Virus record (IMG/VR): IMGVR_UViG_3300028898_000252
Span: 285,946 to 349,945 of that record
DNA: 64,000 bases
Origin: a virus
Lineage: Duplodnaviria; Heunggongvirae; Uroviricota; Caudoviricetes
Strand: one strand, 5' to 3'
In this document: piece after piece, positions 1-64,000 of the stretch
Position numbering within the stretch: position 1 is the first letter of the stretch
Layout: each line of letters begins with the position of its first letter
Position numbers and translations under genes: made by a program
The notes under the pieces: generated by a model
What the model saw: the letters and a program-made list of their open reading frames with translations, nothing else
What the model was told of the DNA's origin: nothing
The model's database searches: none

Positions 1-8
1 GCTCTTCA

Positions 9-1388
9 ATGCAAGAGATTGGAATTCAAAATAGACCAATATGGATAACTGGTTCTGTTACATCTACTGGCGGTAGCGGTGGTTCTGGTGGAACAGTTAC
101 CCAGGGAAATCAAGGAACGATTCCTCAATCTTGGTATGTTCAACTTACAAACGGTTCGACAACCATTGGAACTAGTCAGGCAACAGCATTATTCGTGACT
201 GGAAACATTACTGCTTCAATATCTGGAATTCCTACGATTACAGGCTCTGTAGCAGTTGTTTCTTTTCCTTCCTTTGGAACAAATGGTGGATCGATACCTT
301 CTGTTGGAAACTTAATTGGAGGAACATCAACAGGTACAGATTTTAGAGTTTTATCAACTGATACAACTGGAAAATTAAATGTAAATGCTACATTGTCAAA
401 TCCATCCGTTGGAGGAACAGGATCAATTGCTCCATATTCTGCCTCTTTAAATGGCTTAAAAGATCTATCTGGCAATATTCGCGCGGCTGCTGGCGACAAT
501 GATGGTTCTCAGTATGTTTCATTTCGAGAAAATACGGCAACTGGTACTTTAGGTTCTTTAAATGCCGCTATAACTATTGCACTTAGCGGCTCTACAAGCG
601 TAGGATTTCAATTGGCAGCAGGAACTTTAATAGGAACACTTACCGCAGAAATATCTTATGACGGCGGCACAACTTGGTCGAATACTGGTTTTTTCGATGT
701 CGATACCAAAGGTTTGCAAGATACAATAGTTTTTTCATCTGCAAATACAGCACAAACCAAAGTTCTTGTTGTTGCTCCTGGTGGTGGTCTCGCAAGAGTA
801 AGAGTTTCTGCTTATACTTCTGGCACAACAACTGGAACAATTCGTACATCAATTATACCACAAATAATTGTCTATAATTCACCGCTAGATGGAAGAAGAA
901 CGACTTATTCTGCCGCAACAGCAGTGTTTACGCCCGCCGCAACAGCAACAGATATCTTTACGATTATTGGGTCAGCTACTAAAACTATTAGAGTATTACA
1001 ACTACAAATTTCTGCAACTATTACAGCAGCTGCTTCAAATAACATATTTCTTATTAAAAGAAGCACGGCAAATACAGGGGGAACTTTTGTTGCTGCAACA
1101 AAAGTTCCCCATGATTCACAATCTGCCGCGGCAACAGCAACAGTTCAACACTATACGGCAAATCCAACCGCGCTAGGAACGATAGTTGGTAATGTAAGAA
1201 CATACAGAGGAATTATTCCAGCCTCTGCGACAGCAGTTTCAAATCCTATAGTCGTATGGGAATTCGGAACTAGACCAGCACAAGGAATTGTTTTAAGAGG
1301 AACTGGGGAGCAACTTGTTGTAAATTTAAATGCGGCGACATTTGCAGGTGGAAATATAAGCATTTCGGTAGAATGGACAGAAGAATAA
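9..1388 (+). CDS. Putative virion structural protein (tail-fibre/baseplate-like, G/S/T-rich)
   Basis: 459 aa, very rich in G/S/T/A beta-strand-like segments; first of three co-oriented long ORFs; could extend beyond the window edge. Confidence 0.55.
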   Translation: MQEIGIQNRPIWITGSVTSTGGSGGSGGTVTQGNQGTIPQSWYVQLTNGSTTIGTSQATALFVTGNITASISGIPTITGSVAVVSFPSFGTNGGSIPSVGNLIGGTSTGTDFRVLSTDTTGKLNVNATLSNPSVGGTGSIAPYSASLNGLKDLSGNIRAAAGDNDGSQYVSFRENTATGTLGSLNAAITIALSGSTSVGFQLAAGTLIGTLTAEISYDGGTTWSNTGFFDVDTKGLQDTIVFSSANTAQTKVLVVAPGGGLARVRVSAYTSGTTTGTIRTSIIPQIIVYNSPLDGRRTTYSAATAVFTPAATATDIFTIIGSATKTIRVLQLQISATITAAASNNIFLIKRSTANTGGTFVAATKVPHDSQSAAATATVQHYTANPTALGTIVGNVRTYRGIIPASATAVSNPIVVWEFGTRPAQGIVLRGTGEQLVVNLNAATFAGGNISISVEWTEE

Positions 1389-1401
1389 AAGGAAATAAAT
1401 T

Positions 1402-3078
1402 ATGATTGAATTTTCAGGGGCATTATCAAAACGATTTTATAAATGGAAACAGTTTTTAACTGTTGCGACTAATAGAGCAGGAAGAATTCAATATGATGAA
1501 GATTCCAACTTTTACTTAATTTATTTTTATGATGGGCCCGAAGTCTTTTGGACAAGAATTTGGAAAACTACAGTTCCTTCTGATATAGAAATTTCTGATG
1601 ACTATCTTGATAGCGAAAACACTGAAGATAAAATCGAATTTCTTTCACTTTCTTCTTTGTATAACCAGAGCAACATTCCTCGAACAACAAAAGGTGTCGT
1701 TGGTTCAGCTGCGGCAAAAGGATTAGGAGGATTTACACCCAACCCGAACAACAATCCAGAAGAACCTGACCCAGATGAAATTGTTTCACTTTATGCAGAT
1801 GGTGAAGGGTCTTTAGTTACAAGAGGATATGCTTTTACAGATGAAGGATCTTTTCGAGAAGATTTTGGTGGTAAAGAGTTAATTTCCTTAATAGAAGGAA
1901 TTGGAACATCTGTAGTTTCTTCGAGTCAAATAATAGGTTCAGGTTCCTTTTTTACTCAAGAATTTGATAGAGATTATTATATAAGAATTTCTGGATCTAC
2001 CGATTGGATGCGTGTTGTTAGAGTTCCAACAGATGAATCTGTGATAGTCGACACAGTTTTTGATTCCACTTTTAGTGGTTCGCTGCAAAAAACAAGATGG
2101 ATAAATATTTACACTGGATCGAACAGTGGACAAGTATCAGTGGATAATTCTCATGTTATTTTATCCGCAAGTTCGACAATAAGTGAATCAGTTGGAATTA
2201 AACGATTTGCTGATTATGGTCCAATGTTTTCGATTTTAAGAGGAAAGCAAAATCAAAGACTTGATGGACAAAAATCATTTTTTGGATTTAGAGATAATAT
2301 AGAAACTCCAAATGCTCAAACAATTGTCTGTTTCGAAGGAAGCGATAATACAAAAATTAAATTTATTACTTCTACAGTATCTTCTTCAAATGAAGAAAAC
2401 ACAGAAATAAGTACACTTACCTTACCAGCAAGTTTAACAACAGAGTTAGATATAACTTATAAAATTAGCGTAACCCCAGATTATTGTTCACTTACAGTGA
2501 ATGATGTTTTTTTAAGTAAGCATACTGTACATATCCCTGGCCCTTATTCCGAAATGGAACTAGTTTCAGGTATTGTCAATATCACAACTTCAAGTTCTGA
2601 CACTCATTTAATGTTTGATTCGATTTATTTTTCAAATCAAAATCAACTACAAATAGCTTCGTCTTTTACGGAACCAGTGCCGATAGTTGTAAAAGAAGAT
2701 TTGCATAATGTTACTGGGAAACTCACTACAAATTCTACAACTTCTGACCAAGTTATCATTGAATATAACGTTCCAACTGGAAAAGTTTTTTATTTAATAG
2801 GTTATTACATATCTGTTGAAGGTGGGGCAGACGCAAATCCAATGAAAATTGGAAGAAACAATATTAGTTCAGAACCGATTGTAAGTGGATCAGTTGATTC
2901 TAATATATTTAGAATTTTTAATGTTCCCGCCTCAATGGCAGTTCCACTCGATATTGATTTCGGTGGAAATCCAAGAAGATTGGCAACAGAGGGAGACACG
3001 GTTAAAGTAACAGTAACTCCTGCTTCAAGCGTTTCAACAACTTGGCGTGTTGGACTTGACTATGTTTTAAGATCATAA
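1402..3078 (+). CDS. Putative virion structural protein with beta-sandwich/lectin-like region
   Basis: 558 aa ORF, AAGGAA RBS, S/T-rich beta content. Confidence 0.5.
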   Translation: MIEFSGALSKRFYKWKQFLTVATNRAGRIQYDEDSNFYLIYFYDGPEVFWTRIWKTTVPSDIEISDDYLDSENTEDKIEFLSLSSLYNQSNIPRTTKGVVGSAAAKGLGGFTPNPNNNPEEPDPDEIVSLYADGEGSLVTRGYAFTDEGSFREDFGGKELISLIEGIGTSVVSSSQIIGSGSFFTQEFDRDYYIRISGSTDWMRVVRVPTDESVIVDTVFDSTFSGSLQKTRWINIYTGSNSGQVSVDNSHVILSASSTISESVGIKRFADYGPMFSILRGKQNQRLDGQKSFFGFRDNIETPNAQTIVCFEGSDNTKIKFITSTVSSSNEENTEISTLTLPASLTTELDITYKISVTPDYCSLTVNDVFLSKHTVHIPGPYSEMELVSGIVNITTSSSDTHLMFDSIYFSNQNQLQIASSFTEPVPIVVKEDLHNVTGKLTTNSTTSDQVIIEYNVPTGKVFYLIGYYISVEGGADANPMKIGRNNISSEPIVSGSVDSNIFRIFNVPASMAVPLDIDFGGNPRRLATEGDTVKVTVTPASSVSTTWRVGLDYVLRS

Positions 3079-3093
3079 TTTAAAAGGGGAAAA

Positions 3094-4212
3094 ATGGCTC
3101 AGCAGAAATTACAAATAATATATACAACATTTACAGAACTAGTTTCAAAAGTTCCAACCTATTATATTCCACAAGGCGAAGGTGGATATGTTTTATGCGC
3201 AGTTGCAGAAGATTTTTACGCAACTTGTAGAATACAGAGCGGATCAACAGACGCAGTTAATTTTGAATCAGCTTATAAAATAAGTGGTTCACAAGCTGCC
3301 TCGCTTGACGATGCTTTAATTCTTGGAACTATTGCAAATGGTATTCCGCTAATTAAAAAATATCAATCTGATTCTGCCATGCCTGTAACGATTGTCGGAA
3401 GAGAAGGTTCTGAAACAAATTGGTCGACACACAACTTTTGTGATGCAACAACTTGGTATGCTGATTCTGTTCGCATAGAAGAAGTTCTATTTAACGCTGG
3501 AGACAATCTTATATTTTCTGGTTCGCATCAAAAATGGATAAACATGTATGGTGGAAAAGTGTTTGACGAAGGAGCATTGGTTACAGATGTTGACCACGGT
3601 TATTTGGTAAATGTAATTGTTGGCGGGGTAACAATGTCGGCCCAAAATCAGTTTACTCAAACTGGTGGAGACTATTCAATAAACTTTAGAAGTGGATCTA
3701 TTACATTTTTTTCTCCTGTCACTTCTTCTGTTACGTGTTCGTATTCTTATGCAAATGGATCTTCATGGTATTTAACACCTGAGCCAACAAAAGCACTGGA
3801 TATTGAACAATCCGAAATTCAATTTTCTGAAAATGTTTTAATGAATGATCGAGTTAATTTTATTGTCGAAGGACCAATTGATATTTTCGCCCCACAACTT
3901 TTAATATCAAATGGAGGACCATACCCATCTGGAACACTAATTCCAGTAGAAACAACATGGTATGACACCATATATCAAATGGTTGATGAAGCACTAGGCA
4001 GCTATCCAATTATTCCAGCAATTGGAGGACCAGCAAGAGGAATAAGTTCATCAATTTTCGGGTTTCCTTTTACATATAATGCTGTAAGAAGACTTCGAAG
4101 TGTATATGGTCTTAGACTTAAAGTCAAACTCGATAATGACCTGGAATTTGGTGGGGATCGAGCAACTGCAACATTTTATTGTGTGGCAAGAAATGAATCT
4201 GATTTAGGTTAA
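3094..4212 (+). CDS. Putative virion structural protein
   Basis: 372 aa ORF, AAGGGG RBS, same operon. Confidence 0.5.
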   Translation: MAQQKLQIIYTTFTELVSKVPTYYIPQGEGGYVLCAVAEDFYATCRIQSGSTDAVNFESAYKISGSQAASLDDALILGTIANGIPLIKKYQSDSAMPVTIVGREGSETNWSTHNFCDATTWYADSVRIEEVLFNAGDNLIFSGSHQKWINMYGGKVFDEGALVTDVDHGYLVNVIVGGVTMSAQNQFTQTGGDYSINFRSGSITFFSPVTSSVTCSYSYANGSSWYLTPEPTKALDIEQSEIQFSENVLMNDRVNFIVEGPIDIFAPQLLISNGGPYPSGTLIPVETTWYDTIYQMVDEALGSYPIIPAIGGPARGISSSIFGFPFTYNAVRRLRSVYGLRLKVKLDNDLEFGGDRATATFYCVARNESDLG

Positions 4213-4214
4213 AA

Positions 4215-4763
4215 TTATTTTAAAGATTTATATTCTTTCATAAGTTTCCCAAATTTCTCTTTCTTTTCTTCAAATTCATCTGATTCCGAGTCTATTTCTT
4301 GAATTTCTTCTTTCAGTTTTAACATGGCCTCTAAAATTTGTTGTTTTGTTTTCACAGAATTTACAGAAACAGTTAGTTTTGCTGTTTGTTTTTCTTGTAA
4401 TTTTTCAGTTTTTGCACTTTCGTTTTGAAAGTTTCCAATTTTTACTTTTGGACGTTCTTTACCACGAATAAAAGTTTCAAGTGGCTCGAAAACTTGTCCG
4501 TCAATCATAACTTGTAATTTGCTTTTATAAAGTACCGATTCTTGCAAATTTGTTTTTAGCGGCGGAATTAAAACATTAAAAGATTCCGATTCTTCATTGT
4601 AAAGTGCCTCAAACATAAAAGCAATCTCCTTATCCTGTATAATAAATTTACACTCCTGAAGTTCTTCATTTCCAGAACCTTCCAAAGATAAATCAAAACT
4701 TAATTTATTATATTTTGTTAAGTCTATTTCAATTGGTTTTTCATTTTCCATTTTATTACTCAT
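4215..4763 (-). CDS. Hypothetical protein (late-type; N-terminal beta domain, charged C-terminal helices)
   Basis: 182 aa ORF; TAATTA 3 nt before ATG. Confidence 0.7.
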   Translation of the reverse strand: MSNKMENEKPIEIDLTKYNKLSFDLSLEGSGNEELQECKFIIQDKEIAFMFEALYNEESESFNVLIPPLKTNLQESVLYKSKLQVMIDGQVFEPLETFIRGKERPKVKIGNFQNESAKTEKLQEKQTAKLTVSVNSVKTKQQILEAMLKLKEEIQEIDSESDEFEEKKEKFGKLMKEYKSLK

Positions 4764-4777
4764 AACTAATTATTTTA

Positions 4778-5167
4778 CTAAATTTTTATAACTTTATTAA
4801 ATTTCACAATGAATTTTTTATCAGGATAAACAATTGTTTCTGTAATGTTTTTCACTTCTGCTACAAGAGTTTTTGCATCGCTTAAATTATCTTTTTCTAA
4901 TATCTTCATTAAAGAAATATGTTCCTTGTCGTTAACTTTTACTTTTATTTGAACTTTAATTTTTTTCTTTTTAAAAGTTTCTAACCAGTTAAGAATTTGT
5001 TCTGGTGTGAAATATGGATATGCAAGATAGCCAGTAGAGGCAGAACCGCCAGAAATTCCTATTGGAACTATTTCTGGTTCAATTACAATTTCACAGTCTG
5101 GGTGGTCATAGCAAATAACATCATCATAAAGATATAAATCAGAATCATAGTCTACTAGATCTGCCAT
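4778..5167 (-). CDS. Hypothetical protein
   Basis: 129 aa ORF; TAATTA upstream. Confidence 0.65.
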   Translation of the reverse strand: MADLVDYDSDLYLYDDVICYDHPDCEIVIEPEIVPIGISGGSASTGYLAYPYFTPEQILNWLETFKKKKIKVQIKVKVNDKEHISLMKILEKDNLSDAKTLVAEVKNITETIVYPDKKFIVKFNKVIKI

Positions 5168-5203
5168 TTGTTAGTTAATTACATTAAAGGAATTATTACG
5201 TTT

Positions 5204-6070
5204 ATGAACAAAGAGATGAAAAAAATATTGGTTTTAAGTGGTGGTGGTGCTTATGGCAGCTATCAAATTGGCGTCTTGAAAGCTCTTTTGGAAAAAAATT
5301 TAGCTGGCTGGGATATTGTTGCAGGTGTTTCTGTTGGTGCAATAAACACTTTATGGCTAAGTTCTTTTAATAAAGAAGAAATTAAAGATGCAATTACTTC
5401 ACTTGAAACTTTATGGGGAACATTAATAAAAGGAAATAAATCAATTTATAAACCTTGGTATTTTAAACCTTTAAATTATCTTGCTTCTTTTTGGAAAGGC
5501 TCATTATATAATACAAAACCACTTTTAAATTTACTTAAAACGAATTCTAATCTTGAAAAACTTAATTTTTCAAATGTGTCTTCTTATGTTGGCGCGGTTT
5601 CTTTGAATTCAGGAAACTTTTCGCTGATTGATATTAAAAATAACGATAAAGCTTTGGAATGGGTGCTGGCTTCAGCCAGTATGCCAATGCTATTCAATCC
5701 AATTGAAATCAATTCAGAAAAATGGGTTGATGGAGGTGTAAAATCAGTTACTCCTCTTAAAGAAATTATAAACGAAATTGGAATAGAAAATATTTCACAC
5801 ATTGATGTAATTCTTGCTAATCCAACAACTTTAGACAAAAATCAAAAGAAATTCACATCTGTGATAGAAGTTGCAACCTCCTGTTTAGAAGGAGCGGTAA
5901 ATGAAATTATGATCACGGATCTTGATATTGATATTGAGTCGTTTAAAGGCACATACTCAATTTATAAACCAGAATCTCATTTAGAATTCGATGCCTTTAA
6001 TTTCGATCCAAAGGAACTTAAAAAGGCAATAATCAAAGGCTATGAAGAAACACTTAAGAAATTAAAATAA
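5204..6070 (+). CDS. Patatin-like phospholipase
   Basis: Gly-rich loop LSGGGAYG, nucleophile elbow GVSVG, ASASMP, catalytic DGG; ATG at 5204 preferred over TTG 5168. Confidence 0.92.
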   Translation: MNKEMKKILVLSGGGAYGSYQIGVLKALLEKNLAGWDIVAGVSVGAINTLWLSSFNKEEIKDAITSLETLWGTLIKGNKSIYKPWYFKPLNYLASFWKGSLYNTKPLLNLLKTNSNLEKLNFSNVSSYVGAVSLNSGNFSLIDIKNNDKALEWVLASASMPMLFNPIEINSEKWVDGGVKSVTPLKEIINEIGIENISHIDVILANPTTLDKNQKKFTSVIEVATSCLEGAVNEIMITDLDIDIESFKGTYSIYKPESHLEFDAFNFDPKELKKAIIKGYEETLKKLK

Positions 6071-6406
6071 AGGTTTTGGAATTTTTATTTCACCTTGAAC
6101 TATAAGTGGAAAAGTAAAATAGTCATAAGGAAACAGAGAAGGGATTACCGCGTCTAAGGTATTCGAAATAATAAAAGTCTGCTCGGTTTCTCTTATTCTA
6201 AATTCAAAAGGTTCATAATAAATTCCATTCGTTCCCAAGCATTTAAATTTTATTATTAACCTATCAAAACTAATACTAACCTCTGGATCAACAACCAATA
6301 CAATTAGTGGCTGAATCGCTAACCATTCCAATATATCCTTAAAATAAGGTTTGAACTCCACACTATTAAGAATAAGTGATTTAAGATCTGATTTTTTTAC
6401 TCTCAT
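6062..6406 (-). CDS. Hypothetical protein
   Basis: 114 aa ORF overlapping its neighbours in operon fashion. Confidence 0.55.
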   Translation of the reverse strand: MRVKKSDLKSLILNSVEFKPYFKDILEWLAIQPLIVLVVDPEVSISFDRLIIKFKCLGTNGIYYEPFEFRIRETEQTFIISNTLDAVIPSLFPYDYFTFPLIVQGEIKIPKPLF

Positions 6407-6881
6407 TAAGCTTTCTCAATTCTTCTACATAAGAAGAGAAATTATCAATTTTTTCTCCAAATTTAAGACCCTTTCTTTTCTCACTCCAGGAATAATGTAC
6501 CAGCGAAGGAAAACTTTTTGCTCTTATAGAATAAGAAATGCTTACTTTTTCAATTTTGAAATAAAAACTAAAATGAGTATAATGTTCTTTAAGAGATTCT
6601 TCGTCGAGATAATTGAAAATTTGAACTTTTCCAAGTCCTGAAAAAGAATAACTTGAATCGAATATTTTTAATTCATTTAATGATGTTTCAACAATGAATG
6701 AATCAACGGGAACAATAATAACCTTGCTAGTCCAAAAATTATAATTTTCTTGATACTCTTCTACCGTTTTTTTATCTTCCGATAAAGTTTTGTTTATTCT
6801 TACTGCAAACTGTTTACTCAAGTCATTAAACAATTCTTTTTCTTCCTGCGTTATGAATAGTGGGATTTTCATCTGGTTCAT
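6381..6881 (-). CDS. Hypothetical protein
   Basis: 166 aa ORF, AAGGA RBS. Confidence 0.7.
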   Translation of the reverse strand: MNQMKIPLFITQEEKELFNDLSKQFAVRINKTLSEDKKTVEEYQENYNFWTSKVIIVPVDSFIVETSLNELKIFDSSYSFSGLGKVQIFNYLDEESLKEHYTHFSFYFKIEKVSISYSIRAKSFPSLVHYSWSEKRKGLKFGEKIDNFSSYVEELRKLNESKKIRS

Positions 6882-6886
6882 TTTTT

Positions 6887-7270
6887 TTATTCCTTGTTTG
6901 TGTAATACTTAAACAATTTTAATAACTCATTTTTGATTATTGGCTTGTTCAAATTCGTTTCATAAATGTTTGGCGTTACAGAAAAAACTACATTCTCTTC
7001 GTTTTCGACATAGAGAAAAATTTCACATAAACTATTTGAATATTTTTTGATAGAAACCTCGTCTAAAAATAAATCAAAAATAGAAAACTGTATCGAAATT
7101 TTTTCTTGAGAAAATGCTACAGAAACGCTTTGTGAAGGTTCCGTCCCTAAAAAAATTTTATTTTTTATATTTGGGTTATTTAGGTTGGGAGAATATATTG
7201 AACGACACAAGTCAAAAACTTGATATGTTAATTTTTCAATACTAGTTTCTGGTTTGTTGTTTATCGACAT
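6887..7270 (-). CDS. Hypothetical protein
   Basis: 127 aa ORF downstream of a sigma70-like promoter. Confidence 0.7.
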   Translation of the reverse strand: MSINNKPETSIEKLTYQVFDLCRSIYSPNLNNPNIKNKIFLGTEPSQSVSVAFSQEKISIQFSIFDLFLDEVSIKKYSNSLCEIFLYVENEENVVFSVTPNIYETNLNKPIIKNELLKLFKYYTNKE

Positions 7271-7283
7271 TGGAAACTAGTGC

Positions 7284-7312
7284 AGTTTAGTGACTGAAAA
7301 TGTTCGAGTCAA
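7284..7312 (-). promoter_or_regulatory. sigma70-like promoter
   Basis: TTGACT-N17-TAAACT. Confidence 0.6.
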
Positions 7313-7341
7313 GTACTTGTTTTCTTGAAATTTGTCGAATC

Positions 7342-8526
7342 TTAGCGCAATAAATTTTCGATTGAAATAACAGATTCTGGGGCAACTCTATACTCTTCCA
7401 TACTTTCCAGGTATTTAATATTCGGATCTTTCATGTTCACTTTACAAACTAAGATTCCAACATTTTCTACGGTTTTATTTTTAAAAACATTCATTAAATT
7501 AGAAGAATCAAAAAATACAGGATCGTACCTATCTGAATAAGCCAAATAATACCGATAATAATCAAATATTTGATTTATCGTTAATCTTTCTAAATTCTTT
7601 TCTTCCGAATAAATCGGCCAATTTAAATCAATCGTGTCTGCGACACCAGCTTGCATTGCTAAAGTTTTAAGATCATAAATATCTATTTTGCCTTGGGCAA
7701 TTAAAATTGCCTCCTTTAAACATCTTGCAATTTCTTTTGCGATATATAAATCAGCAGTGAAAGAAATAGCAAAATTGCCAGCTTTATCCCTGTTGTGCCC
7801 GCCAATACCTTCAATTTCTTGCGCTGTTACATTTTTTCTAAAGCCATTTTCAAATATTTCTTTTGCATTTGTCGAGGCATGATATAAAGTTTCTACGTCT
7901 TCAAGGTTTTTATGTTCTAAATCTTTTTCGTCATATGCTAAAATCGTTTGTTGAAGTCTTTCTAATTTAGGGATAGCAAATTCAATTATTAGTTTACCAA
8001 GTTCATTAACGGCTATTGCTAAATTTTTTATTGAGAGATAAAGGTCGTGTGGTAAAATATGGTTGTTGTCAATAATTTCTGATTCGAGCTCATTTAAATT
8101 TTCTAAAATTTTATTTGAAAATTGATAAAAATTTTCAAAATCTTCTTGAAAAAACTTAAGATCTTGAATAATATATTTTAAAAAATCTGCGCTTCTTGAA
8201 TTTGACTTAGCAAGAGAAAACAAGTTTTGTACCCTGCTTGTTAAGTGCTCATTGTTTCGATTTATATTTCTTTTAAAGTTTTTTACTTGATATTTTAAGT
8301 CATCAAAACTATATGAAGCTAAGGGGGCTAAAATGTTGTCAAGATAATATTCTTTATCTCTTCTTTCATAAGACTCATCTTCTTCTAGAAATTTATTAAT
8401 TTCTTCATAACTGGAAATAATTTCGTGTTCGTATTTTAATATTCTTTTAGATAGGTTTTCGAAAAATAACTTTACGTTTCTTGGTTTAAAAGTAAATTTT
8501 TCAAACACGAAATTATATATTTGCAT
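7342..8526 (-). CDS. Putative internal head protein with C-terminal ADP-ribosyltransferase-like domain
   Basis: Starts MQIYNFVFE; helical N-half; C-half LYHAST..IFENGF..ISFTADLYIA..EEYRV resembles ART strand order. Confidence 0.5.
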   Translation of the reverse strand: MQIYNFVFEKFTFKPRNVKLFFENLSKRILKYEHEIISSYEEINKFLEEDESYERRDKEYYLDNILAPLASYSFDDLKYQVKNFKRNINRNNEHLTSRVQNLFSLAKSNSRSADFLKYIIQDLKFFQEDFENFYQFSNKILENLNELESEIIDNNHILPHDLYLSIKNLAIAVNELGKLIIEFAIPKLERLQQTILAYDEKDLEHKNLEDVETLYHASTNAKEIFENGFRKNVTAQEIEGIGGHNRDKAGNFAISFTADLYIAKEIARCLKEAILIAQGKIDIYDLKTLAMQAGVADTIDLNWPIYSEEKNLERLTINQIFDYYRYYLAYSDRYDPVFFDSSNLMNVFKNKTVENVGILVCKVNMKDPNIKYLESMEEYRVAPESVISIENLLR

Positions 8527-8533
8527 TACTATT

Positions 8534-9823
8534 TTAACTAGTTGTATCAATTGTTGCTAATAGCAATTCTGGTGGACTAATTCCACCACTAAGATCTGGT
8601 CGATCTCTAAAATAAGAAAAGTTTTCGATAGTTCTAAAAAATGACTTGAATGCATTTAAGGATTTGAAAAGTTTTCCTAGTTTTTGGGGAAAGAGTAATT
8701 CGACATTTTCTTTTTCTTCAAGAAACTGTTTAATTGATTGTATTGCAACACTTCCCTGAATTGCCATAAGATTAGTTTTTTCTTTCGGCAAAACACTAAA
8801 ACCATACATGTGATTTTTATTAGACTTAACAAAAGATAAAAATGAATTTAATCCATTTAAAAGTTTCACAATCCATTCTGTAAGCCATCTATTTCTATTG
8901 TTTAATTTAAACTCTTCTAGATATTTTTTTATTTGGATACAAAGTTTTATAAAAGATATTTTAAAATTCTGTTCGGCGATGGTTAACTCTTCAGGAGAAC
9001 TTTCTGCTATTGATAACAAACCTTCGTATGTTTTCCACGCAGTGTATAAATTTTCATAGAGCGAGCCTGAAAAACTTCTAATTTGTTTAGAAACATCTGT
9101 TGATGATAGATCTGAGTATCTTTGTTTCAATTCTTGAAATTCAGGATTTCTATATATCATATTTCTAAAAACACTACTTATTGCGGCGTTTAAAGCTTCT
9201 GTTTCTTTGGTAATAAAACTATTATAAATATCAATTTTTTCATTAACTTTTTCTTCTATTAATTTCTCAACAAGATTTTTAATTTTCAAATCAACCAGTT
9301 TATTTGGATCATGCGAATCGTTTTCCGAGTAAATTTTTTCTATATAAGATCTAATTTCTTCATAACTCGATAATGTTTGAAGACCAAGTATTCTAAAAAG
9401 AGCTTCCTGATAATCCTCAAGAGTTTTAAATCTTAAATTTTTGGTAAATAATTTTATTGATGTTAAATCTTGTCCAAGCAGAAAAGTTAAATTTCCCATT
9501 TCTTCTAATATTCTTTTTAATTTATCCAGCAAATCAATATAGTTTGTATCAACACGAAATAAAAGTTTCAGTTTTGGATGACTTGTAAAATATTCAAGTA
9601 GAAGATCGTAATATTTTGACTCAAAATGATAAAAAATTTGTTGATTTGGAATGACATGTTTATAATTTCTAGAAAATTGATTATGTGCAAAATTTTTTAA
9701 ACTATCATGCATTTTCTCATTTGGAACAATTGTATCTATAAAGTCTTGAACAGTTGAGTTAATATCTAAATCTTCTTTTATTTCAGTTTCAAATATAAAA
9801 CTATAAAGAACTTTCTTGGTCAT
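8534..9823 (-). CDS. Hypothetical helical protein with LxxFIFE N-terminal peptide
   Basis: 429 aa; MTKKVLYSFIFE; TATTTA upstream. Confidence 0.75.
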   Translation of the reverse strand: MTKKVLYSFIFETEIKEDLDINSTVQDFIDTIVPNEKMHDSLKNFAHNQFSRNYKHVIPNQQIFYHFESKYYDLLLEYFTSHPKLKLLFRVDTNYIDLLDKLKRILEEMGNLTFLLGQDLTSIKLFTKNLRFKTLEDYQEALFRILGLQTLSSYEEIRSYIEKIYSENDSHDPNKLVDLKIKNLVEKLIEEKVNEKIDIYNSFITKETEALNAAISSVFRNMIYRNPEFQELKQRYSDLSSTDVSKQIRSFSGSLYENLYTAWKTYEGLLSIAESSPEELTIAEQNFKISFIKLCIQIKKYLEEFKLNNRNRWLTEWIVKLLNGLNSFLSFVKSNKNHMYGFSVLPKEKTNLMAIQGSVAIQSIKQFLEEKENVELLFPQKLGKLFKSLNAFKSFFRTIENFSYFRDRPDLSGGISPPELLLATIDTTS

Positions 9824-9981
9824 TTCTTTTTTTAAATAGAAAATACTGAAAATAAAAATTAAAAACTTTAATTTTATTCAAAGTTTTGAGTTTTATCGTT
9901 TTTTAAATTATATTAGCATTTTTCTACTCGGTTAAACCTCGACCTGTTGCACCAGAAATATAGAGAGGCTATCTTATCAGG

Positions 9982-10566
9982 ATGGAAGAAGAAAACAGAG
10001 GTAACGAACTTATTGTTACTGTTGATGACATTACAGCCGAAGCCGATCTTGTATTTGAAAAATACGAAACACAAAACCATACTGGAAAAATAATTGCTCG
10101 CGACAAATCTGACAGATACGTAATTTGGCATATGCAAAACGGCAAGCTACATCGCACATCGGGACCAGCCAGAATTTTTGGTTTTAGACATTCAAAAGAA
10201 TGTGATTATTTTTATGAAGGTAAAGAATACGGAACCGAAATTCGCGACGACACGGGAACTAAAATTTTAGTTTGCGACAATTTGGTATTTTTAGACAAAT
10301 ATATCATATTAAAAGAGTATGAAAAGGATGGAATTAAATTTTATGATCTTCTAGGAGAAGATAAAATCTCTTTTTCGGTTCCAAACATTAAAGGACTGAT
10401 TCAAAATTCAAAAGAAGAATATAAACAGAAAAATACCATTTATCATATGGGTGCGGAAAAGTTTTACTCTTCTTTTGATGAGTTTGAAACAGAATTTTGG
10501 AACAAGCTTATGGATGGAACACTCGATCCTAAAAATGAATTGTTTCAAATAATAGAAAACCTTTAA
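9982..10566 (+). CDS. HRxxGPA-repeat family protein (single divergent repeat)
   Basis: NHTGKII...NGKLHRTSGPA. Confidence 0.7.
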   Translation: MEEENRGNELIVTVDDITAEADLVFEKYETQNHTGKIIARDKSDRYVIWHMQNGKLHRTSGPARIFGFRHSKECDYFYEGKEYGTEIRDDTGTKILVCDNLVFLDKYIILKEYEKDGIKFYDLLGEDKISFSVPNIKGLIQNSKEEYKQKNTIYHMGAEKFYSSFDEFETEFWNKLMDGTLDPKNELFQIIENL

Positions 10567-10568
10567 TT

Positions 10569-11678
10569 TTATCTTAAATTAGACAATCCTATTTTTTTAA
10601 TAGGAAAATCTGAGTATCTGCCTAAAGCACGTATAACAAAATCAAACATGGAGTTATCCAACGTTTGAGTTTCAAATAAATTTTCAATCTCTTCTGCTGG
10701 GGCTGCATCGAAACTATCTGTATAGTATGAGGTTCCATCAGTTAAAGTAATTTTAAAGATTTCGTTATAAGTATTTCTTCCAATTCTTTCAACCGAGGCA
10801 AGCTTATTCTTTAACATTGATTTCATATTTAAAAGTTTGCTTCGATCTGATTTAATAAAATCATATTCTGCTCCTAAAACACGCTCAAGATCTAAAATAT
10901 AGTCATGATAAACATCTTTTAATTCTGTACTTGCTTGTCCTTCTGCGCTTGAAAGCCGATTTTGTGTTGGTGAGTATGTTACGATCGCCTTTGCCTGATT
11001 TTTGTTATTGAACAATACCATAAGAGTTCTAAAATCGTCGGTGGACATAAGTCCAGCAGAACCACAGTTTTTCATTTGCTTACCAATTAAATCACATTTA
11101 GCACCACCATCAATCCATCGCCAACCATTCTCATATCGTTTAACAACTTTTCCAGGATCTTTAAATAATGATTTTTTATCGAGTTTGTCTTGGGCTTCTC
11201 TAAATTCTAGATCTTTGTATGGTTTTAAATCTGTTATAGATCCATTTAAAATTCCCTTTATTAGAGATCGATTAAAAAAAGGATCTTCCGTAAGATTCTT
11301 TTCAATTTCTTCTTTATATAAGCTTTTAAGCTTTTCAAGGTTTTGAGTTTTGTAGTTTTCTGGATTATAAGAGCTGCTCTCCATTCCATATTCCTGTCTT
11401 ATTTTATGGTATTCCTCAAAAGAAGAGCGCTCAAGAGCTTCATATGCTTCAACTAATCCATAAATATTCATTTTTCCATATGGGAAAAGTTTAAACGCAA
11501 GACGCCACCATTTATTTTCGTCTTTTCCTCCGCTATATTCTTTAAACCAGCGAGCTAATAAAAAAGCTTTGTTGTCAAACTTTTCGATAAAAATCGAGGC
11601 AACAACTTCAGGGAAACCCATTCCAACTAACAGCGATTTTGACGGCATTTCAAATATAAAAGATTTAAGTTCAAACAT
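10569..11678 (-). CDS. Hypothetical protein with LKSFIFE N-terminal peptide
   Basis: 369 aa; MFELKSFIFE; internal GKQMKNCG segment; TAATTA upstream. Confidence 0.75.
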   Translation of the reverse strand: MFELKSFIFEMPSKSLLVGMGFPEVVASIFIEKFDNKAFLLARWFKEYSGGKDENKWWRLAFKLFPYGKMNIYGLVEAYEALERSSFEEYHKIRQEYGMESSSYNPENYKTQNLEKLKSLYKEEIEKNLTEDPFFNRSLIKGILNGSITDLKPYKDLEFREAQDKLDKKSLFKDPGKVVKRYENGWRWIDGGAKCDLIGKQMKNCGSAGLMSTDDFRTLMVLFNNKNQAKAIVTYSPTQNRLSSAEGQASTELKDVYHDYILDLERVLGAEYDFIKSDRSKLLNMKSMLKNKLASVERIGRNTYNEIFKITLTDGTSYYTDSFDAAPAEEIENLFETQTLDNSMFDFVIRALGRYSDFPIKKIGLSNLR

Positions 11679-11717
11679 AACAAAAATAATTACTTTAAAT
11701 TTTTATATTTATGAAAT

Positions 11718-12458
11718 ATGTTAAGCATAAAGAAACTTATATTTGAAAATAACGACCCTCCAAAGATTCTTACATTAGAAGATGTGTTTGAATCATTTCA
11801 AGTTAAATATCCAGGAATATTAGAACAAGTTTCTGAAATAGATACAAAGGTTCCTTCTGGAAAAGAACATGTAGAAGTTAAACTTATTGAGGTTGATAAA
11901 CCTTATTTGATTACTTTGTTTTATGATCAAAAACAAGGCGAGTATGTTGTTAGAATCTTGGAACTCCAAGACGCAGAAAATGATGCAGAAAATAAAGACC
12001 CTTTTAAACTGTTTCACGTTCAAAACAGTTTTTCATCATTTATTGCTCTATACGAGTCACTAGACTTTCTTAAAAACAAAATTGTTGATGATATCGCTAA
12101 TTTATTTAAAAAAGCGGCACTCAGAGCAAAACTTATTAATAAATCACAACTTGACATTGAAAAAGAAATTGAACTTCTCTATAAACCTGCTTTTGAATCG
12201 CAAGGAATTAGTGTTGTGGACTTTAAAAAAATTGGGAAAGATTACAAAACAATTGAAATTTTAGGAGTGAAAAACGAAAAAGTGTTTATTTTGGATCTTG
12301 AAATTTTTAAAGATATGATTTCACCTAGAATTATGCCAGTTTCGAGAAAATCTTCTAAACAAATAATGCTTCCTACGATCTATATTATAAATAGATTTAA
12401 TGGAAACATGGAAGATGTTGTAAACCATCTTGCCGCTTTAGTTTCTAAAAACATTTAA
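11718..12458 (+). CDS. Paralogue family A protein (IFE N-terminus)
   Basis: MLSIKKLIFE; C-terminal similarity to the ORFs at 12455, 14264, 15090, 15945. Confidence 0.75.
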   Translation: MLSIKKLIFENNDPPKILTLEDVFESFQVKYPGILEQVSEIDTKVPSGKEHVEVKLIEVDKPYLITLFYDQKQGEYVVRILELQDAENDAENKDPFKLFHVQNSFSSFIALYESLDFLKNKIVDDIANLFKKAALRAKLINKSQLDIEKEIELLYKPAFESQGISVVDFKKIGKDYKTIEILGVKNEKVFILDLEIFKDMISPRIMPVSRKSSKQIMLPTIYIINRFNGNMEDVVNHLAALVSKNI

Positions 12459-13186
12459 AAATTAGTGTTTACAAAAAAGTCATATTGACTTTCAAGATAT
12501 CCAATCGCCCAATTTAAAGCCTTTTCAAAATCATACTCATAGTTCTTTAGATAAACACTCCCAGAAGTAAGATCGTCTTCTAAAAGTTCGCTCATTAAAG
12601 TTACTGTGAATTTATCTTCGAAAATTCTAACAACAAAACTAACGTACCTGTTTTTATTGTCATTAGCATCAACAAAAAAACTATTTCTATCAACAAGTTG
12701 ATCAGCTTCTATTATTTTAAATCCATGTTTTTTAAACACTTCAGCATGAAGTTTTTCAAATTCAGAAATAAAATCATGAGTTTCGCGGCCAAGCAGTTCT
12801 GTTTTTGTATATTTTTTAAACATTGAGAAAATAAAGTTCAAAGATTGTTCTTTAAGATCTTCAACACTGTCATAAAAGAAAATTTTCTCATCTGGCATTT
12901 GTCCTATCTCGGGTTTAGCTGGTCGAACTTCAATCACACCCTGATCGCTTTCAAGATATTCTGTATCGAAAAAAATATCAAGTAAAACAGTTCCATCATT
13001 AAGTGATACCTGTAATAAATATAAATCTTTTCTGTATTCGAAAAGAGGACGAATAACTTGGAGATTTTGAGTTTTCAGCTCTATCTCCGTAACAATGTCT
13101 TCAAAAATTTCAAAAATCGAAGACTTTTCTATTTTAGGTTTCGACTCTTCGAATATAAAAGACTTTATTTTTATAGAATTGTTCAT
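12455..13186 (-). CDS. Paralogue family A protein (IFE N-terminus)
   Basis: Start reassigned to MNNSIKIKSFIFE (ATG 13186), TAATTA upstream. Confidence 0.75.
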   Translation of the reverse strand: MNNSIKIKSFIFEESKPKIEKSSIFEIFEDIVTEIELKTQNLQVIRPLFEYRKDLYLLQVSLNDGTVLLDIFFDTEYLESDQGVIEVRPAKPEIGQMPDEKIFFYDSVEDLKEQSLNFIFSMFKKYTKTELLGRETHDFISEFEKLHAEVFKKHGFKIIEADQLVDRNSFFVDANDNKNRYVSFVVRIFEDKFTVTLMSELLEDDLTSGSVYLKNYEYDFEKALNWAIGYLESQYDFFVNTNF

Positions 13187-13194
13187 CAGTATTA

Positions 13195-13544
13195 TGTTTG
13201 TAATTATATCGATAGCGGTGCGCAATGATACAGTCAAACATTTTTTTAAAGAACTCATAGAAAGTATAGTATCTTGTTCAAATGGTTTGTTAACTTATTC
13301 AAACTTGAAACAAGTCAATAAACTTGAATCTGTTGATCTTAAACAAACTATGAATGAAAATAAAATATGGTTGATTCAGTTTAAAAATGACACATCTATT
13401 GGTGGGTGTTATACAGTTATGATTTCAGAACCTGGAACTGTAAAGTTTTACTATGAAGCATTTAACTTACTTGAGTTTCAAACCGAAGAAAATGTTTTGG
13501 CGGCGGTCGTTAATTTCATTATGAATTCTATTAGTTTAACATGA
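13195..13544 (+). CDS. Hypothetical protein (start uncertain)
   Basis: 3-prime part of ORF 13095..13544 fills the gap between two minus-strand genes. Confidence 0.45.
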
Positions 13545-13565
13545 TTTATTTATCATTAACTTATG

Positions 13566-14207
13566 TTAAGGAATAAAACTAAACTCAAATACTGAGTCGC
13601 TGCTAATATAAACTTCGTTTGCTAAAACGGTTTTAGAAATAATTCTGTAGGAGTTCCCAAGCGCTAAACGACCATGCTCAGCCGCATAAGGTTTATATAC
13701 CGTAACCCAATCTCCAGGGTTTATTTTGTAGTCTTTTGTTTCTTGCGGAGCGCCACCACCACCAAGAATTTTGTCATCGAGCTTTTCTATCTTTTGAGAT
13801 ATAAAACTGTAATACGCAGAAGGAGACTGAAACCCACGAACCACAACATCTTTTGGAAACTTTCCTGTTTTTGCCATGTATCTTTTTTGCTTCATCAGTA
13901 AATCAATTTCTTCTTGATAAGAAAGTTGTTTCGGAACGGCTCTGTATATTTTAACCAACGCTTCAGGTTTTCCTTTTAAAAAAAATAACAAACTTATTAT
14001 TTCTTCTTCGCCGCCTTGTCCAAAACTATATTCTTTTACAGAACGAGATAATGAGTCGTAAAAATCTTGTGGGTATGTTCCGTTTTTTGTTACATCCCAA
14101 ATTGGAGCACCAGATTCTTTTGTTGGTGCTTTATGACTTCCTCGGTAAGAAAAATCTCCATTTCTCTTTTCTTCAAAAATTACTTGTTTCAAACTTATTG
14201 TCATCAA
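13566..14207 (-). CDS. Putative ADP-ribosyltransferase-like internal head protein
   Basis: MTISLKQVIFE; VKIYRAVP..INPGDWVT..YAAEHG..SVFEFSF resembles R-S/T-E ART strand order. Confidence 0.5.
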   Translation of the reverse strand: MMTISLKQVIFEEKRNGDFSYRGSHKAPTKESGAPIWDVTKNGTYPQDFYDSLSRSVKEYSFGQGGEEEIISLLFFLKGKPEALVKIYRAVPKQLSYQEEIDLLMKQKRYMAKTGKFPKDVVVRGFQSPSAYYSFISQKIEKLDDKILGGGGAPQETKDYKINPGDWVTVYKPYAAEHGRLALGNSYRIISKTVLANEVYISSDSVFEFSFIP

Positions 14208-14263
14208 AACCTAAATAAGTAAGTTTAACTTAAATTGTTAAAATAGTTAACAAAGAGAAATAT

Positions 14264-15076
14264 ATGAAAAAATTAAAACCATTGCTTAAAAATTTTATTT
14301 GGTTTGAGCAAAGTTTTGCTCAAACCACTGATCCTCTTGAAGAACAACTTGAGTATTTAAAAATGGCAATTGAAAGAGTTTTTCTTGAAAATGATGGACT
14401 TGAATCTCTTGATGACCTAAAACAAAGTGGTGACAAAGAGTATGAATTTTCTTTTGTTTACCACGATGATCTTATCATCCAATTTGTTTTTCATATAAGA
14501 AAAAAACTTCAGGGGTTTTTCATCTCATCTTATCCAAGTGCCAAAAACAAAAATGCAAATGATAAAATAAAGCACATTGGTTTCTATGATGACGAGGACG
14601 AAATAACACTTGAACCAGAAAAAGAAGAAGAGTATATTGAAAAGCTCGTTAGTTTTATGACTAAATCAATAAAAACCAATGTAAACATATATGAAAATCT
14701 TGAGGAAAACCAGACAAGTATTGTTGATGAGTTTGTCGAAAACTATAAAGAAGCTTTCGCGGCAAAAAACATAAAAGTAACCGAAGATGTTTATATTCCA
14801 AAAACAAAAGCAAGTGTCGGAGTGTTTCCATTCTCTTTTAGAGCCTCATACAGACAACTTAAAGACATTGAGATTTTTGGCACCATTGAAACAAAAAGTC
14901 CAAGCATCGAAATAAGTGCAACAGTTCCTGGTGTTGGACAATTTATTATAGCAAGAAAATCATACATGGCAAAGTATGAAAACATGATGAGTAAAACTTT
15001 AGAATGGGTTACGAACAGAACCCAAAACATGCTAGACCAAGCAATAGCAGAATATATACAAAGACCGCGACAATAA
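14264..15076 (+). CDS. Paralogue family A protein
   Basis: MKKLKPLLKNFIWFE; EFVENYKEAF motif shared with 15090. Confidence 0.75.
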   Translation: MKKLKPLLKNFIWFEQSFAQTTDPLEEQLEYLKMAIERVFLENDGLESLDDLKQSGDKEYEFSFVYHDDLIIQFVFHIRKKLQGFFISSYPSAKNKNANDKIKHIGFYDDEDEITLEPEKEEEYIEKLVSFMTKSIKTNVNIYENLEENQTSIVDEFVENYKEAFAAKNIKVTEDVYIPKTKASVGVFPFSFRASYRQLKDIEIFGTIETKSPSIEISATVPGVGQFIIARKSYMAKYENMMSKTLEWVTNRTQNMLDQAIAEYIQRPRQ

Positions 15077-15089
15077 AAGGTAATAGATA

Positions 15090-15911
15090 ATGAGCCAAAA
15101 CGACAAACTGTTACACAAGTTTATCTTTCGATTAAATGAAGCTGAAAACCAATCGGGGCAACCTCCTCTAGATGATTCATCTGTAGATGACATAATAGAC
15201 AGGCTAATAGAAAGAATTTCTGTTCAACTCTTAAACAAAGACATTAACTTTCTAGATGTTGAAAAAAAAGTGCATGACGAAAATGAAACCACAACATACA
15301 CAATAACCTACGAACTTAGCGAAACCGTTGATCTTAAACTGTTGCTGGGTATAAGAGCCGTATCTCCGAAATATGCTTATATTCATTCTCTGTTAGCTCA
15401 CAAAGACCCAAATAGGTTTTCTAAAGAAAATGATCATCTTGTTCGTAGCTCAAACTTAAAAAGAATATACCTAAAATTATTCAAAAACCTTGAGGAAGAC
15501 TTGTTTAAGGAAAGCATGGACTTGCTTGAGTCAAACATCAATATTTATCGGCGGCTAAACGAAAACAGAAACCTTGATAAAGAATTCGAGGCAAACTACA
15601 AAGAAGCCCTTGAGTCAATGGACATAACTCCAAAGTCAATAAAGAAAATAACCAATAATCCAAACCTTGTTGCTGAATATAACATAAGTGTCTTCTTTTA
15701 TGAAGAAGAAGTAAGTTTAACTTTTAAAATAACCAAAACAGAAGTTTCCATAAATAATCGTTATAATAATGAATTGATTGCCTCAGAACAACTCGGCAAC
15801 CATAACTTTGACATGAAAGAAACACTCAAATCCCTTGCAAAAAAAATAGATAGATGGTTCATAAACACCTCCGCACAAAACCAAGAAAACTATAACAACT
15901 ACGAAGACTAG
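15090..15911 (+). CDS. Paralogue family A protein
   Basis: LLHKFIFRLNE; EFEANYKEAL. Confidence 0.75.
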   Translation: MSQNDKLLHKFIFRLNEAENQSGQPPLDDSSVDDIIDRLIERISVQLLNKDINFLDVEKKVHDENETTTYTITYELSETVDLKLLLGIRAVSPKYAYIHSLLAHKDPNRFSKENDHLVRSSNLKRIYLKLFKNLEEDLFKESMDLLESNINIYRRLNENRNLDKEFEANYKEALESMDITPKSIKKITNNPNLVAEYNISVFFYEEEVSLTFKITKTEVSINNRYNNELIASEQLGNHNFDMKETLKSLAKKIDRWFINTSAQNQENYNNYED

Positions 15912-15944
15912 TACTGAATAGATAATAGTTACTCCTGTATAACA

Positions 15945-16788
15945 ATGCCCGCAACAAACAATAAAAAAACTATCCATATCCAGATTCATCTTCTCAAGAA
16001 CTTTAAAAGAAAGTATTGAACTAGAAGGAAAAAAAGGAGAAGAAGAAGAAACCGATGGTGGATCTGTTGCTATCCTAAATCGACTAATAGAAAAACTTAA
16101 TATTAAGTTTCAAGATGAAATCGAATTCTTATCTACCTCAACGGTAAATGAAGGAACTAACTATATAACCCATATCATATCGTTTCAACTAAACGACCGA
16201 ACAACAAACCTTGAACTAACAATAAAAGAACCAGGCGAATACGAAAAAAAAGGAAAAAACGATATCTGGTATGTCATGTGCGAACTTTCAGATGAACCAG
16301 CATTTAGTAGCCCAATACGAAAAATGGCCGTTGTTGATGAACAACAAGGAGACGATGAACAAGAAAACCTTTTTGATGTTTCTGTATCCCTCATCCAAAA
16401 TAAACTCAAACAACACCTTATGCATAAAGAAGGTGCCGAAATAAAAAGACAGTTCGAAACATTCTTCAAGTCTCATCTGCAAGAAATTGAAATCTTTCCA
16501 ACCTCTGATCTTAAACTTGTTAAAGATGACTCCTCTGGAACAAACATTGATATAATGTATGGTTTAAAGGTTAGGTATAATGCCGAACCAGCTACTCTTA
16601 ATTTCTTTTTAAGAAACAATGTTTTAACATGTTATATAGAGTACCTAATAGAATACTACGGAACAGGTTTTCAAACAAGCACTCGCACGGTCTTTCTAGA
16701 CTATGACTACAACTTTAAAAATGCCTTCAAAGCCCTCGCCGAAAAAATAAAAGAAATCATGAACACACTGTATGCTCGCGAAGGTTAA
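15945..16788 (+). pseudogene. Paralogue family A gene with +1 frameshift in A7 run (15963-15969)
   Basis: ATG 15945 frame stops after 24 codons; the next frame is open 15943-16788 and resembles 15090 (NRLIEKL vs DRLIERI). Confidence 0.7.
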
Positions 16789-16895
16789 TAACTGTTTCTT
16801 TTTTTATATCATACTTTCATCATTCATAAAAATTTCCCAAAAAAATTTTTCCCACTTAATTGTGCAACTTCGGTTTCCTATTCCTCGAAATTTGT

Positions 16896-17114
16896 TTTAT
16901 AGCTATTGGGGGTCCTTTGTAAAAAAAATTTCTCCCCAAAAAAATTTTCTCTCCCTGTAATTTGTGGGTTAAAATGAAACTATAAAAGAGTTTAAAATAG
17001 GTTTTCCCAAAAAAAATTTCCCTCCCTGAAGAACGTGGATTCATAAAAAAGAAAACTTTATAGCTATTGGGGGTCCTTTGTAAAAAAATTTCTCCCCAAA
17101 AAAATTTTTTCTCC
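16896..17114. repeat. About 58-bp direct repeat (16896-16954, 17057-17114) in A/T-tract DNA at the left island edge
   Basis: TTTATAGCTATTGGGGGTCCTTTGTA(7-8)TTTCTCCCCA7TTTT..CTCC twice. Confidence 0.9.
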
Positions 17115-17253
17115 TGGGAGAACGTGGATTAGCACGGTATATGCCAGGAATTACTTCAAAAACCCCCTAAAACCGCCCCCTAGGGGCCTCGTTTTTAACC
17201 CCTTGTTTAAGCCAGGGCCCATTTGCGGGTTGAAACCCCAGGCCCTGTATCCA

Positions 17254-17778
17254 TTATGTGGTTTCGATTTTCTTAAAGTCGTCTCCGAATCGAATGCGCT
17301 CACTTGTAACGCATTCGTCTGAATACTTCGAGAGAATCTTTTCGACGGCATCAATTCGGAGGTTGATTGCCTCGAATGTTTCTGTGTAGCGGTGAACGCG
17401 GATTCTGCGAGCCGTACAGGAATAGTTGTTAATCCCTGAATACTTCAATTCGTTTCTGTAACCAGTCACCGCTACTGGTTTACCAATGGGAGTAAGATGC
17501 TCGACATTTTGCTCGCCGTAACGTTCCCAGAACAAGTTTCGCCAGGAATAGCCTGTGCCGTTATCTCCGCTTCCGTAGAGCAAGTCGACTGCCGACATAA
17601 TGAGGTTGCCGATATCGCTGCTCATATCGTTGCAGTTTTTTGGAATTCGTTTTTCTCTATTCGAGATAGGATAGTCAGCTTCGAACAATGCGTTGTGTTT
17701 CATTGCAATTATATCGAGTGCCAACTCGACGATGGTAGAATCGTCCTCGGGAGTAACCTCCGTGAGTTTGTTTTCCAT
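17254..17778 (-). CDS. Hypothetical protein (island cassette)
   Basis: 174 aa, GGGAG RBS, follows element 17824. Confidence 0.75.
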   Translation of the reverse strand: MENKLTEVTPEDDSTIVELALDIIAMKHNALFEADYPISNREKRIPKNCNDMSSDIGNLIMSAVDLLYGSGDNGTGYSWRNLFWERYGEQNVEHLTPIGKPVAVTGYRNELKYSGINNYSCTARRIRVHRYTETFEAINLRIDAVEKILSKYSDECVTSERIRFGDDFKKIETT

Positions 17779-17865
17779 TTGAAATTGTTTCTCCCTTCTG
17801 TCTATCTCTTAGCACAATCCACGAAGGTTTATTTACCTTGCGAGAAGTATGCCAAGGGAAAGATA

Positions 17866-17900
17866 GAAAAGAAAACGACCCTGAGTGTATCAGGGTGGTT
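17866..17900 (-). terminator. Intrinsic terminator
   Basis: ACCCTGA-TACAC-TCAGGGT then CGTTTTCTTTT. Confidence 0.6.
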
Positions 17901-17928
17901 CTCTCGAAACGATCAAAGCGAGTTTGAT

Positions 17929-18168
17929 TCAGGGTGCCCGCTCGAAAACGGTTTCATCGTTGCGTCGAATTCGGAACTCTGCTGCGCTCAGGTGAGCGAA
18001 AGAACCACCGCGCCCGAATTCGGGGTGGGTTCCGTTGACGAGTTGTTTTGCGTAGCGAGCATCCTGCGCGTCGCGAATGGTTGCAAAATCCAACCATTTG
18101 CCATCGCGCTTGATTTGCGCAACGTCATATTCCTTGAAGGTGTATTCCGCGGGCTGTGTTTTGTGCAT
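17929..18168 (-). CDS. Hypothetical protein (island cassette)
   Basis: 79 aa, GAGG RBS, follows element 18214. Confidence 0.7.
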   Translation of the reverse strand: MHKTQPAEYTFKEYDVAQIKRDGKWLDFATIRDAQDARYAKQLVNGTHPEFGRGGSFAHLSAAEFRIRRNDETVFERAP

Positions 18169-18249
18169 AGTTTGAATTCCTCTCTCTGTGAATATGGTTT
18201 ACCACAATTCTTGGAGGTTTATTTACCTTTCAAGAAGTATGCCAGTCGA

Positions 18250-18684
18250 TCAGTCTTCGCTGATATCCTCCTCTGCCATATCTTTCAGATATGATTCGAA
18301 CGAGGGAGCATTCCAATCACATCCGTATTCGTAGTCGCCTCCGCCCTCGTAATCTTCTCGGTTTTCTCGCCTTTTGATGCGATCGAGACATTCGTTGAGC
18401 GTATACTTGCGAAACGACCTGTTTTTTTCTTCGGAGTAGTTCCGCTCTTCGATTTCCAGCGAACGAAAATCGAGTTCAGACTCTTCGGTTTTGAGCCACA
18501 TTTCTTGCTCGTCTTCGAGGGTTTCGTCGATTCCCTCGGCGATTGCTTGCTTCTCGGTAACACCTTGCGGGTTGCTGAATCGCAAAGTCTTTTCTCTGCG
18601 GCTGTTACCGAGAATGCGGTTAAGGGTAAACCTATCGTCAATATCGAGACGAGCAACAAAACCGCGGCGATGGTTGGTTTTCAT
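18250..18684 (-). CDS. Hypothetical protein starting MKTNHRRGF
   Basis: ATG 18684 with GGAAGG RBS, follows element 18728. Confidence 0.7.
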   Translation of the reverse strand: MKTNHRRGFVARLDIDDRFTLNRILGNSRREKTLRFSNPQGVTEKQAIAEGIDETLEDEQEMWLKTEESELDFRSLEIEERNYSEEKNRSFRKYTLNECLDRIKRRENREDYEGGGDYEYGCDWNAPSFESYLKDMAEEDISED

Positions 18685-18769
18685 TCTGTTGATCCTTCCG
18701 TGGTTATCTCTTACCACGTTTGGCTCTGAATTATTTACCTTGCAGGGACCGTGCCATCGCGGATTCTGA

Positions 18770-18816
18770 AAATAAAAAATGGGCTACTCGGGTGCTGGTT
18801 AGGCACTCGGTAGCCC
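18770..18816 (-). terminator. Intrinsic terminator
   Basis: GGGCTAC-CGAGTGC..GCACCCGA-GTAGCCC then ATTTTTTATTTT. Confidence 0.75.
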
Positions 18817-19003
18817 GTGAGCGGAAACGGAATCTCCGTTTATTTGTGGATTGAAGGGAGCACGTCGCGCGCTCAACCTCGGTTGAAGGGTAGGAAACAA
18901 CAGCAAGAGCGACGAATAGGGTTGCGATTGTTTAGCTCCTCTCTGTGTTTAGGTTTAGCACACCCTTGAAGGAATTATTTTCCTTTCAAGAGATATGCCA
19001 GTG

Positions 19004-19129
19004 TTAGCGGTTGCCGTTTTTGAGGTTGAGGGTTTCGGTTGCCTTTGCGATCATTCCACCAGCGACGAGCGCGGCGAACATCATCACGAAGGCGAAAGCT
19101 GCCCCGTTGGCGAACGTGTTAGCGATCAT
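19004..19129 (-). CDS. 41-aa single-TM peptide (not in ORF track)
   Basis: MIANTFANGAAFAFVMMFAALVAGGMIAKATETLNLKNGNR; AAGGA upstream. Confidence 0.55.
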   Translation of the reverse strand: MIANTFANGAAFAFVMMFAALVAGGMIAKATETLNLKNGNR

Positions 19130-19259
19130 GGGTTTGTGTGGTTTCCTTTCGCTGGCGACGAATCACCGCTGCAACCTCAACGATGCTGTAGGTTGTGCGC
19201 GCGATGGCGAGAATCAACAGAACGATCATAGAGAAATGGTTGTCGATGGAGGGTTCCAT
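19119..19259 (-). CDS. 46-aa hydrophobic peptide (not in ORF track)
   Basis: MEPSIDNHFSMIVLLILAIARTTYSIVEVAAVIRRQRK...; GAGG RBS after element 19300. Confidence 0.6.
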   Translation of the reverse strand: MEPSIDNHFSMIVLLILAIARTTYSIVEVAAVIRRQRKETTQTHDR

Positions 19260-19338
19260 TTGTTTTCCTCTCTGTGAGTATGTCTTAACATACCATTGAA
19301 GGATTTATTTACCTTTCAAGAGGTGTGCCAAGGTTTCG

Positions 19339-19569
19339 TCACTGGTCGGAAGGAAACCAACCCTTCACAACGGCGTTGTGGGCAATTCCAAGACGAAACA
19401 CCTGGGATCGTACTCGAATGCCGCTCGAAGCATTGAACACCTTGATTGAGGCATTCAGGGCGTTTGGGGCGGCATTCAGAGCAGCGGCGAACGCCTCGTG
19501 TTCGGTTGCTCCGAAACCGCTAGCGCTCAGTCCCGTTTGATTACGGGTCCATCGAAATTTACCTTGCAT
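19339..19569 (-). CDS. Hypothetical protein
   Basis: 76 aa; TAATG coupling with upstream ORF. Confidence 0.6.
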   Translation of the reverse strand: MQGKFRWTRNQTGLSASGFGATEHEAFAAALNAAPNALNASIKVFNASSGIRVRSQVFRLGIAHNAVVKGWFPSDQ

Positions 19570-19781
19570 TAGTTCATCACCCTTTCAGGTGCGGTTGAGG
19601 GATCGTGACCGAGGTTGAAAGCGGAGCGAAACAACTGTGCTTGCTCGCGCGTATCCGTGAAATGATCGAACACGGCCCCAGTCACGTCGGAGCGAAAACG
19701 GACCCTCCACATTTCACGCGGCGGGCGTTGGTTGCGAAGAAAAAACGCCTTCAACTTTTCGAGAAGTAACTTGTCGAGCAT
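19569..19781 (-). CDS. Hypothetical protein
   Basis: 70 aa; GGAGG RBS; follows element 19846. Confidence 0.7.
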   Translation of the reverse strand: MLDKLLLEKLKAFFLRNQRPPREMWRVRFRSDVTGAVFDHFTDTREQAQLFRSAFNLGHDPSTAPERVMN

Positions 19782-19928
19782 GACAACCTCCGTTCTGTTT
19801 GACCGTTTCGAATTCCCTTGTGAGTATGTCTTATCACACTCAGTTAAGGTTTATTTACCTTTCACAAACCATGCCAAGCACAGTTTATGAAAACTTTGTT
19901 TTCAAGACCTATGCCAGACTTTTGCCGC

Positions 19929-20312
19929 TCATGCAAACTTGCATGCCGACAAGGTTTTCATCACGGAATACATCCTGTCGATGACCGCGGGGACCTTTTT
20001 GTCGTTGTCGTGGTAAAACATGTTTGCGGCGAGAATAACATTTCTAATCGCCTTGCGCTTGTTCATTCCGACCGCGATATGCACCGCACCGCCACGAATT
20101 GCGATTGAACACCTCCAGCCGTGATCGCGTACGGCATCGAAAACAACATTGACAGGATTGACGCGATTGTTATTCAGCAGGTCGACCAATTTTTCGACCT
20201 TCGCGCCCCCGCTGTAAACCTCGATAACGGCGGCTTCGAGCAAGGTATTGAACCTTTGCTCTCTTGCTTCGATGGCTCGAAAGAATGCCTTGAATGATTC
20301 GAATTGTTCCAT
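19929..20312 (-). CDS. Hypothetical protein
   Basis: Start reassigned to MEQFESF with AAAGGG RBS. Confidence 0.65.
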   Translation of the reverse strand: MEQFESFKAFFRAIEAREQRFNTLLEAAVIEVYSGGAKVEKLVDLLNNNRVNPVNVVFDAVRDHGWRCSIAIRGGAVHIAVGMNKRKAIRNVILAANMFYHDNDKKVPAVIDRMYSVMKTLSACKFA

Positions 20313-20494
20313 TGTGAAACCCTTTCGTTGGAGAATGACAGCCGCAGAAATAGGATTTGCACCTACAGTTTCCTCTGTTTTGCAGAGGTTTTGGCCACGA
20401 TTCGGCACGGGACCTATTCCCGTTCTGCGGTATAGACTTGTTAACACAACCTCGAAGGTTTTATTTACCTTTCAAGAGGTGTGCCAACGAAGGT

Positions 20495-20707
20495 TTAGTC
20501 GTGATACCAAACATCCTCGCCGTGAATGTTTTTCGACGGAAAAACAACCGTATCCGTGTCCTCGTTGTGCTTCGTGACAGCGAACATCACCTTTCGCTGA
20601 GCGTTGCGCAGCACCTTGCGAGCAAAGCGCTTGAAACCATTGTGAAAGTGGCGATGGTGGGAGTCCTCGCTGCGAGCGGTGAATCCTCGACGGTGGTTCG
20701 TTTTCAA
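20495..20707 (-). CDS. Basic peptide starting MKTNHRRGF
   Basis: 70 aa, TTG start, GGGAG RBS, follows element 20750. Confidence 0.65.
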   Translation of the reverse strand: MKTNHRRGFTARSEDSHHRHFHNGFKRFARKVLRNAQRKVMFAVTKHNEDTDTVVFPSKNIHGEDVWYHD

Positions 20708-20844
20708 TTCCGTTCTCCCTTCTGTCTAGGTCTTAACACACTCTATCGTGAATTATTTTCCTTTCACGAATCGTGCCAAGGTTGACCAAGAGGCTGTCTC
20801 GGTGGGTTGAGGCATTCAGAATTAATTTCAAAATCTGTGCCGCG

Positions 20845-20874
20845 AAAATAAAAAAGCCCCGATTCGCTCGGGGC
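20845..20874 (-). terminator. Intrinsic terminator
   Basis: GCCCCGA-GCGAA-TCGGGGC then TTTTTTATTTT. Confidence 0.8.
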
Positions 20875-20912
20875 GTGGCGGGTTTGGTTATGTATCCAAA
20901 CCAATTGGTTTC

Positions 20913-21287
20913 TCAATCCTCGTTTTCCGACGAGAACGCGATCGAACGAATTCCGATCTCATGGTAGTTTTTCCATGAGAATGTCAGCCGCTTCGAATCG
21001 TCATCGCAGCCTTTCAAAACGACGTGCGTGCAATCCCCCGATTGCGTGACGACCGAAGCGACCTCCCACAATTGCGAGCCGTGCGCTCGCTTTCCCTTCA
21101 CTTCGAGAATGTCACCAACCTTGACGCGCGAAAGGATGATCCACACGGGATCGCGTCGCGTTCGGTCCGAAACTTGAAATTTTCGTTCGGTCAAGTCATC
21201 GTAGAGGCGGCGAGCCTTCGTGTTTTCATTCGCCCACGCGCGAAACGAACCGATGATTGCCGAGAGGATATCCTTGTTGTTGCTCAT
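20913..21287 (-). CDS. Hypothetical protein (possible SH3-like C-terminus)
   Basis: 124 aa; VKVGDILEV. Confidence 0.65.
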   Translation of the reverse strand: MSNNKDILSAIIGSFRAWANENTKARRLYDDLTERKFQVSDRTRRDPVWIILSRVKVGDILEVKGKRAHGSQLWEVASVVTQSGDCTHVVLKGCDDDSKRLTFSWKNYHEIGIRSIAFSSENED

Positions 21288-21335
21288 GTTTCTTTTCTCT
21301 TTTCTTTTCGTTGAAGTTGATTGAAGGGTTGGTTT

Positions 21336-21710
21336 TCAGAGAGAGAGGGCGAAAGCGATATCGAGAGCAACAGGGGTTTTGTTTTCCTCCGTTACTCCGT
21401 TGTACTTGATCGCGTGTTCCGCGAGGTTGTAGTGGTCAATCAATTCGACCTCGCAAGGTAGGGGAGTGTTGCAGGCGAGCCGCGTAATCGGAGGCATTTT
21501 TTTGTCTCCGAAAAGTTTTACCAACAAAAACTCTGTTCCGTATTGACCAGTGGAGGCGGAACTTGCGGTCAATTGGTAGACCGCAGAAACCTCTTTGCGG
21601 CCTTTCCGAAATGACAGCAAGAAAAACCTTGCAACCTTGACAAACACCGTAATCGAACAACCGAGTGTTTCGGTGTTGATTCGATCACCAACCTTGAAAA
21701 GATGGTTCAT
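21336..21710 (-). CDS. Hypothetical protein
   Basis: Start reassigned to MNHLFKVGD with AAGGGA RBS. Confidence 0.65.
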   Translation of the reverse strand: MNHLFKVGDRINTETLGCSITVFVKVARFFLLSFRKGRKEVSAVYQLTASSASTGQYGTEFLLVKLFGDKKMPPITRLACNTPLPCEVELIDHYNLAEHAIKYNGVTEENKTPVALDIAFALSL

Positions 21711-21866
21711 TCGTTTTTTCCCTTGTTGCTTGACGAAAACCTTGTCGGCGACTGGCTTATCGACAATAATTTTCTTGGGGTTGCGAGACAGGGTGATTCC
21801 TGGCCAGTTTCTATCTCTTATCACAGCTTTCAGCATTGAATTTTCCTTTCAAGCGCTATGCCAAGA

Positions 21867-22049
21867 TTACCTTTTCCGTTGTTTGATTTTCGAACCAGAG
21901 GGCACCACGAGAAACCATTCGAACCTGTTGACAATTGCATTCCAAACCTTGTATCTCCGAATCACTCTCGTGTAGAGAGCACCTTGACGCAGGGTTTCGA
22001 GGTATGAGTCGAACGGACCCAGGTGGTTTTCTGAATAACAGTCGCCCAT
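21867..22049 (-). CDS. Hypothetical protein
   Basis: 60 aa; AAGGTGA RBS; follows element 22101. Confidence 0.65.
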   Translation of the reverse strand: MGDCYSENHLGPFDSYLETLRQGALYTRVIRRYKVWNAIVNRFEWFLVVPSGSKIKQRKR

Positions 22050-22136
22050 TCGTTCACCTTCCCTTGCTGGCGTGTCTACCTCATATCACGATTGATTCTG
22101 TTTTATTTTCCTTGCAGGGATCATGCCAGCAGTGGA

Positions 22137-22355
22137 CTACTTCGAAACCTCAACTCCAATAATCAAAACCATCGGAGGCTCGCCTACAGAAGTCTCGAAA
22201 CCAGAAACTTTCGTCTGGAAAACTTCATCCTTCTCTGGATTATCCATGAGAGCTTCATTCAGTCGGAGGATCAACCTTTGCGCTTCATCACGCGAAAGGC
22301 CGATAACCAAACGATTTTTGAAAATCTCGTCTGCGGTTTTTTCCCAGTGCGCCAT
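22137..22355 (-). CDS. Hypothetical protein
   Basis: MAHWEK start, AAGGA RBS; follows element 22399. Confidence 0.65.
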   Translation of the reverse strand: MAHWEKTADEIFKNRLVIGLSRDEAQRLILRLNEALMDNPEKDEVFQTKVSGFETSVGEPPMVLIIGVEVSK

Positions 22356-22490
22356 GATCTTTTCCTTTCCGTGGTTATGATCTAACACATTCAGCTCTGA
22401 ATTATTTACCTTGCAGGGATCATGCCAACCACGGGAGATTGAGAATTATTTTCAAATTGCTGCGGCACAAAAAATGCAGGGCCAAAAACG

Positions 22491-22530
22491 ATAAAAGGGC
22501 AACCCGCTTGTTAAAGCGAAGTTGCCCCTT
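22491..22530 (-). terminator. Hairpin/terminator after the tRNA-ncRNA operon
   Basis: GGGCAAC-TTCGCTT..AAGCGG-GTTGCCC then TTTTAT. Confidence 0.65.
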
Positions 22531-22569
22531 TGGGTTTATTTACTTTGCAAACCGTGTGCCAACGTTTAG

Positions 22570-22644
22570 CGTCTCTGATAGGACTTGAACCTATGACCTA
22601 CCGCTTAGAAGGCGGTCGCTACTATCCAACTGAGCTACAGAGAC
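22570..22644 (-). tRNA. tRNA-Arg(UCU)
   Basis: GTCTCTG/CAGAGAC acceptor, TAGCTCAGTTGGATAG D arm, ACCGC-CTTCTAA-GCGGT, GGTTCAAGTCC; CCA not encoded. Confidence 0.92.
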
Positions 22645-22649
22645 AAAGC

Positions 22650-22732
22650 GTCTCGTAACGTTACTGTGCGCCGCTTACACTACGGTTTTGAGGCCGCGGA
22701 GAGTCGAACTCCGTCTGCAACGTTTCCGAGAC
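22650..22732 (-). ncRNA. Circularly permuted tRNA-like RNA (YrlA/Y-RNA-like)
   Basis: Order stem - T arm (CGGAG-TTCGACT-CTCCG) - closed acceptor hairpin - TA - D arm (GTGT-AAGCGGC-GCAC) - stem. Confidence 0.7.
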
Positions 22733-22919
22733 TGAAACAGTCTACAGGAGCACTGTTTCGATGTGCAGTCGATACGCAATCCGTCTCGTAACGTCATCGC
22801 GACGTTGGATTGTCCACTATTGGCAATCAACCTTTCGAGGTTGACTCTCGCTCTCGCCGCGAGAAGGCTAGTGGTGCTGAGAGCATATAATACCGACATA
22901 TCCCCTCGGTTAACGGGTT

Positions 22920-22988
22920 GACTGAGCGGTTTAACTGTTTAACCTAACAGGTTACCCTGTGCAGGATTCGCACCCGCATATCTCAGTC
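22920..22988 (-). ncRNA. Circularly permuted tRNA-like RNA (YrlA/Y-RNA-like)
   Basis: GACTGAG-ATAT-GCGGG TGCGAAT CCTGC-ACAGG GTAA CCTGT-TA-GGTT AAACAGTTA AACC-G-CTCAGTC. Confidence 0.72.
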
Positions 22989-23197
22989 GGTGTGATGGTG
23001 GTTTGTATTGTTTCACTAGCATTCAGTAACCATCGGTACCGAATGCCAGCGGCCACGATTTATTTAACCCAACACCGAGCATTGTGGCTTGTTTGGTATT
23101 GGACCACGGAATTATTCTCCGTGGATTTGCTTTCCTTAAATGGTGGAAAGCACGACAGCGTTTACGACTCCATACTATATGTCGCCTCTAGCATGAA

Positions 23198-23262
23198 TGG
23201 TGCTCTCATATGGACTCGAACCAATGCCTAGCAGCGCGGTTAAGCGCTCTAGGTATGAGAAC
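23198..23262 (-). ncRNA. D-armless tRNA-like RNA with encoded ACCA
   Basis: GTTCTCAT/ATGAGAGC-ACCA, CCTAG-AGCGC-TTAACC-GCGCT-G-CTAGG, TGG-TTCGAGT-CCA. Confidence 0.7.
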
Positions 23263-23387
23263 ATGTTTTATGTTAAGGAATCTATCGTTTTGACGTTGTT
23301 GCCCCGATCGCCTCGCTCTCTCTGTCTACATTCTAGCGCGACCGAGCAAGGTTTATTTACCTTTCAAGTATCGTGCCAGGGAAAAGG

Positions 23388-23516
23388 GTACCGCCGCGGG
23401 AATCGAACCCGCTTTAGACGTTCTAGCCAACGTCTAAATCTCCAAGGTAGAACCCCATAGTTTTATCGGTGCTTGACTAGAGCGCCCGCTATGTTGTCTA
23501 ACTTTAGGTAGCGGTA
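23388..23516 (-). ncRNA. 129-nt tRNA-like RNA (acceptor + T arm + two long hairpins)
   Basis: TACCGCT/GGCGGTA, GCGGG-TTCGATT-CCCGC, TTTAGACGTT/AACGTCTAAA. Confidence 0.65.
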
Positions 23517-23519
23517 TAG

Positions 23520-23602
23520 TGCCAGCAACGGGACTTGAACCCGTATGCCCTTGCGGACGGCGGATTTTGAATCCGCTGCGTATTCCATTCCGCCACGCTG
23601 GC
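23520..23602 (-). tRNA. tRNA-Leu(CAA)
   Basis: GCCAGCG/TGCTGGC-A, GCGGA-TTCAAAA-TCCGC, long variable arm GTCC-GCAA-GGGC, GGTTCAAGTCC. Confidence 0.93.
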
Positions 23603-23949
23603 ATTTGTTCTGCAATCTCGTTTGCAGAGGACGATACCGAGACACATTCTAATATGCGGCTCGATATTAACACGCTGGGATGACACAATGATCATCCGTG
23701 TGGTACAGCTTAGTTTGATATGTGTACCTAGTTCACAGCCCGCGGTTTTCATTGGCTGCAAAACAAGTTGTGCCAGTCACTTAGCCCGTGTTTGCAGGAT
23801 ACGCGCACGCCGACTAGCTTACGCTCGCGTTTCCGACGTATGGGATATATTACCGTTCACTCGCTTTCCTTTTCGTTGCTGCCCGCCCCATGAATCTCTC
23901 TTACCACACCCGAGCAAGGTTTATTTCCCTTGCAAGCGCTATGCCAGGG

Positions 23950-24189
23950 TCAGAGCGCGACCACCGCGAGGGTTTCGCGACCGTTTTCCCACGGGCAGAG
24001 CCACGCTTTCGCGTAGCCGTTGGGTGCTTGCACGATCACGGGATTACGGGGCGACGCCCGTTTCGCGCGGCAAGCGCGGACGATTTTGTCCACCCCAGAA
24101 TCGATAGAATAGTGAGTCACGAATGTAGCTGCCGTTTCGTTGAACTCGAACACCACTGCTTTCGAATCGTTCACTTTTGCATCCTCCAT
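23950..24189 (-). CDS. Hypothetical protein
   Basis: 79 aa between elements 24221 and 23916. Confidence 0.6.
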   Translation of the reverse strand: MEDAKVNDSKAVVFEFNETAATFVTHYSIDSGVDKIVRACRAKRASPRNPVIVQAPNGYAKAWLCPWENGRETLAVVAL

Positions 24190-24254
24190 CCCCCATAATC
24201 TTATGTTAGTACAACCGAGCAGGGTTTATTTACCTTGCACAAGCCATGCCAGAG

Positions 24255-24617
24255 TTAGACCTTGGCGGAATCCTCCGCTCGACGAATAACCCACCATTCG
24301 GTTCCCGCGCCGTCGCGGTCGATTTCACCCACAAGGATGAATTCATTGCTGAGCATATCCATAAACACGCCCTCCCATGCCCCGCGGGTTGTTCGAACGG
24401 ACACACCGAGGATTCTGGAAAACTCAGCCGCAGCCGCAGATTTTCTGACTACGGACGAAAGATTTGTCTTCCGAACGTCGATCTTTCCGCCGCCGCTCAA
24501 TTCGAGCTCGAAACCCTCTTGGGTTTGCTCGATCGCAGTCACGGGAATGAATTCGAGATTCAACCGTTGACGAGCGACGATATTCAAATCGAGACCATCC
24601 GACACAATGCAGTCCAT
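24255..24617 (-). CDS. Hypothetical protein
   Basis: 120 aa, AAGGG RBS, follows element 24669. Confidence 0.7.
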   Translation of the reverse strand: MDCIVSDGLDLNIVARQRLNLEFIPVTAIEQTQEGFELELSGGGKIDVRKTNLSSVVRKSAAAAEFSRILGVSVRTTRGAWEGVFMDMLSNEFILVGEIDRDGAGTEWWVIRRAEDSAKV

Positions 24618-24710
24618 TGTTTGAAACCCTTTCTTCGTTGGTGTGTTCTCTGTATAGCAGACCCTAGCAAGGTTTATTTACCTTGCAATCGGTATGCCAA
24701 GGATGATTAG

Positions 24711-24781
24711 TAGGTCCAGAAGGAATCGAACCTTCGTTAACTGGTTAAAAGCCAGCTACTCTACCATTGAGTTATGGACCC
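24711..24781 (-). tRNA. tRNA-Lys(UUU)
   Basis: GGGTCCA/TGGACCT-A, GCTGG-CTTTTAA-CCAGT, GAAGG-TTCGATT-CCTTC. Confidence 0.93.
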
Positions 24782-25130
24782 TTAGAGCGCCGCTGTTTAC
24801 CAACGATTCCCCGTATGCGGGGCAACCTCGGGACAGCGGGCGGTTTTGCACCATTCTTTTATTCGTTTTAGGCCGAATCACACCCGTTAGGTAGCTATCG
24901 GCCTATCGTTTACGACGATACATCAGCGTTTCCTCTTCGCTATATTATTAGAACCTACGCATGCGCGCGGTAGGCTTATGGGTTCGAGGTAGTGAATGCG
25001 GAATGACCCGCGCCCGTATCGTGTTGGCAGCGTGCGGTTTCGCTCGGTATCCGCTGCTAGTTTTACCGATCGACTAGCAACCGCTCAGTGGAGCGGCTGA
25101 CAAGGTGTGTGTAGCACGACTCGGCAGGGT

Positions 25131-25469
25131 TTATTTACCTTGCACCGTCTGTGCCAGCGGGACGCCGCCCGACCACGGGGCATCGTCGATCATTTCGAAA
25201 ATGGTTTGAATTTCCTCGACTGAAAGAGTGGTGTCGTGATACCACTCCGTCAACCTTCGGTCGAAAGCGTCGGCAAGGTCGCGGGTTTCAGCGAATTCGA
25301 ATTCGACCTCTTCGAACATCGAATTGTAAAACCTCGGAGGTTGCTCGCCATTTGCCGCGCGGTGTTCGATGATCGCCTGCTCGCATTCTCCCACGAATTC
25401 GGCGAGTTGTTCTCGCGAATAACCGCGGAGTTTCAGCGTTTGCAATTCTGAGAGATTCTTCGTCGACAT
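25131..25469 (-). CDS. Hypothetical acidic protein; stop codon supplied by the next element
   Basis: MSTKNL start; ends LAQTVQGK-TAA, the translation of element 25126-25156. Confidence 0.65.
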   Translation of the reverse strand: MSTKNLSELQTLKLRGYSREQLAEFVGECEQAIIEHRAANGEQPPRFYNSMFEEVEFEFAETRDLADAFDRRLTEWYHDTTLSVEEIQTIFEMIDDAPWSGGVPLAQTVQGK

Positions 25470-25546
25470 TTTCTTTCGTTGCTCCTCTCTGTGGGTATGT
25501 CTTACCACACCCTTGAAGGAATTATTTACCTTGCAAGCGGTGTGCC

Positions 25547-25579
25547 AAAAAAAATAGGCTTGGAATAGATCCGAAGCCT
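25547..25579 (-). terminator. Intrinsic terminator
   Basis: AGGCTT..AAGCCT then ATTTTTTTT. Confidence 0.65.
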
Positions 25580-25769
25580 CTCACCATTCGTTATATCGCC
25601 TTCAACCGCAAGTTAACTTAATAACTCGCTGAATGGCCGCACTCCCAGGCATCGCGCTATGGACTAGCCTTATGGTTGCGCTTTGTTATGGCCGCTTGCA
25701 CGGTTTGGTTGAAGCAATGCCGTTATCCAACGGCGGTATTGGCTTGACAGAGAATCCTGTTCTCTGTCA
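25580..25769 (-). ncRNA. Candidate structured ncRNA downstream of tRNA-Ile
   Basis: No minus-strand ORF; long-range pairing TTGCTTCAACC/GGTTGAAGGCGA plus two hairpins. Confidence 0.45.
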
Positions 25770-25846
25770 TGGTAGGCGTAAATGGACTCGAACCATTGAC
25801 CCCACGGTTATAAGCCGTGTGCTCTAACCGACTGAGCTATACGCCC
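25770..25846 (-). tRNA. tRNA-Ile(UAU)
   Basis: GGGCGTA/TACGCCT-ACCA, CACGG-CTTATAA-CCGTG, AATGG-TTCGAGT-CCATT. Confidence 0.9.
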
Positions 25847-26037
25847 AACGAATGCGGCCTCGCCTTATTCAGCGCCCGCGGTGAATGCTAACCAGCTTGT
25901 CACGGCCAGTGCATTATTTTACCTGCTTTCCGTATCGTTGCGGGTTGAGGTTTTGAGGCAACCTTGCTCGTTGCCCCGTGAGTATGTCTTAGCACGACTC
26001 GGCAGGGTTTATTTGCCTTGCACCGTTCGTGCCAGGG

Positions 26038-26346
26038 TTACGCCAGCTTCGACCACGCCAGCGCGAACAAACGCACGGCGAAAGCCAGGGCGAAAACCGC
26101 AGCGCTCACCCTTGCAATCCCCAGCGCGTTTTTTGACGTTCCGTAACCGTACTCGGACGCAAGAAAACTGTTTGTCAGCCTCTCAGCGATCATGGAAACC
26201 ACGAAAAGCGATCCAAACAACAACAGGTGTTGTCCTGCGGAGAGCGAGAGAAACATCCCGAAAAACGTTCCGATCGCGCCCGAAGCGATGGCGAGCACAA
26301 GCAACACAGCCGCCGCGACTGCGGCGAAAACCTTACCAAAGGTCAA
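26038..26346 (-). CDS. Small multi-pass membrane protein
   Basis: About 3 hydrophobic segments; TTG start just after the upstream stop (start uncertain). Confidence 0.6.
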   Translation of the reverse strand: MTFGKVFAAVAAAVLLVLAIASGAIGTFFGMFLSLSAGQHLLLFGSLFVVSMIAERLTNSFLASEYGYGTSKNALGIARVSAAVFALAFAVRLFALAWSKLA

Positions 26347-26348
26347 GG

Positions 26349-26729
26349 TTACGACCTTCGCGAGTGTGACGCGCGCTGGAGAATCGGAAGACCAAGAACA
26401 CCACTCGGTCCAACCTTTGCAAACGCATCGGTTTGCTCGTTGCCGCGTTCGCCAGGGACGAAAAGCGTCACCTCGGCATAGCGGTTGCTGTGCCCCGCGC
26501 AGCACTTGGTTTCACTCGAAACCGTTGCGCGCCAGTCAGAAGCGGAAAAAAACTTTTCCGTTTCCTTTCCCGCAGCGTCGTGTCGGATCACTTCGACCGC
26601 GTAGCGCTCCAATTGGAGCCGTTCGCGGAGTTCATCGGCGTGCATTTCCGCCGCTGTGCGTGTGTCGAGCTCCATTCCTTCATCGAAGGAAACATCGCCA
26701 CTGTCTGAACCATTCACTTCGATCGTCAT
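26349..26729 (-). CDS. Hypothetical protein
   Basis: 126 aa, GGAGGT RBS, follows element 26797. Confidence 0.7.
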   Translation of the reverse strand: MTIEVNGSDSGDVSFDEGMELDTRTAAEMHADELRERLQLERYAVEVIRHDAAGKETEKFFSASDWRATVSSETKCCAGHSNRYAEVTLFVPGERGNEQTDAFAKVGPSGVLGLPILQRASHSRRS

Positions 26730-26831
26730 TGCCTACCTCCATGTAGGGTTGCTAGAGGTTATCTCCAGCAACAACTTTTGAATAACACAACCCTCGAAGG
26801 TTTATTTACCTTGCAGGGATCATGCCATTCT

Positions 26832-26892
26832 TGGAGGGCTTGGGAGAATCAAACTCCCCGCAAAGTTTTTGCTTTGCGAACCATTAAGCCCT
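26832..26892 (-). ncRNA. Minimal tRNA-like RNA (acceptor + T arm + one hairpin, TCCA end)
   Basis: GGGCTT/AAGCCC-TCCA, GGGAG-TTTGATT-CTCCC, GCAAAG-CAAAAA-CTTTGC. Confidence 0.55.
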
Positions 26893-26897
26893 TGCGG

Positions 26898-27380
26898 TCA
26901 CTCCGCTAGTGCCGCCTGAATCTCGGAAAGTTTCTTCTCGAAGGTGAAACGAGTTTCGAAACGCTCGCACACTTCGCGCAATTCCTCGAAACCACTCGCG
27001 ATTTGTTCGAGCGAATCGGGGTCAACCTCGTTGGGCGCGGTGCGGTCGACCAGCTTCGCATACTCGGTCAACTCGATTCCGAATTGAGCGCCGCGCCAAT
27101 CTCCGTTAGCGTCGCGGTAGTTGAGCACACGCTTTTCGAGCGCGTACATGATCGCGCCGTCCACATCACCCGCCTTTTGCGCGGTGCGCAGCTCGACCAG
27201 CTTCCGATACGACGCGCGCAGGTTTTCCACACCCGCGACGATCATATCAAACTTCTCGTCGACATTCGCGTTTCGAAACGCCGCCAAGTTTTCGAGCGGC
27301 TTGTGCTTGCACGCGTCGAACGAGCGCGTGGCTTCGAGAAGAGCCGCCTTATCTGCAACAACAACAACGTTCGTTCCCAT
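26898..27380 (-). CDS. Hypothetical helical protein
   Basis: MGTNVV start; GC3-rich codons; follows element 27467. Confidence 0.7.
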   Translation of the reverse strand: MGTNVVVVADKAALLEATRSFDACKHKPLENLAAFRNANVDEKFDMIVAGVENLRASYRKLVELRTAQKAGDVDGAIMYALEKRVLNYRDANGDWRGAQFGIELTEYAKLVDRTAPNEVDPDSLEQIASGFEELREVCERFETRFTFEKKLSEIQAALAE

Positions 27381-27612
27381 TTTTTTCTTTTGCTCCAATG
27401 TTTGAAAAACCGTTCACTTGCTGTGTGAGCACCGTTGCTCACACTCTCTACTTAGCACAACTCGACAAGGTTTATTTACCTTGCAGGGTTCATGCCAAGC
27501 GTGGCACTTCCGCCGAGGGTTGCACTCGGCATAGCTATTGCTTGTTAGCTTTAGCTATCGTGTCCTGGTGACACCGAAAGTGTTTTGTTCTGCCCCTTTC
27601 GGGGCGAGGGTT

Positions 27613-28236
27613 TCAACCCTCGGCGGTTTCGTCGTCGGTCGCAGCGTCGAGCGCTTCGAGCGCGGGCGAATTGCTCAGGTCGGTTGCAGCCGCGCCAGCA
27701 AACCGCGACGGAGGCGCGGAAAGCGCGACGACACGCGCCGTGCGCGCAGGCTTCGCGGGCTTGGGAGCCTCGGGAGCCTTGGGTTTGATTCCGAGCATCG
27801 CAGCGACCGAGGTTTGCGGCGCGTTGGGATTGATTCGCGCGATTCCCGCGCACTCCATTGCAGCGCGGAAGGTTTCGATCAGTGACAGCGCCTCGATCGC
27901 GCAACCCGCGCTATCGCGCGAGTGGAGCACGAAAACGTTGTCGCGACCGATGACCTCACTGCCGTACACGACCTCGCCGCGAACGATGCGAAGCAACAGC
28001 GTCGAGCCCGCCGTGTCCGAGTTTGGCCCGCCGCGCGCGGCGCGCACGCCTTCGAGCAGCGCGAGCGCCGAGCCGCCTTCGTCATCGGTCAAGCGGAACA
28101 TCACGGGCTCTTGTGGCTCGATCCACAGATCAGACTTCGACGCGTCGCCGCCCTCGCCGCACTGCTCGCGAACGTGCGCAACGAGCGCCGCGAGAACCAT
28201 TCCAGCGACAACCGAACGAACAGAATTCTTGCTCAT
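27613..28236 (-). CDS. Hypothetical protein with A/P-rich disordered C-terminus
   Basis: MSKNSV start; follows element 28332. Confidence 0.7.
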   Translation of the reverse strand: MSKNSVRSVVAGMVLAALVAHVREQCGEGGDASKSDLWIEPQEPVMFRLTDDEGGSALALLEGVRAARGGPNSDTAGSTLLLRIVRGEVVYGSEVIGRDNVFVLHSRDSAGCAIEALSLIETFRAAMECAGIARINPNAPQTSVAAMLGIKPKAPEAPKPAKPARTARVVALSAPPSRFAGAAATDLSNSPALEALDAATDDETAEG

Positions 28237-28331
28237 GTTTTTTTCTCTCTTTTCTTTCGTTTTGTGAACTCGCGAGCACCGCAACCGTGCGGTGCATCAT
28301 CTCTTGTGAATCTCTCTTAGCACGACTCGGC

Positions 28332-28362
28332 AAGGTTTATTTACCTTGCACCGTCTGTGCCA
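28332..28362 (-). promoter_or_regulatory. Representative sigma54-type -24/-12 promoter
   Basis: TGGCACAGACGGTGCAAGGTAAATAAACCTT; GG-N10-GC; upstream of the ORF starting at 28236. Confidence 0.75.
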
Positions 28363-28532
28363 ACCTAACAACCATCGAAACTCACGTTCGCAGGTTAGGT
28401 GGGATGGTACGAATGTTGTTTGTTCGTGCCGTCCCGTCTACTCTGCAACCGATACCCTGTCATGTGCTCTGTCTAGCACACTCTCGGAAGGTTTATTTAC
28501 CTTTCAAGTATCGTGCCAGGACAGTTTCAGGC

Positions 28533-29054
28533 TCAGTCGTCATCGGCAGCATCGAAAAACTTGCCGATCGCGAGGAATTCACCGCGAGTGCAAGCGGCGT
28601 GCCACTCAGGATTCGAGCCCGTCCCGTTTGGAATCGGGCTGAAATTCAATTTCTGTACCATCGTGCGGCGTGCTTTGAATTCGGCGAATCCTGGGAATTC
28701 AACCGAAGCAAGCACCGCGCCGTTGTTTTTCGACCAGTCGTAAAAGTACCGTTGTTTTCCGACGGCACCGTCGTCGGCCAGTGGGGCAACAACGAGACAG
28801 CTTGTTCCTCGCGCCCCGCGTGAGGAATGATTCCCCAGCAAAATGAATCGCCGCTTGTTGATTCGCACAGTTGAATACTTTGGCGCTGCTTTTGCAGCAA
28901 GCACCGTATCCCGCTGAAACTCGCTGAATTCATCGTAGTCAGGCGAATCCCGCTTGATTCGCCCCTGGCGAGCACCTTCGCCTGCGGTACAGTCAAGGTC
29001 GAGCCTTTCAGGCTCGACAACATTGTCATTGTCATTGTCGTTTTCGTTTGCCAC
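28533..29054 (-). CDS. Hypothetical protein
   Basis: GTG start with GAGGAG RBS; NDNDND microrepeat; follows element 29098. Confidence 0.7.
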   Translation of the reverse strand: MANENDNDNDNVVEPERLDLDCTAGEGARQGRIKRDSPDYDEFSEFQRDTVLAAKAAPKYSTVRINKRRFILLGNHSSRGARGTSCLVVAPLADDGAVGKQRYFYDWSKNNGAVLASVEFPGFAEFKARRTMVQKLNFSPIPNGTGSNPEWHAACTRGEFLAIGKFFDAADDD

Positions 29055-29296
29055 TCGCTGTGCTCCTCTCTGTGAATCTCTCTTAGCACGACCGACCAAG
29101 GTTTATTTACCTTGCAGGGTTTGTGCCAACAACCTTGGTCGTTGGAGTTTCGAGCGAAACGCGGCGATCGTCCGTCCCGCCCTGTGTTCTCTGTCTAGCA
29201 CAACCCAAGGTGCTTTATTTACCTTGCAAGCATCATACCAGGGTTGGGCGTTTGGCGCGGTGCGAGCCTCTATCGACCGCGCGTACACGCGTGCGT

Positions 29297-29370
29297 AGCA
29301 TAAACCATGCCAGGTAAGACTACCTAAAAAAACCGTTGGCATGATACTTGCAAGTGGCATGGTTTATGCC
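29297..29370. promoter_or_regulatory. Divergent cluster of three GG-N10-GC boxes at the right island edge
   Basis: Minus 29297-29312; plus 29337-29352 and 29355-29370; perfect 15-bp inverted repeat 29298-29312/29355-29369. Confidence 0.75.
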
Positions 29371-29485
29371 TTCGCGGGGCAACCCTCAACCGTTACCATA
29401 TATGGCAGTATGAAACACCTAAACATTTAGTGAAATGAAATTTAATGAAACTAGGTATGAATTTTATTTGTACTAAGGTTTAGAG

Positions 29486-29959
29486 TTAAACTTTGTATTT
29501 TATAAAAAGAGTTTCGAGTTTTGTTTTAAGTTCTGGATAATGATAAAGGAAACTTTTATTCTTTTTTGGATCAAGGAGTCTTTCGTAAATTTGTTTGTAT
29601 GAGTTTCTCTCAAGCCACGAGAGATAAGCTGAAATAAACTTATCATCTTCGAGATAGTCAAACAAAGTGACTTCAACCATTTCAAAAAATGTTTCTTTGT
29701 CGAGTTTAATTGTTTTGGAGCATATTAGAGCATAATATGCACAAAGTTTTTTGATAAGAAACTCATCATTTTCAAAATCAAGAACTTGTGGTTTTTGGGC
29801 TTTGGGAGAGGAAGTATTCCAGTTTTGGGAAACAATTATTGTCGATTGTGATTCATGTGCGGTAATTGTGTTATAAGAAGGGTCAAACAAAATGGCACGG
29901 TAATCACAACCTGTAAATGTTTTAACAAAGGTTTTGAGTTCTTTGTTTTCAAGTTTCAT
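29486..29959 (-). CDS. Hypothetical protein
   Basis: MKLENK start with AAGGAGG RBS. Confidence 0.75.
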   Translation of the reverse strand: MKLENKELKTFVKTFTGCDYRAILFDPSYNTITAHESQSTIIVSQNWNTSSPKAQKPQVLDFENDEFLIKKLCAYYALICSKTIKLDKETFFEMVEVTLFDYLEDDKFISAYLSWLERNSYKQIYERLLDPKKNKSFLYHYPELKTKLETLFIKYKV

Positions 29960-30121
29960 TGTTTTGTTGCCTCCTTTTTTTGATTGTTTTGTTTCAACCC
30001 AAACTCTTATTGTTTTGGGTTGATTTATCTTAGCCGCAAACCTTATAAAAGGTTTGGGATTTAAGCTTTGAATTAATATGATAAACATTTAGTATTTTGA
30101 CCCTCCCCTCCCCTTAAAAGA

Positions 30122-31300
30122 TTAATTCTTTTTAGAGTTAAGCTGCGAAAGGTTTTCTTCAAGGGCTTGGTCAATAACTTGCAAAGTATCTCTAAACTGT
30201 TGAGTAAAACTATCAGTAAGGGCTTTGAATTCTTTCTTGAGATTCACATTATCGTTTTCGGCGGAATACCATTCGATTCTGAATCTATCAATAACTTCTG
30301 AATACTGGGAAAGGAATTCAAGTCCTTCGCAGATTGATTTATCAAACACTTCAATTGGATAGTTTCTCAGGTCGAGGCCGTTTGCCTTGAACAAGTTTTC
30401 GTAGGCAAACTTTGCAAGAAACTTTCCAATGAAGCCGAATTGATCTGTAACCTCTTCTTCGTTGTTTATTTCAATAGAAGGAATATAAACAGTCCATTTA
30501 TCAAGTGGAGAAATAAGAGTTTTGTTATCGTCTCTTGCCGATGATCCTGCGTCGGCGAATCGCATAATAACAAATGGTCCATATTGACCATCCCCAGAAT
30601 AAACTTGATAACCAACCATTCCTTTCGGAAAAGGATTCTTTCCTCGCTTTGCCGCGACAGAATAGTTGATTCCAAGGTTCATGTTTCGATAATCAGACCT
30701 TCTTTTCGATTCTTTCCATTCTGCCTTTTTAATATTGTTTTCAATTTCGATTTGCTGAAGGTGTTTGTTGTACAGATTCATAATCTCTTCATCGGCATCA
30801 ACTTCAACAAAAAGACCATCCTTTTTAAAGGATTTTCCTTTGTAGAAAACAGGAGGCAAATAAACATTACTTGTTTGAATGTGTTCAGCTGCAAACTTTT
30901 TTTCTTCTTTAAGATAGTAGGTGATAACAAGACTGTCATTATTCAAACCATCATAGTAATATGAATTCATTTCAACATTCACAATTGGATTTGATGGGTC
31001 GATAATATATTTCTCTGTGACTGAAATCCAGCCATATTTGTTGACGATTGGTTCTTGTGCCTGAAACATTTCAAGATACTTTTTTTGGATTGCCTCGAAT
31101 TCTTCTTTCTCGTGCAAGTAATACACAGGGGAATTTGAACATGTTTCATAGTTTTTCAATTCCTCTTCGGTCATTTCGTTTCTGCGGCGAACTCTCTTTT
31201 CGACAAGTTCGCTGTAATTCAGTTTTTTTCTCAATTCCTCGTGAGCTTTGTATGCAGGGTTTTCATCCGTTCGGAACACACTCAACGACTTTGCGACCAT
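30122..31300 (-). CDS. Hypothetical protein under the outlying element 31407
   Basis: 392 aa, GGGAG RBS. Confidence 0.8.
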   Translation of the reverse strand: MVAKSLSVFRTDENPAYKAHEELRKKLNYSELVEKRVRRRNEMTEEELKNYETCSNSPVYYLHEKEEFEAIQKKYLEMFQAQEPIVNKYGWISVTEKYIIDPSNPIVNVEMNSYYYDGLNNDSLVITYYLKEEKKFAAEHIQTSNVYLPPVFYKGKSFKKDGLFVEVDADEEIMNLYNKHLQQIEIENNIKKAEWKESKRRSDYRNMNLGINYSVAAKRGKNPFPKGMVGYQVYSGDGQYGPFVIMRFADAGSSARDDNKTLISPLDKWTVYIPSIEINNEEEVTDQFGFIGKFLAKFAYENLFKANGLDLRNYPIEVFDKSICEGLEFLSQYSEVIDRFRIEWYSAENDNVNLKKEFKALTDSFTQQFRDTLQVIDQALEENLSQLNSKKN

Positions 31301-31572
31301 GTTTTTATTTCTCCCGAGTGAATTGGTTTTTGTTGCCCCGATTATCGCTGCGGTGAGCCTCTATCACTCGCGCGATCACGAGCACACGCATAGCACAATC
31401 CCCCGCGGATTATTTACCTTGCAACGACCGTGCCAGCTACCGAGGGCAAGAGGATTCGACCCCGCAAAGTTTGCAGGTTTCGCGAGCCTTTCAGTGTAAC
31501 GGTTACCCGAAACAAACGATCAAACAAGAAAAACAAAAGTGTAATGAAATTAAATCATATTAATTTCAATAG

Positions 31573-34500
31573 TTAATTGTTTTTAAAAAGATAAGAATTA
31601 AAATTAGAAAGATTTACAGTTTCTTCAAAGTTTTCTTGAAGAGATTTGGTTTGGTTCATTTCATTTTCTATTTCAATTCGAATTCTTTCTTTTGTTTCTA
31701 AGTGGAAACTAGAATTGGCGATAAAAGAATTAATTACCTTGTCTAGAATCTCTGTAACAAACTCTGTTTCACCTTGAATTCTAAACTCTTGAGAAACCTC
31801 ATCAAGAATTTCTCCATATTTTGGAAGCATGTGTTGTTTTAGAATTGGTATGATTCCTGCAATCATAAGTTTGAATAGTATTCTGCCGTTAGAAGAATCA
31901 AGAAAAAGTTTAAGTTTGTTTTCTTTAATTGAGTTTGATACCAACAACTGTACAAATTTTGTTATTTCATTTACTGCAACTCTTTTTGCAACTTCTCTTG
32001 CATCTGATTTAGCTATTTGAATCAGTTTTGGTTCTTTTAAAAACTGTTTGCGAAAACTTTCTTCGGAATATTCTTTTCCTTCAATCCACCATTCTTTTGT
32101 TCCATTTGAGAATTCACGAGCTGGACTATCTATTCTATGAAGTTTCCCTTCAACCCACCATTCTTTATTTCCACTTGAATATTCAACAGCAGGACCATCC
32201 AATCTGTGAAGTTTTCCTTCTTTAAACCAATATTTGGTTCCATCTGCCCATTCAACCGCGGGGCCATCTTCTCGGTGGAATTTATCCTCTTTATACCAAA
32301 GCTTATCTCCATTTACTCTCTCGATAGCTGGACCATCTATTCTATGCCGCTTGTCTTCAATATACCATTCTTTTGATCCGTCTACCCATTCAATAGCAGG
32401 ACCATCATCCCTATGACGTTTTCCTTCTCTAAGCCAAATTTTTATTCCAAATGAATTTTCGACTATTCCTGTATAGTTTTTTGGGGCAACTTCATTAATT
32501 TTTAGTTTTAATACAGGAATGTGATTTTTTATCATCTCATAAAGTTTTGAATATTCCCCGCGATCAACTGTAAGAACTTCTCCAGTGATAAGATTAAAAC
32601 CTTTGCAGTAGGTTTCTGTTCGTAAACGAATCCAATTTGGATCTATACTAGAAGAATATTGATTTGTTATTACATCAGAACCTTTTATAGTATCTTGGGC
32701 AAACAAAAACTCTCCTTCTTTATTAAAAGAGACATGGTTTGCTCCCAGCGAAACAGAAACTTGAGAAATGTTCTTTCCTCGATATTCCCAAGAGTTATCA
32801 GGATGTAATCCTGCCAATACCCAACCTGTCCCCGTTTCTTTATTATATTCTTCCCCTATTTCTTTAATGAAAGAAATAAACTCTTTTTCGGTTTTAACCT
32901 TTGGATAGATTTCTTTTATCCATTCTATGTTCAATTCTTTTTTGGGTTTTGAAACTTCTTGTTTTTCTTTATTTGTTTTGTTCGCCTTTTTTTCTTCTTG
33001 GAAGGCTTTTACAGCTTCGATAATATGACTGTCGTAAACACTTCCGCAATGAATTACTTCCTTTGTTTTTGAGTTATAAACTTCGATTTTTCTTATATCT
33101 TCATGGCGACAAAAATAAAGGTCAGAAATGTTTTCAATACCATCAAGCAAGGATTTATTCAAAAATGAATCTAAAGGTCTAACATAAAGAAAGTCTTTTT
33201 CATCTTTTGTTATTTTATTTTCTGAAATCAAAAACTTATTGTCTTTATCTTTGTTGTCAAACACAACATAGTCCGCTCCAAGGGAAGACAAAACTTTTTT
33301 TTCTACTCCATCTACCAAAAATTTACAAACAATAATCTTCGAGTATTCTGTAATCTGCCACCCTGATTTAGTTTCTTCGTTATATTCTTCTCCGCGAGCT
33401 TTAATCAAACTCTTGAAATTTTCCAGTGTCGAAATTTGTGGCAACATTTCGTTTAGAAACTCGCTATTGAGCTTATAGTCTTTTTGATTTGTAATTCTGA
33501 TAGCTTGCTCGGTCGATTCTGCTTTGAAAAAGCTTTTCTTTTTTATGCTGTAATATTCATTTTTAGATGTTTTTGTATAGTTTTTATCATTTGTAGCTAT
33601 TCTTAGTAAATTTCCGTTACCATAAAATGAAATATACCTTACTTGTTCTTTATTAGGGTCCGAAATTAGCGAAGCCTCATGTTCAATATAAAACAAATCT
33701 AGGTTATCATTAAAACAAATAAATGAACCACCAAGTGTATCGCACAGTGTTAATTTGTCATTTACATAGTAGCGATACTTGTTATGTCCATATTTTTCCC
33801 ACCCTGTTTTCGTTTCTTTGTTATATTCCAATCCATTTGCTTTAATAAATTCCTTAAATTTATTTAAGTTGGCAACGCTTGGAAAATATTTTTCGACCCA
33901 AGTCCTATCAAGTCCTGTTAATTTATTCACTTTTTCTTCTTTCTTGTTTGTTTCCTCAGAAGAAGGTTTCAAATCTCTTTTGTTTTCTTCAAGATAGGTT
34001 TTGATTATTTTGATCTGATCTGTGGCATAAATTGTTTCACATGGAATCATTTTTTTTGCTTTAGTATCATAAAATGACGACTTGGATATATCATGCGTGC
34101 GGCAAAAATAAAAGTTTTTAAACTCTTCTTGATTGTTTTTTACAAAGTCATTATAATAGGAACTATAGTCAGGCACTGTAATATATGCAATACCATTAAT
34201 ATTGTTAACGTTCTGCGTTACACACGATAGTGTTTTTTTACTATTAAACTTAACGGTATTACATCCAAGAGAAGAAACCGCAGGAGCACCTTTTTCAAAA
34301 TATTCATAAGATGACATATGCTCTAGCCATCCTGTTTTAGTTTTTTCATCATATTCTTCGCCGCGGTCTTTTATAAGAGTTAAAAAACCATCCAGCGAAG
34401 AAATTCTTGGAATTACTTCATCAATAAATTCTGTACCTAACTTATATTCTTTTTGACTTGCAATACTATCCGCATGAATGAGGTTATTAGCTTTAAACCA

Positions 34501-35823
34501 TTTCTTTTTGTTTAGGTTGAAAAATTCATACTCATAAACAGCATTTTGATATTTGTTATTAGTTGCAAGTTCCAAAACATTAGGTTGGTTGTTTTTATCA
34601 AAACGTTGTCGGATATACATCACCTGTTTTGAATGTTTATCTTCAATTGTAGATTCGTGATGTTTTATATAATCAAATTTTGATCCTTGAAACAGATAAG
34701 AGATTCCAGATCCGCCTAATGTATTGCAGTCGGCAATGGTATGATTTTTGTAATAGCTATAAGAAGAACCTTCTTCTTTCCAACCAAATCCTGTTTTAGT
34801 ATCATACTCTAATCCATTTATCTTAATAAACTCTTTAAACTTTTCCAAAGTCGAAACATGTGGATAAATGTTCTCAACCCAAGTGCCATCCAAGTTTTGT
34901 TTTTTGGTTTTCTTTTCTAGAACTTCATTTTCACTTTTACCTCCAACAGTTGATTTTTCAACCGTGTTATAAACCTTATAATGAAGTGTATTATCTCGAC
35001 AAATAAGCAAATAATCGTCTTTTGAAGGAAGTTCTTTTTTGTAAAGATTTGTATAAATTGTATCCACAAAATCTTTCCCACCTGCTTTATCAGCAAAGTT
35101 TTCAACAAAGCGAACCTTTCCAGTTTTTTTATCAAAACTAATTCTGGACAATCCAAGCTTTGAACTATCATTACTTTCGAACCAAAAAGTTTTTATTTCG
35201 CCTATATAGTCAGAGTCGAACACCCAGCACTCTGCTTTAGAAGTTTTACCAACAATATCTTTTGTTCCAACAACCGATTCACCTTTTTCTTTAATGAAAT
35301 TTAAAAATTTATCGAGTGTATCGATTTGCGGATAAATGGTTTCTAGCCATTCGGTCCCAAGAAGAATTTTCTTTTCTTCCATCTTTTCTTCTTTTTTTGG
35401 AGGAGAAATTGTGATGTGTTCATCTTTTGAATCCAAGTCATAGTGCATATCGCAATGAGTTATTCTAAATTTTAGACCAAGGTTATCTTCGGAATAGACG
35501 CAAACAGGTTGAATTTTAGTGGAATTACTTGGATACTCGTTCAAGTTACCGTTAATTTCGGCAAACATAAACTTGTCTCGACCGTCAAATTGAAATTTGG
35601 AAACACCAAGATTTTCATCAATCACAAGATTCCCATCTTTTCTGTAACGAAACTCTCCAATAGTTTTAGATTCCTGCCATCCTGTTTTAGTTTTTTTGTT
35701 ATATTCCCACCCATTGAGTTTAATAAACTCTTTGAATTTATCATAGTTGGAAACCAGCGGATAAAGATCATCTATCCATTTTTTGCCAAGTTTATAACTT
35801 GTTTTGCTGGCGGGTGCGTTCAT
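31573..35823 (-). CDS. 1416-aa modular protein: 7 tandem unknown domains + about 6 HRxDGPA repeats + helical C-terminal domain
   Basis: Recurrent LxxxWxExxYPxVxTLxxFxxFIKxxGxEYxxxTKTGW; HRDDGPAIEW repeats; IAKSDAREVAKRVAV tail. Confidence 0.9.
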   Translation of the reverse strand: MNAPASKTSYKLGKKWIDDLYPLVSNYDKFKEFIKLNGWEYNKKTKTGWQESKTIGEFRYRKDGNLVIDENLGVSKFQFDGRDKFMFAEINGNLNEYPSNSTKIQPVCVYSEDNLGLKFRITHCDMHYDLDSKDEHITISPPKKEEKMEEKKILLGTEWLETIYPQIDTLDKFLNFIKEKGESVVGTKDIVGKTSKAECWVFDSDYIGEIKTFWFESNDSSKLGLSRISFDKKTGKVRFVENFADKAGGKDFVDTIYTNLYKKELPSKDDYLLICRDNTLHYKVYNTVEKSTVGGKSENEVLEKKTKKQNLDGTWVENIYPHVSTLEKFKEFIKINGLEYDTKTGFGWKEEGSSYSYYKNHTIADCNTLGGSGISYLFQGSKFDYIKHHESTIEDKHSKQVMYIRQRFDKNNQPNVLELATNNKYQNAVYEYEFFNLNKKKWFKANNLIHADSIASQKEYKLGTEFIDEVIPRISSLDGFLTLIKDRGEEYDEKTKTGWLEHMSSYEYFEKGAPAVSSLGCNTVKFNSKKTLSCVTQNVNNINGIAYITVPDYSSYYNDFVKNNQEEFKNFYFCRTHDISKSSFYDTKAKKMIPCETIYATDQIKIIKTYLEENKRDLKPSSEETNKKEEKVNKLTGLDRTWVEKYFPSVANLNKFKEFIKANGLEYNKETKTGWEKYGHNKYRYYVNDKLTLCDTLGGSFICFNDNLDLFYIEHEASLISDPNKEQVRYISFYGNGNLLRIATNDKNYTKTSKNEYYSIKKKSFFKAESTEQAIRITNQKDYKLNSEFLNEMLPQISTLENFKSLIKARGEEYNEETKSGWQITEYSKIIVCKFLVDGVEKKVLSSLGADYVVFDNKDKDNKFLISENKITKDEKDFLYVRPLDSFLNKSLLDGIENISDLYFCRHEDIRKIEVYNSKTKEVIHCGSVYDSHIIEAVKAFQEEKKANKTNKEKQEVSKPKKELNIEWIKEIYPKVKTEKEFISFIKEIGEEYNKETGTGWVLAGLHPDNSWEYRGKNISQVSVSLGANHVSFNKEGEFLFAQDTIKGSDVITNQYSSSIDPNWIRLRTETYCKGFNLITGEVLTVDRGEYSKLYEMIKNHIPVLKLKINEVAPKNYTGIVENSFGIKIWLREGKRHRDDGPAIEWVDGSKEWYIEDKRHRIDGPAIERVNGDKLWYKEDKFHREDGPAVEWADGTKYWFKEGKLHRLDGPAVEYSSGNKEWWVEGKLHRIDSPAREFSNGTKEWWIEGKEYSEESFRKQFLKEPKLIQIAKSDAREVAKRVAVNEITKFVQLLVSNSIKENKLKLFLDSSNGRILFKLMIAGIIPILKQHMLPKYGEILDEVSQEFRIQGETEFVTEILDKVINSFIANSSFHLETKERIRIEIENEMNQTKSLQENFEETVNLSNFNSYLFKNN

Positions 35824-35947
35824 TTCTATGTTCTCTTTGATTCTGCCGTTTTCAATAATATGAACCGTTCCAACAAACTCTTTTGGAATTCTTTCTTTTG
35901 ATGTTAAAAACAGCGTCTTTTCATTTTCTGGGTATCCTCTTAAACTA

Positions 35948-36379
35948 TCACCAAAAAAACAACGTTTTGGATTTGTCTAATATTGAAATGTAGCGTGTAA
36001 CAGGTGATTTAGAGCGACCAGGTTCTTTTAAATTGAATTTTGTGGTTACAAAGTCTGGTTTAATTTGATAATCATATTCTTCATATTCAAAGTCATTTTT
36101 TGAATTTGGTTCAAGCGAACCGAGTTTTATTTCGGTAATTTTATCTGTGGAACCAAGAAGTATCATTTTAATATTTGTGTCAGGATCGGGTTCACAATGT
36201 CCATTGCTGAAATAAATCATTTTTGCTGTGTTGTCGCGCGGAATGCTCCATCCAGTATTTGTTTTTGGATTATACTCTTTTTCGGGATGTTTAAGAATCC
36301 AATTTATAAAATCTTGTCTTGTATTAAACTCCCTAACAAAATCAACAACATCTTCGTCTGTTTTGATGAACTTATTCAT
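35948..36379 (-). CDS. Stand-alone copy of the EYNxxTxTGW domain
   Basis: DFINWILKHPEKEYNPKTNTGW. Confidence 0.7.
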   Translation of the reverse strand: MNKFIKTDEDVVDFVREFNTRQDFINWILKHPEKEYNPKTNTGWSIPRDNTAKMIYFSNGHCEPDPDTNIKMILLGSTDKITEIKLGSLEPNSKNDFEYEEYDYQIKPDFVTTKFNLKEPGRSKSPVTRYISILDKSKTLFFW

Positions 36380-37437
36380 TGGATGATTCCTCCTCCGACA
36401 ACATGTTTATCATGTTTGTAAAACACGATCGATTGCCCTTTTGACACACCATAAACAGGTGTTTCGAATTCAACAAGGAAAGTACCATCTTCATTCTTTA
36501 CAAGAGATTTAACTCTCACCGCGTCGGTTTGATACCTACAAACCGCATAAAGATCCTCGATCCGAAAGTCTGTATCGTGAAATTCAACGTTTTTAATTTG
36601 AAATGAATTGAAATAAATATCATTGTGATCGCCCGCAACAACCGTATTAGAATCAGAAAGAACCTTGAGAGCATATTTTGGTTTTCCATCTTTCGAGGAA
36701 ATGGGCAACCTCTGCCCAACAACAACCCTAGATAGCCCGCCGTGGTTTCCTAGTTTATTTCCGCTTTGATCCACGATCGCGCCTGCGGCGATCCCCACGC
36801 CACGAGCAGAGAGATAATCGCTTGCCCGTTTACCTTCGAGGAAACAAAGATCAACGCTGTCAGGCTTTTTGGCAATATGAATTCCCATCTCTTCTGCAAG
36901 TTTTCTTACTTCAGGTTTTGTCATCTTTCCAAGAGGGAACAAAAGTCTTGAAAGAATATTTTTGGGAATATCCCAAAGAAAATAACTTTGATCTTTTGAT
37001 CGATCATCTCCTCTTGTAAGCAATCCATTTTCAATGTTTGCATAATGTCCAGTGGACACATAATCTGCTTTATATTGAATTGCCGCTTGAACCAGCGAAG
37101 GAATTTTAATAAGGTTATTACAGGTTACACAAGGATTAACAACTTCTCCATTCTTATGTCCTTCGATATATTTATTGATAACTTCCGAAGCAAAAGATTT
37201 TCTTCTCGAAAACACAAGGTGTTCGATTCCAAGAAGATCGCAAACTTGTGTTGCGTCAATTGTATCGGAGAAGGAACAACATCCTTTTCCGTCTTCAGAC
37301 GCATATGCAAACAAGGACAAAGTTACCCCGATTACTTCGTATCCCTGTTGTTTTAATAGTGCCGCTGCAACAGCGGAATCAATCCCACCCGACAAACCAA
37401 CAATTACTTTGCCCTTGTTTTGTCCTGCGGATCGCAT
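36376..37437 (-). CDS. mnmA: tRNA U34 2-thiouridylase MnmA
   Basis: SGGIDS PP-loop, GCCS, NPCVTCN, TGHYA, KDQSYFL, KPDSVDLCF, GQSIVFY; start reassigned to ATG 37437. Confidence 0.96.
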   Translation of the reverse strand: MRSAGQNKGKVIVGLSGGIDSAVAAALLKQQGYEVIGVTLSLFAYASEDGKGCCSFSDTIDATQVCDLLGIEHLVFSRRKSFASEVINKYIEGHKNGEVVNPCVTCNNLIKIPSLVQAAIQYKADYVSTGHYANIENGLLTRGDDRSKDQSYFLWDIPKNILSRLLFPLGKMTKPEVRKLAEEMGIHIAKKPDSVDLCFLEGKRASDYLSARGVGIAAGAIVDQSGNKLGNHGGLSRVVVGQRLPISSKDGKPKYALKVLSDSNTVVAGDHNDIYFNSFQIKNVEFHDTDFRIEDLYAVCRYQTDAVRVKSLVKNEDGTFLVEFETPVYGVSKGQSIVFYKHDKHVVGGGIIQ

Positions 37438-37443
37438 ATTACC

Positions 37444-37472
37444 GTGATAAGCCCCGCGAGCGGGGCTGTCAA
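37444..37472 (-). promoter_or_regulatory. sigma70-like promoter with palindromic spacer; probable leaderless mnmA mRNA
   Basis: TTGACA-GCCCCGCTCGCGGGGCT-TATCAC-6 nt-ATG. Confidence 0.7.
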
Positions 37473-37490
37473 CGACAAGAGTCAAATATT

Positions 37491-37982
37491 TTATTCTTGA
37501 AACAATTCATCTTTAAAATTTATTCGAAAGTTTTTTGGAAATTCTTGAACTCCAAAAGTTTCACATAATTCTTTTTGATAAAAAATACCCGTGGCGCAAT
37601 ACTGATCTGAATTTACAGTTCTTGAATTAAAGATAAAAACATGATATTCTTTTATTCCCCTATCAACTGTTAAAAACTTTGATAATATGTTTAAGTCTGC
37701 CCTTTTTATATCTGTTCTTGATAAAAAGGCAAGAGCGTCAACGTAAAAATAAACACGATAGTAAGAATCATATAATATATCAACCGACATAGCTTTGAAT
37801 ATTTTGTTTTGAATTAAATCATAGTTTCTTGAAACAAGAGATTCTTTTGACTCAAGGCAAATACCATCTTTCTCTAAGATGGTAATAGATTTTTCAATGT
37901 TTAGGTTAAGAAACTTTGATTTTGTTCCAAGTTTTAAGTCTGCAAGGACCTTTTCTTTCACTTCTTCGTTTTTAAGATTCAT
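37491..37982 (-). CDS. Hypothetical protein (paralogue of 37991)
   Basis: DLKLGTKSKFLN vs DLELKENSKLIN. Confidence 0.75.
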   Translation of the reverse strand: MNLKNEEVKEKVLADLKLGTKSKFLNLNIEKSITILEKDGICLESKESLVSRNYDLIQNKIFKAMSVDILYDSYYRVYFYVDALAFLSRTDIKRADLNILSKFLTVDRGIKEYHVFIFNSRTVNSDQYCATGIFYQKELCETFGVQEFPKNFRINFKDELFQE

Positions 37983-37990
37983 GGTCTTTC

Positions 37991-38464
37991 TTATTCTCGA
38001 TATGGATAAACGGTTACAGACTTTGGATAAGCAAACCTATTGTTAAACACAGCTGAAATTTCACTTTCAAGAACATTTGTTCTTGCACTATAAAAATTTG
38101 CAGAAATGTTATATGAACGAAATTCTAGTATTAGAACCTCCATTATTTTAGTTTCCATCAAACAAGGAATTGTTCCAAATTCTTTTTCCTTTTCAAAAGA
38201 AAAACTTTTTGGTTCAAAACCAAAAGAAACACGAACAACGGGGTTATACATCATTCCACCTATTTTTATTTCGCATAAATTGTTAATCTTCAACATTTCT
38301 AAGAAATTATTCAATATATTTTCTTTTGTATTTAAAACAATAAACTTCTTTTCTATTTCTTTAAGTTTGTTGTCAATAAGAAAGTTAATAAGTTTTGAAT
38401 TTTCTTTCAATTCAAGGTCTTTTTTAATTTTTTGCTCTAAGCTCATTAACTCATCACTATACAT
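37991..38464 (-). CDS. Hypothetical protein (paralogue of 37491)
   Basis: 157 aa ORF. Confidence 0.75.
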   Translation of the reverse strand: MYSDELMSLEQKIKKDLELKENSKLINFLIDNKLKEIEKKFIVLNTKENILNNFLEMLKINNLCEIKIGGMMYNPVVRVSFGFEPKSFSFEKEKEFGTIPCLMETKIMEVLILEFRSYNISANFYSARTNVLESEISAVFNNRFAYPKSVTVYPYRE

Positions 38465-38615
38465 TTTAGAATTACCTACAGTCGACGTTTGCTTTCTGGC
38501 GTGAGTTTGTCGGTTTCCTATTCAGGAATAAACTGGAAAAGCTTGTGGGGAATCTGAAAAGGTATCCTCGAAGGGATTGATGCTCAAGTCTTTGGTTTTG
38601 TTGCCCCGAAAACCC

Positions 38616-38644
38616 TCTATTGGTTCTTTAACCACAACCGTCAA
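38616..38644 (-). promoter_or_regulatory. Possible sigma70-like promoter
   Basis: TTGACG-N17-AATAGA in a 320-bp intergenic gap. Confidence 0.4.
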
Positions 38645-38785
38645 GTAGACATTACTTTTTGCCTGTCGCTTTCTTTGTGGTCACTACACTAAGAGGGTCT
38701 GGGAGAGAAAGGTTAGTTTAGAGCTAATAGAAAAGAAGTATTCAATACTTTCTTCTGTTTTCAAGACTTAACCAAGGAGATAACC

Positions 38786-38974
38786 TTATGAGGTCTTCCT
38801 CTTATCTCTTTTCAAGAGAAAGAACCAGATACAAAGCAATAGAATACCTCCAGTAAACAAAGAAAAGTTATCATTTAAATAACCAAACACTAAAAACAAA
38901 ACCGTAAACAAGAAATACAAACCGAGAACAATTATCATTCCCATAATAACCATTAGAGCGAAGAGTCTTTCCAT
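38786..38974 (-). CDS. Small 2-TM membrane protein
   Basis: 62 aa, two hydrophobic stretches, basic tail. Confidence 0.7.
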   Translation of the reverse strand: MERLFALMVIMGMIIVLGLYFLFTVLFLVFGYLNDNFSLFTGGILLLCIWFFLLKRDKRKTS

Positions 38975-38980
38975 TTTCTT

Positions 38981-39355
38981 TTATTCTCCTTTTTTGAGTT
39001 CTATTTCTTCTTCTTTTATTCCGAGTTTGTCTTTGATTTGACAAAGAGTTTTGTGCGAGGCAGAAAGATTAAAATTAATCTTTGATTCAAAAACAACAAT
39101 GTCTGGATCGCTATCGTATGGTTTGACAGAGCTATTATAAAGCCTAAGAACTTCAGGATAGTTTTGCTTGTCATATTCTTGAATGAGTTTTAGAAGAGAT
39201 TCTTTCTTATTCTCATTTGCGAGAATGATTTCAATATCTGAATTTATCATTTCAAGAGAAAATCCTGCGGCATGACAAAAAGCATCTTCTTTTGTGAAAT
39301 AAGAACTTATAACTTCTTTGTTTACTAATCCGATTAGGGATACAACAAATGACAT
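38981..39355 (-). CDS. Hypothetical protein
   Basis: 124 aa ORF in operon. Confidence 0.7.
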   Translation of the reverse strand: MSFVVSLIGLVNKEVISSYFTKEDAFCHAAGFSLEMINSDIEIILANENKKESLLKLIQEYDKQNYPEVLRLYNSSVKPYDSDPDIVVFESKINFNLSASHKTLCQIKDKLGIKEEEIELKKGE

Positions 39356-39356
39356 T

Positions 39357-39629
39357 TTAGTTTCTCATTCTTTCTCTTATCCAAGTTGCAAGCGCGAGTT
39401 TTGTGTTTTTAATACATAAAACATGGCCGTTAAGAACGGCAACTAATACTTGTTTATCATTTTCATAAAGATCAATTTTTTTGACAGGTTTTCCTTCTGC
39501 AATATAAACACTCATGAGTCGGTCATAAAGACCTTTAAGATTTTCGTGTTGAGCAGAGATGGAATTCTTTTCAACAGACTTGAACCCAAACTCATCCTTT
39601 GTTTCTACTTCGAACTTCATTGTCCACAT
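39357..39629 (-). CDS. Hypothetical protein
   Basis: 90 aa, AAGGAG RBS. Confidence 0.7.
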   Translation of the reverse strand: MWTMKFEVETKDEFGFKSVEKNSISAQHENLKGLYDRLMSVYIAEGKPVKKIDLYENDKQVLVAVLNGHVLCIKNTKLALATWIRERMRN

Positions 39630-39650
39630 TGTTTTATTTCTCCTTGACTG

Positions 39651-40025
39651 TTAGCCGATCTCTTCATTGTATTTTATCTTTATTAGCTTAAACAAGCGAC
39701 TAAAAAGATTATTATGTACCATCCCAGAAATAATAGGAAATTCTTGAATTCCTTGGTTTTCTGTAAGGAACTTAAGCCAATATAAGTTATGTTTGCCTTT
39801 TTCTTTTCCAAGAAACAAAGCTTCGTCGACTAACGATCCTAATATTTCTTGGTCAAAACAAATTCCTTCTATATACCAATACTCAAGATTTATTCTCAGT
39901 TTTGTTTTATCTGAAAAAACTATTGCAGGACCATCTATTCGATGGAGTTTGCCTTCTTTATACCATCTTTCGGTCCCATCTAATGCTTTATAATATCCGT
40001 TGTAGCCTTTTTTATCATTTCCCAT
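39651..40025 (-). CDS. HRxDGPA-repeat protein with FLGKEKGK cap
   Basis: KLHRIDGPA; FLGKEKGKHNLYWLKFLT..EFPII. Confidence 0.85.
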   Translation of the reverse strand: MGNDKKGYNGYYKALDGTERWYKEGKLHRIDGPAIVFSDKTKLRINLEYWYIEGICFDQEILGSLVDEALFLGKEKGKHNLYWLKFLTENQGIQEFPIISGMVHNNLFSRLFKLIKIKYNEEIG

Positions 40026-40042
40026 TTGGGTTTGTTTCTTTT

Positions 40043-40426
40043 CTACTTGTTTAATACATCGCAGCCATGTTCTTTTTTAAGAAGAAGAAATGCCTCAATA
40101 AAATAAGGATCTTGAGTCATCCCAGGAATAATAGGGAATTCGTAAATTCCATCTTCTTTTAGAAACTTTAACCATTCAAGATCGAATTTTCCCTTTTCTT
40201 TTCCAAGAAATACTGACTCTCCAATTACTTGTCTGAGATAACCAAAAGAGATATATTTGCCTTCAAGGTGCCAACACAAATCATTCTCTGAATATATTTC
40301 AGCTGGTCCATTTGTTCGATGAAGTTCACCATTTTTATACCATTTTTTAACTTGATTAGGATATTCTACTATTCCTGTGAAGTCTTCTGGTAAAAGTTCT
40401 AATTTTTTTAGTTTTAGAATTTTCAT
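40043..40426 (-). CDS. HRxDGPA-repeat protein with FLGKEKGK cap
   Basis: ELHRTNGPA; same cap. Confidence 0.85.
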   Translation of the reverse strand: MKILKLKKLELLPEDFTGIVEYPNQVKKWYKNGELHRTNGPAEIYSENDLCWHLEGKYISFGYLRQVIGESVFLGKEKGKFDLEWLKFLKEDGIYEFPIIPGMTQDPYFIEAFLLLKKEHGCDVLNK

Positions 40427-40432
40427 TTTAGT

Positions 40433-40939
40433 TTATCTTATAAACCCCTTTAAAACAAAAGAAAGTTTCGCATATGTGTCCATTCCAGGAATAATAGGAA
40501 ATTCTTGAATTCCTTGGTTTTCTGTAAGGAACTTAAGCCAATATAAGTCATACTTACCTTTCTCTTTTCCAAGAAAAAGATTTTCTTCTCTTAACCTTAA
40601 TAAGATTGTTGAATTATAATTTTTTCCATCAATCCACCAATGATTTCTTCCATCTGAAGACTCAACCGCTGGTCCATCTATTCGGTGTAGTAATCCACTA
40701 ACCCACCATTCTTTATGACCATTTATGTCTTCAAAAGCTGGCCCGTCTAGTCTATGGAGAACTCCATCAATTCTCCATTCTTTATATCCGTTTAATGATT
40801 CAACAGCGGGTCCGTCTTCTCGGTGCTTTATTCCCTCTTTAAAAAAAATAATGCGGTTATTAAATTCAACAACTCCACTAAACTTTGCGATGAGTAAAGG
40901 CCAAAATTCTTTTTCATCTTTACAATGAATTATTTCCAT
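40433..40939 (-). CDS. HRxDGPA-repeat protein (3 repeats) with FLGKEKGK cap
   Basis: HREDGPA, HRLDGPA, HRIDGPA. Confidence 0.85.
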   Translation of the reverse strand: MEIIHCKDEKEFWPLLIAKFSGVVEFNNRIIFFKEGIKHREDGPAVESLNGYKEWRIDGVLHRLDGPAFEDINGHKEWWVSGLLHRIDGPAVESSDGRNHWWIDGKNYNSTILLRLREENLFLGKEKGKYDLYWLKFLTENQGIQEFPIIPGMDTYAKLSFVLKGFIR

Positions 40940-41697
40940 TTATTTTTTTCATAAACTCCTTTTTCAAGATTTTGCTCTTTCACAAAGTTAATTGCATCTC
41001 TATTCGGGAGACCCAAAACAATATTTTCTTCCAAAACCTGGAACTTGTTTACATAAACAAAAATTGATTCAAAGAAGTCCCATATCGCATTAATTTTCGA
41101 TTCACAAACCTCTTGCAAGAACTTTTCTTTCTCTCCTGGGAAATAATGCTCTCGAAAAGATCCGTTATATTTTCCTTCTTTTTCGATCCATACTTCTCCT
41201 CCTCTTCTTTTCCAAGAAGACAAAAGGAAATCATTTTCATATTCAGTATGAATACCTTTCCTTTCGGGAAAAGTTTCCAAAACAGTTCTTCTATCTTTCT
41301 CTTGTACTTGACGACCAAACAGATAAATAACCCACCCAGTTTTTGAACGAAAAGAAACATTTTCATTTCCATATTTGTTGGCGAGGAATATATACCAATC
41401 AGGTTTGTGTTCATCTCTAAGTTGAAAAAAACAATCTTCAACATCTTGATGAGTTCTTCCATTATATTTAGAATCAATTTTCGTAAGAGACATAATATGT
41501 CTTTCTTTTACCCAAAATTTTTCTCCGCTAGGAGATTTAAGAAAATATGTTTCATCAATTCCATATTCCGTTTTGTGATCCAAAACCACAAATGTATCGC
41601 AAATATCTTTATAGTCCGCCGTTCCATTTGCAAAATACTTCCAGGCTCGGTATTTGATAACATAGCTACAGTTTTTTTCGAAGATAGATTTAGACAT
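40930..41697 (-). CDS. Hypothetical protein (paralogue of 49917)
   Basis: KPDWYIFLANKYG / KINAIW / NIVLGLP matched by similar segments in 49917. Confidence 0.75.
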   Translation of the reverse strand: MSKSIFEKNCSYVIKYRAWKYFANGTADYKDICDTFVVLDHKTEYGIDETYFLKSPSGEKFWVKERHIMSLTKIDSKYNGRTHQDVEDCFFQLRDEHKPDWYIFLANKYGNENVSFRSKTGWVIYLFGRQVQEKDRRTVLETFPERKGIHTEYENDFLLSSWKRRGGEVWIEKEGKYNGSFREHYFPGEKEKFLQEVCESKINAIWDFFESIFVYVNKFQVLEENIVLGLPNRDAINFVKEQNLEKGVYEKNKWK

Positions 41698-41721
41698 TTC
41701 AAATGTCTTTCTTGATTAGAG

Positions 41722-42000
41722 TTATGATTGTTTTTCTATTGCGAGAATATCTCCGTTTATGTTTTGAACGGCAACAAAACCTTGCATCGGAATAATAACA
41801 TCTTCGAGAGAGATAAGTTCATTTTTAAGAAACCACTTTGATTCATAGTTTTGAATATCGTTTAGTAATATCCAACTAGAATAAGACCATCTTTTATGAT
41901 CTTTGTCTATTGCATAATTTGTTTGAAGAGCATAAACAATTCTTTTGTGTTCTTCTCTATTCGCCAAGATTACCTCCACACGGAGACCATTTCCATTCAC
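41722..42000 (-). CDS. Hypothetical protein
   Basis: 92 aa ORF. Confidence 0.6.
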   Translation of the reverse strand: MNGNGLRVEVILANREEHKRIVYALQTNYAIDKDHKRWSYSSWILLNDIQNYESKWFLKNELISLEDVIIPMQGFVAVQNINGDILAIEKQS

Positions 42001-42292
42001 CCAAATAAGACTTTAAACAAATTCTTATCATTGTGCCGCCCTTAAATTCAGCTGCGTGCATCAAGTTTCCATCGGGGCTATAAGCATACATAATATAGTT
42101 TCCGTCATCTTCAATACAATACTTTTCTGTATTAACAACATCCCCAGAAAACTGAACAAGGAAAGGAATCGAAACATCATTTACTTTTCTAAAATAGAAA
42201 GATTCTTTTGGGTATCCTTTCAACTCATGTTCTTTACAAGAATATCTCTTGTCTTTTGACATTTCTTTTTTTGTGAACTTTGGAGTATTCAT
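41957..42292 (-). CDS. Hypothetical protein (start uncertain)
   Basis: MNTPKF start, coupled to the upstream stop. Confidence 0.55.
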   Translation of the reverse strand: MNTPKFTKKEMSKDKRYSCKEHELKGYPKESFYFRKVNDVSIPFLVQFSGDVVNTEKYCIEDDGNYIMYAYSPDGNLMHAAEFKGGTMIRICLKSYLGEWKWSPCGGNLGE

Positions 42293-42433
42293 ACATTTAT
42301 TCCTTGAAACCAAGGTGCCATTATCAAAAGATAAAACAGAAACCAACAAGTAAATACCAGCCAAACATAGTTGTAAACACTCTCGCAAACTTTATCAAAC
42401 AGCGAATAGGTTTCGAGTTCTTTCATGGCGGTT

Positions 42434-42988
42434 TTACTCGATTGATGAGGGAAGTTCTTGATCAGAAGAAAATTTATCAACAACAACTTCTTTTATTTCA
42501 AGAACAAATGCGTCATATTCATGTGTTTCACTGAAATCATCATAAAACACACAAAAAAACGGAGAGAAATAAGAACTATCATTTCGCCTATAATAGTCAT
42601 CAACATCAAAATTCTCAGTTTCTTGCAGTGTTTCAGAAATATTCTGAATAATTTCATTTACTTTTTTAACATCAAAGTTATCACTAAAAGAATTATTGTA
42701 TGTTTCCTTCAAAAACTTAACAACAACTTCAATACTTTCTGTTATAAAAATTTGTTCTCCAGACAGAAAGAAATCATTTTCTTTTCTATCGTTAAGTTCT
42801 TCAATGAAAATTTTATAAAGATTATAAATACCTTCTTTAATTTTCAAAACCGCGGCATCAATAGCAAATGTCTCTTTTGAAAAAAGACCAAGATCAATAA
42901 CTTCCGATTGATAGAAATCAGCAATGTAAGATACTGCAACTAATTTTGCTTCGAAATTATAGGTTGTTTGCAAGTCGTTATTTGCCAT
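42434..42988 (-). CDS. Paralogue family B protein
   Basis: DLGLFSKETFA..LKETYN..SPFF..LEIKEVVVD. Confidence 0.75.
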   Translation of the reverse strand: MANNDLQTTYNFEAKLVAVSYIADFYQSEVIDLGLFSKETFAIDAAVLKIKEGIYNLYKIFIEELNDRKENDFFLSGEQIFITESIEVVVKFLKETYNNSFSDNFDVKKVNEIIQNISETLQETENFDVDDYYRRNDSSYFSPFFCVFYDDFSETHEYDAFVLEIKEVVVDKFSSDQELPSSIE

Positions 42989-43088
42989 TACAAGCTCCTT
43001 TTAGGGAATTGGTGGTGCTTCGGCGGTTCAATGCACATAAACCCGCCGCGGAGACTTGTAAAGGTAGAATCGGAATTTATTTAAACTT

Positions 43089-43604
43089 TTAAAGTTTATC
43101 TGGAAGTTCTTCTCCTGAATTTTCTTCAGGAACTTGATCAATAAGTTTTTCTTCTATAACAAGAACAAATTTTTCGGGGCTAAAATAATTTTCTCTTACA
43201 TCAAAGAGATGTAGAAAAGGAGTCCATTTTTCGACAGAAAAATAGCTAAATTCTTTTGTTGCTATTTTTTGTTTAATCTCTGTCGAAACTTTATAGATGA
43301 TATCATTAATTTCTTCATGAGACATATCTTCTTTAAGAGAATTATAGGTTTCTTTTAAAAAATTCTTTAATTCTTTTACTTTGCTATATCCTTGATAGGA
43401 AGGATCGTTATATTTAGTAAAAATTGGAAGCTCTTTGTGGATACGAACAATTGATTTTTTTAGTTTGTTCGCGGCAAATTCTAAAGCAAAAGACTTTTTT
43501 GAAAAAGTTCCAACATCGATTTTATAAGACTGACCCATGTATGAATGTAATTTTGACATAAAATAAGTTTCATAAACTGCTGTTGGGATTAGGAGATCAC
43601 TCAT
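43089..43604 (-). CDS. Paralogue family B protein
   Basis: DVGTFSKKSFA..LKETYN..TPFL..LVIEEKLID. Confidence 0.75.
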   Translation of the reverse strand: MSDLLIPTAVYETYFMSKLHSYMGQSYKIDVGTFSKKSFALEFAANKLKKSIVRIHKELPIFTKYNDPSYQGYSKVKELKNFLKETYNSLKEDMSHEEINDIIYKVSTEIKQKIATKEFSYFSVEKWTPFLHLFDVRENYFSPEKFVLVIEEKLIDQVPEENSGEELPDKL

Positions 43605-43614
43605 TTTGTTTTCC

Positions 43615-44274
43615 TTACCAAAGGTATTTTCTGGCCTTCATTAGTTTAACGAGCATTTCTTCATCTTTTTTGTCAATTTTTTCTTCCAGTTCATCTGCGA
43701 TTTTTCGTAACCTTGTTTCTTCTGGATCTCTTGGTTTTGGAGTTGTTCCATCATTTTCAATGATTTTATCTGTAAAATACTTATGCCAAGCATTATCGGC
43801 ATCATCTAATTCTTTTTTAGCTTTTGGTCTTTCAACCATAAACCATTCATAAACATCAACAATGTTTCTTCTTTCATCTCGGTCGGTTTCGAGATGAAGC
43901 TCTTGAACCTCGACAAAGCGTTTAAAGTTTTCAATTCCTCCGTGGCGAACTTCAACAAACAACTTTAAGATATTAATACACGCATATAAGAGTTTTGAAT
44001 CTTCGCTAAAAAGAATGCCTCCGTTATCTTCGTGAGTTAAATCAAGTAAATGATCCTTTTTTATGTGTTTTGAAACAAAGTCATATTTCATGTTCGAAAC
44101 TTTTCTTTTAATAAAATCAACCTTTGATGGAAGTATTTCCGACAAGAAATATCTGACAGGATATGCCTGTTTAGCATCTCTTTCCCAATCTTCCCATGTA
44201 TAATCATCTTTTTTACAAAAGGGTTTCATTGGAAGAGCAGCAGGTTTTCCTGGGACTTTAAACGGGTTTTTCAT
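43615..44274 (-). CDS. Hypothetical phage protein
   Basis: MKNPFK start; C-terminal DEEMLVKLMKARKYLW. Confidence 0.75.
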   Translation of the reverse strand: MKNPFKVPGKPAALPMKPFCKKDDYTWEDWERDAKQAYPVRYFLSEILPSKVDFIKRKVSNMKYDFVSKHIKKDHLLDLTHEDNGGILFSEDSKLLYACINILKLFVEVRHGGIENFKRFVEVQELHLETDRDERRNIVDVYEWFMVERPKAKKELDDADNAWHKYFTDKIIENDGTTPKPRDPEETRLRKIADELEEKIDKKDEEMLVKLMKARKYLW

Positions 44275-44290
44275 GTTATTGTCTTTGTTG

Positions 44291-44803
44291 TTATGTCCAC
44301 GTTTCACAGCTGCGACGAGATTTAATATCCAGAATACTTTTTATTTCTTCGACCCACTCTGAAATAAGCATTGAATCCAAAACAGATCCTTCTTCTAGTT
44401 CTTCAAGAAAATTATCTAACCTACACCGCCACATTGAACTTGGCCTTGTTTTTCTTTCAAGAAAAATATCGCCGAAAGTATTCTTTTCTGGATCTAGTCC
44501 CAAATAAAAAAGATCGTGATAAGATTCGTTTGCACTTTCGAAGTAACCCAACATTCTTGGAATATCACTTAAACAAGGAAAACCTGGAAGGTCCGTTCCA
44601 TATATGGAAAGCAAATATTCTGGTGCACAAATCTCGGGATTTTCTTCGCACCAATCATCGTGGCAATGAGAATTATAAGAGGCACAAACATCAATTAGTT
44701 CCTCATAAGTTCGAATGTTAAATGGCTCCAAAAGATCCAACAACCTGCTATATTCAGCAGGTTTTTTTAGTTTCATCCACTCAACACCACCGTCGGCACC
44801 CAT
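44291..44803 (-). CDS. Hypothetical protein
   Basis: 170 aa, AAGGA RBS. Confidence 0.75.
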   Translation of the reverse strand: MGADGGVEWMKLKKPAEYSRLLDLLEPFNIRTYEELIDVCASYNSHCHDDWCEENPEICAPEYLLSIYGTDLPGFPCLSDIPRMLGYFESANESYHDLFYLGLDPEKNTFGDIFLERKTRPSSMWRCRLDNFLEELEEGSVLDSMLISEWVEEIKSILDIKSRRSCETWT

Positions 44804-45178
44804 TTTTTATTTCCTTTTTTGTTTGAGGTTTCGTAGTTCATAGATCACAGAATTGGCATATCGATAATTTGAACTTCAAATTCATCTACTGTTTTATAAT
44901 TTTCATTTTGAGCAACCAATTTGATTATATTAGTTGGCAATCCTCTGTTAACAACTAAGTTTCGTTCTAAAAACTGACCAACGTTTTCTATTGGCTCAAT
45001 CTTTCCTGGGGCAACTACTTTATTTGCTTGAAGCATTGGCACCTTAAAACCCGAAGTGACTTTCAAATAGTCTGCGGCATAAAGTCCACACTCAATTTTC
45101 GAACAATAATATCCAGAAGACTTCTCCAATTGATTTAATGCATCTTTAATTGTTTCAACGAGGTTTCATACCAAAGTC

Positions 45179-45391
45179 TTACTGTTTCAGTGAATTTAAT
45201 TGGATTAGTTGGGTTTGGAAGGCTAACTTCTTCATAAACTCTTTAATTAATTTTTCTGTTTGACCTTCAGCGACAAACTCTTTAATTAAATTTTCTGTTT
45301 TAAGAGCATATTCGTTTCCAGTATACTTATTAACAATTTTACCAGGACAACGACTCCAGTAATATTTCTTTTGTGTTTCTTTTGTTTCCAT
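45179..45391 (-). CDS. Hypothetical protein with internal TE(N/K)LIKEF duplication
   Basis: 70 aa. Confidence 0.6.
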   Translation of the reverse strand: METKETQKKYYWSRCPGKIVNKYTGNEYALKTENLIKEFVAEGQTEKLIKEFMKKLAFQTQLIQLNSLKQ

Positions 45392-45404
45392 ATTTTTTTA
45401 TATA

Positions 45405-45929
45405 TTATAGTACTTTAATGAAATTGTTTAAAACTTCAGGAATCATCTCAAGGGATTCTTTCTCCGTTGAGTCTCCAAGACTGTCTACAACAACTTCGGT
45501 AATATTATATTCGTATTGCCCGTATACGGGCTCTCCAAAATAATTTTGAAGTTGGTCTATAACCAGACTTTCCGAACGATTGGCGGTAATAAATTCATTT
45601 AGTTTAAGATAAACATTGGCAATAAATCGATTTCCATCTGATAGGGAAAGTGGAATATCTTTATTGATATTAACAATATATTCTTGAAATATTGGTGCAA
45701 AAATTTTAACAAAATAAGTTTTAATTTTGCGCGCTTTAAATGCGTTAATACAAATTTTTGCTGCTTTGAGCAAAGCTTCTCTAATACGTTCTTTCATTGC
45801 TTCAAGTGCGGTTGATTCAGTATCAAAAACAAATATATCTTCGGGCAAAATAATATCTTTGCCATCTGATTTGAAAAAGCTATATCCCCAAGTCAAAACA
45901 TAAACTTTTTTCACTTGTTCGTCTGACAT
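45405..45929 (-). CDS. Paralogue family B protein
   Basis: YVLTWG..IFVFD..ITEVVVD. Confidence 0.75.
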   Translation of the reverse strand: MSDEQVKKVYVLTWGYSFFKSDGKDIILPEDIFVFDTESTALEAMKERIREALLKAAKICINAFKARKIKTYFVKIFAPIFQEYIVNINKDIPLSLSDGNRFIANVYLKLNEFITANRSESLVIDQLQNYFGEPVYGQYEYNITEVVVDSLGDSTEKESLEMIPEVLNNFIKVL

Positions 45930-45947
45930 TTTGGTTTTCCTTTCGTG

Positions 45948-46484
45948 TCAAAGGTTTGCAAACAAGAATTGATCAAAGCGAGAAAGAATATCTTTCTCAT
46001 CTTTTGGAATGCTAATAGTATCAACAACTTTTTCAACAATTCTATATTCTCCTGGGGAGACTATTCCTAGTCCAGAGTCATAAATTGTAAGAAAATCAAT
46101 AAGATTATCAAAAAATTGTATGGTGGTTTCCGTATCTTCTCCTTCGTAAAGTTTTTGCAAAGATTCAACAATTGAATCAATAATCTGATTAGCTTTATCA
46201 ATGGAAATTTTTGATCCGATTGAATTAAAATTTTTTTCCAAAATACACGCAACAGAAACAAGTTTTTCCATAGAAATTTGTTTGGAGGTCTTGGCAGCAA
46301 CAAGAACAAGATTCATCATTCCCAACAATTTAGATTTCAAGTCCTCTTGCATTCCTTCAAACGCTGTTGGTCTATTCTCAAAAATAAAAATCTTAGTTTC
46401 AACATCAATCGAATAATGGCCTGTGTATTCATTATAAGAACCCCAAGTCAAAACAAAGCACTTCTGAGTTTGTTCTGTCGACAT
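45948..46484 (-). CDS. Paralogue family B protein
   Basis: MSTEQT start, AGGAG RBS; FVLTWG..IFIFE..IVEKVVD. Confidence 0.75.
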   Translation of the reverse strand: MSTEQTQKCFVLTWGSYNEYTGHYSIDVETKIFIFENRPTAFEGMQEDLKSKLLGMMNLVLVAAKTSKQISMEKLVSVACILEKNFNSIGSKISIDKANQIIDSIVESLQKLYEGEDTETTIQFFDNLIDFLTIYDSGLGIVSPGEYRIVEKVVDTISIPKDEKDILSRFDQFLFANL

Positions 46485-46528
46485 TTTATTCTCCTTTGGG
46501 GGAATTGAGAGCAGCGCGGTGTATCGTG

Positions 46529-46557
46529 CCTGTAAGGCTTGCGACAACACACGTCAA
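46529..46557 (-). promoter_or_regulatory. sigma70-like promoter
   Basis: TTGACG-N17-TACAGG. Confidence 0.5.
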
Positions 46558-46621
46558 CCCCTCTATGGTTTTCTGCCCAAACCAAAAATATGAAATGAAA
46601 TTTAAAGAACCGATAAATAAT

Positions 46622-47098
46622 TTATGTTGGTTTTTTAACCATCAAAACAATAAATTCTGTTCTGTTTTTCGAATTTATAACATTATTAATTTGTTGAACT
46701 TCAAATCCTCTTTTTGCATAGTTGTTAATATCTATTGTCAAATGTCTTAGATTTTCCATTTGGAAAATTAGATATTCTGGAGAATTCTCAATAGAGGCAT
46801 CAAGTTTGTTTTTCAACAAATCGTTTTGAAGCTTCAGAGATTCAATCTCTTTTTCCAAAGTCTTTTTTTCTTCTTCAAATTTTTTTGTTTTAAGATCGAG
46901 AATTGCTTTCATTCCGTCATTATTTTGTGAGTTTCTGTTAAGTTCTTCAGTTAGATCTTTAACTTTTTTTGCAAGAGAAAGAAAAGTTTGGTTTTTCTCT
47001 TTCTCTTTAAGAAAAGAAATTTCTTGTTTGAGTTCAGAATTTTTCTTTTGAAGTTCTTCGAAGGCTTCTTTCGTTGGAGCGAAGTTCCTGAAAATCAT
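46622..47098 (-). CDS. Coiled-coil protein
   Basis: MIFRNF start; heptad E/K/L pattern. Confidence 0.7.
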   Translation of the reverse strand: MIFRNFAPTKEAFEELQKKNSELKQEISFLKEKEKNQTFLSLAKKVKDLTEELNRNSQNNDGMKAILDLKTKKFEEEKKTLEKEIESLKLQNDLLKNKLDASIENSPEYLIFQMENLRHLTIDINNYAKRGFEVQQINNVINSKNRTEFIVLMVKKPT

Positions 47099-47102
47099 CG
47101 AT

Positions 47103-47381
47103 TTATTCCTTTTGTTCGGGTTTTTGACGAGGACGAAGAGCAATCAAATACAAACAACTATCTCTTGATGTACGGGAAAATTCAACAATAACATAGTTTG
47201 TGGAACCTTCTTTGTAAAAAGAAGCGATTTCGTCAATATCATAATCCAAAAAGATTTCATTTTTAAGGTAATCTTTTGGATTCCATTCAAGAAGAATAAT
47301 AGTTTCTCCAAAGGAGTTTTTATACTTTGACCTTTCAACAGCATAGAGAAAGGTTTGTATTGGTTGTTTTTTTAGTTGCAC
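47103..47381 (-). CDS. Hypothetical protein
   Basis: 92 aa, GTG start, AAGGA RBS. Confidence 0.65.
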   Translation of the reverse strand: MQLKKQPIQTFLYAVERSKYKNSFGETIILLEWNPKDYLKNEIFLDYDIDEIASFYKEGSTNYVIVEFSRTSRDSCLYLIALRPRQKPEQKE

Positions 47382-47396
47382 GGTTTTATTTCCTTT

Positions 47397-47930
47397 TCAC
47401 ACCAAAAAATTTGGAATCCATTCTTCTGGATATGGATATGATTGCATCTCGTTTACTTCAAATGTTTCTACGTCAATTTGAATAGGACTCAATTGATCAC
47501 TTTCTCCAACAAGAAAAAACGGCGAAAAAAACGTTGGCTCTCTATGTAATAGATCTATTCTAGTAATATCTGTAATAAATCCTTTTTTGTTTTGGTCCAA
47601 AAACTCAACAGTATCTTTAATTTCGGTATTAAGATTTTTAACACTCATTGTTTCATTAATTTTATTATAGAAAGTTTTAAGAACATCAGATAAGTCATAA
47701 GCCTCTCTTGGGTTGTTTGTGCTAACTGACTTTAGGTCTCTATGAAACAAGAAAACTTGAATTTTAATCCTGTTAATGAGAATAGGCATAAAGAATGTTT
47801 CGCTTGTAAAAACTCCAAGGCTTTCACGAAACATTTTTACCGTTGGCTTCATATTATCAAAGTTAGATAACAAACATTTGCCAACAAACGCAGGCAAAAA
47901 CACTTGGTCGAGAACTTTGTTGTCCGTCAT
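47397..47930 (-). CDS. Paralogue family B protein (tandem duplicate)
   Basis: MTDNKVLDQVFL. Confidence 0.8.
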   Translation of the reverse strand: MTDNKVLDQVFLPAFVGKCLLSNFDNMKPTVKMFRESLGVFTSETFFMPILINRIKIQVFLFHRDLKSVSTNNPREAYDLSDVLKTFYNKINETMSVKNLNTEIKDTVEFLDQNKKGFITDITRIDLLHREPTFFSPFFLVGESDQLSPIQIDVETFEVNEMQSYPYPEEWIPNFLV

Positions 47931-48017
47931 TTGATTTTTCTTTCTGGTTTATGAGGTTTTGGCATAGAGAAAAGATTGTATTGGTTGGTTTTTAGTCGCA
48001 TAGTTTTATTTCTTTTT

Positions 48018-48521
48018 TCACTCCAGGAAGTCGGGAATTGAATCTGTGATTTGAGCTTCGTTCGCCTCGAAAGATTTGATCTTAATTTGAAAAGGAATAA
48101 TATATCCAGAGTCATCTACCATAAAAAACGGCGAATAGTTCCAGGATTTTGTACGATCCATCGACATGTTTCGAAGATATCCTCTGTTTGAGTCTATTTT
48201 TTTAACAATCTCTCTAATTTTTTGATTAATAGTTTGAATTTTCATTGTTTCATTAATCAATGAGTAAAAGGTCTTAAGATCATCAAACAGCCCATTAGTT
48301 TCCTTAACGCTTATTTTCATGTTTTTCAAATAATTGTTTAAATCTTTGTTGAAATTAAAAACTTGGACCTTAAGTTGATTAACTATTACAGGCATAAAAA
48401 ATGTTTCTCTTGCAAAAATTCCAAGTATTTTGTGTGTATCCTCATACGAATATCTTTCAAGAGTTCCATCACAAATAAACATAAGCAAAAACACTTGATC
48501 GAGAACCTTGTTGTCCGCCAT
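48018..48521 (-). CDS. Paralogue family B protein (tandem duplicate)
   Basis: MADNKVLDQVFL. Confidence 0.8.
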   Translation of the reverse strand: MADNKVLDQVFLLMFICDGTLERYSYEDTHKILGIFARETFFMPVIVNQLKVQVFNFNKDLNNYLKNMKISVKETNGLFDDLKTFYSLINETMKIQTINQKIREIVKKIDSNRGYLRNMSMDRTKSWNYSPFFMVDDSGYIIPFQIKIKSFEANEAQITDSIPDFLE

Positions 48522-48573
48522 TTGATTTTTCTTTCTGGTTTATGAGGTTTTGGCGAGCGAAACTGTCACAAGC

Positions 48574-48602
48574 TCTATAACGAGCACTGTGCTTGCCGTC
48601 AA
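48574..48602 (-). promoter_or_regulatory. sigma70-like promoter
   Basis: TTGACG-N17-TATAGA. Confidence 0.65.
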
Positions 48603-48621
48603 CCCTCTTGTTAAACACATT

Positions 48622-49431
48622 TCACTCTCTAATAATCGGCTCTTTATTTTCAAAAAGAGTTTCTGGAAGATTCTGGATAGAAGACAGTTTAGGAAACTCT
48701 ACTTCCATATATCTTGATCTTGTGATTATTAAGTTTGGATTCTTGTGCGCCTCGTGTTTTGGAGACAACTCAGAAAGCTCTTCTTTTGAGAAAGGAGTTG
48801 ACAAAGTTACTTTTTTAATATAAGTGCCGCGTTTAAATCTACTTGGATAATCATCCCAGTTAATTCCTTTTTCTTTAAAAAGTTTTTCTTGTTTTTGTTT
48901 GCCGTCTAAACCATGAAGAGACTTATGAGAAAAGTTACACTGCGCAGCCATTGAAATTGAATTCTTTGTTGCGTCAAGTTCTCTCCAAAGAATTGTGTTT
49001 GCTGCCTCTGCTAAAGTTGGAACATTCCAAACGCGGCAATCAAAACTTGGAAACTTACCTTTCTTCTCAGGTAAAAACTCTTCGAGTCTTGAATAAAAAT
49101 ACACAGAGCAAATTGCAGAAAGTGTTGAGCATATTTTTTGAATCCTGCCTCCAAAATAAGGTTCCTCTTTTTGTTTCGGAAGCATCACAAGAGAAATCTC
49201 ATCACTTTGAGTGTATCCTAATACAGAGTTAGTTTCTTTTGTTAGGTGTAAAGTTGTTTCAAACATGAGTTGTTGAAATCTTGTGTCAAAAGGTCTTTCA
49301 AGTCCTTTTGTGAAAGTATGAAAACTTCTTCCATCGAGGCGAACCATAATTGGAAGTAATGGCATGAGTTTCCTCATTGCTTCCATTCCTTCATATTCTT
49401 TCATTCTGTTTCCGAGAGCGTCATTGTCCAT
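48622..49431 (-). CDS. thg1: Thg1-like 3-prime-5-prime polymerase / tRNA-His guanylyltransferase
   Basis: RMKEYE, VRLDGRSFH, YTQSDEIS, FGGRIQK, FDCRV, WRELDATKNSI, FKRG. Confidence 0.95.
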   Translation of the reverse strand: MDNDALGNRMKEYEGMEAMRKLMPLLPIMVRLDGRSFHTFTKGLERPFDTRFQQLMFETTLHLTKETNSVLGYTQSDEISLVMLPKQKEEPYFGGRIQKICSTLSAICSVYFYSRLEEFLPEKKGKFPSFDCRVWNVPTLAEAANTILWRELDATKNSISMAAQCNFSHKSLHGLDGKQKQEKLFKEKGINWDDYPSRFKRGTYIKKVTLSTPFSKEELSELSPKHEAHKNPNLIITRSRYMEVEFPKLSSIQNLPETLFENKEPIIRE

Positions 49432-49913
49432 TTTTTATATCCTTCTACTTTATCGAGATCCATTCCAGGCATAATAGGAAATTCTTCAATCCCATCTTTT
49501 GTTAAAATTTTTAACCATTCAAGACCATATTTTCCTTTTTCTTTTTTAAGAAAGATTGATGAATCTTGTATTAAAAACCATAAGATAGTTGGGGCATATA
49601 GATGACCATCTACATACCAACGTTGTAATCCAGTTTCTAGTTCAACTGCTGGACCATCTACCCTATGACGTTTTCCTTCTTTGTACCAGAATTCATCTCC
49701 GTTTGAATGTTCAACCGCAGGACCATCTTCTCGATGAAGTTTGCCCTCTTTATACCAAGATTTGTATTCGCCAGATTCTTCAACCGCAGGACCATTTTCT
49801 CTGTGAAGTTTACCCTCTTTAAAATAAGAAACTTTGGTTCCGTTTTTCTGTTCAACAATTCCTGTATAATTTATTGGAAGTTCATCGGAACTATTCAATT
49901 TTATAGTTATCAT
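49401..49913 (-). CDS. HRxDGPA-repeat protein (3 repeats) with cap
   Basis: NYTGIVE lead; FLKKEKGKYGLEWLK cap. Confidence 0.85.
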   Translation of the reverse strand: MITIKLNSSDELPINYTGIVEQKNGTKVSYFKEGKLHRENGPAVEESGEYKSWYKEGKLHREDGPAVEHSNGDEFWYKEGKRHRVDGPAVELETGLQRWYVDGHLYAPTILWFLIQDSSIFLKKEKGKYGLEWLKILTKDGIEEFPIMPGMDLDKVEGYKKWTMTLSETE

Positions 49914-49916
49914 AGC

Positions 49917-50795
49917 TTACCTTTCATATTTGCCAATAGGTAATTTCAATATTTTAACCTCTTGAATCATTTCTCCATCAGGAAGTCCTTTAATAATATT
50001 TGACTTAAGGACTTCAAAGTTGTATATGTGTCTAATCAAAAGCTTATTACAATATTCACTTATAATTTTCCATGCTAGATTAATTTTGTTTTTCAGTATT
50101 TCTTCTTCAAGTTCTGTTTGCCACATTGGATTATAATGTTTATATAACTTAAGATTATACTTTCCAAACCTTGGTAAATCTATCATAGATTCAGTCCACC
50201 AAGAATTTGAAGGATGCCTCTTGAAGTTATCAAAATACCAATAGTCCGAACCAAAAACTTCAACTCTAGGAATAACGCTTTGAATAAATAAACTTGGAAA
50301 TCTTCTCGTTCTGTTAAAGGTTTCGTCGACTTCTGTATGGCAAAACCTTGGATCACCCAATGGTTCAAACTCTATTTGGTCTTCTCTGTTGAAACCATAA
50401 AACCTTGTTTTCCCTTTTTGAATAACTTTATATGGTCCATATTTTTGAGTAAAAAATGCTAGCCAGTTTGGTTTTTGATTATCTAACATATTTGGAAATG
50501 TCATATCTATTACATCTGATAAATTTCGCCTATAAAGAATTTCGATTTGGTCAAATTCTTCTATTTTGTATTCAACTGCTGAATCAAGATCCATTATTTT
50601 GATTTTGAAAGTTCCATCATAAATAAATTTTTCTGATTCATTGCCACCAGACTCAAAATATCCATAGTCTTTGTTTGGTTTGCCGACAGAAACCACTCTC
50701 CCAACAAATGAGGCACCAGATGTTAAAGTAAACCTATAAGTTTGATTTGTTGAAAGATGAGTTTCGTCATATTTTTTTGAGTTTTGATTTGACAT
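49917..50795 (-). CDS. Hypothetical protein (paralogue of 40930)
   Basis: MSNQNS start. Confidence 0.75.
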   Translation of the reverse strand: MSNQNSKKYDETHLSTNQTYRFTLTSGASFVGRVVSVGKPNKDYGYFESGGNESEKFIYDGTFKIKIMDLDSAVEYKIEEFDQIEILYRRNLSDVIDMTFPNMLDNQKPNWLAFFTQKYGPYKVIQKGKTRFYGFNREDQIEFEPLGDPRFCHTEVDETFNRTRRFPSLFIQSVIPRVEVFGSDYWYFDNFKRHPSNSWWTESMIDLPRFGKYNLKLYKHYNPMWQTELEEEILKNKINLAWKIISEYCNKLLIRHIYNFEVLKSNIIKGLPDGEMIQEVKILKLPIGKYER

Positions 50796-50897
50796 ATAGC
50801 TCAACCTTCGCAAGAGGCAAAACAAACAAAGCATAAAAGGCAACAACCAAACAAATGGCAGCTGCCGCAAAAATCTCTTTAACTATTATTCTAAGTT

Positions 50898-51194
50898 TCA
50901 TTCTTCTCCACAAGCAAGAGAACGGTCCATCCAATAAAGTTCATTAGACCTAGTTCTAACTCTAACAAATGTTTTGTCTTCAATTGTTTGGATTCCAACA
51001 ATCTCAAGTTCTGAAGTAGGATCTTTTTCTTCTTCGAGTTCTGGAAACAAACTATCGAAGTAATAAATTGCATCAATCTTTTCAAAAACTCGATAAATTT
51101 TATTGTCGTGTTCTATCAACTCTGAATATGCAATTGCCGTTAAAAGCTTATGAAAGAAAACGGATTCTCGATTTACTTTGACGGTTTCCATCAT
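50898..51194 (-). CDS. Hypothetical protein
   Basis: 98 aa, coupled to the ligase stop. Confidence 0.65.
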   Translation of the reverse strand: MMETVKVNRESVFFHKLLTAIAYSELIEHDNKIYRVFEKIDAIYYFDSLFPELEEEKDPTSELEIVGIQTIEDKTFVRVRTRSNELYWMDRSLACGEE

Positions 51195-52288
51195 GACCTC
51201 ATTAGATAGTTTCTGGAGACGTATTTGAGAGCAACCCTTCCGATCTTATAGTCAGTCTTTTCAACTTCTGTTTTAATAACAATGCCTTCTCTAATATGAT
51301 CCTTTCCACAACCTTCCAAACTTGTTTCTGATTCTTCAGCAAGAGTTTCAAGAAGTTGAGGATTGTGTTTTCCGTGATAAAGGACAGGAACGGTTTTTAG
51401 TCCTTCATATTCTTTTGAAGACACAAGTTCTCCAAACGGAACCCATTGATTGTTTTTAAGAACATCAAAAATACGAACTCCATATTCTCCTTTTTTAATT
51501 CCATAATGGAATTTATCTCCTTGAACGTTGCCGCCAAAAAGTTCTCCATAAATAATAATTCCTGGGTTTGCCTTGCACCATTCCTCAATCCAAGGATTGA
51601 ATTTCAAGGCTTCCCACCAAGAACATTCGGGAGCATCCTTTTCAATTAATTCACCTGTGAGGGGATGAACGAAAGAGATTTTTTCTCCCTCGGTTTTCTT
51701 TTTCCATGTAGTTCTCGAACCACAGTGCATCTCGCCATCCCAAAAAACATATCGAGCAGAACTTCCGTGCAATTTGCATGTGTAAAAAACCACATCTTCC
51801 TCAGAAATAAGCTTGCCATACTTGCGTATGTTTTCTAAGTCATACTTAGGAATTCTTGAGATTCCTGGGATGGAAGGTTCTTTTGTTTGAAGTCCCGATT
51901 TAAGCGCGGCACCTTCCGCTCCCCAAGCATTTTTAACAGGAGGCGGTTCCCACCTTGTAATTCCATATTCCTCCATAACATCATCACCAACTTTGTGATG
52001 TGACTGTGCTTTAATCAAAAGTCCTTCCGACCAAACACCTCGAAGTCTTCGGCAAGTGATTCTTTGTTTTTCTTTTGTTCCTTTTTGGAGGAAAGCAAAT
52101 TCAGAGCGAGCAGTAGGAACCATATAGTCAGGTTCAACAAAGATTCCAAGGTCTCCTACTTTGAACTCTCCAATTTTTGAAATGATTGAGTAGTCATACC
52201 CCTTTACTTTAATAATTTCTAGAGCATCTGCCCCAGGATGCTTTACAACAGTTTCGATTTCAACAACGAGAACTTCGTGCTCAGACAT
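51191..52288 (-). CDS. RNA ligase, DRB0094/Rnl5 family
   Basis: N-terminal OB fold HPGADALE..RLRGVWSEGLL; motif I KLHGSS, YGELFG, FDV, VPVL, REGIVIK, LKYVS. Confidence 0.92.
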   Translation of the reverse strand: MSEHEVLVVEIETVVKHPGADALEIIKVKGYDYSIISKIGEFKVGDLGIFVEPDYMVPTARSEFAFLQKGTKEKQRITCRRLRGVWSEGLLIKAQSHHKVGDDVMEEYGITRWEPPPVKNAWGAEGAALKSGLQTKEPSIPGISRIPKYDLENIRKYGKLISEEDVVFYTCKLHGSSARYVFWDGEMHCGSRTTWKKKTEGEKISFVHPLTGELIEKDAPECSWWEALKFNPWIEEWCKANPGIIIYGELFGGNVQGDKFHYGIKKGEYGVRIFDVLKNNQWVPFGELVSSKEYEGLKTVPVLYHGKHNPQLLETLAEESETSLEGCGKDHIREGIVIKTEVEKTDYKIGRVALKYVSRNYLMRS

Positions 52289-52309
52289 TTGATTGGTTTC
52301 CTTTCAGGA

Positions 52310-52642
52310 TTATGAGAGTTTGATTGAAGAAACAATTTGATCAATCTCTTTTTGAGAGACCTTCCATGTTGTTGCCCCTTTTTCTTTAATGAGAAAAATA
52401 CTTTGTTCTAAAGAATCTCGAAGAAGTTTTGAGTGAACAGATCCAAAAACTGCTGCTCTAACAGTTGGAAGAAATATTTGTTTTGGAACCTTGTTGAACA
52501 ACTTGTTTAGGTTTAAAACAATTTCGGCAACATCACCGTATTTTCCTTTTGAGAAGGAACTACTAATATAAATTGACAGAAGTCTCGCCGACTTGGTTTG
52601 ATCCGAGGAGTTTAGAACTTCAATCAGTTGATTTGTTTTCAT
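52310..52642 (-). CDS. Hypothetical protein
   Basis: 110 aa. Confidence 0.65.
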   Translation of the reverse strand: MKTNQLIEVLNSSDQTKSARLLSIYISSSFSKGKYGDVAEIVLNLNKLFNKVPKQIFLPTVRAAVFGSVHSKLLRDSLEQSIFLIKEKGATTWKVSQKEIDQIVSSIKLS

Positions 52643-52935
52643 GGCCAGCTTGTTTCTTTTTTGTTGAAAGCGAAAACAGTCAAACCTAAATCAATAGTTT
52701 GATAGACCGCTGGAAATATAAAACAAAGAGAAATCGTTTTTGAAGCGACAGTAAAAAGAATTATCATTGATATAACAAATAACCAAATCTTGAAATTGTC
52801 AACAACATCAGCAAAAGAAATTCTAATCTTGTTCTCTTTAATGAGTTTTATTACTTTACCAAGAGTAGGAATCCATACCGCATTAATAAACAAACAGTAC
52901 ATTATTACTGCTGAGTCAATTGGTTCGAATTTCAT
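52639..52935 (-). CDS. Small membrane protein
   Basis: 3 hydrophobic segments; MKFEPID like its neighbour MITFQPID. Confidence 0.7.
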   Translation of the reverse strand: MKFEPIDSAVIMYCLFINAVWIPTLGKVIKLIKENKIRISFADVVDNFKIWLFVISMIILFTVASKTISLCFIFPAVYQTIDLGLTVFAFNKKETSWP

Positions 52936-53234
52936 TTTGTTTTATCTCGATTCTTTAAGTGATTCCAAATCATCCAACCAAACATTGCTGTGTGAAAACA
53001 CAAGAAAACTATAATTGCAAGCGAAATCTGACCTTGAAAATAACAAAAACCAGTTAATAAAAAGAATACAAAAAGAAATCCAATCAAAGATGTAGTCAAG
53101 TAAAGTTTACTACCAATAGTTTTAGGACTTTTTTTGATAAAGTCATTTTGCTGATAGGTAATAAATAAAACATAAAGACATATTGAAATCAGCAAAAGAA
53201 TTTGATTTTTGTCGATTGGTTGAAAAGTTATCAT
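52932..53234 (-). CDS. Small membrane protein
   Basis: 3 hydrophobic segments. Confidence 0.7.
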   Translation of the reverse strand: MITFQPIDKNQILLLISICLYVLFITYQQNDFIKKSPKTIGSKLYLTTSLIGFLFVFFLLTGFCYFQGQISLAIIVFLCFHTAMFGWMIWNHLKNRDKTK

Positions 53235-53383
53235 AGCGGAATTCCATCGTCGAAGTCTTCAAATTCTTCTCTTTCCTCGAAAGGTTCTTCTTTTGTTTTA
53301 ATTTTATCTACTTTAGAGGTGTCCAACTCAGCTTTATAGTTCTGAAGTCCTTCTAATCGTTTTTCTTTTCTTTGTGTTTTCAT
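53231..53383 (-). CDS. 50-aa peptide with acidic tail ending DFDDGIPL (not in ORF track)
   Basis: AAGGA RBS, ATGA coupling. Confidence 0.6.
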   Translation of the reverse strand: MKTQRKEKRLEGLQNYKAELDTSKVDKIKTKEEPFEEREEFEDFDDGIPL

Positions 53384-53424
53384 GTGAATTACTTTCCTTT
53401 CCTTTGTTTCGAAAACAAGAAAAC

Positions 53425-53964
53425 TTATCCTTCTCCATCATCATAAAACAATTCTATTTCCGAGCCGTCGGGGTGACATTGATTATATTTTTCAACAACT
53501 TGTTCTAGCTCTCTGTTAATATAATGTTTTCGATGGGAAGCATCAGCAGAAAACTCTCCAACATTATTGTAGTCTTCTTTAAGTTTTTCAGAAAGCTCTC
53601 GAAGTTGTTTGTTTGTCATGTTTGCGTCATAGCGATTCACTCGTTCTGGATAATACCTATAAGTTTCTTTTTGGTAAGCATAGACACACTCACCTGAAGG
53701 TTTTTGATTGTTGTATGGTTTTCCATCTCTAAACCATTCTGTTGCTCCGTCTGCCCATTCAACAGCGGGACCGTCATCCCGATGAAGCAATCCATTTCTG
53801 TACCAAAATTTGGTACCATCTTTCATAATCAATGCAGGGCCATCTTCTCGATGATGCAAACCATTTTTGTACCAAGCGGTTGATTGATTCGTGCGAATCA
53901 AAATACCCGTAAAACGGGGAGGCAGAGGACTAATATCAGTCGGAGACATTTCTAGAGTTTGCAT
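53425..53964 (-). CDS. HRxDGPA-repeat protein (2 repeats) with unique C-terminus
   Basis: HHREDGPA, LHRDDGPA. Confidence 0.85.
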   Translation of the reverse strand: MQTLEMSPTDISPLPPRFTGILIRTNQSTAWYKNGLHHREDGPALIMKDGTKFWYRNGLLHRDDGPAVEWADGATEWFRDGKPYNNQKPSGECVYAYQKETYRYYPERVNRYDANMTNKQLRELSEKLKEDYNNVGEFSADASHRKHYINRELEQVVEKYNQCHPDGSEIELFYDDGEG

Positions 53965-53970
53965 TTAGCA

Positions 53971-54321
53971 TTATCCTTTTTTTGCACTACCCTTGTTTCT
54001 TCTTTCAATTTCTTCGTTAAATTCTTTTTCTGAATAATATCTTTCTCCTTCAATCCACCATTCTTTGTGACGAACTCCCCACTCAACCGCGGGACCATTG
54101 GTTCTATGTCGTTTACCTTCTTTAAACCATTCTTTGTAGCCGTTTTTGTTTTCAACAGCGGGACCATCTTCTCGATGTAATTCGCCACCTTTGTACCATC
54201 TGTTTCCTATAGATTCAACTATAGCAATTCCTGTAAAATTAGATGGTCGAGTATCCAAATCCCCCAACTTAATTACTGTTTGTGAATTTCCAGCAGAAGG
54301 ATTCTCTTTTGTAGTTTTCAT
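53971..54321 (-). CDS. HRxDGPA-repeat protein (2 repeats)
   Basis: NFTGIA lead; YSEKEF cap. Confidence 0.85.
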   Translation of the reverse strand: MKTTKENPSAGNSQTVIKLGDLDTRPSNFTGIAIVESIGNRWYKGGELHREDGPAVENKNGYKEWFKEGKRHRTNGPAVEWGVRHKEWWIEGERYYSEKEFNEEIERRNKGSAKKG

Positions 54322-54984
54322 TTATGAATCCTTTTGTTCGAGTTTTATTATTAGTGTTTTGTCTTCCAATTTTATTTCTCTTAGATCAATCTTAATTTCT
54401 GTTGGGAAATTCTTCGGCAGCAATATGCTCAAAACAATGGTTCCGTTTTCCATATTGATTATTTCAACTTTGTTTTCAGAAACGATTTCAATAGGCTTAT
54501 CTTTAGTTTCTTGGTTTCTTCTTTTAATTTCTTTCTTGAAATCTTCTTCGGAATAATATTTTCCTTCAATCCACCATTCTTTTGTTCCATCTGCCCATTC
54601 ACAAGCAGGACCATCAATTCGGTGTCGTTTATCTTCTACATACCATTCTTTATCTCCATTTGAATATTCAAATGCTGGACCGTCTTCTCGGTGGAGTTTT
54701 CCATTAACCCACCATTCTTTTGATCTATCTCTCCGTTCAACAGCGGGACCATCAAGCCGATGATGAAATCCTTTGCTAAACCAATATTTATCTCCATTTT
54801 CTAATTCAATAATTCCTGTAAAGTTGTCAGGAACAAACTCTGATTTTTTTATTTTAAGAATTTCTAACCCATCAGAAGATTTTGTTTCGACTGACGGTTT
54901 CTTTGTTTCTGTTTTAGAAACTTTCTTTGTATTCTTCTTTGTTTTGGTTTTCGCCGTTTTCATCATTTCCTCCTGTTGATTCAA
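54322..54984 (-). CDS. HRxDGPA-repeat protein (3 repeats)
   Basis: DNFTGIIE lead; YSEEDFKKEI cap. Confidence 0.85.
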   Translation of the reverse strand: MNQQEEMMKTAKTKTKKNTKKVSKTETKKPSVETKSSDGLEILKIKKSEFVPDNFTGIIELENGDKYWFSKGFHHRLDGPAVERRDRSKEWWVNGKLHREDGPAFEYSNGDKEWYVEDKRHRIDGPACEWADGTKEWWIEGKYYSEEDFKKEIKRRNQETKDKPIEIVSENKVEIINMENGTIVLSILLPKNFPTEIKIDLREIKLEDKTLIIKLEQKDS

Positions 54985-56828
54985 CCCATCGCGGTTTTCA
55001 AGGCAACCGCAGAAGAACCAACAGTTTCCTCGTGTGTTGAATTGGATTCAACACCAGAATCAAGAGCAACCCTAACAGGTTCAACGGTTTCCTCGAAAGA
55101 GGAAAACAAACTTCCAAACTGAGAAGTCATCCCCGATGTAAGCATCGAGAGCATTGGCGTTACCATATCAATAACATGAAGGGTTGCGTCTGTTTCCCCC
55201 TGAATTCTCATTTCCTCCGAAAGAACTTGAACAATCATAACATGTTGAGGTTTCAACATTCCATAATTGGCGGCGTACGTCGCCAATTGCGGCAACATCA
55301 AACCCGAGGCAAACTTTACCATTGCCCGACCAGCCTCCGAAGAAAAGAATTCTTCGAGGTTAGACTTCAAAGCAGTTTTTTGCTTCCCTTTCTTTCCAGA
55401 AGAAATCAATTCAATCAACAAATCTTGTATGATGTTGCTGATTTGTTGAACCGCAACACGCTTTGCGACTTCAACCGCATCGGACTTTGCAATCTCAAAA
55501 ACCTTTTCCTTCGTGCTTTTTGTCATTTTCTTTTCCTCGCTTGCTGGTGTACCTTCACTCTTGAGGCTTGCCGCGGAGGCTGTCAAGGGAGCAGCAATTT
55601 CGGTTTTGATGTTTGTTTCTGAGTTAATGTTTTTCTGGTTTCTTCTTTCAATTTCTTTCTTGAAATCTTCTTCGAAATAATATTTTCCTTCAATATACCA
55701 TTCTTTATCTCCATTTGAATATTCAACTGCTGGACCATCTATTCTATGCCGCTTGTCTTCAACCCACCATTCTTTTTTTTCATTTACCCATTCAATTGCA
55801 GGTCCATCTAATCTATGACGGTTTCCTTCTTTAAACCATTCTTTTAATCCGTCTGGATATTCAATTGCTGGACCATCTTCTCTATGACGGTTTCCTTCTT
55901 TAAACCATGCTTTATATCCGTTTGCATACTCAATAGCAGGACCATCCAGTCTATGATAGATTCCTTCTTTACTCCAATATTTATTTCCTGATTCGTATTC
56001 CGCAAGACCAGTAAAGTTTTTAGGAATATTTTCATATGACTTCAGTTTGATTGTTTTCATCATATTTTCTCCTTGTGGTTTGGGCTGTTTTGATTGATTT
56101 CTTTTTTCAACCTCTTTTTTGAAATTTTCTTCGGAATAATATTTTCCATTAAGCCACCATGCTTTATTTCCATTTGGATATTCAGCCGCAGGACCATCAA
56201 TTCGGTGCCGTTCATTTTCTACATACCATTCTTTTGATCCATCTGCCCATTCAACCGCGGGGCCATCTTCTCGATGTTGTTTTCCATCTTTGTACCATAG
56301 TTTAGTTCCATCTTCCCATTCAATAATTCCTGTATAGTTTTCTTCTGGTAGCGGGAGTCCCTCTCTTTGCTTTATGACCTTCATGGTGTTCTCCATTTGG
56401 TTGGATGAAGTTTGATTTCTTTTTTCAATTTCTTTCTTAAAATCTTCTTCGGAATATCCTTTATTATCTAAAAACCATAATTTTTCTCCATCTTCACATT
56501 CAATAGCTGGGCCATCTTCTCGGTGAAGATTTCCATTAATCCACCATTCTTTTGTTCCATCTGCCCATTCAATAGCAGGTCCATCTATTCGGTGGCGTTT
56601 TCCTTCGGTATACCAATGTTTGGTTCCATTCCAATATTCAACCGCTGGTCCATCATTCCGATGAAGCGATCCATTTTTTCGCCATTCTTTAGTTCCTGAT
56701 TCAAATTCAATAATTCCTGTAAACCTCGGTGGAATTAATTCCAGTGGTTTAAGTTTCAAGGTTTCCATTTCTTTGGTCAACCTCGTTGGCATTTCAGCTG
56801 GCTCGAATGTGTCGGTTTTGTATTCCAT
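54981..56828 (-). CDS. Three-block HRxDGPA-repeat protein with helical C-terminal domain
   Basis: Three lead-repeat-cap blocks (3+2+4 repeats); IAKSDAVEVAKRVAV tail; start 56828 or 56768. Confidence 0.88.
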   Translation of the reverse strand: MEYKTDTFEPAEMPTRLTKEMETLKLKPLELIPPRFTGIIEFESGTKEWRKNGSLHRNDGPAVEYWNGTKHWYTEGKRHRIDGPAIEWADGTKEWWINGNLHREDGPAIECEDGEKLWFLDNKGYSEEDFKKEIEKRNQTSSNQMENTMKVIKQREGLPLPEENYTGIIEWEDGTKLWYKDGKQHREDGPAVEWADGSKEWYVENERHRIDGPAAEYPNGNKAWWLNGKYYSEENFKKEVEKRNQSKQPKPQGENMMKTIKLKSYENIPKNFTGLAEYESGNKYWSKEGIYHRLDGPAIEYANGYKAWFKEGNRHREDGPAIEYPDGLKEWFKEGNRHRLDGPAIEWVNEKKEWWVEDKRHRIDGPAVEYSNGDKEWYIEGKYYFEEDFKKEIERRNQKNINSETNIKTEIAAPLTASAASLKSEGTPASEEKKMTKSTKEKVFEIAKSDAVEVAKRVAVQQISNIIQDLLIELISSGKKGKQKTALKSNLEEFFSSEAGRAMVKFASGLMLPQLATYAANYGMLKPQHVMIVQVLSEEMRIQGETDATLHVIDMVTPMLSMLTSGMTSQFGSLFSSFEETVEPVRVALDSGVESNSTHEETVGSSAVALKTAMG

Positions 56829-56894
56829 AGCTTCAACGAAAGCCCTTCTTTTTATTGGTTGAACAGAGAAAAGTTTCACCACGTTCTCCGTTTT

Positions 56895-57059
56895 TCAATT
56901 TCCTGGTTTTGCCACCTGAATTCCATTATCCTTAATATAATCTTCTGCGCACTTCTTTGAAGTGAACGAAGAAATCCTGTAAGATTCGCCGACTAGTGGC
57001 TGAATCTCAATATAAAACCACCGATCCCCTTCGACGATTTTGAATTGCTTGACTTGCAT
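56895..57059 (-). CDS. 54-aa hypothetical protein (not in ORF track)
   Basis: MQVKQFKIVEGDRWFYIE...; GGAG RBS. Confidence 0.6.
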   Translation of the reverse strand: MQVKQFKIVEGDRWFYIEIQPLVGESYRISSFTSKKCAEDYIKDNGIQVAKPGN

Positions 57060-57105
57060 TTATGGACTCCGTTGTTATTGGGAAAAGACAACGAGCTACC
57101 ATGCC

Positions 57106-57133
57106 TCTATAAGCACGCACGGCACCCTGTCAA
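57106..57133 (-). promoter_or_regulatory. sigma70-like promoter
   Basis: TTGACA-N16-TATAGA. Confidence 0.6.
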
Positions 57134-57163
57134 GAGCACCCAAAACAGGCTGTTCTTAAATGT

Positions 57164-57562
57164 TTATTCTTCGGATGGAATTGTCATTCCTGGAAAGAAA
57201 GGAATTTCTTCAATTCCTTTTTTTGTTAAAAACTTATACCACACAAGTCCATATTTTCCTATTTCCCTGTTTAAGAAAATATTATATTTAAAATAACTAA
57301 GTAGAGAGTACATATGATACTCTTCTCCTTCAATAGACCATATTTTTGATTTATCAAAATATTCAATAGCTGGGCCGTTTTCTCGGTGAAGCAAACCTTC
57401 TATATACCAATATTTTGTTCCGTTTGAGAATTCAACAGCAGGTCCATCTTCTCGATGAAGGTTGCCATTTTTATACCATTCTTTGATTCCATTTCCCCAT
57501 TTAACAATTCCTGTATAGTTGTCGGGAATGTATTCATTAAGTTTTAGTTTTAAGACTTGCAT
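57164..57562 (-). CDS. HRxDGPA-repeat protein (2 repeats) with cap
   Basis: PDNYTGIVK; FLNREIGKYGLVWYKFLT. Confidence 0.85.
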   Translation of the reverse strand: MQVLKLKLNEYIPDNYTGIVKWGNGIKEWYKNGNLHREDGPAVEFSNGTKYWYIEGLLHRENGPAIEYFDKSKIWSIEGEEYHMYSLLSYFKYNIFLNREIGKYGLVWYKFLTKKGIEEIPFFPGMTIPSEE

Positions 57563-58035
57563 TTACTGTTTAACACCTCTATTGCTTTATCAACATCTAC
57601 TTGTCTTATACCACAAAGAGGATTTGTTTTAACAAGTTTATCTGTTAAGTGCCCCATGTCGGTTGAATCATCTAAAATCACAAATCCATCAACTTCAAAC
57701 TTTATGGAATTGTTATCTAGCCACTCTTGAATTTGCATGCCCCTTTGGCAGTGTCGGTATTTCTTTGCTTTAAAATGAGTTTGAGGAGTTGAGTCGATAA
57801 CCTCTCCAATACACCCCATGTCTTTAAGAATTTCAATCAGAATATCATAATAAAGAATCCTCCAGGTTGAAGAAACAACTATTTTTGCATTTGTTGCCTC
57901 GATAATTTTATTAAGTAAAGGAATCGAAGCAGGATCAATTTGATCCCTTTGTCTTTGAGTCCATTTACCTGAATCATAGTGATAAGAATCAGAATTTAAT
58001 ACTCCATCAACATCAAGAAAGATTATGTTTGTCAT
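57550..58035 (-). CDS. HAD phosphatase, Swiss-Army-knife RNA-repair type
   Basis: IIFLDVDGVLN, IVVSSTWR, RGMQIQEWL, FVILDD. Confidence 0.88.
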   Translation of the reverse strand: MTNIIFLDVDGVLNSDSYHYDSGKWTQRQRDQIDPASIPLLNKIIEATNAKIVVSSTWRILYYDILIEILKDMGCIGEVIDSTPQTHFKAKKYRHCQRGMQIQEWLDNNSIKFEVDGFVILDDSTDMGHLTDKLVKTNPLCGIRQVDVDKAIEVLNSKCKS

Positions 58036-58532
58036 GGATTACTTCCGTAGATTTGTCTATATCCTTCGTAAATTTTCTCAACAACAGTCCTTTGTCGAAG
58101 ACAAGCATTTGGAAGCAAACACCCAGTATCATCTTCTTCCCAGAAATTAACACCTGAACTAAAGAATTCAAACTCTTCAGTTTTTGGTTGAAACCTTCTG
58201 TAAGCTTTTTCAACAACCTCTCTTGCTTCCGAGAGAGAAAGAACAGAATCCTCTTCTTTCATTCCCCATCTTCCATCAAGCAAAACAATTTCCATTGCTT
58301 TTTTAAAAATTTCTTCTGTTACTTCTGCCGCTAAGGCAAGTTGATAGTTTGCATCGTCAAATTCTGACTGTATAGTTTCATCATCTACATTTTTAACAAA
58401 CTCATCAAAACTTACCTCGGCGAGATATTTCTTATTCACTTTGTTTCTCTCCTGTGAGAATTGAAAAACGGAATCCGCTAGAGCTAGCATAAGGTCGCAA
58501 GCTAGCCAGTCAACCCCTTGCAGGCTATTCAC
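58032..58532 (-). CDS. Hypothetical acidic protein
   Basis: 166 aa; start uncertain. Confidence 0.65.
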   Translation of the reverse strand: MNSLQGVDWLACDLMLALADSVFQFSQERNKVNKKYLAEVSFDEFVKNVDDETIQSEFDDANYQLALAAEVTEEIFKKAMEIVLLDGRWGMKEEDSVLSLSEAREVVEKAYRRFQPKTEEFEFFSSGVNFWEEDDTGCLLPNACLRQRTVVEKIYEGYRQIYGSNP

Positions 58533-58594
58533 AATTAATTCTAGATTGTTGCCGCGCTAGCTGCGGCGAGTCCTCTATCCGTCCCCATAGAGGC

Positions 58595-59167
58595 TTATTT
58601 TTCTTTTTTGGCTAAACTATATGCTCTTGCTAAAATTTGATCGGCTGGAAGCTTGTCTCCTCCGATTTGTTGAGCAAGGTCTTTTAACACAACCGCAGCA
58701 TCGCCTTTTTGTTTTACTGCCCCAATTATTTGTTCTAAACCAGGAACTTTATCCATTTTTGTTTGAAGTTTTTTCCCCGCTGAACCTTGTACTTGTGAAG
58801 TTTGTTGGCTAAAGTTTTCGGAAATAGCTTTTGCCGCAGAGGTTGGTTGAGCATCAGGAAGTTTGCTAAACATTGAATCTGTGCGTTGTTTGCCAGCATC
58901 GGATTTTAATTTAACGTCTTTTTGTAAAAGAGCAAGATATTCTCTTTTCTCTTGATCAGACAAAGATCCAGCTTTCTTTTTATTTTTCAATTCTTCAAAT
59001 CTTTTTCTTTCTGGTGGGATAAGTGTTGGAACAACTTCATCTAAATCCAAACCAATTTGTCCCGAACCTTCTGATTCGTCAGAAAGCTCTTCAATTCCTT
59101 CATTAAGGGCCATAAGCATGAGTTGTTTAAACTCTTTTAAATTCATTCTATAAATTTTTTTGGGCAT
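58595..59167 (-). CDS. Late-type protein with MNLKEFKQLMLMALNE leader
   Basis: TATTTA upstream; leader ends in L-x-E. Confidence 0.7.
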   Translation of the reverse strand: MPKKIYRMNLKEFKQLMLMALNEGIEELSDESEGSGQIGLDLDEVVPTLIPPERKRFEELKNKKKAGSLSDQEKREYLALLQKDVKLKSDAGKQRTDSMFSKLPDAQPTSAAKAISENFSQQTSQVQGSAGKKLQTKMDKVPGLEQIIGAVKQKGDAAVVLKDLAQQIGGDKLPADQILARAYSLAKKEK

Positions 59168-59180
59168 TTACTTTACCTTC

Positions 59181-59639
59181 TCAACTAAATATAAGTTTTT
59201 TGGCGGACTTTGAAGTAACCTTTACAATTTCTTTTATTTGATTTAAATTTTGTTTAATTGTTTGATTTGGATGCCAGTTTTCATTAATATATTTTGTTGC
59301 CCTTCCATCTTTTAAGTCTTCAAGATAATCTTCACAAGGCAATTTAGGAATATAAACTCTGTGTTTGATTCCAAACTGTGTAGCAGTAATATCAATAATG
59401 GATTGGTCATATTCGACCCAACAATGAAAGCTTTTCGAGTTCGAAACTGAATCATAATAAAATCCAGTAACAAAACTAGAATCTAGTTTAAGAGCTTTAA
59501 AAGTTTTGTTTAAGGAATAACTCGCTATAGCACAATAACATTCAAGAGTTACTGGATTGCCTATTGAGTTATTCTTTAGGGCAAACTTTTCTATTTCGGT
59601 CCTCACCAAGAGGGATGTTTCAATAATTTTGCCGTCCAA
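59181..59639 (-). CDS. Transglutaminase-like (Cys-His-Asp) protein
   Basis: YCAIAS..FHCWVE..IIDITATQF. Confidence 0.65.
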   Translation of the reverse strand: MDGKIIETSLLVRTEIEKFALKNNSIGNPVTLECYCAIASYSLNKTFKALKLDSSFVTGFYYDSVSNSKSFHCWVEYDQSIIDITATQFGIKHRVYIPKLPCEDYLEDLKDGRATKYINENWHPNQTIKQNLNQIKEIVKVTSKSAKKLIFS

Positions 59640-60441
59640 AAGCTTTATGCCTCCTATTTCTTTCTTGAGCTTTTTTATATGTTTCTATTAGAGAATCTAT
59701 TGATTTAAACTCTGCGTGAAATTTTTCAGCAATATACCACGCAGGGCGAATAAATGCAATTTTTCCATTTCTGTTTATGCAACAATCTCTTTGAGAAAAA
59801 GAGGGAGGAAACAAAACCTTTTCTTTATAAAAGGTTCTATTCGTATCTACTATTCCAAAATGAAGTGAGCCATCTATAATCGCAACAAAATCAATGTCAG
59901 GATTTTCTTCAAAGAAGATACTTGTAGAGTTTATGAGGCACTCCAAATAAAATTTATATTTTGTTAAATCCATCTCATAAACTTTATCCAAGTGAGATTC
60001 AAGGTCTGATAAAACATGTTCTTGATTAAGAGAATCGGTTATTATTTCAATTTTTGTTTTTTGCTTGTCAACAGGTATTTTTCCTGTTTTAGTAAATGTG
60101 TATTCTAAGTTTTCGGAAAGATTTTTAATCTTGCAAACAAGGTCTTCATAATAGTTTTCGCCGCTATTTTTTTTATTGTAGTCTTTAGCTATTATTCTTT
60201 TAATAAAAGAGTTAATTTGAGATTGGATTATTAACGCTTTAGTTTTTTCCGATGTTGGAGTTTTTTCTATATTTTTATAATAAGGAAATCTACTTGACCT
60301 ATCAAGGTCTTTTCCTTCTTGTTTAAGAGATTTTGCAAAGAGAGTAACTTCAAATTCACCTCCTTTATCAAAAAAGGCTATTTGATTAGCAATTTCAGTT
60401 GTGAAAAATTCTAGTTTTGGTGGGTTTGCCGCCGAAATCAT
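59620..60441 (-). CDS. Hypothetical protein (paralogue of 61517)
   Basis: PDIDFV..RNGKIAF..LIET. Confidence 0.75.
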   Translation of the reverse strand: MISAANPPKLEFFTTEIANQIAFFDKGGEFEVTLFAKSLKQEGKDLDRSSRFPYYKNIEKTPTSEKTKALIIQSQINSFIKRIIAKDYNKKNSGENYYEDLVCKIKNLSENLEYTFTKTGKIPVDKQKTKIEIITDSLNQEHVLSDLESHLDKVYEMDLTKYKFYLECLINSTSIFFEENPDIDFVAIIDGSLHFGIVDTNRTFYKEKVLFPPSFSQRDCCINRNGKIAFIRPAWYIAEKFHAEFKSIDSLIETYKKAQERNRRHKAFGRQNY

Positions 60442-60451
60442 TTATAGTTTA

Positions 60452-60622
60452 TTATCCAATTTTTTCGAGGATTTTAAGAGCAACGAAAACAACCGCGGCA
60501 ATAATAGCAAAAACAATTAAAAGGTTAACAAGCAAAGTCAAAAGATAAATTTTTCCAAAAGATCGCTGTGATGATTCAAACGAGTTTCTCATATCATTTC
60601 TATTTTTTTCGAAGTTGAACAT
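60452..60622 (-). CDS. 56-aa single-TM peptide (not in ORF track)
   Basis: MFNFEKNR...LLVNLLIVFAIIAAVVFVALK. Confidence 0.6.
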   Translation of the reverse strand: MFNFEKNRNDMRNSFESSQRSFGKIYLLTLLVNLLIVFAIIAAVVFVALKILEKIG

Positions 60623-60623
60623 T

Positions 60624-60993
60624 TTATTTTCCTTTTTGTTTAGCTTCTCTTGTTTCTTGTTCTTGAACTATTTTCTGTTTGAAGTTTTCAATCTCCAAAA
60701 GTTTGGAGGTCTTTCGGTAATCGGGTAAATCTGAAACATCAATTTCGGCATCCATGTCTTCTCTGATAATTTCTTCTAATCCTAAATATTTTATTTCCGT
60801 GTACAACAAACCTAAGACCTTTAACATCATAATATGGTTCTTTTGAAGGATCTCTTAACAAAACTTGTAAAGTTCCATCCCAATAAGCGGGATTAAGAGA
60901 AACGGAAAAGATATCATGGTTATCAATACAAACATGAATCTCTCCAGTTGGGTCAAGTTTCTGAAGTTTTTCGATTAGGTCTTTTGTTTTCAT
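60624..60993 (-). pseudogene. Apparently frameshifted gene (60739..60993 + 60624..60830)
   Basis: Two overlapping frames switch around GGAAATAAAATATTTAGG (about 60781-60798). Confidence 0.5.
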
Positions 60994-61019
60994 TTTGTTT
61001 TCTTTCTAAGAAAATTAAA

Positions 61020-61523
61020 CTATATGAATCCTCTGTAAGAACCATAATCTTCATATCCATACTCTTCGTGGTATTCTGTAAGAGAATCATCTCTCGTATA
61101 TTGTTCCATACCAAGAAGTTTCAAAACAAGATGATTTGGAGCAATCATTCTTTTTGCCTCAAGTTCTGTGTACCTAGCTGGAATTCCAAACTTAAGTTCC
61201 GCAAACTTTCCAATCGCAGACGAACGAGAAATCCCCGCCATACAATTCACAACAAGGATAAACTCTTGAGAGTTGTTTATATGATGATTAAAAATAAAGT
61301 TCTTTACTTTTCTTGCAAGATTTTTTGTAAATGCTTTCCGACTTGTTTTGTCTGTGATATCATCAAAAAACAAAGGCAAAGTATGTTTGTTACCACCAGA
61401 AACAAGTCGTTTCTTTTGATCGTTTGCAATGGTAATCCAAGCAACTTTTTCCCCAAGCTTTTTTAACTGAGGAACTATTACCTTTGCAGTTTCTCGATCT
61501 GTCACAATGATTTGCTTTACCAT
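61020..61523 (-). CDS. Protein-tyrosine/dual-specificity phosphatase-like protein
   Basis: CX5R loop VNCMAGISRS, upstream FDD, downstream PN. Confidence 0.85.
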   Translation of the reverse strand: MVKQIIVTDRETAKVIVPQLKKLGEKVAWITIANDQKKRLVSGGNKHTLPLFFDDITDKTSRKAFTKNLARKVKNFIFNHHINNSQEFILVVNCMAGISRSSAIGKFAELKFGIPARYTELEAKRMIAPNHLVLKLLGMEQYTRDDSLTEYHEEYGYEDYGSYRGFI

Positions 61524-62389
61524 TTAGGCTCCTCATTCCTAATTTGAAAATATGCCTTTTCAGCCGAAATAATTGTTTCAATTAGAACTTTTCTCGTCGA
61601 CAAACATTTTGTTTCAATATATTTGTTGTAGTTTTGAGAAAGTTGAAAAACTATATCGTCTGTTTTACCATAAGCCATTTTTCCATTTCGAAACCAAAAC
61701 AAATTATACGACAGTGCAAGAAAAGACATAAAGGTCTCATTGGCAATTCCATTAGCAATTTTATAGCCTTCTTTTTTTAGTTTTGCTGCCCCATTGGGAA
61801 ATTCATATTCAATGGAATAGAGATATACAGTGTCGAGGAATCTAGAAAAAACAACAAAATCAATTTCAGGAGAATCGTCAAGCAATTTTTTTGTGAGATT
61901 TTCCAAGTGAACAATATACATTTCAAACATAGCAGATTGAAAATTGCTTATTTCCTCTGTAATAAACTTAACAGTATCAGAAGAAACAATTTCTTTTTCG
62001 TTTGAAACAAGTTTTGCTTCGGCGAGCATCGGATGTTTACACACAATTAATTTATCAAGCTGCCCAGGAACCTCGACTCTAATATATAGAGTTTCGTTGT
62101 AATCATTTTTTGTGTCGTTTGATGTTTTAAGTTTTGAGAAACATTCAGCAATAAGATTGCTAATTTGTTTAATCAGAAATGGTTTAATGTTTTTAATTGC
62201 GTTTTCGTGTAAATTGCCCCGATTGATCACTTTTGATTTTCTGTAAATAAACTTTGATCCATCAAAGTAGTTAGAAAGAACACCAAATTCAATAGATTCA
62301 AAACTATCTCCATCTGGAAGATTTAGGAATTTATCAAGTTCTTCGGCGGAAGGGACAACACCAGGATTCGGAGTATAGTTTTCTTGCAT
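61517..62389 (-). CDS. Hypothetical protein (paralogue of 59620)
   Basis: PEIDFV..RNGKMAY..LIET. Confidence 0.75.
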   Translation of the reverse strand: MQENYTPNPGVVPSAEELDKFLNLPDGDSFESIEFGVLSNYFDGSKFIYRKSKVINRGNLHENAIKNIKPFLIKQISNLIAECFSKLKTSNDTKNDYNETLYIRVEVPGQLDKLIVCKHPMLAEAKLVSNEKEIVSSDTVKFITEEISNFQSAMFEMYIVHLENLTKKLLDDSPEIDFVVFSRFLDTVYLYSIEYEFPNGAAKLKKEGYKIANGIANETFMSFLALSYNLFWFRNGKMAYGKTDDIVFQLSQNYNKYIETKCLSTRKVLIETIISAEKAYFQIRNEEPKW

Positions 62390-62407
62390 TTAAGCGTATT
62401 CCTTTCG

Positions 62408-62761
62408 TCAGAGAACCATGACGCCGTATTCATCTTTACCAATTGAGTAATAAACCTTTTCGACCCCTTTTCTTTTCATGCAGCGCATACAACCGCCACA
62501 AGGTTTCGAAGGCATCCAAATACCTTTGTCTCCAATCCTGACAACAGCAACAATTGCCCCAACATCAATTTTGCGACAAATTCTTGCTTCTGCGTGAACT
62601 TTCCATGTTGGAGCCTGTGCCTTTTCGTTGTATGAGGTAACAAATTTACCATCGGCTCTTAGAGCTGCGGCTCCGTGTTTGAAATTAAGTTCTCTTGTTT
62701 GCGCGCGCCAAACAGCAATGCCTGTTGCCATATCGAGCAGTCTTTCGCCGTTGCATCGCAT
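62408..62761 (-). CDS. Zn-dependent cytidine/dCMP deaminase-fold protein
   Basis: KHGA, HAE, SKPCGGC, VYYS. Confidence 0.88.
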   Translation of the reverse strand: MRCNGERLLDMATGIAVWRAQTRELNFKHGAAALRADGKFVTSYNEKAQAPTWKVHAEARICRKIDVGAIVAVVRIGDKGIWMPSKPCGGCMRCMKRKGVEKVYYSIGKDEYGVMVL

Positions 62762-62777
62762 GAATTACCTCTCTCCC

Positions 62778-62805
62778 TCAATAACCACAACCGAGAGACT
62801 GTCAA
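62778..62805 (-). promoter_or_regulatory. sigma70-like promoter
   Basis: TTGACA-N16-TATTGA. Confidence 0.5.
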
Positions 62806-62827
62806 GAGGCAGTAAAACCGCAAAGTT

Positions 62828-63958
62828 CTATTCTTTTCCTAGAAGAAGTTTTTCTTTTTCCTGGGTTGCCTCGATTGAAACACCCAGAGTTTCCGAGATT
62901 GGAGATTCCAGCACCAACGGATTTGCTCTTATACCTGTTGATTCAGTCTTTTGATTATCTAAAAACTGAAATGAAACGAAACTATCAGTGTTTATATTTT
63001 CAATAACAAGATCAATAAATCCATCTGTTAAATCAACTTTTGATTGTATGTCAAACTCTTCTACAATAGATTGATAAACATCTTGATATTTTTCAGGTAG
63101 TTGCGGTTTGAGAAGTGGCAACAACTGAGATGTTAATACCTTGATAATACTTATTCCAATATCTGTTTTGAAGAAGTCTTTTATCTTTTGATGTTCTGTC
63201 TTTTTAAGGTTGCCAAAAATGTGTTGAACAACAAGCGCGGCAACAATGTTTGCTATTCTTTTAACAGCAACACGTTTGGCAATCTCTTTTGCTTTGGCCG
63301 AAACATCTGGAAATATTTGTTGTTGTGGCGGTGGATTATCTATTTCCTTTCGTGCTGTAATATACAGCTCTTTATGACTTATATTAAATTCAGGAATTAA
63401 TTCTCCTATTTCTTTAAGAAATTCTTCTTCGTTTAAGTTATGATCTTTAACAAGACACTTGAATTCAAATGTTTCAGATAGATTTTTTTTAAGGTCTCCA
63501 AAATGGACATGCGACATGTTTTGTTTTGGAAAACTAAAATAATAAAGAAAGCTATTATTAGTAGTTTGTGTTTTCGTAATATTAAATTCATCTTTATAAG
63601 AAAAGACCTTTGTCGTTAAAGCTGCTTCTTTTTTAAGAAAACTTTCTAAGTCCATTTTTAGATTAGGCCCAGAACGAAATTCTTCGTTGCCAATTTTCAA
63701 TCTAAAGTCTTTCGTTTTTGTGTCAAACAAGCATTGAAGAATCTCTCCTGTTTCTTTTTGTTTGAGTCTCGCTAAACAATTTCCACCACAAAAATATTCT
63801 GGTGGATTAATTTGCTCATATCCGTGTCTCTTTATTATTTTGATTTCTTTATCAAAAAGAGCAGAAGCAAGTGTTTCGGTTTGGTTTCGCAAATTTATAT
63901 GATCCAAATATGAAATTTTTTTACTAAAGGTATGGTCTTCGTAGTATGTTTGAGACAA
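62828..63958 (-). CDS. Hypothetical protein with the AKRVAV helical C-terminal domain
   Basis: AKEIAKRVAVKRI..FFKTDIG..IVEEFDIQ, similar to the tails of 31573 and 54981. Confidence 0.8.
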   Translation of the reverse strand: MSQTYYEDHTFSKKISYLDHINLRNQTETLASALFDKEIKIIKRHGYEQINPPEYFCGGNCLARLKQKETGEILQCLFDTKTKDFRLKIGNEEFRSGPNLKMDLESFLKKEAALTTKVFSYKDEFNITKTQTTNNSFLYYFSFPKQNMSHVHFGDLKKNLSETFEFKCLVKDHNLNEEEFLKEIGELIPEFNISHKELYITARKEIDNPPPQQQIFPDVSAKAKEIAKRVAVKRIANIVAALVVQHIFGNLKKTEHQKIKDFFKTDIGISIIKVLTSQLLPLLKPQLPEKYQDVYQSIVEEFDIQSKVDLTDGFIDLVIENINTDSFVSFQFLDNQKTESTGIRANPLVLESPISETLGVSIEATQEKEKLLLGKE

Positions 63959-64000
63959 TAATTTTCCTGTTAAGTCAAAATCATAAATTTTGTTGTCTTG

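Follow-up and report, generated by a model that had tools for sequence, protein, structure and literature searches.

A conserved GC-rich island in an AT-rich jumbo-phage genome carries four tRNA genes that may serve translation of the AT-rich bulk

Phage-borne tRNA genes are usually explained by a single gap between the codon usage of the phage and that of its host, and the tRNA clusters of T4, T5, and jumbo phages are examples of such codon compensation. Structured RNAs are also found near phage tRNA genes, namely, the species 1 and 2 RNAs of T4 and the GOLLD and ROOL RNAs, and promoter-stem-loop (PeSL) cassettes occur in the hyperplastic regions of T4-type phages. In Streptomyces, the bldA system uses the rare TTA codon and tRNA-Leu(UAA) to gate late genes. 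The offsetting of a phage-host codon gap by phage tRNAs has been considered in relation to early and late codon bias (PMC5683454) and in an analysis of Sf14 (PMC12482277). No published description of a GC-rich, tRNA-bearing island such as the one reported here was found in the literature.

In this study, we analyzed a 64-kb stretch of DNA (the window) from a complete phage genome of 390,884 bp and 33% GC. The GC content of the window is 45 to 59% from approximately 17 kb to 29.3 kb and 26 to 40% on both flanks, and the whole-genome GC profile contains no other such GC-rich stretch. Delimited by GC profile and GC3 (positions 17150 to 29300), this island is approximately 12 kb long and comprises about 25 short units (genes or RNAs), all co-oriented on the minus strand; the AT-rich remainder makes up 97% of the genome. 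About 18 units contain small ORFs, which have strong Shine-Dalgarno sites; all island ORFs are orphans. Four units are noncoding, each a conserved structured RNA followed by a tRNA. Most units have no terminator between them, and a scan located a terminator-like hairpin at the island's downstream end (17164 to 17186, minus strand). Scars resembling excised hairpins are present at approximately 17150 and 29310. An assembly chimera was ruled out as the source of the island because the island is identical (100%) in independent assemblies from four other runs and on contigs that range from 50 kb to 1 Mb, and the AT/GC junction is spanned in L132 and L090.

Every island unit is headed by a promoter-like element, TGGCAY-N5-yTGMAAGG-TAAATAA-(about 12 nt)-GTGNTA. 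A motif scan found 26 copies on the minus strand between 17829 and 31435, against 0.12 expected: 25 in the island and 1 before an AT-rich gene at its head. The element is absent from the rest of the 391-kb genome, where no comparable repeated intergenic motif was found. The head gene (30122 to 31300, minus strand) encodes a 392-amino-acid protein that has no family or fold match and is more widely conserved than any other protein of the locus, with homologues at 30 to 91% identity; the gene contains one ATA codon and no TTA codons. Within the element, TGG (−26 to −24) and TG (−14 to −13) are invariant in 26/26 sites, with a spacing of 5 nt throughout. The −24/−12 consensus of sigma54 (RpoN) is TGGCAC-N5-7-TTGCT (PMC12316311), and the element core (TGGCAY-N5-yTGC) fits sigma54 promoter spacing as judged by sequence; a sigma70-like −35/16 nt/−10 pattern fits few copies. 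As in sigma54 promoters, the −24/−12 core persists in relatives with as little as 32% protein identity, whereas the sequence downstream of it varies. Unlike such promoters, the 26 copies are packed into 14 kb, down to 112 bp apart, with no enhancer room; position −12 is C in 16/26 copies and A in the other 10, giving GA rather than GC; and there are additional invariant boxes (AAGG, ATAA, and GTGNTA) and a palindrome, the element also folding as a hairpin or imperfect palindrome. A sigma54-type promoter requires an activator ATPase; neither a sigma54 gene nor an AAA+ enhancer-binding activator was found in the phage genome. Both could be supplied by the host. No phage RNA polymerase was detected in the genome either, and the host RNA polymerase is therefore probably used for phage transcription.

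The switch from AT-rich to GC-rich DNA is shared by three diverged metagenomic lineages. In L090, whose proteins are 41 to 82% identical to those of the window, the switch is accompanied by 18 elements and by all four tRNAs in unchanged order. L219, in which the head gene is 52% identical, combines it with the elements and with three units for tRNA-Ile(UAU); in L222 (32% identical), it occurs together with the −24/−12 cores. The window and L090 share only 55% identity at four-fold degenerate sites, but the GC content of these sites (GC4) is 0.66 and 0.67, respectively, in the island, compared with 0.23 and 0.30 in the neighboring AT-rich genes. The GC contrast is maintained at diverged sites, not decaying. 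The island module is ancestral and constrained. In close relatives whole units are present or absent exactly at the elements, and in more distant relatives the units occur in another order. Recombination between elements is evident.

This organization is reminiscent of PeSL cassettes, in that small orphan ORFs are flanked by a promoter-plus-hairpin repeat at which units are gained, lost, and shuffled. Unlike PeSL cassettes, which differ in element sequence and promoter type, the island is compositionally distinct, is conserved as a block, and carries tRNA and RNA units.

The initial annotation placed four tRNAs (UCU, CAA, UUU, and UAU) in the GC-rich island, and ARAGORN and Rfam RF00005 both confirmed this, calling exactly four in the window, all on the minus strand, at full model length and 54 to 73 bits (gathering score, 29). 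tRNA-Ile (25770 to 25846; 73.1 bits) has anticodon UAU, reads AUA, and has an encoded CCA; it is 95% identical to the L090 copy, and the L219 copy retains the anticodon at 71% identity. tRNA-Lys (24710 to 24781; 73.5 bits), with anticodon UUU, reads AAA and AAG; all 72 of its 72 bases are the same in L090, and the L213 copy has paired (compensatory) changes in the stems. tRNA-Leu (23519 to 23602; 54.1 bits) is a class II tRNA whose anticodon, CAA, reads UUG and is the same in L090 at 72% identity, and tRNA-Arg (22569 to 22644; 62.6 bits), with anticodon UCU, reads AGA and AGG and is 97% identical in L090. Anticodon and structure are retained in diverged relatives via compensatory changes, and, on sequence and structure, all four are predicted to be canonical elongator tRNAs.

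Each tRNA forms the end of a noncoding unit of 0.4 to 0.8 kb, in which it is preceded on the minus strand by the repeat element and a leader. Alignment with relatives defined the conserved leaders of tRNA-Ile (25847 to 26034), whose layout is retained in L090, L092, and three L219 units; of tRNA-Lys (24782 to 25156; 375 nt), which contains no ORF and has approximately 90% of positions conserved and nine compensatory pairs across four lineages; and of tRNA-Leu (23603 to 23946). The 734-nt leader of tRNA-Arg (22645 to 23378) has long invariant blocks across three lineages. It contains tRNA-like modules (a T-arm and acceptor with encoded CCA at approximately 23195 to 23270; repeat D12) and a weak YrlA-like Rfam match (22918 to 22988; 25 bits, E = 0.1). 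The leaders are 85 to 95% conserved in L090, a level set against 41 to 82% for its proteins, and none has an Rfam match to GOLLD, ROOL, or any other family above threshold. A further noncoding module follows tRNA-Ile (25548 to 25769, minus strand; L090 positions 10018 to 10261 match window positions 25739 to 25496 at 89%) and stands as a separate unit after tRNA-Arg in L090. A short unit after tRNA-Arg, P15, contains a terminator-like hairpin with a T-run (22484 to 22528, minus strand) that was recognized by eye and is absent from the list of the simple terminator scan. Like the T4 species 1 and 2, GOLLD, and ROOL RNAs, the leaders are structured RNAs directly upstream of a tRNA, probably in one transcript, and tRNA processing could set their ends; unlike those RNAs, they are 190 to 730 nt long and modular, with tRNA-like pieces.

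Codon counts were compared between the island ORFs (2,249 codons) and the rest of the genome (112,860 codons) and are given per 1,000 codons. ATA occurs at 1.3 in the island and 23.9 in the bulk (18-fold less in the island), AAA at 26.2 and 83.4 (3-fold less), and AGA at 8.0 and 20.2 (2.5-fold less). The proposal that these codons are abundant in the AT-rich genes was therefore borne out, and all three are scarcer in the island; however, TTG showed no contrast (15.1 and 13.8). When the 61 codons are ordered by bulk/island ratio, the four cognate codons take ranks 2, 7, 11, and 28, and their mean ratio was matched by 1.4% of random four-codon sets. Three of the four are bulk-enriched, in a comparison where the island ORFs stand in for host genes. 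Since the island ORFs are poor in ATA, AAA, and AGA and the bulk is rich in them, the island tRNAs would work for the bulk and, judging from codon content, cannot be serving the island's own ORFs. The most differential codon is TTA (rank 1); none of the 21 phage tRNAs reads TTA or GTA, though the island avoids both.

GC3 is 0.60 in the island and 0.22 in the bulk, and AAA and AGA are no scarcer in the island than GC3 predicts; only the avoidance of NTA codons goes further. ATA accounts for 3 of 106 Ile codons in the island ORFs, where third-position composition predicts 25%, and the NTA codons (ATA, TTA, CTA, and GTA) make up 2 to 6% of their families, versus 18 to 41% expected on the same basis, in both the window and L090. 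The observed/expected ratio of TA is 0.16 at codon positions 2 and 3 of island ORFs, compared with 0.44 and 0.51 for their two remaining frames and 1.05 for the noncoding leaders. The NTA avoidance acts on codons, not on DNA composition. GAA and CAA are over-used in island ORFs despite the high GC3, which points to codon selection. Synonymous codon choice alone is nonetheless insufficient to account for the island composition, since the noncoding leaders are 49 to 54% GC and amino acid use of the island ORFs is also shifted.

As in codon-compensating phages, the island tRNAs read codons that are heavily used in the main gene set, most of them have U34 and read A-ending codons, and the genome is that of a large AT-rich phage with 21 tRNAs. 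Unlike in those systems, there are two codon dialects in one genome, and the four tRNAs lie within a block that itself has no need of them, each behind an element found only at this locus. The near absence of NTA codons from one gene class also recalls bldA, where a class of genes is gated by the availability of a single tRNA that reads a rare A-ending codon; unlike in Streptomyces, control here is hypothetical and the phage has no TTA-reading tRNA.

The statement that all four tRNAs lie in the island holds for the window but not for the genome, in which 17 more lie outside the island, in AT-rich DNA at 12.5 to 61.5 kb. These include a second Ile-TAT, a second Lys-TTT, and a CTA suppressor; the second Ile-UAU and Lys-UUU are 75% and 72% identical, respectively, to the island copies, which are therefore not the sole supply. 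The tRNA 2-thiouridine(34) synthase MnmA (36376 to 37485, minus strand; PF03054, E = 5.5e-65) is full length, exceeds the equivalog cutoffs (NF001138, 324.3 bits against 284; TIGR00420, 276.1 bits against 236.95), and has the PP-loop SGGIDS and the cysteine motifs NPCVTC and DLCF, located by eye without structural alignment. It is thus predicted to be intact, and its predicted substrate types, Lys-UUU, Glu-UUC, and Gln-UUG, are all phage encoded. In two lineages, MnmA is found close to the island head; in L219 it is two genes upstream. A role for it in supplying the bulk fits with an intact equivalog, but the gene is located outside the island, in AT-rich flanking DNA 5 kb upstream of its head, and lacks the island element. 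MnmA is at most 40% identical to bacterial homologues, with matches scattered over many phyla, and no cultured relative was found. The description of the island as host-like is an unproven assumption.

Our favored reading, which we hold with about even confidence, is that the four tRNA genes are part of a conserved, self-contained jumbo-phage expression module that serves the AT-rich bulk. The host's existing tRNA pool would suffice to translate the island, and the dense elements would produce a burst of short island transcripts. RNase P and 3′ processing would then release the tRNAs together with the upstream RNAs, and the island tRNAs, the 17 others, and MnmA (acting on Lys-UUU, Glu-UUC, and Gln-UUG) would increase the capacity for AT-rich decoding. 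The two-step programme of the initial annotation, in which the island is a start-up module feeding the remaining genome, is plausible and partly supported: the bulk-decoding tRNAs, the conserved island, and the intact MnmA agree with it, but UUG shows no contrast and TTA has no phage tRNA. It is possible, although we consider it doubtful, that the two dialects serve to time gene expression. On this reading, a boot block, rich in GC and free of NTA codons, would be fired from the dense array of sigma54-type promoters, could be read by the naive host translation machinery, and would owe its GC content to selection rather than ancestry. The boot block would install AUA-, AAA-, and AGA-reading tRNAs and new structured RNAs, and the AT-rich 97% would be efficiently translated only afterward.

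It is rather unlikely that the island tRNAs are instead replacements or decoys against host tRNA attack, whether by anticodon nucleases or through tRNA degradation in infected cells, codon supply being a side effect and composition unrelated. PrrC and PARIS classically target tRNA-Lys(UUU), and phage T5 tRNAs counter such systems. The duplication of Lys-UUU and Ile-UAU with clearly different sequences, redundant-looking for codon supply, would fit this idea, as would the tRNA-like mimic modules in the leaders, an RNA ligase in the window (51191 to 52288; PF09414, TIGR02306-like), and an RNA ligase-like gene adjoining the head gene in L222. However, the four anticodon loops (CUUUUAA, CUUAUAA, CUUCUAA, and UUCAAAA) look canonical by eye, with no evident escape-type change, and the tRNA that recurs across lineages, three times in L219, is Ile-UAU; we know of no nuclease that targets it, and the island ORFs avoid its codon more specifically than any other.

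We consider it improbable that the island is a foreign or semiautonomous cassette array, of an integron-like or PeSL-like kind, that has gathered genes from elsewhere, whose GC content reflects that origin and whose tRNAs are passengers. The imperfect palindrome bounding each unit, the gain, loss, and reordering of units at that repeat, the hairpin-like scars, and the orphan status of all the ORFs are in its favor; however, an AT-rich native gene bears the same element in all lineages, the tRNA and RNA units are the most conserved part and retain their order, GC4 has remained high despite substantial synonymous divergence and has not drifted toward the value of 0.23 of the genome, and the tRNAs decode bulk codons, not cassette codons. 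An integron cassette array in particular is not supported: the whole genome has no match to an IntI-type tyrosine recombinase (PF00589), and the element ends (TGGCAY and GTGNTA) differ from the RYYYAAC and GTTRRRY core sites of attC.

There is a similarly small chance that the GC richness is a by-product of structured-RNA or regulatory constraint, or of local mutation or repair bias, with no link to the tRNAs. Local GC bias may be linked to transcription or recombination, and the GC content of the leaders, the over-represented CpG of the island (1.36 versus 0.84), the recombination between elements, and AAA and AGA frequencies at the level set by GC3 are compatible with such an origin, but the frame- and codon-specific avoidance of NTA is unlike mutational bias, and GAA and CAA are over-used against the trend.

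The codon gap described here lies within one phage genome and is conserved across diverged relatives. The locus offers a dense promoter-like array of an unusual type and tRNA-fused, conserved noncoding RNAs that match no known RNA family above threshold. Being natural and clonable, it could also be used to ask whether classes of phage genes are gated by tRNA supply, by comparing island ORFs with bulk ORFs in the presence and absence of the four defined tRNAs and MnmA.

We found that the four tRNA genes that the initial annotation had placed in a GC-rich island do lie there; all are canonical, sit on the minus strand between positions 22569 and 25846, and were called by both ARAGORN and Rfam (Arg-UCU, 22569 to 22644; Leu-CAA, 23519 to 23602; Lys-UUU, 24710 to 24781; Ile-UAU, 25770 to 25846). 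The island (17150 to 29300; 45 to 59% GC versus 26 to 40% on either side) is the sole GC-rich stretch of a 32.9% GC genome. CpG is overrepresented in it (observed/expected ratio, 1.36) and underrepresented in the bulk, that is, the rest of the genome (0.84); in L090, a 12.4-kb ENA scaffold from a related phage, the ratios are 1.32 and 1.03. The window spans bases 285,946 to 349,945 of one 390,884-bp virus record that has direct terminal repeats and is 100% complete according to CheckV. ARAGORN detected 21 tRNAs genome-wide, and the other 17 lie in AT-rich DNA at genome positions 12.5 to 61.5 kb; they include a second Ile-UAU (about 75% identical to the island copy), a second Lys-UUU (about 72%), and a tRNA with the anticodon CUA (genome 61455 to 61527, plus strand; labelled "Pyl" by ARAGORN) that is predicted to suppress amber codons. 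TAG may be recoded in some genes, but ORFs called with the standard code still span 88% of the genome.

The annotation had further envisaged a two-step programme in which GC-rich cassettes first supply tRNAs so that the AT-rich bulk can then be translated. This programme is partly supported: codon usage agrees with it most clearly at AUA and only weakly at AAA and AGA, and gives it no support at UUG. Per 1,000 codons, ATA (1.3 in island ORFs versus 23.9 in the rest of the genome), AAA (26.2 versus 83.4), and AGA (8.0 versus 20.2) are rarer in the island, whereas TTG shows no contrast (15.1 versus 13.8); GC3 is 0.60 versus 0.22. Ranked by bulk/island ratio among 61 codons, the four cognate codons stand 2nd, 7th, 11th, and 28th, and their mean ratio was equalled in 1.4% of draws of random four-codon sets. 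ATA, TTA, CTA, and GTA (the NTA codons) make up 3 to 6% of their families in the island, although third-position composition predicts 18 to 41%; AAA, AGA (within AGR), ACA, CCA, GCA, and TCA follow that prediction, GAA and CAA are overused, and a relative shows the same codon-specific contrast, limited to NTA. Because TA is depleted chiefly at codon positions 2 and 3 (observed/expected ratio, 0.16, versus 0.44 and 0.51 in the other frames) and stands at 1.05 in the noncoding island leaders, NTA avoidance works at the level of the codon rather than the DNA dinucleotide. Among the phage tRNAs, two read ATA and one reads CTA; none reads TTA or GTA. It is well supported that the island tRNAs serve the bulk rather than the island itself; a role for them in counter-defence is rather unlikely. 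Several AT-rich genes also have almost no ATA or TTA: the 392-amino-acid "head" gene upstream of the island, the MnmA gene, and those at window positions 53425 to 53964 and genome positions 20796 to 21398 and 389192 to 389836. Across the genome, TTA use in 10-kb bins falls into two domains, with 32 to 49 per 1,000 codons at 100 to 300 kb and 12 to 32 at 320 to 390 kb and 1 to 100 kb.

The compositional contrast has been maintained over considerable divergence. L090, whose proteins are 41 to 82% identical to those of the window, switches from AT-rich to GC-rich DNA at the same place and carries these four tRNAs in an unchanged order (identities of 95% for Ile, 99% for Lys, 97% for Arg, and 72% for Leu). 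At four-fold-degenerate sites of identical residues, the two sequences are 55% identical; GC at such sites is nonetheless 0.66 and 0.67 in the island genes of the window and L090, respectively, versus 0.23 and 0.30 in the AT-rich genes next to the island. A foreign block under the AT pressure of this genome should have decayed, and yet the contrast persists; on this comparison, the island composition is probably selected. About 18 of the island units hold small orphan ORFs with no family in Pfam or PHROGs and no paralogues. It is unlikely that the island is an array of foreign cassettes, and just as unlikely that its composition is a local by-product. An assembly chimera is excluded, since the island occurs at 100% identity in assemblies from four other runs and one island protein is also encoded by contigs ranging in size from 50 kb to 1 Mb.

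The four noncoding island units each end in a tRNA, which is preceded by a leader of 188 nt (Ile, 25847 to 26034), 375 nt (Lys, 24782 to 25156), 344 nt (Leu, 23603 to 23946), or 734 nt (Arg, 22645 to 23378), all on the minus strand. These leaders are 85 to 95% conserved in the relative with proteins 41 to 82% identical; the Arg unit contains long blocks that are invariant across three lineages, and the Lys leader, about 90% conserved, has some compensatory pairs. Since this conservation far exceeds that of synonymous sites, the comparison indicates that the leaders are functional RNAs. They contain tRNA-like modules, such as a T-arm and acceptor with an encoded CCA at approximately 23195 to 23270, and the Lys unit of the window has one copy of a hairpin motif, UAGGYCGAUARCU...GUGAnUCGRCCUAAAAC, of which two further copies occur in relatives. 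The leaders had no above-threshold match in Rfam (the one weak match was YrlA-like, at 25 bits and E = 0.1), low-threshold ARAGORN searches returned only noise, and the sole matches of the leader units to GenBank phages were the tRNAs themselves.

Each island unit is headed by one copy of an element, TGGCAY-N5-yTGMAAGG-TAAATAA-(about 12 nt)-GTGNTA, which is present in 26 minus-strand copies between 17829 and 31435 (0.12 expected by chance) and nowhere else in the 391 kb. The preceding ORF usually stops 4 to 9 nt before the next element, and a Shine-Dalgarno site and start codon follow about 25 nt downstream; the single element beyond the GC-rich part precedes the AT-rich head gene (30122 to 31300, minus strand). 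A search of the bulk genome for repeated intergenic motifs found none. Terminator-like hairpins in the island are limited to three places: after tRNA-Arg (approximately 22484 to 22528), at 20874 to 20856, and at the island end (17186 to 17164). At 25131 to 25156, an upstream 112-amino-acid ORF stops at the TAA within the TAAATAA box, and the counterpart box in L090, TTGATAA, reads TGA and then TAA in the frame of the upstream ORF; because of these stops, the AT-rich box may double as a translational stop for the ORFs that precede it. At the downstream border (16830 to 17140), where gene orientation switches, there are three or four copies of GGGGTCCTTTGTAAAAAAAATTTCTCCCCAAAAAAATTTT spaced approximately 71 to 89 bp apart, and Tandem Repeats Finder made no call at this left border, these copies included; they may correspond to a terminator region, an origin, a packaging site, or a stretch of bent DNA.

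The two best-kept boxes of the element match the sigma54 promoter consensus, TGGCAC-N5-7-TTGCT (PMC12316311), in sequence and spacing, and they alone survive in the most distant relatives, which favours a reading as a −24/−12 promoter. However, the units are too tightly packed for separate enhancers, and no sigma54 or activator gene was found in the phage genome. We rate a sigma54-type promoter at about an even chance. It is possible, if less probable, that the element acts mainly as an RNA or single-stranded-DNA hairpin. It is an imperfect palindrome in which TGGCAY and GTGNTA base-pair, a G-U pair between them being conserved, as do TGCAAGG and CCTTGC; a hairpin is weakly suggested by per-sequence folding, which favours the sense strand (mean z = −3.1), and by an arm-swap test of the match between the left and right arms of each copy (P of about 0.01). 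RNAalifold, in contrast, gave no consensus structure for 67 aligned elements, and no covariation emerged from pair counts in fixed columns. A promoter for another sigma factor is unlikely; a few copies also match the sigma70 pattern TTGGCA, 16 nt, AATAAT. The genome encodes a single sigma70-family protein, with region 2 only (at approximately 77.5 kb, within genome positions 77.2 to 78.1 kb); neither a multisubunit nor a T7-type RNA polymerase was detected in it, and its large ORFs do not contain the beta-prime-like DxDGD motif. This is a jumbo phage, which probably relies on host RNA polymerase.

Protein searches traced relatives in several metagenomic lineages; sequencing runs from wastewater or rivers, such as SRR32414319 (PMC11984125), contain relatives. 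L090 has 18 elements of the variant TGCAAGGTTGATAA; neither variant was found in IMG/VR outside this genome, and a metagenome pattern scan gave mostly single chance matches, the real relatives being only L129 to L132, L150, and L151. In near relatives (88 to 95% nucleotide identity), whole units have been lost or gained precisely at elements; for example, 22129 to 22427 is absent from L130, 26828 to 28518 from L132, and a 120-amino-acid unit from L213. The more distant L129 has homologous units in a changed order. In the window, two scars retain only the outer boxes of the element (TGGCAT-N5-GTGCTA at approximately 17150 and TGGCAT-N6-TGCTA at approximately 29310). In the JGI contig L219 (head gene 52% identical), MnmA, a 282-amino-acid gene, and the head gene are followed by rising GC, elements, and three consecutive tRNA-Ile(UAU) units, which run through to where the contig stops. 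In L222 (head gene 32% identical), AT-rich flanking DNA gives way to 57% GC DNA with TGGCAY-N5-(T/A)TGC(A/T) cores; a weak RNA ligase-like gene (2067 to 2687) lies directly upstream of its head gene. The window itself encodes an RNA ligase (51191 to 52288, minus strand) with PF09414 and a PHA02142 OB domain, which is TIGR02306-like but below the TIGR02306 cut-off, and these two genes may point to RNA repair. The head protein had no Pfam, usable Atlas, or fold match, and its predicted model is of low confidence (pLDDT, 58). Viral contigs, one of them of 322 kb, with a domain in common with the 1,416-amino-acid protein lack both island and element, and GenBank phages gave only MnmA matches, of at most 38% identity, plus short domain matches.

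The MnmA gene (36376 to 37485) has no element of its own and is located 5 kb upstream of the island head, in the AT-rich flank; in L219, it lies upstream of the head gene, from which a single gene separates it. Its product scores above the NCBIfam equivalog cut-offs and contains the PP-loop as well as the conserved cysteines. Each of the three tRNA types that serve as MnmA substrates (Lys-UUU, Glu-UUC, and Gln-UUG) is encoded by the phage. In a biased, pattern-based sampling, the MnmA homologues point to no one host, with the best bacterial matches 33 to 40% identical and scattered over many phyla.

In conclusion, phage tRNA sets matched to phage codon use and codon differences between early and late genes are known (PMC5683454 and PMC12482277), whereas here a conserved codon split lies within one genome and has its own class of element and tRNA-RNA fusion units. 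In the open literature searched, no paper that we found dealt with phage promoter arrays dependent on sigma54 or with phage tRNA islands rich in GC, and none described so large a conserved split within a genome with such features. The best explanation, held at about even odds, is that the island is a conserved start-up module, which may be expressed first and in a host that may be GC-rich. If so, its ORFs, which contain few AAA and AGA codons, could be translated without NTA readers, and the module would supply tRNAs and structured RNAs to the AT-rich bulk of the genome.

Follow-up and report, generated by a model that had tools for sequence, protein, structure and literature searches.

An uncultured jumbo phage carries, a few nucleotides in front of a tRNA-Arg gene, an 83-nt element that resembles a tRNA with its arms in a different order. 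Is this element (22650–22732, minus strand; called E2 here) a true permuted tRNA-like structure, to which known RNAs is it comparable, and what could such an RNA do for the phage? The original prediction regarded it as the second of two sequence-unrelated permuted tRNA mimics in one transcript, the first of which is E1 (22920–22988, minus strand). We analysed a window of 64,000 nucleotides, corresponding to bases 285,946–349,945 of the 390,884-bp phage record, which is a complete virus genome (391 kb) with direct terminal repeats. Positions below are those of the window.

Genomic setting of the E1-E2-tRNA-Arg unit

The phage genome has a G+C content of 33%, and the window contains between 17.1 and 31.4 kb an island of about 14 kb with 46–58% G+C, in which small orphan ORFs are intermixed with RNA cassettes. 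A Pfam scan of 20 island frames returned no significant family. A sigma54-like element, TGGCAY-N6-..AAGGTAAATAA, is characteristic of this region: all strict copies in the genome (19/19) lie inside the island, and all are on the minus strand. Pfam detected no sigma54 DNA-binding domain in the phage. The copy nearest upstream of E2 (TGGCAC-N6-TGAAAGGTAAATAA; 23353–23378, minus) is the presumed promoter of the unit comprising E1, E2 and tRNA-Arg and, judged from its sequence, would be active as such. No protein gene is located directly upstream of the E1-E2 RNA, and a simple scan of the minus strand from the promoter copy at 23378 to tRNA-Arg (22569) revealed no terminator. Downstream of tRNA-Arg, a two-tier G+C-rich hairpin with a U run behind it (22484–22528, minus) reads as a presumed intrinsic terminator; another promoter-like copy is present at 22535–22561, and the terminator comes after this copy.

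ARAGORN and the Rfam tRNA model (62.6 bits) both identified tRNA-Arg with the anticodon UCU at 22569–22644 (minus). E2 ends at 22650, and the two are separated by the spacer GCUUU (22645–22649), which confirms the predicted distance of 5 nt; from general tRNA processing, RNase P would be expected to cleave between this spacer and G1 of tRNA-Arg.

The phage invests in tRNA biology: it has 21 tRNAs, four of them in the island (Arg-UCU, Leu-CAA, Lys-UUU and Ile-UAU), as well as RNA ligase domains, a Thg1-like enzyme and a TRM5/TYW2 methyltransferase. We counted this investment as support for the explanation that we prefer. No CCA-adding enzyme was found in the phage by Pfam.

E2 folds as a circularly permuted tRNA-like module

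The sequence of E2 reads as it had been quoted, and the minimum free energy structure calculated with RNAfold was identical to the one drawn in the original prediction, with an energy of −29.6 kcal/mol (z −2.2; 3 of 200 shuffles folded equally well). The interrupted terminal stem of 14 bp, the TTCGA T loop and the GG in the D loop that had been claimed are all present. The closing helix consists of 6 and 8 bp separated by a GA/A internal loop and carries three hairpins. Its 5′ strand, GUCUCG-GA-AACGUUGC (22717–22732, minus), is followed by the three nucleotides AGA (22714–22716, minus) in the place of a variable region, and then by a T-arm mimic, CGGAG-UUCGACU-CUCCG (22697–22713, minus), which has the G53-C61 pair and a loop with U54, U55, C56, G57 and A58. 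Contiguous with the T arm is a closed acceptor-like stub, CGG-CCUCAAAA-CCG (22683–22696, minus), with 3 bp and an 8-nt loop. The region from 22682 to 22665 (minus) comprises, according to both the sequence and the architecture descriptor given below, a UA linker (U8, A9), a D-arm mimic, GUGU-AAGCGGC-GCAC (A14, R15, G18, G19), and a single A at position 26. The 3′ strand of the closing helix, GUAACGUU-A-CGAGAC (22650–22664, minus), completes the element.

The stacking layout of this structure places the T arm on the 3-bp closed acceptor stub and the D arm on the 14-bp helix, and it is the closing helix that stands in place of the anticodon stem. The sequence CGGCCUC-A of the stub resembles a full acceptor 3′ strand with the discriminator base. 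Rfam matched E2 only with T-arm fragments of mascRNA and tmRNA, and in these partial alignments the T arm continues into the acceptor 3′ strand. Identical T arms followed by CGG are found in ordinary phage tRNAs. Neither ARAGORN nor the Rfam tRNA model called a tRNA at E2.

Reading the conserved residues of the tRNA core from the sequence, we found 12 of 14 positions in E2, namely U8, A9, G10, Y11-R24, A14, R15, G18, G19, G53-C61 and U54-U55-C56-R57-A58, whereas A21 and Y48 are absent. The lengths of the junction linkers (3/0/2/1 nt) match the permuted order of the arms and not that of a standard tRNA (2/1/4–5/0). E2 is therefore a circularly permuted tRNA-like module, tRNA-derived and structured, as its fold, its linkers and its core residues show; the original prediction was correct on this point.

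Other identities of the element were considered. The only ORF overlapping E2 (22675–22899) has no Pfam match and is broken by indels in the related contig L024 described below, so E2 is not protein-coding. A miniature transposon with 16-bp inverted ends is rejected, as there is a single genome copy and no target duplication. An attP-like tRNA 3′ fragment seems unlikely, since no integrase context was seen and E2 is embedded in a non-coding RNA unit.

Two permuted elements on one strand exceed chance expectation

E1 is located 190 nt upstream of E2, and the two span 339 nt from end to end. It consists of a T arm, a 5-bp acceptor hairpin closed by a GNRA loop, UA, a D arm and a G, and has a closing helix of 10 bp (fold z −3.9). 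In a global alignment, E1 and E2 were not detectably similar (z 1.5); the description of the two mimics as unrelated in sequence holds because this score is so low.

We formulated the shared architecture as a descriptor: a T stem of 5 bp whose loop reads U[UG]CRA, 0–1 nt, a hairpin of 3–7 bp, 2 nt, a D arm of 3–4 bp, 1 nt, and finally a closing stem of 5 bp or more. A strict form required a UA linker, no gap and a closing stem of 7 bp or more. When both strands of the whole 390,884-bp genome (782 kb) were searched, the descriptor matched E1, E2 and four weak candidates with A/U-rich stems in AT-rich genome regions; only E1 and E2 were convincing. Dinucleotide-preserving shuffles of the island (n = 400) gave 0.0075 matches per shuffle (3/400) with the descriptor and none with its strict form. 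The descriptor was also applied to 376 kb of other loci, among them a phage array with 29 tRNAs, and there it matched nothing but the two L024 orthologues. The descriptor was written after the elements had been seen, with linker lengths taken from tRNA and YrlA geometry and without the core residues outside the T loop; its significance is therefore inflated, but the margin still amounts to several orders of magnitude. This comparison with the shuffles rules out a chance origin of E2. The original prediction had argued that two independent permuted mimics in one transcript could hardly be accidental. Indeed, both are on one strand and far beyond the descriptor expectation, and the argument stands because E1 and E2 are dissimilar and no terminator intervenes between 23378 and tRNA-Arg.

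The outer stem of E2 resembles the acceptor end of tRNA-Arg

The outer part of the E2 closing helix is similar to the acceptor stem of the neighbouring tRNA. The outer GUCUCGG of the 5′ strand resembles the tRNA-Arg acceptor 5′ strand GUCUCUG, and the 3′ strand, taken together with the GC that follows it, is almost the same as CAGAGAC-GC at the 3′ end of tRNA-Arg. Comparing the outer 7 bp and the two following bases with the acceptor stem and discriminator of tRNA-Arg (GUCUCUG/CAGAGAC-GC), we found six of seven pairs and both trailing bases to match. The corresponding form in L024 is GUCUCGG/CCGAGAC-GC; in the phage genome studied here, the second C is replaced by a mismatched A. Global alignment of E2 with tRNA-Arg gave z 4.0, versus 0.8–3.0 with the other island tRNAs. 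Because of this match of the outer stem and the alignment score, E2 is a chimera in which a permuted tRNA core is joined to a 9-bp extension and to a copy of its neighbour's acceptor end. The resemblance to the acceptor end is a new detail.

It follows from this copy that several strands are interchangeable: the 5′ and the 3′ strand of E2, the 5′ and 3′ acceptor strands of tRNA-Arg, and an upstream repeat of the E2 3′ strand. The last of these had been noticed before, and the recurrence was confirmed: the window contains the 13-mer ACGTTACGAGACG at exactly two places (minus strand, 22649–22661 and 22782–22794), against 0.01 expected occurrences. The upstream copy (22782–22794, minus; ACGUUACGAGACG) can pair with the E2 5′ strand instead of the E2 helix. 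The original prediction offered two explanations for the duplicate. A decayed third mimic is rejected, as no remnant of a T or D arm is present there and the fold is not significant (z −0.44). Alternative pairing fared better: in contexts of 168–271 nt of this genome, the E2 helix is predicted not to be the favoured fold, and in contexts of 168–416 nt the predicted folds pair the upstream 13-mer with the E2 5′ strand and the E2 3′ strand with the 5′ end of tRNA-Arg. Thermodynamic folds of such long contexts also misfold the bona fide tRNA, so we take them as evidence for the existence of alternative pairings only.

Conservation in related contigs

We found no close kin of the phage in IMG/VR or in the GenBank phage set, and a protein-guided search for related phages identified none with the island. 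The promoter pattern of the island had 0 matches in IMG/VR, 16 single and apparently chance matches in bacterial genomes, and 37 loci in metagenomes, of which only about eight contigs were real pieces of the island; these are short, of low coverage and from the same or a closely related phage. Contigs WBZO01074134, UPTA01185309 and those of ERZ724522 indicate activated sludge as a type of sample in which the phage occurs. Patterns of the E1 and E2 cores retrieved ordinary tRNAs or nothing from IMG/VR, and blastn of E2 against 50,697 phage records gave T-arm matches only.

One metagenome contig, WBZO01074134.1 (L024), covers the whole unit with 88% identity. Its E2 differs in four places: a G to A change that converts a G-U into an A-U pair, an A to G change at position 26 and, in the 3′ strand, an additional U and an A to C change. 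Because of these differences taken together, the closing helix of the L024 element is a perfect helix of 16 bp. The orthologue has the same fold, with −38 kcal/mol and z −4.3 (0 of 200 shuffles as good), and this fold dominates the local ensemble with a pairing probability of 0.97. Every helix of E2 is kept between the two sequences. No compensatory change occurred within E2, and a single full orthologue at this low divergence is too little for covariation; the E2 pairings are therefore retained but unproven by covariation. Relative to L024, E2 has 4.8 events per 100 nt, tRNA-Arg 7.9, and the spacers 4.7 and 10.3, the latter being the adjacent one.

Other parts of the E1-E2 RNA show, in the sequence comparison with L024, signs of structural selection at the RNA level. 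The tetraloop of E1 has changed from GUAA to GAAA with preservation of the GNRA motif. The extended closing stem of E1 contains one compensatory pair (A-U to G-C) and tolerates a 25-nt insertion in this genome. A hairpin elsewhere in the same RNA has exchanged a CGAA for a UUCG loop, and the hairpin of a mini tRNA-like RNA has compensatory changes.

A second contig (L041), from activated sludge, lacks the segment 22700–23050 of the window, which contains E1 and the 5′ half of E2, through a 351-nt deletion with a microhomology join of 2–3 nt; it retains tRNA-Arg without the E2 5′ strand. This deletion means that the RNA may be dispensable, although the contig has a coverage of only about 1.5× and is possibly chimeric. 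In both L024 and L041, the E2 3′ strand reads ACGTTTCCGAGACG. The duplication of the 13-nt strand is therefore exact in this genome, as originally described, but the exact identity is specific to it and is not shared by the two contigs. If the state in L024 and L041 is the older one, all three closing-helix changes in this genome weaken the helix. Two of them make the E2 3′ strand identical to the upstream 13-mer, which, as far as the sequences tell, looks like a conversion event.

Comparison with YrlA and other tRNA-like RNAs

YrlA RNAs are bound by Rsr and have modifications of the tRNA type (pseudouridine and dihydrouridine). The family (Y RNA-like A, Rfam RF02553) comprises tRNA-like Y RNAs that associate with the Ro60/Rsr proteins of bacteria and mycobacteriophages (Chen et al. 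2014, PMC4201824). E2 shares with them the order of T arm, closed acceptor-like hairpin, UA and D arm, the location of this domain on a helix made of the 5′ and 3′ ends of the RNA, the canonical T loop with G18 and G19, and the occurrence of more than one such RNA per precursor. It differs in its acceptor stub, which at 3 bp with an 8-nt loop is shorter than in described YrlA RNAs, and in its fusion 5 nt upstream of a real tRNA whose acceptor end is copied in its outer stem. The original prediction had proposed an Infernal search with the YrlA model. For E2, the search gave no match at the gathering score, nor at E values up to 10 on sequences of 5 kb, 501 nt and 106 nt. E1 scored 25.1 bits (E 0.0038 in 501 nt) with a gathering score of 69.

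The protein partner is missing as well. A six-frame search of the complete 390,884-bp genome for TROVE/Ro60 (PF05731) at E up to 1 had 0 matches, while the controls were matched, and no RtcB gene is present anywhere in the complete phage genome. The motif GNCGAAN0-1G, the presumed Ro60 contact near the 5′ end of YrlA, was not found by a regular-expression search of the minus strand from 23400 to 22480. We conclude that membership of E2 in YrlA fails on every testable defining feature except the layout. Pfam scans of 144 ATG-started genome frames of 170–340 aa and of 20 island frames gave no DUF7873 protein among the matches listed; ACAGCAA does not occur on either strand from 22560 to 23400, and no six-letter repeat track was seen.

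Tandem (dimeric) tRNA genes provide another possible comparison, since in them the T arm of one unit precedes the D arm of the next, and the T arm of E2 with CGGCCUC-A is like a tRNA 3′ end. They differ from E2, in which a closed hairpin of 3 bp is all that remains of the acceptor strands and the outer strands form a helix of 14–16 bp; besides, real tRNA arrays fail to match the descriptor.

Permuted tRNA genes of the Cyanidioschyzon merolae type give rise to normal tRNAs, which have an anticodon loop and an acceptor stem of 7 bp. As in E2, the 3′ half of the tRNA is encoded first and the ends are at the anticodon side. E2, however, has neither a 7-bp acceptor nor a 7-nt anticodon loop, and its anticodon side is a closed helix of 14–16 bp. 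With a 3-bp closed acceptor and no anticodon loop, E2 is thus unable to become a decoding tRNA. Such permuted genes are mentioned in PMC3400036 and PMC4090602.

Within phages, the unit may be compared by description alone with another case: E2 is non-coding, lies in a phage tRNA unit, would be released by tRNA processing and has no known function, as is also the case for the species 1 and 2 RNAs of T4. The latter are small stable RNAs that are co-transcribed with tRNAs in phage tRNA clusters. We know of no description of a permuted tRNA architecture for them.

Discussion

We propose that E2 is a tRNA-derived mimic of the tRNA elbow that forms the 3′ module of a Ro60-independent leader RNA of about 340 nt with two mimics, released from tRNA-Arg by RNase P. 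We assign this explanation a probability of roughly 0.4. In this explanation we infer transcription of E2, release by RNase P, stability of the RNA and binding of proteins. One of the island's repeated sigma54-like promoters would drive synthesis of a tRNA-Arg(UCU) precursor whose 5′ leader is a structured non-coding RNA of about 340 nt, with E1 at its 5′ end and E2 at its 3′ end. RNase P, cutting at G1 of tRNA-Arg, 5 nt past E2, would then free an RNA whose 3′ end is formed by the stable E2 helix. Once free, this RNA would most likely present tRNA elbows, formed by the kissing T and D loops, to proteins that recognize the shape of tRNA; independently of Ro60, it could serve as a scaffold or decoy in the contest of phage and host over tRNA damage and repair. 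Several observations speak against this explanation: E2 contains no compensatory change, it changes as fast as one flanking spacer and half as fast as the other, its closing helix is weakened in this genome if L024 and L041 show the older state, L041 has lost much of the RNA, the acceptor stub is only 3 bp long, and neither TROVE nor RtcB is present as a partner.

The main rival of this elbow-mimic explanation, which we regard as possible but doubtful, is that E2 and likewise E1 are neutral relics, that is, debris of tRNA duplication and rearrangement in a recombinogenic island of cassettes, transcribed only as a leader and without function. The island does shuffle cassettes at its promoter repeats: L024 has an ORF cassette at the place of the window's terminator, and L041 has the microhomology deletion described above. 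The T arm of E2 with the following CGG is the same as the 3′ part of ordinary phage tRNAs, the outer stem copies the acceptor end of tRNA-Arg, covariation is absent from E2, and the helix is weaker in this genome than in L024. Moreover, tandem tRNAs are known to produce YrlA-like false positives (PMC4201824, Methods). Real tandem tRNA arrays, however, yielded no match with our descriptor, and the closing helices of 14–16 bp in E2 and 10 bp in E1 exceed the 5 bp expected of a tandem-tRNA junction. It is also difficult to reconcile with mere debris that two sequence-unrelated elements share a precise linker geometry within one unit, that E2 is conserved at least as well as the adjacent functional tRNA-Arg (4.8 versus 7.9 events per 100 nt), and that in E1 one pair has changed in a compensatory manner and the loop change preserves the GNRA motif.

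Still more tentatively, E1 and E2 might be the two ends of the RNA of a Ro60-independent, Y-RNA-like particle. After release by RNase P, two different elbow mimics would recruit or sequester proteins that read the tRNA shape, and the acceptor copy in E2 would turn the RNA into a processing twin of tRNA-Arg. Candidate readers of the elbows are host defence nucleases that target tRNAs, as well as the Thg1 and RNA-ligase repair enzymes of the phage.

Two further explanations are less likely than both the elbow mimic and the relic. It seems improbable to us that E2 is a cis-acting leader or switch for tRNA-Arg maturation that toggles between a form cleavable by RNase P and a trapped form, or that its long helix is a processing site of the RNase III type. 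Such a role would make use of the interchangeable partners GUCUCGG or GUCUCUG and CGAGAC (two copies) or CAGAGAC, of the 13-mer duplication that is exact beyond chance, and of the acceptor-like outer stem located 5 nt from tRNA-Arg; the pairings predicted in the 168–416-nt folds are those required, and both alternative pairings become better with the G to A change of L024. No switch is predicted in L024, however, because the E2 fold is dominant there (0.97), and the long-range predictions misfold a genuine tRNA. A leader element of this kind is missing from the other three island tRNAs, L041 has tRNA-Arg but not the E2 5′ strand, and a switch leaves the mimicry of the tRNA elbow in the core unexplained.

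Even less credible is a true Y RNA of the YrlA class that works with a host Ro60/Rsr, the phage supplying only the RNA: E2 has the same layout on a terminal helix and the one YrlA signal of the region comes from E1 (25.1 bits), but E1 remains far under the gathering score of 69, E2 is unmatched at E up to 10 even on 106 nt, the unit lacks GNCGAAN0-1G, the phage lacks TROVE and RtcB, and the published YrlAs share a strand with Ro60 and are no more than about 4 kb away from it (PMC4201824).

For the elbow-mimic explanation, the biology of other phages offers a suitable background. Phage tRNAs counter defences that cleave tRNAs (PMC10264068, PMC11464382, PMC11555353). Jumbo phages carry sets of RNA repair genes, and a few have Ro/TROVE proteins with a tRNA-like partner RNA (PMC7824862); an elbow mimic would fit this setting of tRNA damage and repair. 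The sequence of this jumbo phage reveals two unrelated permuted mimics in one predicted RNA, fused to a tRNA precursor, in a genome without a Ro60 gene. To our knowledge, tRNA mimicry by Y RNAs has been published only together with Ro60. What is new is thus a YrlA-like tRNA mimic that is Ro60-independent and fused to a tRNA, as permuted mimics of Ro60 systems have already been published. Were E2 only a relic, it would still record the decay and recombination of tRNA genes in a cassette island. If the RNA is stable and binds proteins, it would provide a natural case of a mimic built from tRNA parts, with a permuted core and a copied acceptor stem, and a handle on what such mimics do, and mimics of the tRNA elbow would prove to be of more general use to viruses than the Ro60 system.

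Changes at the permuted elements and tRNA-Arg in related contigs

Two permuted tRNA-like elements, E1 (22920-22988, minus strand) and E2 (22650-22732, minus strand), lie upstream of tRNA-Arg(UCU). A 25-nt insertion (AACCCGUUAACCGAGGGGAUAU...) at 22895-22919 on the minus strand, which is not present in the relative L024 (WBZO01074134.1), interrupts E1 within its 10-bp closing stem, at a GUC repeat, and could itself form a small hairpin. The second relative, L041 (UPTA01185309), carries a 351-nt deletion with its junction at about position 949, corresponding to 22699/23051 in the window, so that this contig retains neither E1 nor the 5' half of E2. The junction shows a microhomology of 2-3 nt, and the contig, which is from activated sludge, has a coverage of about 1.5x; the deletion is either a natural variant or an assembly chimera. 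The L024 orthologue of tRNA-Arg (L024:735-811, minus strand) has two mismatches in its anticodon stem (GACGC/GCGAA) and a better D stem than the tRNA-Arg of the window. This copy could be a tRNA in decay, or it could contain sequencing errors.

Further predicted structured RNAs on the minus strand

A D-armless tRNA-like RNA of 65 nt with the 3' end ACCA lies at 23198-23262 on the minus strand. Its Rfam tRNA match was weak (16.1 bits), and its fold had a z-score of -4.7. In the long hairpin of this RNA, AGCGC/GCGCU is replaced by ACCGC/GUGGU in L024, that is, one change is compensatory and one pair is kept as G-U. A tRNA-like fragment is located just 3' of tRNA-Leu (23385-23470, minus strand; fold z-score -2.0), where a canonical T arm (GCGGG-UUCGAUU-CCCGC) comes immediately after a 10-bp hairpin and precedes GGCGGUA. 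The stretch 22810-22885 (minus strand) contains conserved hairpins, one of which has the loop CGAA changed to UUCG in L024. The HDV-ribozyme-like Rfam match of this stretch reached only 17.3 bits compared to a gathering score of 44, and is probably meaningless.

Promoter-like repeats and tRNA-related genes in the genome

All strict copies of the sigma54-like promoter-like element TGGCAY-N6-..AAGGTAAATAA in the 391-kb genome (19/19) lie inside the G+C-rich island, at 17800-31440, on the minus strand; no sigma54 DNA-binding domain was detected in the phage with Pfam. Cassettes are exchanged at these repeats among the metagenome relatives: the copy at 22561 is followed by a terminator in the window and by an ORF cassette in L024. 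The AT-rich part of the phage genome holds 17 further tRNA genes (G000:C1:12500-37300 and 61455-61526), at which neither the promoter element nor, using the architecture descriptor, any permuted mimic was found.

Domain matches assigned an RNA ligase domain (PF09414) and a PHA02142 OB-fold to the ORF at 51191-52288 (minus strand). Pfam batch scans of ORFs distributed over the genome, which list families without assigning each to its ORF, returned a second, weaker RNA_ligase match, a Thg1-like tRNA-His guanylyltransferase, a TRM5/TYW2 methyltransferase domain and two metallophosphoesterases. Together with the ORF at 51191-52288, these families elsewhere in the phage genome are a tRNA and RNA repair-type gene set.

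What the first reader, a model, noticed from the sequence alone, without database searches (positions are those of the whole stretch)
22920..22988. Circularly permuted tRNA mimic with a GNRA-closed acceptor stem (YrlA-like)
Seen (minus): GACTGAG / ATAT / GCGGG-TGCGAAT-CCTGC / ACAGG-GTAA-CCTGT / TA / GGTT-AAACAGTTA-AACC / G / CTCAGTC. All four helices pair, the TA and single-G linkers match tRNA positions 8-9 and 26, but the order is T arm, closed acceptor, D arm, with the ends where the anticodon loop would be. Established: bacterial YrlA Y RNAs have this permuted tRNA-like module and usually lie near a Ro60/Rsr gene. Inference: a non-chargeable, anticodon-less tRNA decoy. No Ro60 gene is in the window.
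Basis: partly seen in the sequence, partly recalled or inferred. Interest (0 to 1): 0.88.

Follow-up and report, generated by a model that had tools for sequence, protein, structure and literature searches.

The report
Sealed, anticodon-less tRNA look-alike in phage
A giant phage carries a conserved 69-base RNA shaped like a tRNA with its acceptor end sealed and no anticodon, built like the bacterial YrlA "Y RNAs" but with no Ro60 partner gene in the phage, so it is probably a tRNA decoy or scaffold whose partner is unknown.

Summary
Window 22920-22988 (minus strand) folds exactly as described: T arm, GNRA-capped acceptor hairpin, UA, D arm, G, 7-bp closing stem (z = -3.6). It keeps most tRNA tertiary nucleotides. 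ARAGORN calls it a tRNA once it is un-permuted in silico. A strict descriptor found no match in 40 Mb of random sequence.

It lies in a non-coding unit that runs from a promoter-like motif to tRNA-Arg. The unit sits in a 12-kb GC-rich RNA-gene island of a complete 391-kb phage.

Only three haplotypes were found in metagenomes. The 69 nt are identical except the N of GNRA (GUAA, GAAA, GCAA), while the surroundings are 80-88% identical. One compensatory pair extends the basal stem to 10 bp.

YrlA membership is not supported. The Rfam score is 25 bits against a threshold of 69. There is no GNCGAA Ro-binding motif, the D stem differs, and the elbow deviates (G55, one D-loop G). No TROVE, DUF2828 or vWA protein was detected in the phage.

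The best reading is a Ro60-independent tRNA-mimic domain of a phage ncRNA. This scan has noted similar permuted tRNA mimics in other phages and bacteria, next to Ro60-like or DUF7873 genes; neither is present here. One low-coverage relative lacks the element.

The parts
22920..22988 (-). Core permuted cloverleaf. Closing stem 5' strand 22988-22982; AUAU 22981-22978; T arm 22977-22961; closed acceptor hairpin 22960-22947 (GNRA loop 22955-22952); UA 22946-22945; D arm 22944-22928; G 22927; closing stem 3' strand 22926-22920.
   Evidence: MFE equals centroid fold, z = -3.6. Rfam YrlA 25.1 bits. 68-69 of 69 nt identical in all relatives, and the only variable base is the N of GNRA. ARAGORN calls the un-permuted version a tRNA.
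22989..22991 (-). 5' strand (ACC) of a 3-bp extension of the basal stem. It pairs with GGU at 22894-22892.
   Evidence: RNAalifold pair col 77-176 is A-U in the window and G-C in L014 and L047, a change on both sides. In L014 the stem is a continuous 10 bp, followed by a 4x4 internal loop and 4 more bp.
22892..22919 (-). 3' side of the basal stem. 22919-22895 is a 25-nt segment present only in the window haplotype, flanked by a GTC direct repeat and bulged out. 22894-22892 is the GGU that pairs with ACC.
   Evidence: The 25-nt indel lies just outside the closing stem in L014 and L047. It removes the ATG of ORF 22675-22899, so that ORF is not conserved.
23353..23378 (-). Sigma54-type (-24/-12-like) promoter motif that heads the transcription unit.
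   Evidence: One of 25 co-oriented copies of TGGCAY-N5-YTGCAAGGTAAATAA, against 0.02 expected. No minus-strand terminator lies between it and tRNA-Arg.
23198..23262 (-). D-armless mini tRNA-like RNA: 7-bp acceptor stem, one long hairpin, T arm, ending in ACCA. It is the first RNA of the unit.
   Evidence: Read from the sequence. The hairpin keeps pairing through a G-C to C-G change in L014 and C-G to U-G in L047.
23014..23197 (-). Conserved, structured, non-coding leader block with several hairpins. UCGUGGC at 23058-23052 may pair with GUUACGA at 22792-22786 and so enclose the domain that holds the element.
   Evidence: 0-3 differences among haplotypes. The hairpin CUUUCC/GGAAAG becomes UUUUCC/GGAAAA in L026, a change on both sides. 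Substitutions in the overlapping plus-strand 62-aa ORF are mostly non-synonymous with no third-position bias. The enclosing helix is predicted but invariant.
22793..22884 (-). Four hairpins between the two permuted modules.
   Evidence: The hairpin at 22846-22825 keeps pairing through two changes on both sides in L047. Its loop changes from CGAA to UUCG.
22650..22732 (-). Second permuted tRNA-like module, unrelated in sequence. It has a long terminal stem, a T arm with canonical UUCGA, a 3-bp capped acceptor-like hairpin, UA, and a D arm with GG.
   Evidence: Folds this way. Terminal-stem pairs change U-A to C-G and G-C to U-A in L047. It is deleted in L049-L051 by recombination between 13-nt direct repeats.
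22569..22644 (-). tRNA-Arg(UCU), the last gene of the unit. It starts 5 nt after module 2.
   Evidence: ARAGORN. Rfam tRNA 62.6 bits.

Best explanation
The element is a genuine, selected tRNA-shaped domain of a phage non-coding RNA. It is a four-way junction that keeps the tRNA core (T arm, D arm, U8-A9 linker, Levitt pair, G26). Its acceptor stem is sealed by a GNRA tetraloop, and its 'anticodon stem' continues into a basal helix that ties it to the rest of the transcript.

It is transcribed from a sigma54-like promoter motif as part of a roughly 780-nt non-coding unit. The order is: mini tRNA-like RNA, structured leader, this module, hairpins, a second permuted tRNA-like module, tRNA-Arg. 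RNase P and 3' processing of the flanking tRNA-type structures probably release the unit (inferred).

The module has no 3' end to charge and no anticodon to decode. The most likely mode of action is therefore tRNA-body mimicry. It would present a tRNA core and elbow to a tRNA-binding protein, acting as a decoy or tether in the way the YrlA effector module is thought to, and/or give the surrounding RNA a nuclease-resistant fold.

The partner is not a phage-encoded Ro60.

Shown here: the structure is plausible, the element is tRNA-like, the region is non-coding, and the element is conserved.

Inferred: transcription, processing, and decoy or tether action.
For: - Fold as proposed, z = -3.6.
- tRNA geometry: ARAGORN accepts the un-permuted version.
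- Chance is negligible.
- Single copy in the genome.
- The best non-tRNA Rfam match is YrlA, aligned arm for arm.
- Conservation: there are three haplotypes (window type; L014; L047/L048). The unit is 88% identical and neighbouring genes are 80-84% identical. Yet the 69 nt differ only at the N of GNRA: GUAA, GAAA, GCAA.
- The immediate flanks differ at 8 of 43 upstream columns. Downstream there is a 25-nt indel placed exactly outside the closing stem.
- One compensatory A-U to G-C pair extends the basal stem to 10 bp.
- Non-coding: the ORF start is lost in relatives, a 2-nt indel shifts the frame, and substitutions are non-synonymous.
- The neighbouring RNA structures show 6 further compensatory pairs, so the whole unit is structured RNA.
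Against: - There is no covariation inside the four core helices. All copies are identical there, so the core fold rests on thermodynamics, likeness to tRNA and the pattern of conservation.
- Conservation is patchy. An adjacent 180-nt block is just as conserved, so recent cassette exchange could explain part of it.
- One relative (L026, a 1.5x-coverage contig) lacks window 22700-23050, including the whole element. It is therefore dispensable in at least one variant, or that contig is defective.
- The elbow is non-canonical (G55 and A18 in place of U55 and G18), so D-loop/T-loop docking is unproven.
- There are no expression, processing or binding data, and no candidate partner protein.
- Only one phage lineage carries it.
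Confidence: 0.55

Rival explanations
1. It is a true YrlA-type Y RNA that works with a Ro60/Rsr protein supplied by the unknown host, or with a phage Ro60 too divergent to detect. It would tether Ro60 to an effector such as PNPase.
For: - Same permuted topology, and the T stem GCGGG/CCUGC is close to the YrlA consensus.
- Phage Y RNAs exist (PMC4201824; PMC12135203).
- The basal stem with internal loops in L014 and L047 looks like a Y RNA stem.
- In Salmonella, yrlA is transcribed from a sigma54 promoter (PMC4987338). Here the unit follows a sigma54-like motif.
Against: - 25 bits against a gathering score of 69.
- No GNCGAAN0-1G or conserved CGAA motif in the stem. The only conserved CGAA is the T loop.
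- The D stem and the elbow nucleotides differ from the near-invariant YrlA ones.
- No TROVE, DUF2828 or vWA protein in the complete phage genome.
- Known phage Y RNAs lie next to a phage Ro60 gene.
Confidence: 0.12
2. It is an evolutionary relic. A junction between two tandem tRNA copies (3' half followed by 5' half) was trimmed to a hairpin. It persists as inert structured spacer in a tRNA operon with no function of its own.
For: - It lies in a tRNA-rich array whose cassettes shuffle and delete through short repeats.
- L026 lacks it.
- The elbow is degenerate (G55, single D-loop G).
- Tandem duplication is the accepted route to permuted tRNA genes (from memory: Soma et al. 2007).
Against: - 68-69 of 69 nt are kept while the flanks, and even neighbouring hairpins, change.
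- The two independent substitutions both fall on the one free position of a GNRA loop.
- The indel boundary respects the closing stem, and the stem extension covaries.
- The neat 5-bp plus tetraloop closure looks selected.
Confidence: 0.15
3. It is mainly a processing and stability element. It would be a compact tRNA-like knot that stops exonucleases or guides RNase P, Z or E cuts, so that the flanking RNAs and tRNA-Arg mature correctly.
For: - The unit has no internal terminator, and tRNA-type structures sit at both ends.
- Chen et al. proposed nuclease protection as one role of the tRNA-like fold (PMC4201824).
- tRNA-like elements are known to punctuate transcripts, for example mascRNA (PMC8457004).
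Against: - A 5-bp acceptor stem closed by a tetraloop is a poor RNase P substrate. Only the 7-bp M. smegmatis YrlA is cut (PMC4201824).
- Sequence-level invariance of loops and stems is more than a simple roadblock needs.
- tRNA-Arg is kept in variants without the module (L026).
Confidence: 0.15
4. Together with the second module, it belongs to the 'double tRNA-mimic RNA' that this scan has found after DUF7873 genes in many bacteria and phages. In this phage the protein partner would be missing or supplied in trans.
For: Two permuted tRNA-like modules lie within about 340 nt, inside a phage tRNA cluster and without Ro60. That matches the description in earlier AI notes.
Against: - No DUF7873 match among 125 ORFs of 190-320 aa.
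- No hexamer-repeat track was seen.
- No sequence of that family was available to compare, and a look-up of the element's sequence in the scan's earlier findings found only this genome.
- The two modules delete independently in relatives.
- The family itself is unpublished and unverified.
Confidence: 0.1

Closest known systems
YrlA (Y RNA-like A; Rfam RF02553), the bacterial and mycobacteriophage Y RNA bound by Ro60/Rsr (PMC4201824; structure in bioRxiv 10.1101/312249, PDB 6CU1)
   Same: Circularly permuted tRNA-like module in the order variable loop, T arm, closed acceptor stem, UA, D arm. The ends leave through the 'anticodon' stem into a long basal helix. The Levitt pair, the pyrimidine at the end of the variable loop and the UA linker are kept. 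The T stem is close to GCGGG/CCCGC. It often lies near tRNA genes.
   Different: Sub-threshold score (25 against 69 bits). No GNCGAA Ro-binding motif. Different D stem. T loop UGCGAAU and a single D-loop G. A native GNRA cap. No Ro60 gene in the phage. It is embedded in a longer multi-domain transcript rather than being a roughly 110-nt stand-alone RNA.
Phage Ro60 / Y-like RNA systems (Thermus phage phiLo Yrl1 and Yrl2, PMC12135203; also CcrColossus, Bacillus phage G and mycobacteriophages, as cited there)
   Same: Phage-encoded small structured RNAs related to Y RNAs.
   Different: Those RNAs lie beside a phage Ro60 gene. They are defined by a stem-bulge-stem with a CGAA motif. Neither feature is present here.
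Permuted tRNA genes of Cyanidioschyzon merolae and other algae or archaea (from memory: Soma et al. 2007, Science)
   Same: The 3' half of the tRNA is encoded upstream of the 5' half, with the acceptor strands joined by an intervening loop.
   Different: Those genes keep a full anticodon loop and a 7-bp acceptor stem. They mature through a circular intermediate into working tRNAs. This element has no anticodon loop, a 5-bp acceptor stem and a 4-nt cap.
'Double tRNA-mimic RNA' next to DUF7873, and Felix O1-type Ro60-like protein with permuted tRNA-mimic RNAs
   Same: Acceptor-closed permuted tRNA mimics inside phage tRNA clusters. Two modules sit in one RNA of roughly 350-450 nt.
   Different: No DUF7873 and no Ro60-like, DUF2828 or vWA gene was detected in this phage. 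Homology at the RNA level could not be tested.
tRNA-like processing elements and stable RNAs in tRNA operons (mascRNA/MALAT1, PMC8457004; phage T4 species 1 and 2 stable RNAs, from memory)
   Same: Non-decoding tRNA-like structures co-transcribed with other RNAs.
   Different: Those have open acceptor ends that RNase P and RNase Z cut. This one is sealed.

Membership tests
YrlA (RF02553) | Covariance-model score at or above the Rfam gathering threshold (69 bits) | tested here: not met
   25.1 bits. E = 0.01 in 1.3 kb and 0.096 in 12.6 kb. Model positions 13-98 of 114, with the inner helix skipped. No match at gathering threshold.
YrlA (RF02553) | Permuted tRNA-like module: T arm, closed acceptor stem, UA, D arm, with the ends in the anticodon-stem position | tested here: met
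   The MFE fold and the Rfam alignment agree arm for arm. ARAGORN accepts the un-permuted version.
YrlA (RF02553) | Conserved tertiary nucleotides: T loop UUCGA, two D-loop guanines, Levitt pair, pyrimidine at the end of the variable loop, UA linker (10.1101/312249) | tested here: inconclusive
   The UA linker, A15-U48, U at the end of the variable loop, U54-A58 and C56 are present. The T loop is UGCGA and the D loop has one G (AG, not GG) (read).
YrlA (RF02553) | Near-invariant YrlA T-stem and D-stem sequences | tested here: not met
   The T stem GCGGG/CCUGC matches. The D stem GGUU/AACC differs from the consensus GCUC/GAGC (alignment).
YrlA (RF02553) | GNCGAAN0-1G (Ro-binding) motif in the 5' strand of the basal stem (PMC4201824) | tested here: not met
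   No such motif lies in the roughly 100 nt upstream in any haplotype. The only conserved CGAA is inside the T loop.
YrlA (RF02553) | Encoded next to a Ro60/Rsr (TROVE) gene | tested here: not met
   No match in the complete 390,884-bp phage genome for PF05731, PF11443, PF13519 or PF00092. The host genome is unknown.
YrlA (RF02553) | Bound by Ro60; modified by TruB and DusA | not testable with these tools
   Needs biochemistry.
tRNA (RF00005) | Open 7-bp acceptor stem and an anticodon arm with a 7-nt loop | tested here: not met
   Neither ARAGORN nor Rfam calls a tRNA here. The acceptor stem is 5 bp and capped, and there is no anticodon loop.
Permuted tRNA gene (C. merolae type) | Complete tRNA sequence in permuted order, including the anticodon loop, able to mature into a tRNA | tested here: not met
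   The closing stem runs on into a 10-bp basal helix with no anticodon loop.
tmRNA (including permuted tmRNA) | tRNA-Ala-like domain plus a tag reading frame, detectable by ARAGORN or Rfam | tested here: not met
   ARAGORN with -m finds no tmRNA in the genome. Rfam tmRNA hits score only 10.9-13.6 bits and lie elsewhere in the unit.
DUF7873-linked double tRNA-mimic RNA (scan-internal, unpublished) | Two permuted tRNA-like modules in one RNA of roughly 350-450 nt | tested here: met
   Modules at 22988-22920 and 22732-22650, both supported by folding. Module 2 is also supported by covariation.
DUF7873-linked double tRNA-mimic RNA (scan-internal, unpublished) | Adjacent DUF7873 protein of about 245 aa | tested here: not met
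   No DUF7873 among the Pfam hits of 125 ORFs of 190-320 aa, or of the 39 ORFs of 225-273 aa at E <= 0.01. No such ORF lies next to the RNA.
DUF7873-linked double tRNA-mimic RNA (scan-internal, unpublished) | RNA sequence or structure homology to that family | not tested

The most novel reading that the evidence does not exclude
The island encodes a co-expressed battery of non-decoding tRNA mimics alongside four real tRNAs. The mimics are two permuted acceptor-sealed modules, at least one D-armless mini-tRNA, and a long tRNA-like RNA. They work without Ro60 as decoys or sponges for host tRNA-directed immunity or tRNA-binding enzymes. That would be a new phage counter-defence principle based on tRNA-body mimicry.
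Probability: 0.18. Interest if true: 0.8.

Novelty: new variant of a known kind. Interest (0 to 1): 0.55.

Why it matters
YrlA-type tRNA mimics are defined by their partnership with Ro60, and the binder of their tRNA-like module is still unknown. This is a clean, minimal version: a natural GNRA cap, no anticodon, and no Ro60 gene anywhere in a complete giant-phage genome. It sits in one transcript with a second mimic and a real tRNA. That suggests the tRNA-shaped module can work on its own. It also offers a compact test object, because a 69-nt RNA is suited to pull-downs aimed at finding what reads a tRNA body. If these mimics blunt tRNA-targeting defences or hijack tRNA enzymes, they would add an RNA-decoy layer to what is known of phage tRNA biology. 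The claim is limited: three near-identical haplotypes, no expression data and no partner.

Tried and rejected
- **IMG/VR scans.** Four scans found no relatives: an element pattern, two neighbouring proteins and the promoter motif.
- **GTDB genomes.** The promoter motif gave 13 single hits in unrelated bacteria, taken as chance or ordinary sigma54 sites and not followed up.
- **Metagenome scan.** The promoter motif gave 29 loci. Eight are true relatives of the island, and only L014 and L026 cover the element's unit.
- **Overlapping ORF as bait.** Searching with the spurious plus-strand ORF over the element found only the same phage.
- **Neighbouring proteins as bait.** These have only one or two divergent clusters among 5.8 billion proteins, so no more distant homologues could be reached.
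- **Model R1.** It found no second copy in the genome.
- **Partner and related proteins.** None were found in the phage: RtcB, CCA-adding enzyme, sigma54 DNA-binding domain, bEBP ATPase, TROVE, DUF2828, vWA, DUF7873. The Pfam accession of DUF7873 could not be found, so a six-frame search for it was not possible.
- **Other RNA classes.** Rfam gave nothing beyond noise for GOLLD, ROOL, tmRNA, ribozymes or riboswitches across the island. The weak HDV-like (17 bits) and mascRNA-like (16 bits) hits were treated as chance.
- **Coding readings of the region** were rejected.
- **Literature.** Searches found no description of Ro60-less permuted tRNA mimics in jumbo phages.

Full report
**Context**

The window is bases 285,946-349,945 of a 390,884-bp virus record with direct terminal repeats, rated 100% complete. 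The genome is about 32% GC. Window 17.2-29.25 kb is a sharp island of about 50% GC.

The island carries 25 co-oriented copies of a sigma54-type motif, TGGCAY-N5-YTGCAAGGTAAATAA, against 0.02 expected by chance. It also holds four tRNA genes about 1 kb apart: Ile-UAU, Lys-UUU, Leu-CAA and Arg-UCU. The other 17 tRNAs of the phage lie at 12-61 kb of the genome.

**The observation**

On the minus strand, 22988-22920 reads GACUGAG / AUAU / GCGGG-UGCGAAU-CCUGC / ACAGG-GUAA-CCUGU / UA / GGUU-AAACAGUUA-AACC / G / CUCAGUC. RNAfold gives exactly this four-way junction as both the minimum-energy and the centroid structure. The energy is -24.8 kcal/mol, z = -3.6, and none of 200 shuffles folds as well.

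On tRNA numbering the element keeps these positions:
- U8, A9, G10, A14, A21
- the A15-U48 Levitt pair
- G26/A44, G53-C61, U54-A58
- C56 opposite a D-loop G

It departs at position 55 (G, not U) and has one D-loop G rather than two.

I opened the tetraloop in silico, added two acceptor pairs and closed the basal stem with a 7-nt loop. ARAGORN then calls the result a tRNA, so the arm lengths and linkers are tRNA-compatible.

A strict descriptor, written after the fact, hits only this site in the genome. It hits nothing in 40 Mb of random sequence. A loose descriptor gave four other hits, all AT-rich and low-complexity. The element is single-copy in the genome.

**Is it coding?**

No.
- The minus-strand ORF 22675-22899 loses its ATG in relatives through a 25-nt indel.
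- The plus-strand 90-aa ORF is frameshifted by a 2-nt indel in L014 and L047.
- Its 62-aa core accumulates mostly non-synonymous changes with no third-position bias.
- No minus-strand terminator lies between the promoter-like motif at 23378-23353 and tRNA-Arg at 22644-22569.

The unit is therefore a non-coding stretch of about 780 nt. In order it contains:
- a D-armless mini tRNA-like RNA ending in ACCA (23262-23198)
- a conserved hairpin-rich leader
- this element
- four hairpins
- a second permuted tRNA-like module, unrelated in sequence (22732-22650)
- tRNA-Arg

**Relatives**

IMG/VR and GTDB gave no relatives of the island: IMG/VR gave no hits at all and GTDB only unrelated single hits. 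A metagenome scan with the promoter motif gave short contigs of related islands. Contig look-ups through a neighbouring 166-aa protein gave longer ones.

The distinct haplotypes that cover the unit are:

| Haplotype | Loci | Identity to the window | State of the unit |
|---|---|---|---|
| Window type | L033, L055-L057 | 100% | complete |
| L049-L051 | three sequencing runs | about 97-100% | module 2 deleted |
| L014 | one contig | 88% over the unit | complete |
| L047/L048 | two runs | 88% over the unit, 80-84% in neighbouring genes | complete |
| L026 | one 1.5x-coverage contig | 91-94% | element deleted, module 2 truncated |

The covariance model R1 finds the element full-length in every haplotype that has this segment. 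The single variable base is the N of the tetraloop: GUAA, GAAA (L014) and GCAA (L047/L048). All three are GNRA.

The flanks change much more. Eight of 43 upstream columns differ. Downstream, a 25-nt indel lies exactly outside the closing stem.

RNAalifold extends the basal stem by ACC/GGU in the window and GCC/GGC in L014 and L047. That is one compensatory pair. In L014 and L047 it gives a continuous 10-bp stem, followed by an internal loop and a further short helix.

Across the 420-nt region, 7 predicted pairs show changes on both sides. They include two pairs in the terminal stem of module 2 and two in the hairpin at 22846-22825.

**Limits of the comparative evidence**

- There is no variation, and so no covariation, inside the four core helices.
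- An adjacent 180-nt block is equally conserved.
- L026 lacks 22700-23050, which removes the element and half of module 2.
- L049-L051 lack module 2 through recombination between the 13-nt direct repeats ACGUUACGAGACG.

The modules are therefore individually dispensable in some natural variants, or those variants are defective.

**Comparison with YrlA**

The Rfam YrlA model is the best non-tRNA hit, at 25.1 bits against a gathering score of 69. The alignment runs through T arm, acceptor stem and D arm but skips the inner helix.

The defining features of YrlA are set out in PMC4201824 and bioRxiv 10.1101/312249:
- adjacency to Ro60/Rsr
- a GNCGAAN0-1G motif in the 5' strand
- conserved elbow nucleotides
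- near-invariant T and D stems

Here the topology, the UA linker, the Levitt pair and the T stem agree. The Ro motif, the D stem and two elbow positions do not.

The complete phage genome has no TROVE, DUF2828 or vWA match. It also has no RtcB, CCA-adding enzyme, sigma54 DNA-binding domain or bEBP.

The element therefore works like, and is built like, the YrlA effector module. It should not be filed as a YrlA or Y RNA.

**Leads from this scan**

Earlier AI notes describe two kinds of permuted tRNA mimic in other genomes:
- mimics beside Ro60-like proteins in Felix O1-type phages
- a double tRNA-mimic RNA of about 360-450 nt after DUF7873 genes

I tested the partner criterion for the second kind. 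There is no DUF7873 among 125 ORFs of 190-320 aa. RNA-level kinship could not be tested.

**Mechanism**

Most likely (confidence about 0.55), this is a selected tRNA-body mimic. It forms one domain of a phage ncRNA that is co-transcribed with tRNA-Arg.

It cannot be charged, because it has no 3' end. It cannot decode, because it has no anticodon. A 5-bp capped acceptor stem is a poor RNase P substrate (PMC4201824).

What remains is the tRNA core and elbow, which many tRNA-binding proteins read (10.1101/312249). Decoy or tether action, and/or nuclease-resistant scaffolding, is therefore the inferred function.

The rivals are:
- a Y RNA that uses host Ro60
- an inert relic of tandem tRNA duplication
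- a pure processing or stability element
- membership of the DUF7873-linked RNA family

**Verdict**

- Observation: confirmed.
- Interpretation: partly supported.
- Novelty: a new variant of a known kind, namely a Ro60-less, GNRA-capped, YrlA-like tRNA mimic in a giant-phage RNA island.
- Interest: moderate. The element is real and unusual, but it is known from only three near-identical haplotypes, has no expression or partner data, and resembles findings this scan has already made elsewhere.

Noticed in passing
window 17829-31435 (minus strand): 25 co-oriented copies of a sigma54-type -24/-12 motif, TGGCAY-N5-YTGCAAGGTAAATAA, against 0.02 expected. Each heads a small ORF or RNA cassette. The phage has no detectable sigma54 DNA-binding domain or bEBP ATPase.
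   Followed up: partly
window ~17200-29250: A sharp island of about 50% GC in a 32% GC jumbo-phage genome. Its cassettes are mosaic among relatives. L014 lacks 22129-22395. L047 has tRNA-Ile and tRNA-Lys only 117 nt apart, without the ORF cassettes.
   Followed up: partly
window 22650-22732 (minus strand): A second permuted, acceptor-closed tRNA-like module, unrelated in sequence, with canonical UUCGA and a D-loop GG. Its terminal stem covaries in L047. Its 3' strand repeats a 13-nt sequence at 22794-22782, which could form an alternative helix and which mediated a 133-nt deletion in L049-L051.
   Followed up: partly
window 23198-23262 (minus strand): A D-armless mini tRNA-like RNA: 7-bp acceptor stem, one long hairpin with a 6-nt loop, T arm, ending in ACCA. 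The hairpin has a G-C to C-G compensatory change in L014.
   Followed up: partly
window ~23395-23517 (minus strand): Directly after tRNA-Leu lies a tRNA-like RNA of about 120 nt. It has the acceptor pairing UACCGCU/GGCGGUA, a canonical T arm (GCGGG-UUCGAUU-CCCGC) and a long insert with an anticodon-like hairpin. It is also present in L047. Rfam gives only a 13.6-bit beta_tmRNA hit on the T arm.
   Followed up: no
window 22470-22561 (minus strand): A promoter-like motif at 22561-22536 is followed almost at once by a terminator-like hairpin (GGGCAAC...GUUGCCC plus a U run). This looks like a very short transcription unit or an empty cassette.
   Followed up: no
window 48622-49431 (minus strand): A 269-aa Thg1-like protein (PF04446, E = 1.4e-35), a putative 3'-5' polymerase that repairs tRNA 5' ends. 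This family is unusual in phages.
   Followed up: partly
genome G000:C1:61455-61527 (+), outside the window: ARAGORN reports a tRNA with a CUA anticodon, labelled tRNA-Pyl. It is a possible amber suppressor in this phage. Recoding was not examined.
   Followed up: no
L062 7766-7805 (minus strand) = genome ~37766-37805: A sub-threshold preQ1 riboswitch-like hit (26.3 bits against 39) at the edge of the main tRNA cluster.
   Followed up: no
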